Positions 1-24,000 of a stretch of DNA of 24,000 nucleotides are shown here, one piece after another. The notes under the pieces were generated by a model. The model saw only the letters and a list, made by a program, of their open reading frames with translations, searched no databases and was not told the origin of the DNA. Made by a program: the position numbers and the translations under genes. The stretch's first letter is position 1; each line of letters begins with the position of its first letter. The stretch spans positions 296,214-320,213 of the forward strand of contig CAWJRC010000002.1 in the NCBI GenBank assembly GCA_963845205.1, written 5' to 3'. The DNA comes from an uncultured archaeon (GTDB lineage Archaea > Nanobdellota > Nanobdellia > Pacearchaeales > GW2011-AR1).

Positions 1-580
1 CGAAATTTGCTTGTACATTTATCTCTGGAAATTTCTTTCTCCAAGCTTCATTTGTCTTTTTATTCTCCCATGCATGGTCCGAAGTTGAAATTGCTGAAAC
101 TTCACAAAAACCAATAACAACATTAAGAAACTTAGCAAGAGTTCCACTTTTATCTATTTCATAAGCAATATAATTTCCTGCTATCTGTGCTCCTATTGCC
201 GAAGCATAACCTAGATCCCACTGATTATCTTTACAAAATTCATTGGCAATTGGATTACATTCTTTTCCTCCAAATTGTTGAATTCCAGTTTTTGTATAAT
301 CATAGATATCCCTATAAACTAATTGACAATTTCCTAGAAAACCGTAAGCATTTTCGTATACACTATAATCTATACCTAGTTTATCGGAATTATTTTCATT
401 AAGGTTTATACATCTTTCACTAATTGGGATGTAATCATTAATTTCGGATTTGTCTATCCATGCAAAACTTGAATTATCATTAGTTCTTTGATTGTCCAAA
501 ACCAAATTTTTTTCTAACCCATTCAAGTTTTGAGCATTCAAGCTTAATGCTAAAACAAAGGGCAATATCATTTTTTTCAT
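1..580 (-). CDS. Secreted hypothetical protein, partial (C-terminal end runs off the window)
   Basis: My own minus-strand translation from the ATG at the complement of 578-580 gives MKKMILPFVLALSLNAQNLNGLEKN... and stays open to position 1. The N-terminus is hydrophobic and signal-peptide-like. It is absent from the ORF track because it is open-ended. The + ORF 187..402 is its antisense shadow. Confidence 0.55.
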   Translation of the reverse strand, partial: MKKMILPFVLALSLNAQNLNGLEKNLVLDNQRTNDNSSFAWIDKSEINDYIPISERCINLNENNSDKLGIDYSVYENAYGFLGNCQLVYRDIYDYTKTGIQQFGGKECNPIANEFCKDNQWDLGYASAIGAQIAGNYIAYEIDKSGTLAKFLNVVIGFCEVSAISTSDHAWENKKTNEAWRKKFPEINVQANF

Positions 581-689
581 AAATTTTTATTAATTTTTTT
601 ATTTATATATCTTTCTACTCGTTACTACTAATTAGTTATTATTTTAAATAGGAGTGAAATTTTTTAAACTACTTTGTTTATAATTTATA

Positions 690-1193
690 ATGAACTCGCA
701 ATTTCTCTTTGAAAAACTTGAAGATTCTGAAGAATTTAAGCAATTTATTAAAGAAAATCCTAAAGCATATCTCTGTTCTGGCTTTTTTATAATTGATATG
801 GATAAAAATCCTGAAAACAAGTATCATTTTGATTTTTATGTTCCCAGCAGCAAAAAAACTTTTAGCTTTGAACTGGAAAACGGAATAAAATTAGTTCCTT
901 TAGAAAGAAATGATGAAAAAGTAATGGAAAAACTTTTGATGGAGAATCATTTTGATTTTGACGAATTGAAAGAAAAAATACTGACAGAGATGGAACTTAA
1001 ACAAGTAAAAAATAAAATCCAGAAAATGATTTTTTCTCTGCAAAATATAGAGGGAGAAGATTTCCTGTTAGGCACAATTTTCCTTTCCGGGTTAGGATTA
1101 ATCAGAGCAGATTTTGATATTAAGAATAATCAAATAACTGAGTTTGAAAAGAAATCTCTATTTGATATGATGAAAATTGTTAAAAAGAAGTAA
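690..1193 (+). CDS. Hypothetical protein (167 aa)
   Basis: ATG-initiated ORF from the track with no motif I recognise. Its stop codon directly abuts the stop of the convergent methyltransferase gene. Confidence 0.55.
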   Translation: MNSQFLFEKLEDSEEFKQFIKENPKAYLCSGFFIIDMDKNPENKYHFDFYVPSSKKTFSFELENGIKLVPLERNDEKVMEKLLMENHFDFDELKEKILTEMELKQVKNKIQKMIFSLQNIEGEDFLLGTIFLSGLGLIRADFDIKNNQITEFEKKSLFDMMKIVKKK

Positions 1194-1796
1194 TTATTTT
1201 TCAGCAACAAAAACTATATTCCTCTCTGGTTCTTCTTTTGAGGCTATTTTGAAGCCAACTTTTTCAAATAATTTGTAAATTTCATCCGCATCAAACAAAT
1301 AATAATACCTAGCTCCTTTATCTCGCCATTTTACAAGCCGTTCTTTTTTTCCATTTCTAAATTTTCTGCAATTTTTATTCCATACAGCAACATCAACCTG
1401 CGCTTTTGGTTTTAAAGTTCGGTAAAGTTCTTTCACAGCCTTTTCTCTATTCTTCTCTCCTTTAATGCAGTGCAAAACTGCTACAAAAATTGCTGCATCG
1501 AAAAAATTATCTCCAAAGGGGAGTTTTGTCAGATCAGAAACAGAAAATTCGGCATTTATTTTATTCTTTTTTGCCCGTTCTTTTGCAAGCTCGATCATCT
1601 TTTTTGAAAAATCAACTAGATACATTTTTCCCTGCGGAATCTTCTGCAGATGCCTTCCTGCACCGCTTCCCAAATCCAAAATATTTCCTTTTTTCCCCTT
1701 TAGAAATTCTTTAACATGAAAAGCAGGTTCTGTTTTGAATTCATACCATTCTTTTGCAATATTATTCCAAACCTGTTTCTGACTCAATGTTTTCAT
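1194..1796 (-). CDS. Class I SAM-dependent methyltransferase
   Basis: Motif I ILDLGSGAGRH, acidic residue after beta-2 (YLVDFS) and FDAAIFVAVLHCI are typical of the Methyltransf_11/25 fold. Confidence 0.85.
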   Translation of the reverse strand: MKTLSQKQVWNNIAKEWYEFKTEPAFHVKEFLKGKKGNILDLGSGAGRHLQKIPQGKMYLVDFSKKMIELAKERAKKNKINAEFSVSDLTKLPFGDNFFDAAIFVAVLHCIKGEKNREKAVKELYRTLKPKAQVDVAVWNKNCRKFRNGKKERLVKWRDKGARYYYLFDADEIYKLFEKVGFKIASKEEPERNIVFVAEK

Positions 1797-1835
1797 AACC
1801 TTGTTTAGAAATTGAAAGTTAAAAGTTTATTTGTA

Positions 1836-2300
1836 TCAGCCGAAATTTTCTTTGAAATCTTTAATCAGGCTTGTTTTTTCTTTTCTGTCTAATATTTCTT
1901 CGCTACGAATTTCTTTTTTCTTAACCTTTTTAACAAGTCTTTCCCATCCTCCCCGTGGGAGATACTTTAGAATACAAAATCTACCGAACTCTGAGTCTAT
2001 AACCGGCTTATATCCATTCCTTGTTAATCCAATCTCATCTCTTTTTCCTTGTAATACTAAATTTCCTACGGTTTGAAATCGGACACCGATTTCCTTTCCG
2101 GATTCTATATTGTTAACTTCTTTATCTTCTATGTATACTATTGATAATCCTTTATAGAAATAGTTATATAAATCAGTCCCATATATTTGTTCATGTTTTC
2201 CATATTCTTTTGCAATCTCGCAACAAGAATCAACTATATTACTTTTTTCTAAATTAGACCTAATTTTCTCTATTCTCTTTTCTAACTGGCTCTCCATCAT
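1836..2300 (-). CDS. Hypothetical protein (154 aa)
   Basis: ORF from the track (MMESQLEKRIEK...) with no recognisable motif. It is co-directional with its neighbours. Confidence 0.55.
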   Translation of the reverse strand: MMESQLEKRIEKIRSNLEKSNIVDSCCEIAKEYGKHEQIYGTDLYNYFYKGLSIVYIEDKEVNNIESGKEIGVRFQTVGNLVLQGKRDEIGLTRNGYKPVIDSEFGRFCILKYLPRGGWERLVKKVKKKEIRSEEILDRKEKTSLIKDFKENFG

Positions 2301-2334
2301 TCAAATTTTATTCAGAAGTCATTTAAATATTTTA

Positions 2335-3627
2335 TTAAGATTCATTCTCATTAAATTTGATCAAAGAAAAAACAGGGTATTTTGAAAGTTTTTCTCTTCC
2401 TTTCAGTTCAGGAAGCTCTATGGGGAAACAGCACTCTACAATCTCCCCTTCTAATTTTTCAATTAACTTGCATGAAGCCAAAGCAGTTCCTCCTGTTGCA
2501 ATTAAATCGTCTATAAGAAGAATTTTCTGCCCCTTTGAAATTGCATCTTTATGAATCTCAACTTTGTCTGTTCCGTATTCTAAATCATAACTTTCTGAAA
2601 TTGTTTCTGCAGGAAGTTTTCCTGGTTTTCTGATTAAAACTAATCCTGTACCTAGCTTTCCGGCAAGCATTCCTGCAATAGCAAAACCTCTTGATTCAAT
2701 TCCTGCAACAGCATCGATCTGAAAATTTCTGTATCTTTCATAAAGTATTTCAATTAATTTCTGCAGCCCTTCCTTATCTTTTAATAAAGTTGTAATGTCC
2801 CTGAACATAATTCCCTGCTTAGGGAAGTCAGGAACTGTTCTTATTTTATCTTTCAATTTTGAAATTTCCTGCTCTCTTGAAAAAGAATCTATAACTTTCA
2901 GCAAAACTTTTTTTACTCTTTCAACATTTTCCCTCATGATCATTCTTATAACTTCCCAGCTTGCAGGTTCTTCATCTTCTTTCCAGCAGTCATAGTCTGT
3001 TGACATTGCAATAACTCCGTAAGGGACTTCTGCTTCATTTGCTAAAATGCATTCGGGGGCAATTGACATATTTATTACATCTGCTCCAAATTGCCTAAAC
3101 ATCTTGCTTTCCGCCTTTGTTGAGAATCTAGGACCTTCAATTGTTACAACTGTTCCTTTTTTATGATTAGAAAATTTTAATTCTTCACAAGATTCAATTA
3201 ATTTTTTTCTGAGAACTTCACAAAAAGGTTCTGGCATAGGCGTGTGAATAGGGCCGAATTCAAATTTTTCGAAGAAAGTTAATTTTCTCTGCTTTGTGAA
3301 ATCAATAAACTGGTCAAGGATCACAAAATCTCCACGCTTTATTTCTTCTTTAAGAGAACCTACTGCAGTTGTTGCAATAATATACTTACATCCTTCATTT
3401 TTTAATGCGAAAATATTCGCACGATTGTTAACTTGAGTTGGAGGAATTTCATGCTTAAATCCATGTCTTGAAAGAATTACAACATCAACTCCATTTATTT
3501 TTCCTGTTATTAATGGAGAAGAAGGTTTTCCAAAAGGGGTATCAACTTCTATTTGCTTAAAATCTGAAAGAATTTCGGGATTTTCAAGTCCAGAACCACC
3601 AATAATCCCCACTTTTAACTTCGCCAT
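2335..3627 (-). CDS. Bifunctional S-methyl-5'-thioadenosine phosphorylase / adenine phosphoribosyltransferase fusion
   Basis: N-terminal ~250 aa carry MTAP hallmarks: [71 protein letters not shown]-terminal ~170 aa carry APRT hallmarks: [49 protein letters not shown]. The two parts form one uninterrupted ORF. Confidence 0.9.
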
Positions 3628-3678
3628 AAATTCGTTAACTTACTTTGATTTAAAAGTATTTTTGCGGTGGAGTAGATA

Positions 3679-3885
3679 TTATCTTTTTTTATAAGATTCT
3701 TTTGGATAATGTGATTTAAGATAATCTTCAAATTCAGATATATTCTCTTTGATAACCAAGGTTTGTTGATAGAAGAACATTGAACCTTTATGCTTTGACA
3801 GAAAATCATCTTCGATTTTATCTAAGGATTTTCTTGCTTTTTTCATAGCTTTTACAGCTGATTCCAAATGTTTTTGGTTTATCAT
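3679..3885 (-). CDS. Small hypothetical protein (68 aa)
   Basis: ORF from the track, charged and probably helical (MINQKHLESAVKAMKKARKSLDKIEDDF...). It lies immediately upstream of, and co-directional with, the MTAP-APRT gene. No homology recognised. Confidence 0.4.
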   Translation of the reverse strand: MINQKHLESAVKAMKKARKSLDKIEDDFLSKHKGSMFFYQQTLVIKENISEFEDYLKSHYPKESYKKR

Positions 3886-4003
3886 AAAAATCTCTTGAAA
3901 ATATCATTTAAAAGGTTTATGAAGGATAAATTTAAATAACAAATTCATTTAATATATTCATGGAGCAAAGAGGATAAATGAAACCAGAACCGGGAGCACC
4001 ATA

Positions 4004-4255
4004 ATGAGTTTTATGAATATAATGTGGGGATTTGGAATTTTAGGATTCTTTTTTGGACTGATAATGGCAGGAATCTGGATATGGGCCTTTGTGTTTTGGA
4101 TTTTAATGATTGTTGATTGCGTGAAAAGAAAATTTAAGGGGGACACAGAGAAAGTTGTTTGGATCCTTGTTTTGATATTCACTTACATTATTGGCGCACT
4201 GATTTATTATTTTGTTGTGAAAGATAAAGACAAAAAAAGAAAAAGACGAAGATAA
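4004..4255 (+). CDS. Small membrane protein, PLD-nuclease N-terminal (PLDc_N)-like
   Basis: Two hydrophobic helices flank a basic loop (WILMIVDCVKRKFKGDTEKVVWILVLIFTYIIGALIYYFV), followed by a lysine/arginine tail. This matches the PLDc_N small-protein pattern as I remember it. Confidence 0.6.
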   Translation: MSFMNIMWGFGILGFFFGLIMAGIWIWAFVFWILMIVDCVKRKFKGDTEKVVWILVLIFTYIIGALIYYFVVKDKDKKRKRRR

Positions 4256-4315
4256 TTCTTCTATACTGAAACTATATTAGGTAACCTTTAAAACCATTCT
4301 TATTGTAAAAAATAC

Positions 4316-5698
4316 ATGCTTCTCCCATCAAAAAATGAAGTAAGGAAGCCTACAAAAACAATCTCTGGAATTACTCCTGTAGCAGTTATGCTGCCTCCAA
4401 GAGAATGCAAGCACGGGACCTGCTTATACTGCCCCAGTCTGGATGTCCCGCAAAGCTATACTCCAAAAAGTCCTGTTGTTATGAGGGCAGCTGTAGTTAA
4501 TTACAATTCTTATGAACAGGTAAAAGCGAGAGTAAAAGCATTTGAGGCAATGCATCATCCGACAGAAAAGATTGAGCTAATAATTATGGGGGGAACTTTC
4601 CTTGAATACCCCAAAAATTTTCAGAACGATTTCATAAAAAATTGTTACGATGCACTTAACGGAAAAAAATCCAAAACTTTGGAAAAAGCTCAGAAATTAA
4701 ACGAGAAAGAAGAACATCGGTGTGTAGCTCTTTGCGTAGAAACCCGTCCAGATGAATGTATACAGTATATTCCAAGAATGAGAGAATTTGGGGTAACAAG
4801 AGTTGAACTTGGAGTTCAGATGCCTGACGATAAAATTTACAAAATGATAAAAAGAGGGCATAGTGTCAAAGATGTTGCAGACGCGACAAAAGCTCTGAAA
4901 GACGCAGGATTCAAGGTTGGTTATCATATTATGCCTGGCCTGCCTTCAAGCAATCCAAAAAAAGATTTGCAGCTATTCAAAAAGATATTTTCTGATGAGA
5001 GATTTAAGCCAGATCAATTAAAAATTTATCCATGCCAAGTTATCAAAGGTAGCGAATTAGAAAATGAATACTGGAAAAAGAGATACAAGCCTTATACAAA
5101 GGAGCAGATTGAAAAATTGCTTACAGAAATGTTGAAAGCTGTTCCGAGATATTGCAGAGTTATGAGGGTCATGAGAGAAATTCCGCCCGACTACTTGATT
5201 GCAGGAACAACAAGAATTGATCTGAGAAAAGATATTGAGAGAGATTTGAGAAAAAATAAAAGTGAAATTAAAGAAATCAGATTCAGGGAAATCGGATTCA
5301 ATAATAAAAATTTAAATCAGAATCTTAAATTAAAAATTACAAAATATAATGCATCTGAAGGAGATGAGTATTTTCTTGAAATTGTAAATGATGACGATGT
5401 TCTTTTTGGTTTGCTTAGATTAAGGATTATAAATGGAAAGGCGATTGTAAGAGAATTGCATGTTTATGGACAAAGTTTAAGATTAGGAGAAGAGGGAACA
5501 ATTTCACAACACAAAGGATTTGGAAAATGGCTTATGCTCGAAGCAGAAAAAATTGTCAGCGAAAACAAATGCAAGAAAATTTCAGTTATTTCCGGGATAG
5601 GTGTAAGGGAATATTACAAAGGTCTTGGATATAAATTGGAAGACAGCTATATGGTTAAAGAATTAAAACCAAAAGCCAGCATATCCCACAACGCTTGA
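4316..5698 (+). CDS. elp3: Elp3-family radical SAM / GNAT acetyltransferase (tRNA U34 cm5 modification)
   Basis: Cys cluster CKHGTCLYCP near the N-terminus. Radical SAM core motifs IIMGGTF, VALCVETRPD, GVTRVELGVQ. Elp3-type PGLP and LKIYPC. C-terminal GNAT motif QHKGFGKWLMLEAEKI. Confidence 0.85.
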   Translation: MLLPSKNEVRKPTKTISGITPVAVMLPPRECKHGTCLYCPSLDVPQSYTPKSPVVMRAAVVNYNSYEQVKARVKAFEAMHHPTEKIELIIMGGTFLEYPKNFQNDFIKNCYDALNGKKSKTLEKAQKLNEKEEHRCVALCVETRPDECIQYIPRMREFGVTRVELGVQMPDDKIYKMIKRGHSVKDVADATKALKDAGFKVGYHIMPGLPSSNPKKDLQLFKKIFSDERFKPDQLKIYPCQVIKGSELENEYWKKRYKPYTKEQIEKLLTEMLKAVPRYCRVMRVMREIPPDYLIAGTTRIDLRKDIERDLRKNKSEIKEIRFREIGFNNKNLNQNLKLKITKYNASEGDEYFLEIVNDDDVLFGLLRLRIINGKAIVRELHVYGQSLRLGEEGTISQHKGFGKWLMLEAEKIVSENKCKKISVISGIGVREYYKGLGYKLEDSYMVKELKPKASISHNA

Positions 5699-6412
5699 TT
5701 TGTCTTCTGTAACATCACCTGAATTTTTGTATTCTATTAATTTTGGCTTCCAGTTTTTTGTCTTGCATAAATGCATCATTATCATCAGAGGGAAAAAACC
5801 GCATGCATCAATTTTTTCAAAATTTTTGATATTAAGTTCTTCTATAAGTTTTATGGTTATTTTATCTTTTTTTACTGCGTTTTCATATGGAAGAAAATGA
5901 CTCAAATCTGTTGAGAAAATATATAAGGCCTTAATGTCCGAGATTTTTTCAGCAATCTCTTTAGCTTCTTCATCGGTTATTTCCCCTACCATCAAAGGCA
6001 TTATTTCTCTAATTCCTAATTTCTGTAAAAAAGGAATTTGGTTATTTATTGAATGCTCTTTTTCTATACCTTCAAATTTAAAATCCTTATTGAACAATTT
6101 AATTTTTCCGAGCGGAGTTTCAATCTGTTTTTTATTTGATGTTAAAACTCCATGAAGAGGGATGTAATGAGAAGGGCCAAGAACAATTGCTTTCTCTATT
6201 TTTTTATCTTTCAAAAGAGAAAAAGTTTTTCCCGCCACTTTTCCCGAAAATTCATATCCTGCATGGGGAACAATTAATCCGTGAATTTCTTTTGGACTTA
6301 TCTTGTTTTTTTGTGAGAGAAGTTCATCTAACTCTTTCATCAACTCTTTTTTATCTTCAGGATACCAATCCATAACAAAAATAGCATCATAAAGTTTATA
6401 GTTTTTTTGCAA
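5663..6412 (-). CDS. amrB: MEMO1-family protein (AmmeMemoRadiSam system protein B)
   Basis: WYPEDKKEL, GLIVPHAGYEFSG, LGPSHY and DLSHF motifs are typical of Memo. The track start at 6412 is a TTG; an in-frame ATG at the complement of 6371-6373 (MDWYPED...) is an equally plausible start. The 3' end overlaps elp3 by 36 nt (convergent). Confidence 0.85.
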   Translation of the reverse strand: MQKNYKLYDAIFVMDWYPEDKKELMKELDELLSQKNKISPKEIHGLIVPHAGYEFSGKVAGKTFSLLKDKKIEKAIVLGPSHYIPLHGVLTSNKKQIETPLGKIKLFNKDFKFEGIEKEHSINNQIPFLQKLGIREIMPLMVGEITDEEAKEIAEKISDIKALYIFSTDLSHFLPYENAVKKDKITIKLIEELNIKNFEKIDACGFFPLMIMMHLCKTKNWKPKLIEYKNSGDVTEDKSSVVGYAGFWF

Positions 6413-6450
6413 AAGATAAATCTTATAAATTCAGATGTGTATTTTTCTTT

Positions 6451-6990
6451 ATGAAAAAGAGGGGATTTGATCATTTTTACGAATCGACAGAAGATATACC
6501 TCTCGTGCTTGATTCTTATGAAGATATTTTTTCTGATTTTGATCCGCGTCCATATTCAGAAAGGGCGTTATCCGAAGATTTTCTTTTTGAATGCAAAAAG
6601 GCGGCTGTAGAAAAAAAAGGAAAAATCCATCTGAGATTATTCCTTCCAAAATCAAAAAGGCATCCCCTTGATGAAATAAAAATAAAGAAAAGATTAAAGG
6701 AACATTTTCACAAACATTTCCTAGAAAAAAAGAAGGACATAATGAGCACGAGACTGAATGGATTTACTTGGTCTGTTATTGGTTTTTGTATGATGTTTAC
6801 ATCTGCATTTTTTTGGGGGGAAGAAGGGCCTTTTGGAATTAATCTCCTAGTTACACTTGTCCAGCCAGCAGGATGGTTTTTTATGTGGGAAGGTTTGGCT
6901 AAAATTTTCATCGCACCAAAAGAACATATGCCTAATTATACTTTTTACAAAAAGATGGCAAATTCTACAGTTACTTTTGCAAATTATTAA
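6451..6990 (+). CDS. Hypothetical membrane protein (179 aa)
   Basis: Acidic soluble N-terminal half (DSYEDIFSDFDPRPYSERALSEDFL) and two or three hydrophobic helices in the C-terminal half. It sits between the Memo gene and the radical SAM gene. Confidence 0.6.
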   Translation: MKKRGFDHFYESTEDIPLVLDSYEDIFSDFDPRPYSERALSEDFLFECKKAAVEKKGKIHLRLFLPKSKRHPLDEIKIKKRLKEHFHKHFLEKKKDIMSTRLNGFTWSVIGFCMMFTSAFFWGEEGPFGINLLVTLVQPAGWFFMWEGLAKIFIAPKEHMPNYTFYKKMANSTVTFANY

Positions 6991-6994
6991 TAAA

Positions 6995-7855
6995 ATGAAA
7001 TTAGCAGAGTTGTACAAAAAAGAGAACGGAAAAATAAGATGTTTTGCCTGTGCGCAAAGATGTATGATTTCTGAAGGCAGAACCGGAATTTGTGGAGTAA
7101 GGAAAAATATTGGAAATAAATTATATCTCTTGGTTTACGGGAGAGTTGCTTCAATGAATATCGATCCCATTGAAAAAAAGCCATTATACAATTTTTTGCC
7201 GAACACATACAGTTTTTCTATAGGAACAATCGGATGCAATTTCAGATGCGATTTTTGCCAGAATTTTGAGATATCACAGGCCGGAAAAGAAGGGATGATT
7301 TTCGGTGAAAAAATCACCCCCAAAGAAATTGTTGAAAAGGCAATTCAGGCAAAATGCGAGAGCATATCTTATACTTATAACGAACCCGCAATTTTTATCG
7401 AATTTGTAAAAGACATTGCGAAAATTGCCAAAATGAAAAAACTGAAGAATGTTCTAGTCACAAATGGTTTTTTTACTAAGAAATCATTTGATTATATCTC
7501 GGATTATGTTGATGCTATGAACATTGACTTAAAATCTTTCAGCGAAGATTTTTACAGAAAAATTTGCGGTGCCAGATTAGAGCCTGTTCTTGATACAATA
7601 AAGATGGCGCATGAAAAAGGGATTCATATTGAACTTACGACTTTAGTAATTCCTGGTGAAAATGATTCTGAAAAAGAATTTGAAAAAATTGCGAAATTTA
7701 TTGCATCTGTAGATAAGAATATTCCTTGGCATATCTCTAGATTTTTTCCAATGTACAAAATGCTTGGCAAGGATATAACTCCCATTTCAACCTTGAAAAA
7801 GGCAGAAAAAATTGGTAAGAAATATTTAAATTACGTTTATGTCGGGAATGTATGA
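6995..7855 (+). CDS. amrS: AmmeMemoRadiSam system radical SAM enzyme (PflA-like activase fold)
   Basis: MKLAELYKKENGKIRCFACAQRC...GICGVR N-terminal Cys motif, then the radical SAM CNFRCDFCQN (CxxxCxxC). I moved the start from the track's 6857 to the in-frame ATG at 6995, because the first 46 codons overlap the preceding gene and look non-coding. Confidence 0.85.
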   Translation: MKLAELYKKENGKIRCFACAQRCMISEGRTGICGVRKNIGNKLYLLVYGRVASMNIDPIEKKPLYNFLPNTYSFSIGTIGCNFRCDFCQNFEISQAGKEGMIFGEKITPKEIVEKAIQAKCESISYTYNEPAIFIEFVKDIAKIAKMKKLKNVLVTNGFFTKKSFDYISDYVDAMNIDLKSFSEDFYRKICGARLEPVLDTIKMAHEKGIHIELTTLVIPGENDSEKEFEKIAKFIASVDKNIPWHISRFFPMYKMLGKDITPISTLKKAEKIGKKYLNYVYVGNV

Positions 7856-8391
7856 TGAAGAAATATAATGAACTCTTGAAACTTAGCCGAAATGCAATTG
7901 AATCTAAACTAGACAATAAACAATTGAAGATTTCAGAAACTATAAAGAAGAAATATTCTGAAAAAAAAGCAAGTTTTGTTACGCTAACTGAGCATGGCGA
8001 ACTAAGGGGGTGTATTGGAAGTCTGTATCTACGGCAAGAATTGTATAAAGACGTTTCTGAAAATGCAATTCATTCAGCATTTGATGATCCGAGATTTACT
8101 ACTCTAGACAAAAATGAATTATCCAAGATAAAAATAGAAGTTTCTGTTCTATCTGTTCCTGAAAAAATTAATTTTAAAAATGAAACTGAACTCCTGAAAA
8201 AAATTGACAGAAAAATGGGACTGATCTTGGAAAATGGATATAATTCCGCAACCTTTCTCCCACAGGTTTGGGAGCAGATTTCTGATAAAGTTGATTTTTT
8301 AGAAGAACTTTCAATGAAAGCAGGTTTAGGAAAAGATGCATGGAAAAATTCTGAGATTTATTTCTATAGGGTTGAAAACGTAAAAGAATAA
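7852..8391 (+). CDS. amrA: AMMECR1 domain protein (AmmeMemoRadiSam system protein A)
   Basis: FVTLTEHGELRGCIGS...AIHSAFDDPRF and ATFLPQVWE motifs. ATGA start/stop overlap with amrS. Confidence 0.85.
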   Translation: MMKKYNELLKLSRNAIESKLDNKQLKISETIKKKYSEKKASFVTLTEHGELRGCIGSLYLRQELYKDVSENAIHSAFDDPRFTTLDKNELSKIKIEVSVLSVPEKINFKNETELLKKIDRKMGLILENGYNSATFLPQVWEQISDKVDFLEELSMKAGLGKDAWKNSEIYFYRVENVKE

Positions 8392-8495
8392 TCTTGTATG
8401 GGCCCGTCCGAGTATTTAGAAAACAATGGTCTTACTCATAAAAAATTGTAAAATTAAATAGAAAAGATTAAGAAATTAATTCACTTGTATTTCTT

Positions 8496-8789
8496 ATGAA
8501 AAAAATATGGATATTTGTCATTATTTTCGGCTTTCTTATAATCTTATTTAGTGTTCTATTAGGAAAACCAAATAGTATAAGTCTTACTCCTACCTTCCCA
8601 TTTATTTCTCTAAGTTGGAGTTCTCCTCCCAGTTCTGTTTATACTAATAACAATGAAACATCTAAAGGAATAGTAGCTAATGGAGGAAGTAATATTTATA
8701 TCGGAAATAATACCATTGTCGGATTTGATATAGGAATTGATGCTGAAAATGTCACTAATCTAACTACTGTAAATAATAACATTAAATAA
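8496..8789 (+). CDS. Short membrane-anchored hypothetical protein, possibly the remnant of a beta-helix surface protein
   Basis: N-terminal TM/signal segment (MKKIWIFVIIFGFLIILFSVLL), then NIYIGNNTIVGFDIGIDAENVTNLTTVNNNI, which resembles one or two parallel beta-helix turns. At 97 aa it may be truncated. Confidence 0.35.
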   Translation: MKKIWIFVIIFGFLIILFSVLLGKPNSISLTPTFPFISLSWSSPPSSVYTNNNETSKGIVANGGSNIYIGNNTIVGFDIGIDAENVTNLTTVNNNIK

Positions 8790-8832
8790 ATTTTAGTTTT
8801 ACAAATAATTAAAATTACCCCCTAATTCTTAA

Positions 8833-8905
8833 TGCCCCGTCCGGGATTCGAACCCGGGTTTCAGCCTTGAAAGGGATGTGTCCTTGGCCTCTAGACTAAC
8901 GGGGC
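8833..8905 (-). tRNA. tRNA-Glu (anticodon UUC), 73 nt, no encoded CCA
   Basis: Hand fold of the reverse complement: GCCCCGT TA GTCT AGAGGCCAA GGAC A CATCC CTTTCAA GGCTG AAAC CCGGG TTCGAAT CCCGG ACGGGGC A. The acceptor and T stems are perfect; the anticodon stem has one T-C mismatch. Confidence 0.85.
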
Positions 8906-8932
8906 AATAATAATTAAAACAGAGAAAAATAG

Positions 8933-8941
8933 TTTTTAAAG
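8933..8941 (-). promoter_or_regulatory. TATA-like box upstream of tRNA-Glu
   Basis: The minus strand reads CTTTAAAAA about 28-36 nt upstream of tRNA position 1, which fits archaeal TATA spacing. The AT-rich background makes this weak evidence. Confidence 0.3.
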
Positions 8942-8956
8942 CTTTATTAGATAGTT

Positions 8957-8968
8957 TTTTAAATAAAA
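8957..8968 (+). promoter_or_regulatory. TATA-like box upstream of the sigma-factor gene (implies a leaderless or very short leader mRNA)
   Basis: TTTTAAATAAAA is centred about 23 nt upstream of the ATG at 8985. No Shine-Dalgarno-like purine run lies between them. Confidence 0.25.
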
Positions 8969-8984
8969 TTTTTCGTCTTTATTT

Positions 8985-9821
8985 ATGTCAAAAATTAATA
9001 GGAATAACAATAATTTAATCAAGATTTATTTGAAAGAAATAGGCAAATATCCTCTTTTAACTCATGATGAAGAAATAGAATTAGGCAAAGCAAAAGAAAA
9101 TAACAAAGAAGCTTCTCAAAAATTAATAAATTCTAATCTGAGGTTAGTTGTAAGTATAGCAAAATATTATCAAAGAAGAGGACTTCCTTTGGAAGATTTA
9201 ATCTCGGAAGGAAATACTGGACTTATGGCTGCAGTTGAAAAATATGATTATAGTAAGGGTTATCGATTCGCATCTTATGCTGTTTGGGACATAAAACAAA
9301 AAATTTTGAAAGCACTTGCAGAACAACCAAAAGGCATAAAGATTCCTTTTAATAAACTATGTGACTTATCAAAAATTAATAAACTTCTTTACAATAAAGA
9401 TCCCTCGAAATTGGGAAATATAGAACAAATAGCAAAAACACTTAATATTGAACCTGAGTTTGTTAGCTATCTTCTTAAGATCTCAAAAGAAACTATTTCT
9501 CTTGATCTCCCTGTTGAAAGTGATTTTGGAGAGCAAAATCTTTTGGAGGATAAGATCTCTCAACAACCTGCGGAATCAGCAATAAACAATTATTTGAAAG
9601 ACGATATCAACAATGTACTTAAGGATCTTTCCCCAGAAGAAATGGATATTATAGAAAAAAGATTTGGCCTTAATGGAAATTACCCCCATACACTGGAGGA
9701 TATTGGCAAAGAATACGATCTAACAAAAGAGAGGATAAGGCAGATTGAAGAAAAGGGGTTAAGAAAATTAAAAAGCGATACTTTTGTTAAGGAAAAATTA
9801 ATTTCTTATTTAGAAGAATAA
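8985..9821 (+). CDS. Sigma-70 family RNA polymerase sigma factor (regions 1.2, 2, 3 and 4 present)
   Basis: Region 1.2: [22 protein letters not shown]. Region 2: [57 protein letters not shown]. Region 4.2 HTH: [28 protein letters not shown]. Confidence 0.85.
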
Positions 9822-9836
9822 AGATAAGGGGATATT

Positions 9837-9873
9837 CAAAAGATTCATTTTTTGAAGTCTTTTGAAGTTTTTT
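9837..9873 (+). terminator. Weak A/U-rich hairpin plus oligo-T tracts downstream of the sigma-factor gene
   Basis: CAAAAGATTCA (9837-9847) pairs with TGAAGTCTTTTG (9853-9864) with one bulge and loop TTTTT, followed by T6 at 9868-9873. The oligo-T tracts alone could act as an archaeal terminator. Confidence 0.3.
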
Positions 9874-9952
9874 CCTTCATAATCTGCACTTCAATTTTTT
9901 CTAATTTTGAATATTTAACATTAACTTTTGGATATATAATCCAAAAAGAAAA

Positions 9953-10075
9953 TGAGCCTACACGGATTTGAACCGTGGACCCCCGCCTCTCTTAGATTTT
10001 TCTAACGAGAGAGTCAATTCTAACGAATTGAAATCATATAAGAGCGGTGCTCTGACCAGGCTGAGCTATAGGCTC
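9953..10075 (-). tRNA. tRNA-Ile (anticodon UAU) with a 48-nt canonical intron
   Basis: Hand fold: GAGCCTA TA GCTC AGCCTGGTCA GAGC A CCGCT CTTATA[intron]A GGCGG GGGTC CACGG TTCAAAT CCGTG TAGGCTC A. The acceptor, D and T stems are fully Watson-Crick paired; the anticodon stem closes with one G-T wobble (T31-G39). The anticodon TAT lies at 10040-10038. The + ORF 9968..10165 is a shadow of this gene. Confidence 0.85.
9989..10036 (-). other. Archaeal bulge-helix-bulge tRNA intron at position 37/38
   Basis: Exon C32-T33-T34-A35 pairs with intron TAAG (central 4-bp helix). 3-nt bulges TA|T and AG|A carry the two splice sites. Intron 5' GATTT pairs with intron 3' AAATC (inner helix). The anticodon stem forms the outer helix. 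Confidence 0.8.
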
Positions 10076-10102
10076 GTTTACATTCATTTAGCTAATTTTA
10101 AC

Positions 10103-10111
10103 TATTTAAAA
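10103..10111 (-). promoter_or_regulatory. TATA-like box upstream of tRNA-Ile
   Basis: The minus strand reads TTTTAAATA about 28-36 nt upstream of tRNA position 1. Confidence 0.3.
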
Positions 10112-10132
10112 TTTCTTATTCATCCGACAAAA

Positions 10133-10142
10133 TTTATAAATA
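10133..10142 (+). promoter_or_regulatory. TATA-like box upstream of the large surface-protein gene
   Basis: TTTATAAATA is centred about 25 nt upstream of the ATG at 10162, consistent with a leaderless transcript. Confidence 0.3.
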
Positions 10143-10161
10143 TACAAACACTGAGATTACA

Positions 10162-13100
10162 ATGAAAAAGAAGGGGGGAATTTTCTTATCTATTTTGATA
10201 TCAATTCTTATTCTTAATTTTGCATCTGCTGCAATCGGAAATTCTTTACACCTAAATATTCAGACGATAAATTCAACAGGAGGGGTGATTACAGGAACAT
10301 TTAACTTTGGTTTTAACATTTCCACTACAAGTGATTGTAATGCTACAAATGTTGTTTATGCAAATGCTTCAACTCTTACAACAGACTCACGAGGGATAAT
10401 TTCTTATTATTTAGACAATGTAAACATTAATTTTTATAGCCAATATTACTGGCTTTGTTATTACAGGAACGGGGTTTTGATAAATTCTTCAAAAATTGTA
10501 GGAATTCCTTATTCTCTTGCTTCTCAAAATACAACTTTAAGCGGTGTAAAGGTTGATAGCAATTTAGTTATGGGAACTTACAATATAACTTCTTCCTGGT
10601 TCTTTGGACTTTTTTCCTGGCTTGTAAACAATGATGTATCTCAAAATTATTTATCATTTAACGGTTCAACTTTAAGCTTTAATGAAACAAAATTAAATAA
10701 TACAATCGATAATATAGCAGCTGTTTTTGGGAATGCCTCTTGGAATCAAAGTTTTGCAAATACATTATATGCAACTATTGGAACTACTAGTGGAAACTTA
10801 TCTTGGAATCAATCATTTGCTAATGGATTGTATGCACCAAATACCACTGCTGGTATTCAATACTTGATTAACTCAACAGGAATTTATTCACAAGGGGGGA
10901 ATGCCTCTTGGAATCAAAGTTTTGCAAATACATTATATGCAACTATTGGAACTACTAGTGGAAACTTATCTTGGAATCAATCATTTGCTAATGGATTGTA
11001 TGCACCAAATACCACTGCTGGTATTCAATACTTGATTAACTCAACAGGAATTTATTCACAAGGGGGGAATGCCTCTTGGAATCAAAGTTTTGCAAATACA
11101 TTATATGCAACTATTGGAACTACTAGTGGAAACTTATCTTGGAATCAATCATTTGCTAATGGATTGTATGCACCAAATACTACAGCAGGGATACAATTTC
11201 TGATTAATGGAACAAATGTGAATTTCTTAAATGTTAATGCAAGTGGAGAAACGATAAATGGAAATTTGACTGCAACTAATTTTATAGGAAACGGGGCATA
11301 CCTTACGGGGATAAGTGGAGGTAGTTCATTCCCTTGGATTAATAGTACAAGTTATGTTCAATTAAACTCTTCTGCAATTCAAGCACTTAATGTTTCTAAT
11401 TTCTTGTTTGTAAATTCAACTAATGTTGGAATAAATGTAACTAGTCCAATATATGAATTACAATTAGGAAATGCAGGAAATGCATTGAATGTTTCAGGAG
11501 TTTTGTATGTTAATTCAACGAGCGGATTTGTTGGGATAAATCAAACAAGTCCGAGTTCATTGTTAGATGTTGGAGGGTCAAGTGGGCAAATTGCACAATT
11601 TGGTGATGCTGGAGGTTTATCCAATCAAAATTATATAACTATAGGGGGAAGCGCCATGTTTGGGTATGATGGAACAACAGATGATGCAGCAATTCAGGGA
11701 ATTTCCGGGAAAGGTATAGAATTTAATGTAGGCAATACTACTTTTGGAGCTAGCAGTTCAACAGCAATGGTAATAACATCTGGGGGGGATATCGGTATTA
11801 ATACAACGAGTCCGACAAATGAATTAGATGTTGGCGGCACAGGAGTTTCTGGAGCGGCTATCTATGGAAATGGAAGTAATCTTCCTTACGCTGTTGGGGT
11901 TTATGGAAGGGGAGATAGTAATATTGGGGTTGAAGGTGTTGGTAGTACTGGAGTTTGGGGAATTGGTAGCATTGGAGTTCAAGGTAGTGGAACTAGCTAT
12001 GGGGTTTATGCCAATGGTGCAGGTGCTTATGATTTCTATGCTGCAAATGCTACAGGAGAAAGTTACTTTGCGGGGAAAATAGGAATAAACGTGAGCAGTC
12101 CAATCTCTTTATTAAGCATAAATGATGCTGGAAATTCTTCATCAAGTTTGTATTCTTACAACGGCCAAACTGGTGGTATAGGAATTTTTGCAAATTCTTC
12201 AAATGCTGGGGGTGTGGGAATATATTCTTACGGCGGAGACAAAGGAGTATTAAGCTATGGAACGAATTATGATTTTTATGGAGGAAATCCTTCGGCATCA
12301 AATTATTTTGCAGGAAATGTAGGTATTGGTAGTGCTACAAGTCCGGTTGCTCCTTTAGATATTTATAATGGGGCGGATCATTTAGCATTATCTGTAGGAT
12401 TAATAAATTCTACAAGAGGTACTAATGGAATGTGGATAACTTCTAGTGCAGATATAAAATTAATTACAGATCAAGCTAAAACGGGTTCATTTGCTGATGT
12501 AGGATTTTATTATCAAAATTCAACAAATCCTAGAATTTATTTTAGAACAAATGGAGATTCTTATTTTAATACTAGCGGAAATGTAGGAATAGGAACAACA
12601 AGTCCAATATCGACATTAAGTGTAGGGGGGAATGGACTTTCTAATGCAGAAATTTATGGTTCTTATAGTTCTGCAGTAGGGGGAGGTTATGGTGTTTATG
12701 GAACCAGTTCTGGTACTGGTGTTCAAGGAATTACCACTGGGAATACTTCTGTTAATTTTGGGGGAAATTTCAGTGCTCCCAACGGAAATTATGCAGAAAT
12801 GGCAACAGGAAATGGTTATGGAATTATTGCAAAATCATCTGGGAGTGCTTATGGGGTTTATACTAATTCATTATATGTTACAACAGGACCTTCACACATT
12901 GAAGGAACACTTTACGTTGCAGGAGGATATGGGAATATTCAATCTGGAGATGTTGCAGAAGATTTGCAGACAATAGCAGGAAGAAATGCAGCATTATGTG
13001 CAGGAAATGTGTCATGTATGGTTAATGATTACAAAAAAGAAGACTTGTCTTATGGGGATGTTGTCTGCATTAATCCAAATTACGGTGAGACAATAATGCT

Positions 13101-13404
13101 CTGCAATGAATCTGATTCAGAATTAGTCGCAGGAGTAGTATCAAATACTTCAACAATAGATATGGGAAGTAATATCTCATTTTCTTATCCAATTGCAGTT
13201 GCAGGAATTGTTTACACAAAGGTTCTTGCAGGAAGCGAAGGAATAAAGCCTGGAGACTTATTAGTTTCAAGTTCTGTTCCGGGATATGCAATGAAAGCCC
13301 CTGCAAACTGGACAGAAGGGACAATATTGGGAAAGGCTTATGATTTCTGCGACACAAGATATTATACTAACTGCACAATACCTATGTTTGTTGCATTAGA
13401 ATAA
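10162..13404 (+). CDS. Large secreted, sequon-rich surface protein (putative S-layer / adhesin-like glycoprotein, tail-fibre-like repeats)
   Basis: Signal peptide MKKKGGIFLSILISILILNFASA. About 56 N-X-S/T sequons by hand count. Six copies of a [VI]GI[GN]xxSPxxxLx[VI] motif (for example VGIGTTSPISTLSVGG). Gly/Ser/Asn/Tyr-rich composition. Distinct Cys-containing C-terminal ~170 aa. Confidence 0.85.
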   Translation: MKKKGGIFLSILISILILNFASAAIGNSLHLNIQTINSTGGVITGTFNFGFNISTTSDCNATNVVYANASTLTTDSRGIISYYLDNVNINFYSQYYWLCYYRNGVLINSSKIVGIPYSLASQNTTLSGVKVDSNLVMGTYNITSSWFFGLFSWLVNNDVSQNYLSFNGSTLSFNETKLNNTIDNIAAVFGNASWNQSFANTLYATIGTTSGNLSWNQSFANGLYAPNTTAGIQYLINSTGIYSQGGNASWNQSFANTLYATIGTTSGNLSWNQSFANGLYAPNTTAGIQYLINSTGIYSQGGNASWNQSFANTLYATIGTTSGNLSWNQSFANGLYAPNTTAGIQFLINGTNVNFLNVNASGETINGNLTATNFIGNGAYLTGISGGSSFPWINSTSYVQLNSSAIQALNVSNFLFVNSTNVGINVTSPIYELQLGNAGNALNVSGVLYVNSTSGFVGINQTSPSSLLDVGGSSGQIAQFGDAGGLSNQNYITIGGSAMFGYDGTTDDAAIQGISGKGIEFNVGNTTFGASSSTAMVITSGGDIGINTTSPTNELDVGGTGVSGAAIYGNGSNLPYAVGVYGRGDSNIGVEGVGSTGVWGIGSIGVQGSGTSYGVYANGAGAYDFYAANATGESYFAGKIGINVSSPISLLSINDAGNSSSSLYSYNGQTGGIGIFANSSNAGGVGIYSYGGDKGVLSYGTNYDFYGGNPSASNYFAGNVGIGSATSPVAPLDIYNGADHLALSVGLINSTRGTNGMWITSSADIKLITDQAKTGSFADVGFYYQNSTNPRIYFRTNGDSYFNTSGNVGIGTTSPISTLSVGGNGLSNAEIYGSYSSAVGGGYGVYGTSSGTGVQGITTGNTSVNFGGNFSAPNGNYAEMATGNGYGIIAKSSGSAYGVYTNSLYVTTGPSHIEGTLYVAGGYGNIQSGDVAEDLQTIAGRNAALCAGNVSCMVNDYKKEDLSYGDVVCINPNYGETIMLCNESDSELVAGVVSNTSTIDMGSNISFSYPIAVAGIVYTKVLAGSEGIKPGDLLVSSSVPGYAMKAPANWTEGTILGKAYDFCDTRYYTNCTIPMFVALE
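10731..11234 (+). repeat. 3 x 168-bp in-frame tandem repeat inside the surface-protein gene
   Basis: Unit starts (gaatgcctcttgg...) at 10731, 10899 and 11067. Units 1 and 2 are identical by eye over all 168 bp. Unit 3 is identical for about 113 bp, then diverges. Each unit encodes 56 aa: NASWNQSFANTLYATIGTTSGNLSWNQSFANGLYAPNTTAGIQYLINSTGIYSQGG. Confidence 0.9.
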
Positions 13405-13405
13405 A

Positions 13406-13537
13406 ATGAAACAAGAATGTTTGATATGCGGAAGGAAGTTCAGAAAACTTACAAAGGAAGATATATGTGCTTTTTGTCATAAGGAAAAATATGATGAATG
13501 GAGCAGGGAATTTATGGAGGAAAAGAAGGGAAAATAA
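13406..13537 (+). CDS. Small 4-Cys zinc-ribbon-like protein (43 aa), not in the ORF track
   Basis: My translation: MKQECLICGRKFRKLTKEDICAFCHKEKYDEWSREFMEEKKGK. It has two CxxC pairs 13 residues apart. The ATG lies 1 nt after the surface-protein stop codon. Confidence 0.4.
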   Translation: MKQECLICGRKFRKLTKEDICAFCHKEKYDEWSREFMEEKKGK

Positions 13538-13606
13538 AATGGAAAAACGTTGGAAAAAATAAAGAGAGAGGTATGAAACCAGAACCAAGCGGAGAACCAA
13601 AAGAAA

Positions 13607-14038
13607 ATGAACAGGAAACTAATCTTATTCATCATGGGAATTTTCTTAATTGGAATCATAATAGCAGAATTAATCCCTTCCAGTGCTCCTGAAACAATAT
13701 ATATCCGAGTTCTTAAAACAGATAATATAACCCCCGAAACAAATGCAATTTGCAAGGCAGATATAATAAAAAATAATGAACTAACAGAAATAAACCTTCT
13801 GAATAAAACTGATTACATGCCCCTTGACTGCTACACCAAGGAATGTGCAAATGAAAGTTATAATCAAGGATTTTACGAACTAGAAACTGGATTAAACAAT
13901 TACAGGGGAAAATTTGAAATAGATATTGTATGCATAACTCCTGTCGGAGTAAGTTACACAATTCTTAATAATACCCATATCCCTTGTGATATAGAAAATA
14001 ACGGGAAAGATGTTGTTTGTTCTAATGTCAGAGATTGA
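13607..14038 (+). CDS. Small secreted or membrane-anchored Cys-containing protein (143 aa)
   Basis: N-terminal hydrophobic segment MNRKLILFIMGIFLIGIIIAELIP, six Cys and four N-X-S/T sequons. No homology recognised. Confidence 0.6.
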   Translation: MNRKLILFIMGIFLIGIIIAELIPSSAPETIYIRVLKTDNITPETNAICKADIIKNNELTEINLLNKTDYMPLDCYTKECANESYNQGFYELETGLNNYRGKFEIDIVCITPVGVSYTILNNTHIPCDIENNGKDVVCSNVRD

Positions 14039-14072
14039 TTAAATTTTTATATTGATTTCTTCTTTACCCGTT

Positions 14073-15605
14073 ATGAGTTTCAAAAGAATGAAGACTGTAA
14101 AAATCTTCTTAGCCCTCTTGTTAATATTAATCTCCGGATTTTTTATTTATGGGGTTCATTACAGTTATTCTGGGATTATACAGGACCCGCACAGCAATCC
14201 TGTTTTTTTAAATGTCACAAATCTTAATTACCCCTTTCCGGTTCATGCAGATGAATGGACTCATCTGGGGCAGATAATTTATATTATCAACAGCAAGACA
14301 TTAGGATTTGTCAATCCCTATTCCCCTAGTTTAACAAACAACAATGAGCTGGAAGTTGGTTTTAATCTATTTCTTGCATTATTTTTCATAATCACAACTT
14401 TGAATCCTGTCCTGAGTTATCAATTCCTCCCGGCAATTTTTTTCATGATCAATGCAACTTTACTTTTCTTTTTCGTCAAAAAACTGACTAAGAATTATTA
14501 TATTGCATTATTTTCCATCTTATTTTTTCTAGCAATTCCAAGCAATATAAATTTTTTGGGAAACTGGTTTGCTGTCCCTTTAACTTTCAGCATATTTTCA
14601 ATTTATCTTTTTTTTATCTGCCTAATTGATTTTATAGAGACCAAAAAGAAAAAATATCTTGCAGGTACAATTATTTCTTATGCAGTTTCATTATGTTATC
14701 CTGTAGCAACTGTATTCATAACAGCAATCGCATTTTTTTATATCATTTCAGAAAGAGATATTTACAACAAATTAAAAAAATATAAAATCCCTTTAATATT
14801 GTTGTCTTTGTTTCTTATCGCGGCTTTAATCTTCTTAATGAATCATTTTTCTTTTTTGATATTCCCAGCTGGCTGGACGTCTGATCAATACAACTATTCT
14901 TTGATATTTTTTTACGGAATCTTGCCTACATTATTTGCATTTATCGGAGTCTATTTCGTTTTGGATAAAAAGTTTAACCGGATATTCCTTATATGGCCTG
15001 CGGTATGTCTGATCAGCCTTTTTATATTCAAAATTTTTGGAATAAGCTTTTTTATCCCCTATGAAAGAACAATGTATTACTATCTCCTAGGGCTTGTTCC
15101 ATTGGCTGCGACAGGATTTTTTTATATTCTCAAATCCCTGTACGATTTAATAGCAAAGAGAATTCCAAGGAACAAGAAAAAATTTTATTTAATCATTATA
15201 ATTATCATCACATTATTAATGTCCTTTTTTATCCTGAGAAATTATTATTCTGTTGGCGAAGACAACTTTGCAGTCATGCACTTAATTGAAAAGCAGGATT
15301 ATGACGCAATAAAATTTATTGGAGATAATTACGGAAAAGGTAAAATAGTCCTAGCAGACAATCTTATTTCAACAGCTATTTATCCAATCAGCCAGGATTA
15401 TGTTGTCGGAATTTTGAGTTCTAATCTGGGGGACGGGAATCTTACGTTAGCAGATGATTTTTTTATGGGCGATTGCGGGGATAAAGAGGAAATAATAAAT
15501 GATTATAAAGTCGATTTAGTTCTTTCAAGATTTGAGATGAATTGTGACTCTTTAAAAGAAGTCTATGATAAAGAAGGAGATTATGTTTATGAAGCTGAAA
15601 AATGA
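14073..15605 (+). CDS. Polytopic membrane protein, putative GT-C-fold glycosyltransferase (PMT/ArnT/GtrC-like)
   Basis: More than 10 hydrophobic helices. Acidic HADEW motif in the first external loop after TM1. Soluble C-terminal ~120 aa. No WWDYG motif, so not an obvious AglB/STT3. I prefer the ATG at 14073 over the track's TTG at 14052. Confidence 0.65.
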   Translation: MSFKRMKTVKIFLALLLILISGFFIYGVHYSYSGIIQDPHSNPVFLNVTNLNYPFPVHADEWTHLGQIIYIINSKTLGFVNPYSPSLTNNNELEVGFNLFLALFFIITTLNPVLSYQFLPAIFFMINATLLFFFVKKLTKNYYIALFSILFFLAIPSNINFLGNWFAVPLTFSIFSIYLFFICLIDFIETKKKKYLAGTIISYAVSLCYPVATVFITAIAFFYIISERDIYNKLKKYKIPLILLSLFLIAALIFLMNHFSFLIFPAGWTSDQYNYSLIFFYGILPTLFAFIGVYFVLDKKFNRIFLIWPAVCLISLFIFKIFGISFFIPYERTMYYYLLGLVPLAATGFFYILKSLYDLIAKRIPRNKKKFYLIIIIIITLLMSFFILRNYYSVGEDNFAVMHLIEKQDYDAIKFIGDNYGKGKIVLADNLISTAIYPISQDYVVGILSSNLGDGNLTLADDFFMGDCGDKEEIINDYKVDLVLSRFEMNCDSLKEVYDKEGDYVYEAEK

Positions 15606-16626
15606 AAAAATATCCGTGATACTTCCTTGCAGAAATGAAGAAAAAACAGTCGGAATCTGTATTGGAAGAATAAAAGAAGCATTAAAAGAAAAAAATTATG
15701 AGATAATAGTCTCAGATTCTTCAACAGACAAAAGCGCAGAAATCGCTAAAAAATTAGGGGTACAGGTTGTCAAGCATAATAAAGAAGGATATGGGAATGC
15801 ATGCCTTGAAGGTTTTAAGCATGCAAAAGGGGATATTGTAGTCTTTGGAGATGCGGACAATACTTATGATTTTTCTGAAATTCCTAAACTTTTGGAATAC
15901 ATCGGAGAATATGACTTAGTTTTGGGAAAAAGAAAATTTATACAGAAAGGATCAATGCCTTTCTCACATAGATATATTGGTAATCCCATTCTTTCATTCA
16001 CTTCTAGATTATTTTTTAAAACAAATGTAAAAGATATAAACACAGGATTCAGGGCCATAAAAAAAGAAAGTTTTGAAAAACTTAATCTTAAAACAACAGG
16101 CATGGAATTTGCGTCAGAAATGATAATAATGGCTGTAAAAAATGGACTTAAAATTAAAGAAGTTCCTGTGCATTATTATAAACGGGAAGGAAATTCCAAA
16201 CTGCGCACGTTCAAGGATGGGTGGAGGCATTTCCGATTTATGCTTTTGTACAGTCCGTTATTTTTATTTTTTATTCCAGGACTGATTTTATTTCTCCTTT
16301 CCATAATTTTTTTATTTTATAATATTTTATTTTCTGCTTTGTTTGTAATAATTGGATATCAACTGATTATTTTTGCATTATTTACAAAAACTTATGCTAT
16401 AACTCATTTTGGGGATAAGCCAATTTTAAATCCATTTTATAAATATCTTTCAATAGAAAGTGCTAGCATTACCGGATTACTGATTATCCTTCTGGGAATC
16501 ATCGCTTATTTTTTAATAGGTACTAATAAAACTGAAAGCGCAATCTTCGCTTTTATGTTCGTAATCATAGGAATTCAAACAATTTTTTCATCCTTCATGC
16601 TAAGCATATTGGGGATTAAGAAATGA
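15589..16626 (+). CDS. GT2 family glycosyltransferase, polyprenyl/dolichyl-phosphate sugar synthase-like, with C-terminal TM helices
   Basis: ISVILPCRNEE, IIVSDSSTD and GDADNTYD (DxD) motifs, RAIKKE, then three or four hydrophobic helices. GGAGA at 15576-15580 favours the ATG at 15589 (alternatives at 15583 and 15565). Overlaps the upstream gene. Confidence 0.85.
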   Translation: MKLKNEKISVILPCRNEEKTVGICIGRIKEALKEKNYEIIVSDSSTDKSAEIAKKLGVQVVKHNKEGYGNACLEGFKHAKGDIVVFGDADNTYDFSEIPKLLEYIGEYDLVLGKRKFIQKGSMPFSHRYIGNPILSFTSRLFFKTNVKDINTGFRAIKKESFEKLNLKTTGMEFASEMIIMAVKNGLKIKEVPVHYYKREGNSKLRTFKDGWRHFRFMLLYSPLFLFFIPGLILFLLSIIFLFYNILFSALFVIIGYQLIIFALFTKTYAITHFGDKPILNPFYKYLSIESASITGLLIILLGIIAYFLIGTNKTESAIFAFMFVIIGIQTIFSSFMLSILGIKK

Positions 16627-17669
16627 AAAAAATAAAACAGATAGGTATGACAAATAAAAAATTTGCACTTGAGTTATACGCGAAGATTACAAATAAAAGA
16701 TTTTTCTGTAGAGTGTTGAGGGATGATTCTTTGTACAACACTGTTATTAATTCGGATTTGACTGTTTCCTGTAACTGCAATGATGATTATGGATTAGGAA
16801 GAATCGGCGATTTTAAAAATCAGAGTTTAGAAGAAATATTTTTAGGAGAAAAAGCAAATAAGTTTAGAAAATCTCTTGCGAAGGGGAAGTTGCCAATAAT
16901 AAATTGTGCTGTCTGTTCAGATTTATGTTTTACAAATAAGAAAGAAGCTGAAAGGTATATGGATCATCTTAGTATTCCCAAAGGTATAATGATAGAAAAC
17001 ACTGTAAACTGTAATCTAAATTGCCTTAGTTGTAATAGGGAAAAGATTTATTCTTTAAGAAGTAAAAGAAATATGTCATTAGAGGACATGAAAAAAATTT
17101 CTCTTGAGATAAAAAAAAGAAAAATAAAACAGATCTCATATTTTAATCTTGGAGAACCATTTTTATCAAAAGATATTAAAAAGGAATTGGAAATTATCAG
17201 AAAAGACAACCCTCATATTGTTATCAATATTTCCACTAATGGAGGGGCATTAGATTCAAAAGAAAAAAGAGAAGCGGCGTTATTTTCTGATAAGGTTATT
17301 TTTTCTATTGATGGCTCTACACAGGAATCCCTAGCCAAATATCAGAAAGGAGGAGATTTTAATAAAGCATATTCCAATATGAAATCTCTTGTAAAATTAA
17401 GAGATCTTCTCAGAAAGAAAAAGCCAGTAATAATATGGAAATATCTTTTATTTAAATGGAATGATAATGAAAAATTAATTTCATATGCAATAAAATTAGC
17501 CAAAGAGGCAAAAATAGATCAGATATATTTTGAAAAAACATTATCACCCCCTTTGTGTGTGTCTTATAAACATTATATTGGTAGGGGGTATTTGAATAAA
17601 ATTTCAAAATTTAATGGAAAGATATGCACAATTTCTCTAGAAAATAAAAAAATACCCGGATCAAAATGA
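16623..17669 (+). CDS. Radical SAM protein with an N-terminal SPASM-like Cys-rich region
   Basis: CNLNCLSC (CxxxCxxC), YFNLGEPFL, ISTNGG and SIDG core motifs. The upstream ~105 aa contain SCNCN...GRIGDFKNQSLEEIF...NCAVCSDLC. ATGA overlap with the GT2 gene. Confidence 0.8.
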   Translation: MKKIKQIGMTNKKFALELYAKITNKRFFCRVLRDDSLYNTVINSDLTVSCNCNDDYGLGRIGDFKNQSLEEIFLGEKANKFRKSLAKGKLPIINCAVCSDLCFTNKKEAERYMDHLSIPKGIMIENTVNCNLNCLSCNREKIYSLRSKRNMSLEDMKKISLEIKKRKIKQISYFNLGEPFLSKDIKKELEIIRKDNPHIVINISTNGGALDSKEKREAALFSDKVIFSIDGSTQESLAKYQKGGDFNKAYSNMKSLVKLRDLLRKKKPVIIWKYLLFKWNDNEKLISYAIKLAKEAKIDQIYFEKTLSPPLCVSYKHYIGRGYLNKISKFNGKICTISLENKKIPGSK

Positions 17670-18751
17670 AAATCGCAATATTTCATAACTATATGGATAA
17701 TATCGGAGGAGCAGAAATGGTTACATTAACATTAGCTAGAGAATTAAAGGCAGATGTCTATTCCACTAATATAGATAGAGATAAAATAAAAAAAATGGGA
17801 TTTGAAGATGTAAATTTAATTTCAATAGGCAAAATTCCCCTTGATGCTCCTTCTAGACAGCAACTTGCGTTATACAGGTTTAGAAGATTAAGTCTGAAAA
17901 ATAAGTATGACTTTTATATAATCTCTGGGGACTGGGCTGTTTCCGCGGCTGTTAATAACCAACCGACTATTTACTATATGCATTCACCGATAAGGGAACT
18001 TTGGGATTTATATGGAGAAGTGCGGAAATCCATTGTTCCATTACGTAACCGCTTTATATTTGATTCATGGGCTTTATATAATCGTTATTTAAATAAAAAA
18101 TATATAAACAAAATTGATAAAATAGTCTGCAATTCTGAAAATACAAAAAAAAGGCTCAACCATTTTCTTCATCGTGATGCTGAAGTTATCTACCCTCCTA
18201 TATACACTAAAAAATTTCATTATAAAAAAAATGGAAATTTCTGGCTTTCTGTCAATCGTCTTTTAAATAATAAGCAAGTTGATATGCAAATTGAAGCTTT
18301 CAAAAAATTGCCGGATGAAAAATTAATTATTGTAGGAAGTTATGAGACAGGAGCAGCACATTTTAGGAAATATGTAAATCATATCAATAAAATTAAGCCT
18401 TCAAATGTCGAAATTTTGCATTGGATTGATTTTAAAAAATTAGTTGAGTTATATTCTAATTGTAAAGGATTTATTACCACAGCAAAAGATGAAGATTTTG
18501 GGATGACTGCTGTTGAAGCAATGGCTTCAGGAAAGCCTGTAATCGCTCCAAATGAGGGGGGATATAAAGAAAGTATTATTGATGGAAAAACAGGAATATT
18601 AATACAGAATATTGATGCTGATAGATTAGCTGAAGCAATTGAAAAAATCGGAAAAAATCCGAAGAAATTTAAAAATGCCTGTTTAAGACAGGCAAAAAAA
18701 TTTGACACAAAAGAATTCATAAAAAAAATTAAAGAAGTTATCCAAGAATGA
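17666..18751 (+). CDS. GT4 (GT-B fold) glycosyltransferase
   Basis: EDFGMTAVEAMASGKPVIAPNEGGYKESIIDGKTGIL contains the EX7E motif. ATGA overlap upstream. Confidence 0.85.
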   Translation: MKIAIFHNYMDNIGGAEMVTLTLARELKADVYSTNIDRDKIKKMGFEDVNLISIGKIPLDAPSRQQLALYRFRRLSLKNKYDFYIISGDWAVSAAVNNQPTIYYMHSPIRELWDLYGEVRKSIVPLRNRFIFDSWALYNRYLNKKYINKIDKIVCNSENTKKRLNHFLHRDAEVIYPPIYTKKFHYKKNGNFWLSVNRLLNNKQVDMQIEAFKKLPDEKLIIVGSYETGAAHFRKYVNHINKIKPSNVEILHWIDFKKLVELYSNCKGFITTAKDEDFGMTAVEAMASGKPVIAPNEGGYKESIIDGKTGILIQNIDADRLAEAIEKIGKNPKKFKNACLRQAKKFDTKEFIKKIKEVIQE

Positions 18752-19734
18752 AAACTTTATTTTTATCCCATTGCCCTCATGAAGTTCATCTTGAATTTGC
18801 AAAATCGATCGGGGCAAAAATAAAAATTACTCATCTAAATTGGTTTGTTTTGCTTTATAAGAAAATTCCTTTAATCAGCTACTTTTATCCTTCCCTCTCT
18901 TTTTTGTACAGCCTTTTTATCAGCTCTCAGGAAGATATTTTATTGGTTGATGGAGGTTCTTCTTTATATCTTGCGGCCTTTTTAAAATTGAGAAATCCTA
19001 AAATTAAGATTATATACCTAGATGGGGATATGATTTTTTATTACCTAAACAAACAATCTACACTAACAGATAATTTTAGACTCTCTTTTTTTTTCAGAAA
19101 GATTGACGGAATTATCTCTGTTTCTGAACAAAATAAAAAACTTGCTTTAAAATATGTTAATGTACCTGTAGAAGTGGTTAACCCTTATCCAAAACAAATT
19201 AAAAAAATAGATATTAAAAGGAAAAATTATGGATTATATGTCGGAAGACTAGATCCTGATAAAGACATTAAAAGAATTCTGGGATTTGGTTTGCAGTGTC
19301 CTTATTTTGAAAAATTTATAATTGTGGGTGATGGGGCGTATAAAGGTTACATAAAAAGAATTTCTAAACAAAATAAGAAAATAATTTATATGGGGCAAAG
19401 AAAAGATGTGGATAAGTTTTATAACGAATCTAAATTTTTAATTCACATCCCTGATTATGATCCTCATCCATGTACAACAATGGAAGCAGCAATGTGCGGA
19501 TGTTTTCCAATAATCTCTGCAGGGACAGGAACTAATTACTTATTTGACAAAATGTTTATTGTAGAAGATTCTAACAATTTTAATGAAATTAATGAAAAAA
19601 TAAAAAATATACTTGATAATGCAGGAAAGGCAAGAAAATTGCTTAAACAGTCTGTTAAAAAATTTCCAACAAAAGAAAAAGCAATCAAAATATTTGAAAA
19701 TTCATTTAACAAAATAACAAATAATAAAAAATGA
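18748..19734 (+). CDS. GT-B-like glycosyltransferase (divergent GT4/GT1)
   Basis: GLYVGRLDPDKD...IIVGDG...PCTTMEAAMCGCFPIIS resembles a GT-B C-terminal domain, but the second Glu of EX7E is replaced. ATGA overlap upstream. Confidence 0.6.
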   Translation: MKTLFLSHCPHEVHLEFAKSIGAKIKITHLNWFVLLYKKIPLISYFYPSLSFLYSLFISSQEDILLVDGGSSLYLAAFLKLRNPKIKIIYLDGDMIFYYLNKQSTLTDNFRLSFFFRKIDGIISVSEQNKKLALKYVNVPVEVVNPYPKQIKKIDIKRKNYGLYVGRLDPDKDIKRILGFGLQCPYFEKFIIVGDGAYKGYIKRISKQNKKIIYMGQRKDVDKFYNESKFLIHIPDYDPHPCTTMEAAMCGCFPIISAGTGTNYLFDKMFIVEDSNNFNEINEKIKNILDNAGKARKLLKQSVKKFPTKEKAIKIFENSFNKITNNKK

Positions 19735-20741
19735 AAGAAAATTTACTTGTAACGCTCGCAGACAAGAATTACATTGATCAGGCAAAGCAGCTGTTTTCAA
19801 GCGTTTACTGGAATGCAGGATGGAAAGGAGATTATATGCTTCTTGCTCATGAAATCCCCGAAAAAGACCTGAAATGGTTCAGGGACAAGGGTATTCTAAT
19901 TAAGAAATGCAAATTGTTATACAACAAAGTGTGGGAGTGGTTTTCACCAATTATATTAGACAAGTTTTATTTATTTACTCCTGAATTTAAGAAATGGAAA
20001 CATGTTATCTTCCTAGATGCAGATATTATTGTAAGGGCTTCTTTGGATAAACTAATGAAAACAACAGGATTTAACGCAGTTACTGATATGGATGGCCCTA
20101 AATTAAAAAATCAGATTACCGAAAAAAGTAAAAGCATATTTTTGGAGAAAAAATTCAGACTCAATAAAAAATGCTTTAATTCAGGGGTTATGGCTTTTTC
20201 TACAGATATAATAAAAGAGGATAGTTTTTCTAAATTAAAAGGATTATTCCTTGAATATAAACAATTTAGTAAATTTTGGGAACAATTAATCCTTAATGTT
20301 TATTTTTATAAGAAATGGAAAAAACTGCCTTTGGTCTATAATCTTTATTCGTTTTCATTGGTAGAGTATAATAAGATTAACATTAAAAGAGTAAGGGCAA
20401 TAATTTTTCATTTTGTTAAATTTGATAGTCTTTATTCCAAACCTTGGGAAAAAAATAACCCTTTTAACCCTGAATGGAAATATAATTTAGAAAGAGCAGA
20501 TTTGATTGATTTGAACAATATTCCTGAAGGAAAAGGATTTAATTTCTATTTTCTACCTTTATTTTTAAAAAGTGTGTCCTACATTCATTTTTTATTTAAA
20601 AAAGAAAGAGTCTATAAAAGAATAAAAAATATTTTTCGCTATGTAATAAATACTCCTGATAGGATTATAGGACAAATTGGAATTTTGATAAAAAAGCACA
20701 ATCCTGATTTGTATTACAAATTAAAGGGAGTAAAAAAATGA
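19731..20741 (+). CDS. GT8-like glycosyltransferase, array copy 1 (336 aa)
   Basis: GT8-type motifs: LADKNYIDQAKQLFSS, FLDADIIV (DxD), FNSGVMAF, EQLILNVYFY, HF...KPWE. Confidence 0.8.
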   Translation: MKENLLVTLADKNYIDQAKQLFSSVYWNAGWKGDYMLLAHEIPEKDLKWFRDKGILIKKCKLLYNKVWEWFSPIILDKFYLFTPEFKKWKHVIFLDADIIVRASLDKLMKTTGFNAVTDMDGPKLKNQITEKSKSIFLEKKFRLNKKCFNSGVMAFSTDIIKEDSFSKLKGLFLEYKQFSKFWEQLILNVYFYKKWKKLPLVYNLYSFSLVEYNKINIKRVRAIIFHFVKFDSLYSKPWEKNNPFNPEWKYNLERADLIDLNNIPEGKGFNFYFLPLFLKSVSYIHFLFKKERVYKRIKNIFRYVINTPDRIIGQIGILIKKHNPDLYYKLKGVKK

Positions 20742-21778
20742 AAGAGAACTTACTTGTGACGCTTGCAGACAAGAATTACATTGATCAGGCAAAGCAGCTG
20801 TTTTCAAGCGTTTACTGGAATGCAGGATGGAAGGGAGATTACATGCTTTTGGCTCATGAAATTCCTGAAAAAGACCTGAAATGGTTCAGGGACAAGGGGA
20901 TTCTGATTAAGAAATGCAAGCCAATCTATGAACATAAGATTGGGATTAAAGAGCTTCGCTCAGGAACTGTAATAAGCAAATTTTACCTATTTACTCTTTA
21001 TTTCAAAAAATGGAAACATGTTATTTTTATAGAATCAGACACGATAGTAAGGGCATCGTTAAACAGGCTTTCAAAAATTAAGGGATTTTATGCTACAGAT
21101 GTTTCTGATAAACCAAAACTTTTAGATCAGATTTCAGATATCCGTTTTTTTAATGAGCTAAACAAATATGACTTAAATAAACCAAGTTTTAATCCTGGGG
21201 TTATGGCTTTTTCCACGAATATAATAAAAGATGAAACTTTTACAGAATTAAAAAGTTTATTTAAAAAGTATAAAGCAATAAGCAAATATGGGGAAGAATT
21301 TATCATTAATGTTTACTTTTACAAGAAATGGAAAAAATTGCCTTTAATCTATAACCTATGGCCCCATTATCTTGATTTTTATTATAATATAAAGCCTAGG
21401 AATGTTCAAGCGGTTATTTTACATTTTGCAGGAATAGATGATAAAAAAGAACTTCGCCCATGGGATCCTTTCAATCCTTTTTACCCCGAATGGAAATCTA
21501 ATCTAGAAAAGGCAGAATTAATTGATTTGAACAAGATTCCTGAAGGAAAGAAATGGAGCAGTTTCAAAATTTATTCTTATTCTTTTTATTTGAATAGGAA
21601 GATTTTACGTAAAAAATTACCTATCTTAATAGAAAAAATTGTTTTATCAAAAAGAAAGATTGTTTCTTGGGTGAAATATGTTATTGGCACTCCCGATAGG
21701 ATTATAGGACAAATTGGAATTTTAATAAAGAAGCACAATCCTGATATGTACTACAAATTAAAGGGGGTAAAAAAATGA
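20738..21778 (+). CDS. GT8-like glycosyltransferase, array copy 2 (346 aa)
   Basis: Same N-terminal 61 aa as copy 1. FIESDTIV replaces the DxD. Also FNPGVMAF, GEEFIINVYFY, HFAG...RPWD. Confidence 0.8.
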   Translation: MKENLLVTLADKNYIDQAKQLFSSVYWNAGWKGDYMLLAHEIPEKDLKWFRDKGILIKKCKPIYEHKIGIKELRSGTVISKFYLFTLYFKKWKHVIFIESDTIVRASLNRLSKIKGFYATDVSDKPKLLDQISDIRFFNELNKYDLNKPSFNPGVMAFSTNIIKDETFTELKSLFKKYKAISKYGEEFIINVYFYKKWKKLPLIYNLWPHYLDFYYNIKPRNVQAVILHFAGIDDKKELRPWDPFNPFYPEWKSNLEKAELIDLNKIPEGKKWSSFKIYSYSFYLNRKILRKKLPILIEKIVLSKRKIVSWVKYVIGTPDRIIGQIGILIKKHNPDMYYKLKGVKK

Positions 21779-22803
21779 AAGAAAACTTGCTTGTAACGCT
21801 TGCAGACAAGAATTACATTGACCAGGCAAAGCAGCTGTTCTCAAGCGTTTACTGGAATGCAGGATGGAAAGGGGATTACATGCTTCTTGCTCATGAAATT
21901 CCTGAAAAAGACCTGAAATGGTTCAGGGACAAGGGGATTCTGATTAAGAAATGCAAGCCATTATACAATAAGCCGATTGGAGAAGGTTACCGCCCTGTTG
22001 TTTTAGACAAGTTTTATTTATTTACTCCTGAATTTAGGAAATGGAAGCATGTTATTTATTTGGATGCAGATATTATTGTAAGGGCTTCTTTGGATGAACT
22101 AACAAAGGTTAACAGATTTGCAGCAAGTGATTCTATATTCCAGTTAAGGAAACAATTTTTCAATAGGACTAAGAATGAAAAATTGTTTTTTGAGGAAATA
22201 AATCTTGGTTATAATATTAATAAACTTTCATTTAATACAGGAGTTCTAGCCTTTCCAACTAATATAATTCAGGAAAATTCTTTTAATGAATTAAAAAAAA
22301 TTTTTAAGAGATATAAATCTATTTGTCGGATAGGGGAGGAACCAATTTTTAATTTATTCTTTTATAGAAAAAGAAAAAAAATTCCTTGGGTTTATAATAC
22401 AGATATGCTTAGGATTATTTATGATTGTAACATTAAACCCGAAAAAATAAAAGGGGTTACTTTACATTTTATATCCTGCCCCTCAATAACTAATAAACCT
22501 TGGGAAAAAAATAATCCTTTTTATCCCGAATGGAAATCTAATTTAGAAAGAGCAGAACTGATTGATTTGAATAATAGAATTCCCCCTAAAAAAAGATGGA
22601 GAGAAGTTACAGCAGAATATTACACCTTATATTTGAAGTCGAGGGAAAAAATTGTTTTTATTATTAAACTTACTCATTCAAAGATTAAAAAAACTTTTTA
22701 TTTCTTAATAAATACTCCTGATAGAATTATAGGACAAATTGGAATTTTAATAAAAAAGCACAATCCTAATCTGTACTACAAATTAAAGGGGGTAAAAAAA
22801 TGA
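21775..22803 (+). CDS. GT8-like glycosyltransferase, array copy 3 (342 aa)
   Basis: Same N-terminal 61 aa. YLDADIIV, FNTGVLAF, GEEPIFNLFFY, HF...KPWE. Confidence 0.8.
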   Translation: MKENLLVTLADKNYIDQAKQLFSSVYWNAGWKGDYMLLAHEIPEKDLKWFRDKGILIKKCKPLYNKPIGEGYRPVVLDKFYLFTPEFRKWKHVIYLDADIIVRASLDELTKVNRFAASDSIFQLRKQFFNRTKNEKLFFEEINLGYNINKLSFNTGVLAFPTNIIQENSFNELKKIFKRYKSICRIGEEPIFNLFFYRKRKKIPWVYNTDMLRIIYDCNIKPEKIKGVTLHFISCPSITNKPWEKNNPFYPEWKSNLERAELIDLNNRIPPKKRWREVTAEYYTLYLKSREKIVFIIKLTHSKIKKTFYFLINTPDRIIGQIGILIKKHNPNLYYKLKGVKK

Positions 22804-23834
22804 AAGAAAACTTGCTTGTAACGCTTGCAGACAAGAATTACATTGACCAGGCAAAGCAGCTGTTCTCAAGCGTTTACTGGAATGCAGGATGGAAAGGGGA
22901 TTACATGCTTCTTGCTCATGAAATTCCTGAAAAAGACCTGAAATGGTTCAGGGACAAGGGGATTCTGATTAAGAAATGCAAATTACTGTCCAAGAAAGGG
23001 TGGGGGTGGTTTTCACCAATTATATTAGACAAGTTTTATTTATTTACTCCCGAATTCAAAAAATGGAAACACGTTATTTTTCTCGATGCAGATATTATTG
23101 TAAGAGCTTCTTTGGATAAACTAGCGAAAACAACAGGATTTAATGCAGTTACTGATATGGATGGTCCTAAATTAAAAAACCAGATTACCGAAAAAAGTAA
23201 AAGCATATTTTTAGAGAGAAAATTCAGACTCAATGCAAAATTTTTCAATGCAGGCGTTATGGCTTTTTCTACGGATATAATAAAAGAGGATAGTTTTTCT
23301 AAATTAAAAGAATTATTCCTTGAATATAAACAATTTAGTAAATTTGGGGAACAATTAATTCTTAATGTTTACTTTTACAAGAAATGGAAAAAACTGCCTT
23401 TGGTTTATAATCTATGGCCATATTATCTTAATTTCTATTATGATTTAAAACTAAGAACTATTCAAGCTATTATTTTTCATTTTATAGGAATAGATGATAA
23501 AAAAGAATTTCGTCCATGGGATCCTTTCAATCCTTTTTACCCTGAATGGAAATCTAACCTAGAAAAAGCAGAATTAATTGATTTGAACAAGATTCCTGAA
23601 GGAAAGAAATGGAGCAGTTTCAAAATTTATTCTTATTCTTTTTATTTGAATAGGAAGATTTTACGTAAAAAATTACCTATCTTAATAGAAAAAATTGTTT
23701 TATCAAAAAGAAAGATTGTTTCTTGGGTGAAATATGTTATTGGCACTCCCGATAGGATTATAGGACAAATTGGAATTTTAATAAAGAAGCACAATCCTGA
23801 TATGTACTACAAATTAAAGGGGGTAAAAAAATGA
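22800..23834 (+). CDS. GT8-like glycosyltransferase, array copy 4 (344 aa, chimeric)
   Basis: Same N-terminal 61 aa. The core is nearly identical to copy 1 (FLDADIIV, FNAGVMAF, GEQLILNVYFY). The C-terminal third matches copy 2. Confidence 0.8.
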   Translation: MKENLLVTLADKNYIDQAKQLFSSVYWNAGWKGDYMLLAHEIPEKDLKWFRDKGILIKKCKLLSKKGWGWFSPIILDKFYLFTPEFKKWKHVIFLDADIIVRASLDKLAKTTGFNAVTDMDGPKLKNQITEKSKSIFLERKFRLNAKFFNAGVMAFSTDIIKEDSFSKLKELFLEYKQFSKFGEQLILNVYFYKKWKKLPLVYNLWPYYLNFYYDLKLRTIQAIIFHFIGIDDKKEFRPWDPFNPFYPEWKSNLEKAELIDLNKIPEGKKWSSFKIYSYSFYLNRKILRKKLPILIEKIVLSKRKIVSWVKYVIGTPDRIIGQIGILIKKHNPDMYYKLKGVKK

Positions 23835-24000
23835 AAGAAAACTTACTTGTAACGTTTGAGGAATGTGTAGAACTTGGTAAATCTTTAAGACGAGAGGGTA
23901 AAAATGTATTAGCTATAAAGGCATTTAAAAAAGCTAAAAAGATGTTCCCTGTTCGGGATGATGTATTCCTAAAAAATAAAATACTTAATGAAATTGAGGT
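23831..24000 (+). CDS. Hypothetical protein, partial (runs off the window)
   Basis: My translation: MKENLLVTFEECVELGKSLRREGKNVLAIKAFKKAKKMFPVRDDVFLKNKILNEIE..., open to the window end. ATGA overlap with copy 4. The first 8 codons are shared with the GT8 paralogues. Confidence 0.5.
   Translation, partial: MKENLLVTFEECVELGKSLRREGKNVLAIKAFKKAKKMFPVRDDVFLKNKILNEIE

Follow-up and report, generated by a model that had tools for sequence, protein, structure and literature searches.

A fast-evolving sigma-70-family gene of bacterial origin, inherited in a fixed tRNA-flanked slot of Nanoarchaeia (DPANN) genomes

Sigma factors on the one side and TBP and TFB on the other mark the textbook divide between bacterial and archaeal/eukaryotic transcription. 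TFB acting with TBP is functionally analogous to sigma, in that the polymerase is positioned and the promoter opened (review PMC7289017). At the sequence level, archaeal TFB/TBP show no detectable relation to sigma, and the genes of the window studied here (a 24,000-nucleotide stretch of contig CAWJRC010000002.1 from an uncultured archaeon) rely on TATA promoters, for which TBP and TFB are required and not sigma. Castelle et al. 2021 (PMC8204110) described sigma-70 genes in DPANN archaea as family fam00359, prevalent in Woesearchaeota; their checks excluded mis-binning, no anti-sigma factor turned up, and they regarded the mechanism as unclear. TBP, TFB and TFE are encoded in the same DPANN genomes as sigma-70, and an episymbiotic life on bacteria is proposed as a possibility for those small-genome Pacearchaeota and Woesearchaeota that carry large lytic-transglycosylase proteins (PMC8204110). 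In a 2025 study, rpoS-like genes were found in predicted DPANN viruses, where their products would act inside the DPANN cell (PMC12647753). No experimental study of any archaeal sigma factor was found in the literature that we searched.

The occurrence of sigma-70 in DPANN is thus already published, and the gene presented here, P0001, is an instance of this unexplained phenomenon. Likened by description, it shares with fam00359 (PMC8204110) that it is a bacterial sigma-70 gene carried by a DPANN archaeon with a small genome from the Woesearchaeota/Pacearchaeota group, with no anti-sigma gene nearby. The features of the locus, in window coordinates, are the following.

8832..8906, minus strand: tRNA-Glu(UUC), upstream boundary of the conserved slot
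8985..9821, plus strand: sigma-70-family gene P0001, an ATG-start ORF of 278 aa with regions 1.2–4.2
9018..9101, plus strand: region 1.2 (aa 12–39), Pfam PF00140 Sigma70_r1_2, 46.0 bits against a gathering threshold (GA) of 22
9123..9323, plus strand: region 2 (aa 47–113), Pfam PF04542 Sigma70_r2, 62.7 bits against a GA of 24
9285..9290, plus strand: codons W101-D102, read directly from the sequence
9420..9575, plus strand: region 3 (aa 146–197), Pfam PF04539 Sigma70_r3, a weak match of 29.0 bits against a GA of 25.3
9615..9773, plus strand: region 4 (aa 211–263), Pfam PF04545 Sigma70_r4, 58.0 bits against a GA of 24.1
9953..10075, minus strand: tRNA-Ile(UAU) with an archaeal bulge-helix-bulge (BHB) intron, 123 nt, Rfam tRNA 54.5 bits, downstream boundary of the slot
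9989..10036, minus strand: the tRNA-Ile intron, 48 nt, at position 37/38

The original prediction of a full-length sigma-70 factor with regions 1.2–4.2 was borne out, as the four Pfam region models (r1_2, r2, r3 and r4) all score above the family threshold and the fold is that of SigA/RpoS. The NCBIfam superfamily model TIGR02937 is also well exceeded (98.3 against a cut-off of 42.9). Within NCBIfam the neighbours of P0001 are RpoD and RpoS, both far under their equivalog cut-offs: the best RpoD model scored 258.6 against 555, with only the C-terminal part of the model covered, and RpoS scored 225.3 against 378.7. The protein begins at region 1.2; it has neither region 1.1 nor the non-conserved insert. 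Its closest solved structure is C. difficile SigA (7l7b_F, E=1.2e-59, residues 11–276), and B. subtilis SigA is another of its closest solved relatives. In the AlphaFold2 model (mean pLDDT 77.4), sigma domain 2 lies above 90 and domain 4 at 73–93; the ‘finger’ linker of region 3.2 is short, divergent and predicted to be disordered, with pLDDT below 50 at aa 169–192. The top 50 Foldseek matches in the PDB were all sigma chains (SigA, RpoD or RpoS; probability 1.00), nearly all of them in holoenzyme complexes, and P0001 is predicted to adopt the all-helical sigma2-sigma3-sigma4 fold. It also matches phrog_351, a phage sigma family. The sole PADLOC match, to the MZA anti-phage sigma MzaA, was rejected: it reached 218.1 against 800, spanned only the sigma part of the ~700-aa model and reflects the common sigma domain.

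Region 2 of P0001 holds a core-binding segment at aa 71–81 and a −10-reading segment, YAVWDIKQ, at aa 98–105, and region 4 carries a helix-turn-helix (TKERIRQIE) of the type that reads the −35 element. E75, N77 and M81 are the counterparts of E. coli E407, N409 and M413, region 2.2 residues that bind the beta-prime coiled-coil; at the sequence level, the beta-prime-binding residues are kept. W101-D102 corresponds to the W433-W434 dyad of E. coli sigma-70, with the second Trp exchanged for Asp (W434D). In bacteria, the transcription bubble is held at its upstream edge by this dyad. P0001 retains W433 and Q437, and D102 deviates at a position that is conserved in at least 90% of bacterial relatives. 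Altered −10/core-binding chemistry, as initially suspected from this segment, is therefore half right: the −10 chemistry is affected, by the W-to-D change in region 2.3, but the core-binding region 2.2 is unaltered.

Compared with SigA of C. difficile and B. subtilis and with E. coli RpoD and RpoS, P0001 has the same domain folds, the same region 2.2 core-binding residues and the same −35 helix-turn-helix, but it lacks region 1.1, carries W434D and a short, divergent region 3.2, and resides in a host without a known bacterial core. The closest public sequences outside the archaeal group are RpoD/SigA-family sigmas of ~290 aa from Spirochaetota (for instance P0003, P0005, P0012 and P0253), which are 47–52% identical over the full length. 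They share with P0001 the regions 1.2–4.2 without region 1.1 as well as the DLISEGN and ILKA variants. They differ in keeping WWIRQ and in their ordinary bacterial surroundings, where the neighbours are two-component systems, sigma-54 activators and GroES, and their identity to their own consensus averages 0.86 as against 0.45–0.55 for the archaeal copies. Virus-encoded sigmas, finally, are likewise sigma-family proteins outside the standard bacterial chromosome, a likeness that extends to the phrog_351 match; the P0001 gene, however, sits on the chromosome, agrees with the host tree and has no viral gene context, and its viral relatives are at most 41% identical.

Several lines of evidence place the gene on an archaeal DPANN contig and not on a mis-binned bacterial one. 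Two Logan assemblies from other sequencing runs (L001 and L002) reproduce the region, one with 99.93% identity over 9,981 nt and the other with 100% identity over 6,393 nt. The latter match covers window positions 4366–10758 and thus AMMECR1, tRNA-Glu, the sigma gene, tRNA-Ile and the start of a surface protein. Since the same junctions recur in two independent assemblies, and the gene is found at the same place in related genomes, the contig is not chimeric. At 99.93–100% identity, the window, L001 and L002 give polymorphism-based selection tests no power. The orthologous loci encode the ribosomal proteins L7Ae, S28e and L24e as well as a ThrRS with an archaeal editing domain, and an Elp3 that is 84% identical to that of the window is labelled ‘uncultured archaeon’. 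NCBI itself labels the orthologue in locus L016 (P0251) ‘RNA polymerase sigma factor RpoD/SigA [Candidatus Nanoarchaeia archaeon]’. Near ThrRS, relatives carry peptidoglycan-degrading genes, namely SLT in L014 and L166 and Hydrolase_2 in L015. Neither an anti-sigma factor nor a core polymerase subunit nor a defence partner was found in the neighbourhood of the sigma gene; the analysis covered the 24-kb window and flanks of up to 10 kb.

The two flanking tRNA genes were also as first described, a tRNA-Glu and a tRNA-Ile interrupted by a BHB intron, with Rfam matches and exact BHB geometry. Rfam was used for tRNAs; ARAGORN missed the intron-bearing tRNA-Ile and mislabelled intron-containing tRNA-Glu genes. 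The tRNA-Ile precursor has a central helix CUUA/UAAG (C32–A35 with UAAG), bulges UA·U and AG·A and an outer helix of 5 bp (GAUUU/AAAUC). This is the archaeal bulge-helix-bulge arrangement, with an intron at position 37/38 and a 4-bp central helix between two 3-nt bulges that hold the splice sites. It is not the thermodynamic minimum (−12.2 versus −20.7 kcal/mol), but four orthologous tRNAs share the central helix and the two 3-nt bulges although their intron sequences differ.

The sigma gene also carries the expression signals and the composition of its host. A TATA box, TTTTAAAT / TTTTTAAATA, lies at 8956..8965 on the plus strand, 20–29 nt before the sigma ATG (start at 27–29 nt), and no Shine-Dalgarno sequence is present upstream of that ATG. 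Counting the genes of the window and of three related loci, 19 of 25 have a TTTWWAW box that starts between −36 and −26 before the ATG, against a background of 5%, and in those genes the start falls nearly always at −29 to −27. This pattern is the signature of archaeal TATA promoters with leaderless mRNAs. All five archaeal sigma genes known to us from this work have the box at −29, a distance that implies a putatively leaderless sigma transcript. The archaeal-type promoter that had been proposed from the TATA-like box and the missing Shine-Dalgarno sequence therefore sits at the distance used by the host. GC content is 0.300 in the sigma gene and 0.314 in the window, and its GC3 of 0.219 is inside the 0.19–0.31 range of its neighbours, in agreement with the earlier remark that the gene is as AT-rich as its surroundings and no fresh insertion. 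With the assemblies in agreement and GC and GC3 matching the neighbours, both chimerism and recent insertion are excluded. Matches to sigma-70-type promoters were not enriched in 20 kb of the window (89, compared with 92 +/- 11 in shuffles).

Using Elp3 as a conserved anchor, we fetched six related loci (L014, L015, L016, L165, L166 and L167). In the window, L014 (P0250, 276 aa), L016 (P0251, 274 aa) and L167 (295 aa), tRNA-Glu and the intron-bearing tRNA-Ile enclose a sigma gene. L015, L165 and L166 have an empty slot, with the two tRNAs adjacent and no sigma gene. A fifth copy, P0002, is 57% identical and comes from a 1.7-kb contig of 26.5% GC with a different context. A tree of concatenated host proteins (Elp3, PNP-PRT and methyltransferase) groups L014 with L016 (100% bootstrap), L015 with L165 (99.5%) and L166 with L167 (98.5%). 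The empty slot in three related lineages implies at least two losses, and the simplest history is that of a single ancestral gene which was later lost at least twice.

L014 and L016 are sisters in the sigma tree, in agreement with the host-protein tree, but neighbour-joining did not unite the four archaeal copies in one clade (0 of 100 bootstraps) and fixed no donor; each archaeal copy fell nearest to the slow-evolving spirochaete-like group. This scatter is probably a rate artefact of long branches, a reading that we base on synteny, as the tree does not prove a single acquisition. Wider searches added little. A metagenome scan yielded 80 loci, of which L092, from the L014 lineage, is the sole one with archaeal tRNA flanks; seven other low-GC loci that we inspected are bacterial, with GroES and PPDK as neighbours. 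A search of 1.84 billion representative proteins returned no further archaeal copies, and its top extra matches (P0320–P0324) were discarded as assembly artefacts with internal duplications. Among GTDB representatives, P0001 retrieved only H. pylori rpoD and a gammaproteobacterial fragment. The closest relatives in a scan of viral contigs were 41% identical at most, no nearer than bacterial ones. Around the sigma gene, a search for att-like repeats and duplicated tRNA ends gave only short AT-rich chance repeats, and no integrase flanks it. Taken together, we consider it nearly certain that P0001 is a bacterial-origin RpoD/RpoS-type sigma without region 1.1 that is resident in a Nanoarchaeia (DPANN) genome. 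We hold with the same confidence that it is old in its lineage, having been inherited vertically in a fixed slot and having been present before the sampled relatives split.

The gene evolves unusually fast for its surroundings. The window sigma is 49% and 44% identical to its L014 and L016 orthologues, whereas the upstream neighbours reach 65–87% in the same comparisons. Nei-Gojobori estimates, in which dS is near saturation and the ratios are approximate, gave the following values.

Sigma: dN 0.46–0.48, dS about 1.0–1.1, dN/dS 0.42–0.50
Elp3, PNP-PRT and methyltransferase: dN 0.08–0.17, dS about 0.8–2.4, dN/dS 0.06–0.13
Hypothetical protein (167 aa): dN 0.12–0.28, dS about 1.1–1.4, dN/dS 0.10–0.20

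With a dN 4–6 times that of its neighbours, sigma is the fastest-evolving gene of the neighbourhood. Of 62 near-universal sigma positions, 5–13 are changed in the archaeal copies (window 8), as compared with a bacterial median of 0 and a 95th percentile of 7. The positions were defined from 324 bacterial relatives, a set that was picked for its similarity to the query and so leans towards canonical sequences. Nonetheless, all five archaeal ORFs (274–295 codons) are intact, with neither stops nor frameshifts, and 44 residues are invariant. Five open ORFs at ~30% GC, the 44 invariant residues and the fixed promoter box indicate that the gene has been under selection, and a dN/dS of 0.42–0.50 at a dS of about 1 means that five intact sigma ORFs are not a neutral outcome. 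Selection on the archaeal sigma is thus purifying but weak, below that on bacterial sigma, and the gene is dispensable in some lineages.

Conservation is unevenly spread along the protein. It peaks in regions 2.1 and 2.2, where the five archaeal copies have pairwise identities of 0.62 and 0.69 and where 18 of the 44 invariant residues lie; D71, L72, I73, G76, N77, G79 and L80 are the same in all five. Region 3, by comparison, has a pairwise identity of 0.20–0.28. The −35-reading helix K-E-R-I-R-Q is found in four of the five copies, and region 4.2 of L167 has diverged below Pfam detection. The W-dyad is broken in three of the five: W434D in the window, W433S/W434Y (plus Q437G) in P0002 and W434R in L167. 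P0250 and P0251 retain WWIRQ, and the change to WDIKQ is particular to the sub-lineage of the window. It is suggestive, though with five sequences not statistically secure, that the core-docking surface would be conserved while DNA-reading residues erode; bacterial sigmas likewise conserve region 2 best.

How might such a protein be used? The three roles proposed at the outset, a repurposed HTH regulator, a factor for the polymerase of a bacterial host or partner and a relic of horizontal transfer, are all still live hypotheses. The reading that we favour, tentatively and at somewhat less than an even chance, is that of a retained, non-essential accessory regulator inside the archaeon, with domain 2 docked on a clamp-helix-like partner. 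The sigma protein would then be an accessory transcription regulator within the archaeal cell and not an obligatory initiation factor. Its domain 2 (regions 2.1–2.2) would dock on a partner, most plausibly the clamp coiled-coil formed by subunit Rpo1N in archaeal RNA polymerase. DNA contacts, under little constraint to stay the same, would come from the region 4 helix-turn-helix and from what is left of region 2.3-2.4. In bacteria, the sigma domain 2 surface clamps onto the beta-prime coiled-coil; the archaeal clamp coiled-coil, equivalent to the bacterial beta-prime helices, is the site of TFE and Spt4/5. The role can be accessory at best, given the fast evolution of the gene, the loss of canonical promoter-melting residues in this lineage and its repeated deletion. 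Several points count against an internal regulator. A bacterial core needs all four domains at this spacing, and a free-standing regulator might be expected to shed some of them; and the fast evolution, the deviations at 5–13 of the 62 positions and the loss in L015, L165 and L166 fit decay as well.

In a rival reading, the protein would still be a true sigma for a bacterial-type core polymerase other than the archaeon's own: it would be passed to a bacterial host or partner and redirect its RNA polymerase, as phage sigmas do, or, less likely still, the genome itself would encode a bacterial core. We consider this unlikely. All four sigma regions are retained in order and spacing, the beta-prime-binding residues of region 2.2 are the most conserved part and the K-E-R-I-R-Q −35 motif persists in four of five copies; quick evolution and repeated loss are typical of host-interaction genes, the peptidoglycan-degrading SLT (L014, L166) and Hydrolase_2 (L015) genes are close by, and some Pacearchaeota and Woesearchaeota have been suggested as episymbionts of bacteria (Castelle et al. 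2021, PMC8204110). Against these stand the absence of a signal peptide or known export tag, a lineage without a known bacterial host, a promoter-melting W-dyad that is broken in three of five copies and a region 4.2 that in L167 is below Pfam detection, and the rpoS-like genes of DPANN viruses favour action within the DPANN cell (PMC12647753). Another reading is that of a relic of an old horizontal transfer that has no current role and is slowly decaying. A dN 4–6 times that of the neighbours, a window copy that deviates at 8 of 62 near-universal positions where the bacterial 95th percentile is 7, the empty slot in three related lineages and the eroding region 3.2 finger and region 4.2 of some copies all agree with it. 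Neutral sequence at 30% GC would close quickly, however, and yet an ORF of 274–295 codons survives in each of five lineages that are a dS of about 1 or more apart; dN/dS is below 1, the promoter box has stayed exactly where host genes have theirs, and the 44 invariant residues are concentrated in regions 2.1–2.2. Mere decay is, in our estimate, also an improbable account.

The position between two tRNA genes, the presence/absence polymorphism among relatives, the phrog_351 match and the rpoS-like genes of DPANN viruses (PMC12647753) bring to mind cargo of a mobile element or a prophage remnant integrated at a tRNA gene. This is very improbable, since the insertion is a single gene with no integrase, no att-like direct repeats and no duplicated tRNA ends, the best relatives on viral contigs are just 41% identical and no closer than bacterial ones, the sigma and host-protein trees alike pair L014 with L016, and the base composition matches the host. 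For an assembly chimera or bacterial contamination we found nothing in favour, and the identical junctions in two independent assemblies from other runs, the syntenic orthologues on four other archaeal contigs and the archaeal promoter and host composition of the gene leave it a negligible chance.

Our analysis goes beyond the one paragraph that Castelle et al. devoted to these genes in establishing that the gene descends vertically in a slot between tRNA-Glu and tRNA-Ile, that it was lost at least twice and that its W-dyad erodes. It also adds to that work (PMC8204110) a host-type leaderless promoter on every copy, a 4–6-fold rate at a dN/dS of about 0.45 and, as a suggestive pattern, a concentration of conserved residues on the core-docking surface, in contrast to the eroding DNA-reading positions. 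A sigma adopted into archaeal transcription, with domain 2 on the polymerase clamp, would be a natural hybrid of two initiation systems, although we think this unlikely; equally unusual, though doubtful, would be a sigma that is passed into a bacterial host. A sigma kept for so long in an archaeon without a known bacterial polymerase raises the question of what its domain 2 binds. If the partner is the archaeal polymerase clamp, the docking site for initiation factors would be compatible across domains. If it is instead the polymerase of a bacterial host, parasitism of bacteria by some DPANN archaea would gain its first evidence at the level of an effector.

Besides the sigma-70-family gene, the window contains several other features, listed here by position.

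Annotated features of the window
2335-3627, minus strand: fusion of a PNP_UDP_1 (purine/uridine phosphorylase) domain and a phosphoribosyltransferase domain, 430 aa
5663-8391: AmmeMemoRadiSam trio, comprising Memo (minus strand), a radical SAM activase and AMMECR1, between Elp3 and tRNA-Glu
10162-13404, plus strand: predicted surface protein, 1080 aa, with an N-terminal hydrophobic signal, repeats and sequons
15565-23834, plus strand: glycosyltransferase cluster in which stop codons overlap start codons
19731-23834, plus strand: tandem GT8 paralogues within this cluster, three recognised by Pfam and two further ones inferred from repeats

Upstream of the sigma gene, the AmmeMemoRadiSam trio, which also encloses a 179-aa ORF of unknown kind, was whole in the related locus L166, partial in L165 and absent from the equivalent position in L014, L015, L016 and L167. 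The phosphorylase-phosphoribosyltransferase fusion showed 83-87% conservation in relatives, and the gene call at this place in L016 covered the phosphoribosyltransferase only (193 aa). In L001, a Logan assembly with 99.93% identity to the window, the 200-aa methyltransferase of the window (1194-1796) was split into two ORFs of 134 and 78 aa (2209-2812), which reflects a frameshift variant or else an error in the assembly.

Of the two tRNA genes flanking the sigma gene, tRNA-Glu(UUC) had no intron in the window (8832-8906, minus strand), L015, L165 and L167, while an intron followed the anticodon in L014 (45 nt; gene at 11783-11900) and L016 (66 nt; 11733-11871), the intron-bearing copies being mislabelled tRNA-Gln and tRNA-Leu by ARAGORN. 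Introns have therefore been gained or lost among these close relatives. The anticodon stem of the window copy, CATCC/GGCTG, carries one U-C mismatch, and the stem is fully paired (CAGCC/GGCTG) in L014, L015 and L016, the relatives compared; the Rfam score of the window copy was 59 bits versus approximately 68 bits in L015, L165 and L167. The AUA-decoding tRNA-Ile on the other side (9953-10075, minus strand) has the anticodon UAU rather than the agmatidine-modified CAU type of most archaea, which is reminiscent of Nanoarchaeum and Korarchaeum.

With respect to promoters, 19 of the 25 genes from the window, L014, L015 and L016 had a TTTWWAW box that started between -36 and -26 from the ATG, almost invariably at -29 to -27, and no Shine-Dalgarno sequence accompanied these boxes in the upstream regions. 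This regular spacing, together with the missing Shine-Dalgarno sequence, suggests that transcripts of this lineage would be mostly leaderless. The top sigma-70-type match in the window (TTGTCA-16-TATAAT, 11/12; 8515-8542, plus strand) falls within a 97-aa ORF directly upstream of tRNA-Glu and is probably due to chance, since such matches were not enriched overall in the window.

Downstream of the sigma gene, the 1080-aa protein is rich in N-x-S/T sequons and contains, in tandem, three copies of a repeat unit of about 57 aa that includes ASWNQSFANTLYATIGTTSGNLSWNQSFANGLYAPNTTAGIQYLINSTGIYSQGGN; Pfam returned nothing convincing for it. A large protein likewise follows the sigma gene at the equivalent position in L014 and L167. 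Further along, four of the GT8 paralogues share the hairpin CCTGAACCATTTCAGG at an equivalent internal position (19883, 20890, 21927 and 22952).

On the bacterial side, contig L003, which encodes the Spirochaetota-type sigma P0005, one of the closest relatives, has a pair of sigma paralogues, each about 290 aa long, with 4.5 kb between them (2576-3448 and 8001-8888). The putative donor group thus already contains a duplication of this sigma type. In the related archaeal loci, genes for peptidoglycan-degrading enzymes, of the lytic transglycosylase SLT and cell-wall Hydrolase_2 types, adjoin the ThrRS gene:

L014, 1-443
L166, 1-180
L015, 2697-3440

Their presence is consistent with the interaction between these archaea and bacteria that has been proposed in the literature.

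Follow-up and report, generated by a model that had tools for sequence, protein, structure and literature searches.

A tandem array of GT8 glycosyltransferase genes with conserved ends in a putative surface-glycan operon of a DPANN archaeon

Four adjacent glycosyltransferase genes of an uncultured archaeon begin with the same peptide, end with nearly the same one and differ in between. An earlier note made from the sequence alone took this layout for a cassette system that diversifies or expands glycosyl-transfer specificities. We asked whether the genes belong to such a system or have a more ordinary origin, using the whole 24,000-nucleotide stretch of DNA in which they lie (the window). The attribution to a small-genome archaeon is supported (DPANN, Pacearchaeota-like).

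The array and its gene neighbourhood

The array consists of four intact head-to-tail ORFs on the plus strand (19731-23834), each of which overlaps the next by ATGA, and is followed by a fifth ORF:

19731..20741, + strand: GT8 copy 1 (336 aa; own core type; Pfam PF01501 E = 1.1e-16)
20738..21778, + strand: GT8 copy 2 (346 aa; E-S-D replaces D-A-D at the DxD position; Pfam E = 1.2e-15)
21775..22803, + strand: GT8 copy 3 (342 aa; third core type; Pfam E = 5.2e-15)
22800..23834, + strand: GT8 copy 4 (344 aa; three-part chimera)
23831..24000, + strand: fifth ORF, clipped by the window end; its first 8 codons are those of the array (MKENLLVT) and are followed by unrelated sequence

ORF coordinates and alignment confirm the lengths, ATGA joints and shared ends first noted for these genes. 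The first 61 aa are identical in copies 1-4, and the last 29 aa are near-identical, with the pattern TPDRIIGQIGILIKKHNP[DN][LM]YYKLKGVKK. At the nucleotide level, a gene's last 87 nt, the ATGA overlap and the first 183 nt of the following gene form a contiguous repeat of ~270 bp (repeat family D3; 4 copies, 89-100% identity) that alternates with the variable cores:

20655..20920, + strand: junction repeat 1 (family D3)
21692..21957, + strand: junction repeat 2 (family D3)
22717..22982, + strand: junction repeat 3 (family D3)
23748..23854, + strand: terminal partial junction repeat (C-terminal block and first 24 nt of the N-terminal block; D3 copy at 23733-23858)

The last repeat thus extends 24 nt into the fifth ORF, which starts at 23831 and then diverges. 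No homologue of this ORF was found in a database that also lacks the ORF's own product. Outside the window, the same 374,879-bp contig encodes a fifth full paralogue (P0009; 353 aa), which also begins with the 61-aa block.

Upstream of the array are the following genes:

10162..13404, + strand: secreted, sequon-rich protein with internal repeats (1080 aa; candidate glycan acceptor)
14052..15605, + strand: membrane protein with a GT-C fold (11 predicted transmembrane segments)
15565..16626, + strand: GT2 with C-terminal transmembrane segments (Pfam E = 1.5e-29; five hydrophobic segments)
16623..17669, + strand: radical SAM protein with a Cys-rich SPASM/twitch-like N-terminal region
17666..18751, + strand: GT4 glycosyltransferase a (Pfam E = 4e-32)
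18748..19734, + strand: GT4 glycosyltransferase b (Pfam Glycos_transf_1; immediately upstream of the array, with an ATGA overlap)

In the 1080-aa protein we counted 56 N-X-S/T sequons, as compared with 24 +/- 4 in shuffled sequences, which agrees with the number of about 56 given before. The array is not directly downstream of it, as had been stated, because six genes intervene (13607-19734). Gene proximity is what makes this protein a candidate for the glycan acceptor. Homologues of its C-terminal domain are encoded upstream of the same cluster in two other loci (L001, L002), and in a further one (L029) the neighbouring surface protein is 89% identical and the adjacent glycosyltransferase genes are 100% identical.

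The GT-C-fold protein is nearest by fold to the STT3/AglB/PglB oligosaccharyltransferases, without the WWDxG motif. The GT2 resembles a polyprenyl-phosphate sugar synthase, and in L029 and L030 the same protein carries the GT2_TM_C family annotation. Orthologues of GT4 a (50-71% identity) adjoin GT8 genes in at least 12 DPANN and CPR loci, and an orthologue of GT4 b (67%) is directly upstream of three GT8 genes in another locus (L031); the GT2-GT4-GT8 set as a whole is conserved across DPANN and CPR loci. Arrays of 3-9 such GT8 genes are present on other public contigs. The arrangement is thus not rare, but the impression that it is undescribed holds in so far as our literature search found no paper describing such GT8 arrays.

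Conserved ends in the GT8 subfamily

All four copies score above the PF01501 gathering threshold (E between 5.2e-15 and 1e-18), in keeping with the initial GT8 assignment. The predicted structure of copy 1 (AlphaFold2; pLDDT 92.9) is likewise GT8-like, and its fold matches glycogenin, WbbM, GlyE and LgtC with a probability of 1.0. Residues D98 and H227 are invariant across 113 sequences.

Among 108 homologues from DPANN archaea, CPR bacteria, Bacteroidota and others, identity to copy 1 is 82% over aa 1-61, 39% over aa 62-307 and 53% over aa 308-336. The N-terminal block was seen in 54 genes from DPANN, CPR, Bacteroidota and other loci, and it defines 323 clusters among 1.84 billion representatives. 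As judged from these comparisons, constant ends around a variable core are the conservation profile of the whole GT8 subfamily, across phyla and domains, and not a special property of this array as had been supposed. On the same sequence evidence, both conserved ends are under very strong purifying selection throughout the subfamily, which supports the earlier suggestion that selection keeps the N-terminal peptide constant.

The 61-aa block probably corresponds to the first strand-helix-strand-helix-strand unit of the nucleotide-binding fold. Given that 82% identity between domains of life exceeds the usual need of nucleotide binding, it may also have another role, for instance as a common partner or oligomer interface. 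The C-terminal 71 aa contain 16 K/R, as compared with 4 D/E, and 13 aromatic residues, and they include the most amphipathic segment of the protein; this basic, aromatic, amphipathic tail is probably a membrane anchor.

Recombination between the copies

The synonymous differences reported for the N-terminal block are present: over 183 nt, copy 1 differs from the others at 11-12 positions, and copy 3 from copy 4 at one. When end blocks and cores are rated separately, as had been recommended, dS amounts to 0.03-0.47 for the end blocks, 3-4 times less than for the cores (1.2-1.9), so that gene conversion has acted in addition to purifying selection. Codon use was also compared at identical residues. 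The fraction of such residues with the same codon is 0.79-0.98 within the array, against 0.51 expected from the codon usage of the window (p <= 1.6e-5) and 0.43 in comparisons with other genomes. Between copies 1 and 3, the N-terminal block has no higher share of identical codons than the core (Fisher p = 0.70). Comparable but older arrays (L031, L032, L003/L035, L006/L036, L004, L007) have occasional conversion tracts, and in most other arrays the codon similarity of the end blocks is at background (0.37-0.48); among those compared, this is the only array in which every end is homogenised.

Copy 4 is a chimera beyond statistical doubt. Its start (22800-22981) matches that of copy 3 at 182 of 183 nt; from 22982 to ~23410 (alignment codons 62-213) it is copy 1-like (~91% nt), and from ~23410 to 23834 (codon 213 to the end) copy 2-like (~94% nt), including an exact 267-nt match to copy 2 at 23568-23834. 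At sites that distinguish copies 1 and 2, it sides with copy 1 by 120:13 on the left and with copy 2 by 119:8 on the right, and the two parent switches are supported by p = 3e-10 and p = 5e-48 (the latter by Fisher's test). The conserved ends, which had been thought to invite homologous recombination, do take part in it, as seen from this chimera and from the exact repeats of 182 nt (copies 3 and 4) and 267 nt (copies 2 and 4).

The description of the cores as strongly different applies to copies 1, 2 and 3 (~45-57% identity, saturated dS), but not to copy 4, whose core is a mosaic of copy 1-like and copy 2-like halves; in the first core half, copies 1 and 4 share 93% amino-acid identity. Copies 3 and 1 share an 82-nt tract with 90% identity (22495-22576 and 20439-20520). 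Copy 2 has a partial orthologue in another metagenome (P0015), also with the E-S-D motif, to which it is 78% identical in the first core half and 48% in the second. For the exchanged segments we obtained a dN/dS of 0.10 between copies 1 and 4 in the first half of the core, and of 0.22-0.27 between copies 2 and 4 in the second half; these values indicate purifying selection and give no hint of diversifying selection.

Origin of the array and comparison with known systems

The array is probably a tandem expansion of GT8 paralogues in a surface-glycan operon and would evolve, like the Neisseria lgt locus, through unequal crossing-over and gene conversion. The best reading is ordinary growth and change of a surface-sugar gene cluster rather than a dedicated diversity machine. 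In this scenario, a retaining GT8 subfamily with a GT-A fold would have expanded at the far end of a long operon whose genes are translationally coupled. Each copy is probably a peripheral-membrane enzyme that would transfer one sugar from a nucleotide sugar onto a growing lipid- or protein-linked glycan, and different cores may confer different donor, acceptor or linkage specificity, by analogy with the GT8 series of the LPS outer core and of pneumococcal PsrP. The junction repeats and shorter conserved intragenic stretches could be substrates for ordinary homologous recombination, in which unequal crossing-over would add or remove whole in-frame genes, and gene conversion would homogenise the ends and make chimeric genes such as copy 4. 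Variation of the glycan may be beneficial.

If the ends were instead purpose-built recombination handles, the cores could be shuffled or expanded in a programmed way, with frequent diversification of surface-glycan specificities that would serve to evade viruses or to switch hosts. The long, contiguous and highly similar junction repeats, between which recombination is always in frame, would suit such a system, as would the existence of a chimera, very recent tracts with dS = 0 (i.e., ongoing exchange), the different histories of the two core halves of copy 2 between genomes, and the strain variation in the neighbouring surface protein. However, every subfamily member has the conserved ends, even where the gene is single-copy or belongs to an old array without homogenisation. 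Each copy is a complete gene of the expressed type, translationally coupled to its neighbours, rather than a silent or truncated donor, and the window lacks recombinase and DGR reverse transcriptase genes, invertase sites, silent cassettes and long inverted repeats. The exchanged segments, apart from their low dN/dS, have a dS of 0.35-0.45, and the chimera is therefore not recent. We find no sign of the cassette system proposed at the outset and regard it as unlikely. Amplification for dosage, with redundant copies raising one activity, is less likely again. The catalytic motifs common to the copies, the identical N-terminal block and the close first core halves of copies 1 and 4 would fit it, but not the divergence of the other cores or the distinct E-S-D motif that copy 2 shares with its partial orthologue. 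Purifying selection on each core type suggests that their functions are distinct and maintained.

As the window comes from a metagenome contig, the array, or copy 4 if not all of it, might have been misassembled across repeats from one to three real genes or strain variants. A short-read assembler could permute copies 3 and 4 or mask further copies at the two exact repeats, two independent short-read assemblies (L029, L030) end at or before the first conserved block, and the Logan assemblies have no record of any of the four proteins. Nevertheless, misresolved exact repeats could alter gene order, not gene content, and every copy has sequence of its own: 34 of 390 nt set copy 4 apart from copy 1, and ~20 positions set it apart from copy 2. 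Variants specific to copy 4 flank its internal switch within ~15 nt of each other, and a k-mer misjoin is implausible there because copies 1 and 2 match exactly over 15 nt at most. The ORFs are intact with identical ATGA junctions, and the Logan contig L030 matches the first 56 nt of copy 1 exactly and then breaks, as at a true repeat. We consider an artefact very improbable. Least credible is the possibility that the copies are old independent paralogues whose ends are alike through protein constraint alone. The strong conservation of the blocks between phyla at the protein level and the background codon similarity in most other arrays are consistent with it, but the same-codon excess, the lowered end-block dS, the long exact matches and the mosaic copy 4 are not, and the nucleotide data already contradict it.

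Tandem expansion with ordinary recombination can be compared with several known systems. Gene conversion at pilE/pilS, shufflons and DGRs also have variable segments between conserved flanks and produce mosaic genes, but they rely on silent donors or a dedicated recombinase or reverse transcriptase and a single expression site, none of which is seen in the array. LgtC, the WaaI/WaaJ-type LPS GT8 enzymes and WbbM (PDB 1G9R, 6U4B) have the retaining GT-A fold in common with the array enzymes, as well as the DxD and H...KPW motifs. The C-terminal region of LgtC is likewise basic, aromatic and membrane-associated. By sequence profile, WbbM matches best (E = 6.6e-16), and copy 1 matched none of the NCBIfam models. 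Identity to these enzymes is only 15-20%, and the hyperconserved block QAKQLFSSVYWNAGWKGDYMLLAH is specific to the GT8 subfamily of the array.

At the pneumococcal PsrP locus (Jiang et al. 2017), several GT8-domain enzymes encoded beside a repetitive surface protein act sequentially and produce polymorphic glycans. GlyE from this locus (PDB 5GVV) is among the best structural matches. However, the PsrP system performs serine-rich-repeat O-glycosylation in a Gram-positive bacterium, and its GT8 enzymes do not form a homogenised head-to-tail array and lack the N-terminal block and C-terminal tail.

The Neisseria lgt locus (lgtA-E) resembles the array in having adjacent paralogous glycosyltransferase genes with long stretches of high identity in one surface-glycan locus. 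Homologous recombination between its paralogues (lgtA/lgtD, lgtB/lgtE) deletes genes or makes hybrid genes and so alters the glycan. In strain 15253, according to PMC2192810, lgtA and lgtE alone are retained. The lgt locus differs in that its paralogue pairs are GT2 and GT25, with only lgtC belonging to GT8, that its host is an animal pathogen rather than an archaeon, and that its variation is mainly homopolymer phase variation, which is not evident in the array; in the array, by contrast, homologous segments span every gene junction.

The GT8 array and its junction repeats

On the + strand, an unbroken series of ORFs runs from 14052 to the end of the window, with joins that are mostly ATGA overlaps. 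Its distal part is a head-to-tail array of four ORFs, and re-reading 19731-23834 recovered the sizes and ATGA joins that the earlier note had given for them:

19731-20741, + strand, GT8 copy 1, 336 aa
20738-21778, + strand, GT8 copy 2, 346 aa
21775-22803, + strand, GT8 copy 3, 342 aa
22800-23834, + strand, GT8 copy 4, 344 aa

The proposal that these ORFs encode GT8 glycosyltransferases is borne out by Pfam: all four proteins match Glyco_transf_8 (PF01501) at E = 1e-15 to 1e-18, scoring 56-68 bits against a cut-off of 24.3 and covering nearly the whole 253-position model. A family profile search of solved structures returned WbbM, 3TZT, GlyE, glycogenin and LgtC. The AlphaFold2 model of copy 1 (pLDDT 92.9) has a GT-A fold like that of solved GT8 structures, and Foldseek matched it to glycogenin, WbbM, GlyE, LgtC and 3TZT at probability 1.0, with target-normalised TM-scores of 0.65-0.75. 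The DxD position reads D96-A-D98 in copies 1, 3 and 4 and E-S-D in copy 2; the metal-binding D98 and H227 do not vary across the 113 family members aligned, and the (K/R)PW motif begins with K in copies 1 and 3 and with R in the other two. As judged by sequence, motifs and, for copy 1, predicted fold, the four copies are members of the GT8 family.

Residues 1-61 (the N-terminal block) are identical in the four copies, the final 29 residues (the tail) are near-constant, with the pattern TPDRIIGQIGILIKKHNP[DN][LM]YYKLKGVKK, and the synonymous differences that had been cited for the N-terminal block are present in the nucleotide sequence. In the DNA, the tail of each gene runs directly into the head of the next, so that the array consists of variable segments of ~750 bp alternating with junction repeats of ~270 bp, which a repeat comparison placed as follows:

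20655-20920, + strand, junction repeat 1
21692-21957, + strand, junction repeat 2
22717-22982, + strand, junction repeat 3

The junction repeats are 89-100% identical to one another, and half a repeat lies at either end of the array. Recombination between any two of them would remove or duplicate entire genes and preserve the reading frame. In the tail codons AAA GGG GTA AAA AAA TGA, a G-rich, Shine-Dalgarno-like stretch lies 8-9 nt ahead of the next ATG, which suggests translational coupling along the array. The last partial repeat reaches 24 nt into a fifth ORF (23831-24000, cut by the window end), which begins MKENLLVT and continues into unrelated, helix-rich sequence; the point of divergence marks the outer boundary of the duplicated unit. 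The 56-aa fragment of this ORF had no homologue in a database of 5.8 billion sequences, where not even shared words were found, its own product included. A fifth GT8 paralogue, P0009, has the 61-aa start in common with the array and is encoded outside the window on the same 374,879-bp contig. Two proteins from other organisms, P0126 (676 aa) and P0127 (633 aa), each carry two complete GT8 units of the subfamily in one polypeptide. In the window, lengthening the A7 run of each junction (GTAAAAAAATGA) by a single A would fuse neighbouring copies in frame.

The four copies had to be weighed against an artefact of repeat assembly. Every copy has unique sequence and an intact frame. Two contigs of the same or a closely related population, L029 (ERR11523656) and L030 (ERR10755942), come from independent short-read assemblies and carry the upstream genes at 99.7-100% identity. 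Both end at the array edge; L030 matches copy 1 exactly over 56 nt and then stops inside the conserved block, as an assembly would at a real repeat. Given the exact repeats of 182 nt and 267 nt, the arrangement of copies 3 and 4 and the lack of further copies are provisional.

Chimerism, gene conversion and selection

The cores had been described as strongly divergent in all four genes. This holds for copies 1, 2 and 3, but copy 4 is a mosaic, so the array does not contain four independent core types. At its start, copy 4 is the same as copy 3 at 182 of 183 nt; over alignment codons 62-213 it has ~91% nucleotide identity to copy 1, and beyond codon 213 it has ~94% identity to copy 2, with the final 267 nt an exact match. 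Where a site distinguishes copy 1 from copy 2, copy 4 agrees with copy 1 by 120:13 ahead of the internal switch and with copy 2 by 119:8 beyond it (Fisher p = 5e-48). A further significant switch marks the end of the N-terminal block (p = 3e-10). The internal switch is not due to a misjoin during assembly: copies 1 and 2 share no more than 15 exact nt there, and variants specific to copy 4 closely flank it.

Smaller exchange tracts are found among the other copies. Copies 1 and 3 have a common 82-nt tract at 90% identity, and codons 41-61 of copy 2 are identical to those of copies 3 and 4, with nine differing positions in codons 1-40. Exact matches between copies measure 68, 72, 182 and 267 nt. 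The array is a real and tidy case of concerted evolution and chimera formation among glycosyltransferase genes.

The earlier note had attributed the constant N-terminal peptide to selection on the protein and not only to recent duplication. Between genomes, where protein constraint alone operates, identical residues use the same codon in about 40-43% of cases, and the codon usage of the window predicts 51%; in the N-terminal block within the array the figure is 79-98% (p <= 1.6e-5). Separate estimates for ends and cores (Nei-Gojobori) put the dS of the N-terminal block at 0.03-0.47 and that of the tail at 0-0.45, far below the 1.2-1.9 between the cores of copies 1, 2 and 3. Given this excess of shared codons and the low dS of the end blocks, the ends have been partly homogenised at the DNA level, and both selection and gene conversion act on them. 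The codon contrast between the N-terminal block and conserved core positions is significant for pairs 1/2 and 2/3 and not significant for copies 1/3, which agrees with the additional tracts that this last pair shares.

Diversifying selection on the cores is without support. The exchanged segments are under purifying selection, with dN/dS of 0.10 for copies 1/4 in the first core half and 0.22-0.27 for copies 2/4 in the second; old core comparisons, which are saturated, give about 0.26-0.35.

A GT8 subfamily with conserved ends

The constant ends are real, but they are not peculiar to the array, since the conservation profile of homologues assigns them to a whole GT8 subfamily. Nearly the same N-terminal block recurs in homologues from other samples. 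Measured against copy 1, 108 non-self homologues have a mean identity of 82% over aa 1-61, 39% over aa 62-307 and 53% over aa 308-336. The 61-aa block as a query retrieved 323 clusters (E <= 1e-10) among 1.84 billion cluster representatives, the clusters being taken at 50% identity. The subfamily is represented in DPANN archaea and CPR bacteria (Paceibacter, Saccharibacteria, Taylorbacteria), on genuine Bacteroidota contigs alongside Por_Secre_tail and TilS genes, and in MAGs of Deltaproteobacteria, Cloacimonadota and Verrucomicrobiae.

In the copy 1 model, the N-terminal block makes up the first three strands of the fold, with the first two helices between them, and includes a D-x-N-Y element, which is the nucleotide binder in GT8 enzymes such as LgtC and glycogenin. 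The C-terminal 71 aa are strongly basic (16 K/R vs 4 D/E) and aromatic, and include the most amphipathic segment of the protein. The C-terminus of LgtC associates with the membrane, and given this likeness we infer that this region is probably a membrane anchor. The hyperconserved N-terminal block marks a distinct GT8 subfamily, which is a possible target for biochemistry.

Head-to-tail arrays of this subfamily are common elsewhere. In the syntenic relative L031, an orthologous GT4 gene is followed by three copies whose content is unlike that of the window array; L032 has seven copies and one more beside an ABC-2 transporter, and of two Bacteroidales contigs one (L003/L035) has nine in 21 kb and the other (L006/L036) has six. 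In most other arrays the codon similarity of the end blocks is at background (0.37-0.48), with local conversion tracts in L032 (copies 6/7) and L007 (copies 1/2), and among the arrays examined only that of the window has all of its ends homogenised.

Stable, non-recombining orthologues in related genomes had been named as an outcome that would speak against a recombining array, and this is not what was found, because between genomes the core halves can differ in their history. Copy 2 and P0015, its relative from another metagenome, share 78% identity over the first half of the core and 48% over the second half. The conserved YFYKKWKKLP hinge thus seems to be a recurrent point of exchange. Literature searches found no description of such arrays, and none of concerted evolution of this sort in the present lineage.

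Genes of the subfamily repeatedly adjoin radical SAM/SPASM and B12-radical SAM genes (L032, L035, L036, and the window at 16623-17669). In several clusters a full GT8, including the tail, is fused to a C-terminal radical SAM domain in a protein of ~660 aa (P0146, P0160, P0190; L003:14559-16553 = L035:4057-6051). The radical SAM gene of the window was considered as an orthologue of the domain fused in P0146 and rejected, as only generic similarity around CxxxCxxC was found (E = 0.003).

Probable surface-glycan context and comparison with known systems

Upstream of the array, the same series of ORFs encodes the following proteins:

14052-15605, + strand, membrane protein of 517 aa with 11 predicted transmembrane segments and a GT-C fold
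15565-16626, + strand, GT2 with C-terminal transmembrane segments, resembling a polyprenyl-phosphate sugar synthase
16623-17669, + strand, radical SAM protein (Pfam)
17666-19734, + strand, two GT4 enzymes (Pfam), GT4a and GT4b

The model of the 517-aa protein (pLDDT 83.1) has STT3, AglB and PglB as its best Foldseek matches (E = 2e-8 to 1e-4, probability 1.0), followed by DPY19, AftA and ArnT. A canonical oligosaccharyltransferase was considered and rejected: WW and WWDxG are absent from the sequence, the STT3 family of Pfam gives no match even at E <= 10, and we accordingly classify the protein by its GT-C fold only. It has no Pfam or NCBIfam match at all. It is ~200-350 aa shorter than STT3, AglB and PglB, and its residues H65, D67, E68 and R339 are invariant in 19 homologues. 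In L029 (ERR11523656; 1448-3002), the homologue is split into two ORFs corresponding to aa 1-201 and 250-517, each ~99% identical, which could reflect a frameshift, an indel variant or an assembly error.

Orthologues of the GT2, GT4a and the 517-aa protein accompany GT8 genes in many DPANN and CPR loci. A GT2-TM/GT4/GT8 cluster is common to the two groups (contigs L001, L005, L007, L009, L010, L012, L015-L018, L021, L024, L025 and L031), often with a homologue of the 517-aa protein and with GT4a orthologues 50-71% identical. This distribution suggests that the GT2-GT4-GT8 cluster is a cross-domain surface-glycan module of ultra-small symbionts.

The secreted 1080-aa protein encoded upstream (10162-13404) has the 56 N-X-S/T sequons that had been counted in it, vs 24 +/- 4 in shuffles, and is a plausible glycan acceptor. 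In such a pathway, the GT4 and GT8 enzymes would extend a lipid-linked glycan on the cytoplasmic face, with lipid-linked sugars then serving as substrates for the GT-C-fold enzyme outside the cell. The 1080-aa protein also contains near-identical internal repeats of ~59 aa in roughly three copies (GNASWNQSFANTLYATIGTTSGNLSWNQSFANGLYAPNTTAGIQYLINSTGIYSQG). The C-terminal 224 aa of its homologue in L029 (126-800) are only 89% identical, whereas the adjacent GT genes are 99.7-100% identical, which argues that this surface protein evolves fast.

For the array genes and for the GT2 and GT4 genes beside them, the closest homologues are in Pacearchaeota, Woesearchaeota and Nanoarchaeota MAGs. The 5' part of the window contains the following features:

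8832-8906, - strand, tRNA-Glu(TTC)
8985-9821, bacterial-type (RpoD-like) sigma-70 of 278 aa

Rfam also places a tRNA over 123 nt at 9953-10075 (- strand), missed by ARAGORN; its length implies an intron (~50 nt), a trait typical of archaea. A bacterial origin of the window, which the sigma-70 gene might suggest, was rejected given the intron-containing tRNA, the DPANN best homologues, and the sigma-70 genes reported in DPANN genomes (PMC8204110). Also in this part of the window are a complete AmmeMemoRadiSam set at 5663-8391 (Memo, 5663-6412, - strand; radical SAM, 6857-7855, + strand; AMMECR1, 7852-8391, + strand), an adjoining Elp3-type radical SAM/GNAT tRNA modification enzyme (4316-5698), and a 430-aa protein (2335-3627, - strand) in which a nucleoside phosphorylase domain (PNP_UDP_1) is fused to a phosphoribosyltransferase domain and which looks like a compact nucleotide-salvage enzyme.

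In DPANN archaea and CPR bacteria, which live attached to other cells, the surface glycans probably have a central part in host recognition and virus resistance. To our knowledge, almost nothing is known about how these glycans are built or varied. The locus is a concrete and testable case, with a conserved GT2-GT4-GT8 cluster and a GT-C-fold protein, in which the distal GT8 genes expand and recombine. One joint reading, which we put forward as speculative and rather unlikely, is of an undescribed GT8 subfamily (~323 clusters in DPANN, CPR and Bacteroidota, with arrays of up to 7-9 genes, linked to and sometimes fused with radical SAM proteins) in which the ends would be common docking modules and the contiguous junctions would let whole cores be gained, lost or recombined in frame. 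If so, small-genome episymbionts would have a fast, population-level route to an altered surface glycan.

The earlier note had likened the array to a cassette system, and this idea is not supported. Each of the four copies is full length, has a start codon and is coupled through ATGA, and none is a silent or truncated donor. No recombinase or reverse transcriptase domain was found by Pfam in any scanned ORF of the window, and the inverted matches in the array are short, AT-rich and chance-like. Programmed systems such as pilE/pilS, shufflons and DGRs were therefore rejected as a family assignment, as no silent donors, recombinase, reverse transcriptase or long inverted repeats were found in the window. 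Duplication and gene conversion among tandem glycosyltransferase paralogues are well known in bacterial pathogens, and the array thus extends a familiar principle to a new lineage and is not a new principle. In the Neisseria lgt locus, tandem paralogous transferases recombine, giving gene deletions and hybrids. This locus is the nearest analogue in mechanism: the array likewise has adjacent paralogues with long near-identical DNA, and a hybrid gene of the lgt type in copy 4, with its copy 3, copy 1-like and copy 2-like segments. The gene content of the lgt locus differs between strains (PMC2192810). The nearest analogue in enzymology is the set of pneumococcal GT8 enzymes that glycosylate PsrP, which do so polymorphically (Jiang et al. 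2017).

Follow-up and report, generated by a model that had tools for sequence, protein, structure and literature searches.

The window (the whole stretch of DNA analysed, 24,000 nt long) contains four tandem ORFs, here called c1 to c4, which close a cluster of glycan-synthesis genes that all lie on the same strand; they are spaced with periods of 1007, 1037, 1025 and 1031 nt and joined by ATGA stop/start overlaps between successive genes (Table 1). All four copies score above the cutoff of the Pfam profile PF01501 (56-68 bits, cutoff 24.3); an NCBIfam scan gave these GT8 proteins no family. Each unit consists of a conserved head (61 codons), a divergent catalytic core and a conserved last ~31 codons, so that head and tail together create a high-identity stretch of ~270 nt at every gene junction. 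The ORF that follows c4 opens with GT8 codons (MKENLLVT) and then diverges (FEECVELGK...), a truncated fifth head that marks the right edge of the array. The host is a small-genome, low-GC prokaryote, and the nearest GT8 homologs are labelled Pacearchaeota. The window also encodes an RpoD-like sigma-70 factor, which suggests a bacterium and makes the archaeal origin to which those labels point doubtful. Next to the array lie further genes of glycosylation and one for a very large surface protein rich in NxS/T.

Table 1. Coordinates of the array, its genes and the segments of c4 (positions in the window)
Feature	Position	Strand	Description
Tandem GT8 glycosyltransferase array	19726..23854	+	4.02 units; direct-repeat families D1-D4; PF01501 in all four
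c1	19731..20741	+	336 aa; alpha-type core; older paralog of the c4 core
c2	20738..21778	+	346 aa; beta-type core; B-type C-terminal third in common with c4
c3	21775..22803	+	342 aa; gamma-type core; head identical to c4 head
c4, mosaic gene	22800..23834	+	344 aa; last of four; intact; all family-invariant residues kept
c2/c3 junction (c2 tail and c3 head)	21512..21956	+	contiguous 445 nt; maximal exact repeats
Recent tract 1	22772..22981	+	210 nt identical to 21747-21956; dS 0 between c3 and c4
c4 alpha-type core	22982..23411	+	residues 62-204 with DxD at D96/D98; ~92% to c1 19913-20336
Older c2-type tract	23412..23567	+	residues 205-256, with HF and RPW motifs; c2-c4 dS 0.57, other pairs >1
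Recent tract 2	23568..23844	+	277 nt identical to 21512-21788; dS 0 between c2 and c4
Truncated fifth head	23831..23854	+	start of the next ORF

The array encodes predicted GT8 glycosyltransferases

Profile, motif and structural evidence make c1 to c4 predicted retaining-type GT8 glycosyltransferases of GT-A fold, whose genes are probably translationally coupled. The AlphaFold model of c4 (pLDDT 94.9) has the GT8 fold (GT-A) and its best Foldseek matches are WbbM, glycogenin, GlyE and LgtC (E-values 2e-14 to 5e-11), the same set as in a profile search against PDB sequences. The metal-binding motif LDAD is present in c1, c3 and c4, and family-wide conservation of its D96 and D98 is 90% or higher; c2 carries IESD instead, and its ortholog likewise has ExD rather than DxD. 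H227 is invariant and is followed by a [KR]PW motif. Beyond it, the C-terminus of the c4 model forms a loop and one long helix (residues 273-340).

The solved GT8 structures (the GT8 domain of WbbM, 6u4b; GlyE, 5gvv; glycogenin, 1ll2; LgtC, 1g9r) resemble the array proteins in PF01501, the GT-A fold, the DxD and the C-terminal His/[KR]PW, but sequence identity to them is only 17-21%. The subfamily of the array differs from these structures in its nearly invariant 60-residue N-terminus, and it has a single C-terminal helix of ~60 residues whose coverage by the PDB matches is not established (query-normalised TM-score 0.48-0.56). Its copy number ranges from 1 to 6 between genomes.

Two exact blocks border a c1-like centre in c4

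The original prediction had described c4 as a three-part recombinant, with nucleotides 22800-22981 identical to 21775-21956 and 23568-23834 identical to 21512-21778 at an offset of 2056. Both identities are exact and both maximal blocks are larger: the 5' block starts 28 nt upstream, in the tail of the preceding gene, and the 3' block reaches 10 nt past the c4 stop. The 5' block thus spans the last 32 nt of c3 (22772-22803, with the 4-nt ATGA overlap) and the first 182 nt of c4, encoding residues 1-61, which in the secondary structure of the model are the first beta-alpha-beta-alpha-beta of the nucleotide-binding half. These 182 nt differ from c1 at 11 positions, from c2 at 9 and from c3 at none; with the head 92-96% identical in all four copies, the assignment of the block to c3 rests on 4 informative sites. 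The 3' block encodes residues 257-344 and the stop codon, and takes in 14 nt at the start of the ORF that overlaps c4. The two sequences that recur exactly in c4 are parts of the single c2/c3 junction, and one edge of each block coincides with the loss of homology: the first exactly at the start of the divergent core (22982), the second where the next gene loses its resemblance to a GT8 head (23845). A 42-nt sequence, repeated three times in all, is identical at 22772-22813 and 23803-23844, and the segment 22814-23844 that lies between these positions and includes the second is exactly one unit in length.

The exactness of the blocks is known from one assembled sequence only: exact-protein look-ups (c4, P0001 and P0004, the last being the fifth paralog) and exact-DNA look-ups turned up no reads, second assembly or sister strain, a 30-mer that crosses the c4 head/core junction had no exact match in JGI metagenomes, and the relatives returned by a genome scan did not exceed 55% identity. 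A 26-mer common to all four heads matched one contig, L045, whose two copies do not differ from those of L001 in match statistics and so contributed nothing new.

Between the blocks, the centre of c4 tracks c1 as had been proposed, with 36 differences in 22982-23411 (~92% nucleotide identity) and 92% protein identity over residues 62-204, while its identity to c2 and c3 over this core is 30-80%. The region just upstream of the exact 3' block had been called only similar to c2, and is so in two steps, with 17 differences in 74 nt (77%) at 23412-23485 and 5 differences in 82 nt (94%) at 23486-23567. Identity to c2 therefore climbs from 77% through 94% to 100% toward the junction, a staircase that fits nested tracts anchored there. 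The sorting of C-terminal thirds into two types holds for type B, shared by c2 and c4; type A does not stand as a coherent class, c1 and c3 agreeing in an island of 82 nt (90%) and over the final ~95 nt, with only 41% protein identity in the helical stretch between. Over the variable tail the other copies show 33-41% protein identity.

Permutation tests and synonymous divergence separate layers of different age

Sliding-window comparison and breakpoint tests bore out the proposed abrupt switches: identity along c4 is not uniform, and its nearest paralog changes sharply. The longest runs of concordant polymorphic sites are 91 for c2-c4 (reached in 0 of 10000 permutations), 16 for c3-c4 (1 of 10000) and 24 for c1-c4 (3 of 10000). 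A PHI-like incompatibility statistic was 0.33 against an expected 0.59 (0 of 10000 permutations), maximum chi-square placed the switch from c1 to c2 at 23411-23414, and the topology of informative sites passes along c4 from 34|12 to 14|23 and then 24|13.

Outside the exact blocks, synonymous divergence is substantial. Head pairs other than c3-c4 have dS 0.28-0.47, with 23-35% of synonymous sites differing; even at the lowest pS of these pairs (0.23), the probability of no synonymous difference over ~34 head sites is ~1e-4. For pairs other than c2-c4, dS is ~0.3-0.5 in the conserved tail and above 1.3 in the variable tail. Taken over both blocks, the other pairs thus have dS 0.28-0.53 or above 1.3. 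The c1 and c4 cores (dS 0.36, omega 0.11) are under purifying selection. Judged by these values, the duplication of the alpha core (dS 0.36) and the c2-type tract (dS 0.57) are older events, on a par with the partial homogenisation that affects all heads and tails (dS 0.3-0.5), and only the two outer blocks are recent. The original prediction of a recombination mosaic made by exchange between array members is thus upheld. What falls is the notion of three parts of one age, as c4 comprises at least five segments of three ages, and with it the description of the whole gene as recent, which applies to the two outer blocks only.

Unit ends evolve in concert while cores keep orthology

Comparison with a syntenic array in another organism (L043) adds a second view of these layers. 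The core of its protein P0008 is 78% identical in amino acids to the c2 core, but identity drops to 45% in the conserved tail; among the units of the window array, conserved tails reach 90-100% identity and heads are 100% identical in protein. Likewise, head pS is 0.03-0.35 within the array versus 0.38-0.72 between genomes. An orthologous core joined to a tail at 45% shows that unit ends evolve in concert, whereas cores diverge and keep their cross-genome orthology. Selection also has a share in this pattern: all five paralogs of the genome have the same head protein (100% identity), which is 84-93% identical across genomes and under strong protein-level constraint in whole phyla, so that part of the head similarity reflects selection.

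The comparison also gives one of the events a direction. In the B-type tract, c2 and P0008 are 54% identical, against 38-50%, indicating that this tract is native to the beta lineage. As it is common to c2 and its ortholog, c4 was the recipient of the older c2-type tract, and it is for this tract only that the sequences settle the recipient. Exact head blocks are also found in independent arrays of the subfamily (up to 299 nt in L038, 119 nt in L010 and 65 nt in L012), and among paralog pairs with an exact match of at least 40 nt, 8 of 12 matches start in the first 200 nt.

Recombination between array members as the likely origin of c4

Recombination between array members seems to be the only reading that fits these observations. 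We consider it likely that the mosaic c4 was built by homologous recombination, for the most part interlocus gene conversion with the conserved junctions as its starting points. Recombination would start in the high-identity junctions, with sequence copied from one unit into another, and tracts would stop where homology collapses. Two older events would have come first, a duplication of the alpha core shared by c1 and c4 and a replacement of the C-terminal third of c4 by c2-type sequence. Two very recent tracts would then have matched the head of c4 to c3 and its last 88 codons to c2, with c4 possibly on the receiving side of both. The product is an intact predicted enzyme that combines an alpha catalytic core with a c2-type C-terminal motif region and long helix, and its specificity may have changed as a result.

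In a single genome, gene conversion and crossing-over leave traces that look alike. It is conceivable, though in our view unlikely, that c4 was instead inserted as a whole unit of 1031 nt (head, alpha core and B tail), by recombination at the 42-nt repeat or by misaligned exchange between sister chromosomes, in which case copy number changed too. The one-unit length of 22814-23844 with the 42-nt repeat at both ends is what such an insertion would leave, the truncated head that runs into the next gene at the array end is a typical scar of unequal exchange, and copy number does vary between genomes. A single crossover between c1 and c2, however, would give rise to an alpha-B hybrid solely as its deletion product, and both c1 and c2 remain; the stepped identity to c2 and the age difference between core and ends call for several events in either case, and the window holds no donor unit of this composition elsewhere. 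A variant with the unit order c2-c4-c3, in which one insertion would explain both blocks, was rejected, as the sequences that cross the 42-nt repeat fix the order.

We also weighed the possibility that a short-read metagenome assembler collapsed repeats or threaded a strain variant into the array, which we regard as improbable. The source appears to be a metagenome-assembled genome of an uncultivated organism, whose proteins lie on one contig of 374,879 nt in NCBI/ENA, and all relatives are MAGs; exact repeats of 210 and 277 nt exceed usual k-mer sizes, and the c4 head/core junction lacks an independent copy in the JGI data. Yet the core of c4, 586 nt long, has a sequence of its own (92% to c1, then 77-94% to c2) and is not the product of a collapse, and an assembler cannot make older layers of partial identity. 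Moreover, the three-way repeat is only 42 nt long and spanned by ordinary reads, so that the published unit order should be the only linear path, and independent assemblies from other groups show the same pattern.

That the variation is programmed, with junctions evolved as handles and cores and C-terminal helices shuffled at high frequency to vary the surface glycan, much as in antigenic variation from cassettes (pilE/pilS-like or shufflon-like), strikes us as very improbable. Exact head blocks do recur in the arrays of several small-genome lineages, the array does lie beside the large surface protein and glycosylation genes, and breakpoints match the borders of structural modules in the model. 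But silent or truncated donor cassettes are lacking (4 of 4 copies are complete ORFs with start codons), the only testable pair, the c1 and c4 cores, is under purifying selection, and a handful of events over dS ~0.5 amounts to a low rate. The conservation of the head is explained by protein constraint across phyla, including arrays whose heads are not homogenised (head pS 0.52-0.81 in L043). No recombinase domain was found in the scanned ORFs of the window, whose inverted repeats are only AT-rich chance ones. Site-specific recombination or an invertible element was set aside, as inverted repeats are not meaningful and promoter-like sites occur at chance level. Finally, that extreme purifying selection on protein or mRNA rather than recombination produced the identity has almost nothing to recommend it, despite the invariance of the head protein and a junction that holds the ribosome-binding region as well as the stop/start overlap, and is ruled out by synonymous sites, which are identical in the blocks while differing at 23-35% in the heads of other pairs, and by the inclusion in the 277-nt block of the variable tail, at which other copies are so dissimilar in protein.

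Implications and relation to known systems

Mosaicism by recombination between paralogs is a well-known mode of evolution in tandem families, of which c4 is a clean example and not a new mechanism. The array offers a dated instance of module swapping, its ends homogenised, its cores distinct and new combinations of core and tail formed. For annotation, this means that the ends of such paralogs are unusable for phylogeny or orthology calls, and in arrays of this kind exact repeats of 200-300 nt pose a known hazard to metagenome assembly. As a natural chimera, c4 could be used to test which part of these enzymes determines their specificity for donor and acceptor, in organisms on whose cell-surface glycans there is hardly any work. 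More speculatively, the invariant head and conserved tail might serve as recombination handles at each junction, through which small-genome bacteria and archaea (CPR and DPANN lineages) reshuffle cores and helices and change copy number; we hold this extension to a family-wide, recurrent diversification of surface glycans, possibly under phage or host pressure, to be doubtful.

Adjacent paralogous genes for lipooligosaccharide glycosyltransferases, lgtB and lgtH of Neisseria meningitidis, have highly homologous 5' regions and recombine (PMC3046118). As proposed for the array, neighbouring glycosyltransferase genes recombine via near-identical 5' regions, and there gene content and the surface glycan change. 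That event is a deletion seen directly between isolates, with a phenotype, whereas ours is inferred from one sequence and its outcome is a chimeric extra gene. To our knowledge, lgtB and lgtH are not GT8 genes.

More generally, interlocus (ectopic) gene conversion and concerted evolution in arrays of tandem paralogs are known to produce mosaic divergence (PMC3728101; PMC3966223; bioRxiv 10.1101/2025.10.29.685298). The window array resembles these cases in its abrupt switches of nearest paralog, its tracts identical at synonymous sites, its homogenised parts beside divergent islands and its new combinations of parts. It differs from them in being a GT8 array of an uncultivated small-genome prokaryote, in which the ends of the units are homogenised, the junctions appear to be the substrate and the cores keep their orthology.

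Mosaic structure of the fourth GT8 gene

We compared the four tandem GT8 glycosyltransferase genes (c1 to c4) by four-way nucleotide alignment, sliding identity and maximal exact-match extension, and along c4 the partner switches from c3 to c1 to c2, as the original prediction of a three-part recombinant had it. The predicted identities to the 5' end of c3 (22800-22981) and the 3' end of c2 (23568-23834) both hold and enlarge, in the one assembled sequence, to exact blocks of 210 nt (22772-22981 = 21747-21956) and 277 nt (23568-23844 = 21512-21788). Between them, c4 tracks c1 over 22982-23411 (36 differences, ~92% identity) and then c2, with 77% identity over 23412-23485 and 94% over 23486-23567, in agreement with the predicted c1-like centre and merely c2-like stretch just upstream of the 3' block. 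Parsimony-informative sites group c3+c4 (4 sites), then c1+c4 (dominant over 22982-23352) and finally c2+c4 (dominant from 23416).

When the 405 polymorphic ungapped columns were permuted (10000 shuffles), the c2-c4 concordant run of 91 sites was never reached (shuffle maximum 23), while the c3-c4 run of 16 sites and the c1-c4 run of 24 sites were reached in one and three shuffles, respectively. A breakpoint analysis of the kind proposed with the prediction gave a PHI-like neighbour-incompatibility score of 0.33 vs a shuffle mean of 0.59 (0/10000), and maximum chi-square placed the c1-to-c2 switch at 23411-23414, just past the conserved KKWKKLPLVYNL motif. Altogether, the c4 mosaic is well supported.

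Both exact blocks cross gene borders and, on the c2/c3 side, are overlapping parts of a contiguous 445-nt junction (21512-21956), a 42-nt piece being present in three places (21747-21788, 22772-22813 and 23803-23844). Homology ends at one side of each block: the 210-nt block stops where the divergent core starts, the 277-nt block where the next gene leaves the head sequence.

The alpha-type cores of c1 and c4 show 13 non-synonymous differences, including codon 186, which is Trp in c1 (20286-20288, KFWEQ) and Gly in c4 (23355-23357, KFGEQ); Gly is also the state in most family members. Each head also carries the same perfect palindrome, CCTGAAATGGTTCAGG (coding LKWFR; 19868-19883, 20875-20890, 21912-21927 and 22937-22952), flagged on the minus strand by a terminator scan in all four units, which may be a mere by-product of conserved coding sequence.

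Segment ages and alternative explanations

To tell selection from shared ancestry, we made Nei-Gojobori estimates for each segment. In the head (codons 1-61), where dN is ~0 across all pairs, c3-c4 dS is 0 inside the block and 0.28-0.47 among c1, c2 and c3. The alpha core gives a c1-c4 dS of 0.36 (omega 0.11; other pairs >1.1) and the middle tract a c2-c4 dS of 0.57 (others >1), while c2-c4 dS is 0 in both the variable tail (others 1.3-1.7) and the conserved tail (others 0.33-0.53). Selection as the cause of block identity was ruled out by synonymous sites. These dS layers (0 vs ~0.3-0.6) therefore indicate two epochs or more. During the older (dS ~0.3-0.6), the heads and tails of all units were homogenised, the alpha core was duplicated and c2-type sequence was acquired by c4; both exact blocks formed in a very recent one. 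Similarity to c2 climbs in steps on approaching the 3' junction, which fits nested, junction-anchored tracts.

The ORF after the array (from 23831, past 24000) begins with 24 nt of GT8 head codons (MKENLLVT) and continues as unrelated FEECVELGKSLRREGK...; 23831-23854 has the appearance of a fifth head that was truncated and joined to the adjacent gene. Unequal crossing-over, or the insertion of a whole unit, may have contributed, since this fused head closes the array and the 42-nt repeat flanks one unit length. An assembly artefact could account at most for the perfection of the exact blocks and not for the mosaic, because the c4 core has a sequence of its own, older layers of partial identity are present and, with the 42-nt repeat spanned, the units fit no other linear order. 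A programmed cassette system is not supported: every unit is an intact ORF, and purifying selection acts on the c1 and c4 cores, the only pair similar enough for this to be tested. The window ORFs that were scanned include no recombinase, inverted repeats are of the kind expected by chance and promoter-like sites do not exceed background.

Gene neighbourhood

The window is low in G+C (~30%), and glycan-synthesis genes, all on one strand, fill it from 14052 to its end, successive GT8 genes being connected by ATGA stop/start overlaps. The RpoD-like sigma-70 gene (8985-9821) suggests a bacterial origin, probably among the small-genome candidate phyla, in spite of the Pacearchaeota label on the nearest GT8 homologs. 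The gene for the 517-aa membrane protein immediately precedes that for the AglJ-like GT2, and its product may be an enzyme of the GT-C or oligosaccharyltransferase-like type. The 1080-aa protein, without convincing family match, contains three tandem 168-nt repeats (10729-11207, 94-97% identity, NASWNQSFANTLYATIGTTSGNLSWNQSFANGLYAPNTT...); it is likely a surface protein that carries glycans, and the glycan cluster may act on it.

Features of the window and of its glycan cluster
Feature	Position	Remarks
Elp3-type radical SAM/GNAT gene	4316-5698	
Memo / radical SAM / AMMECR1 trio	5663-6412 (minus), 6857-7855, 7852-8391	after Elp3-type gene
RpoD-like sigma-70 factor gene	8985-9821	regions 1.2, 2, 3, 4
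Secreted protein, 1080 aa	10162-13404	signal peptide; extreme NxS/T sequon richness; upstream of glycan cluster
Polytopic membrane protein, 517 aa	14052-15605	cluster start; many predicted membrane spans; no Pfam or NCBIfam match
GT2		in cluster; resembles polyprenyl-phosphate hexose transferases (AglJ-like)
Radical SAM/SPASM protein		in cluster, listed after GT2
GT4-type genes (two)		in cluster, listed before GT8 array
c1, GT8	19731-20741	
c2, GT8	20738-21778	
c3, GT8	21775-22803	
c4, GT8	22800-23834	

Related arrays in other genomes

A protein search returned ~650 relatives, many on common contigs, the nearest GT8 homologs lying in MAGs labelled Pacearchaeota or Woesearchaeota; a genome scan gave 42 loci in DPANN archaea, candidate-phyla bacteria, Bacteroidales, Verrucomicrobia and others, and tandem arrays reach six GT8 copies (L006). 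The N-terminal ~60 residues are near-invariant across DPANN archaea, candidate-phyla bacteria, Bacteroidales, Verrucomicrobia and Deltaproteobacteria (A1, A2; L001-L045), and the subfamily is 40-55% identical beyond them, suggesting that the subfamily has spread widely by horizontal transfer and that this module is under unusual constraint.

Synteny with the window was seen on the JGI contig L043, where a GT4 and a GT4-like gene precede three GT8 genes, and the core of its third GT8 protein (P0008, 3901-4992) is orthologous to that of c2, with 78% protein identity vs only 48-56% between c2 and its own array neighbours. The conserved tail of c2, in contrast, is 45% identical to that of P0008 and 90-100% to those of the other array members. 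As protein, heads are 100% identical inside the array and 84-90% across genomes, with pS of 0.03-0.35 vs 0.38-0.72. An orthologous core with array-like ends is the textbook mark of concerted evolution that is limited to unit ends. Because the B-type middle region accompanies the beta core in both genomes, c4 is the recipient in the older event. Both c2 and P0008 have IESD in place of the family LDAD, their DxD motif starting with Glu instead of Asp, a change that is probably functional because it is conserved across two genomes.

An exact match of at least 40 nt was found in 12 of 64 within-locus paralog pairs, starting in the first 200 nt in eight. The sharp profile thus recurs in other arrays. 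In L038, from a Patescibacteria MAG, two neighbouring paralogs are exactly identical over 299 nt at their 5' ends and only 35-60% identical after that; exact matches span 119 nt in L010 and 65 nt in L012, L044 has an internal block of 66 nt, and Bacteroidales arrays show little homogenisation of this kind. A fifth paralog on the same contig, outside the window (P0004, 353 aa, known here as protein), has a 61-residue head 100% identical to those of c1-c4, a distinct core and a non-array-like C-terminal end (KLKKIKDMN).

Predicted structure and known parallels

Fold prediction with a 103-sequence alignment gave a c4 model (mean pLDDT 94.9) matching WbbM, glycogenin, GlyE and LgtC. In this predicted model the recombination segments match structural parts: the first beta-alpha-beta-alpha-beta of the nucleotide-binding half (residues 1-61), the DxD strand and variable region (62-204), the HF and [KR]PW motifs (205-256), and a loop and single long helix (257-344, helix 273-340). 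A new specificity or localisation for c4 is conceivable. As a natural chimera c4 has some value, and such arrays call for caution when orthology is inferred or sequences are assembled.

The c4 mosaic is probably a case of a known process, interlocus gene conversion, through which mosaic divergence is well described for tandem paralogs. Among prokaryotic glycan genes, a parallel to our case, which is read from sequence alone, is the adjacent Neisseria lgtB and lgtH, which recombine via highly homologous 5' regions and thereby alter lipooligosaccharide (PMC3046118).
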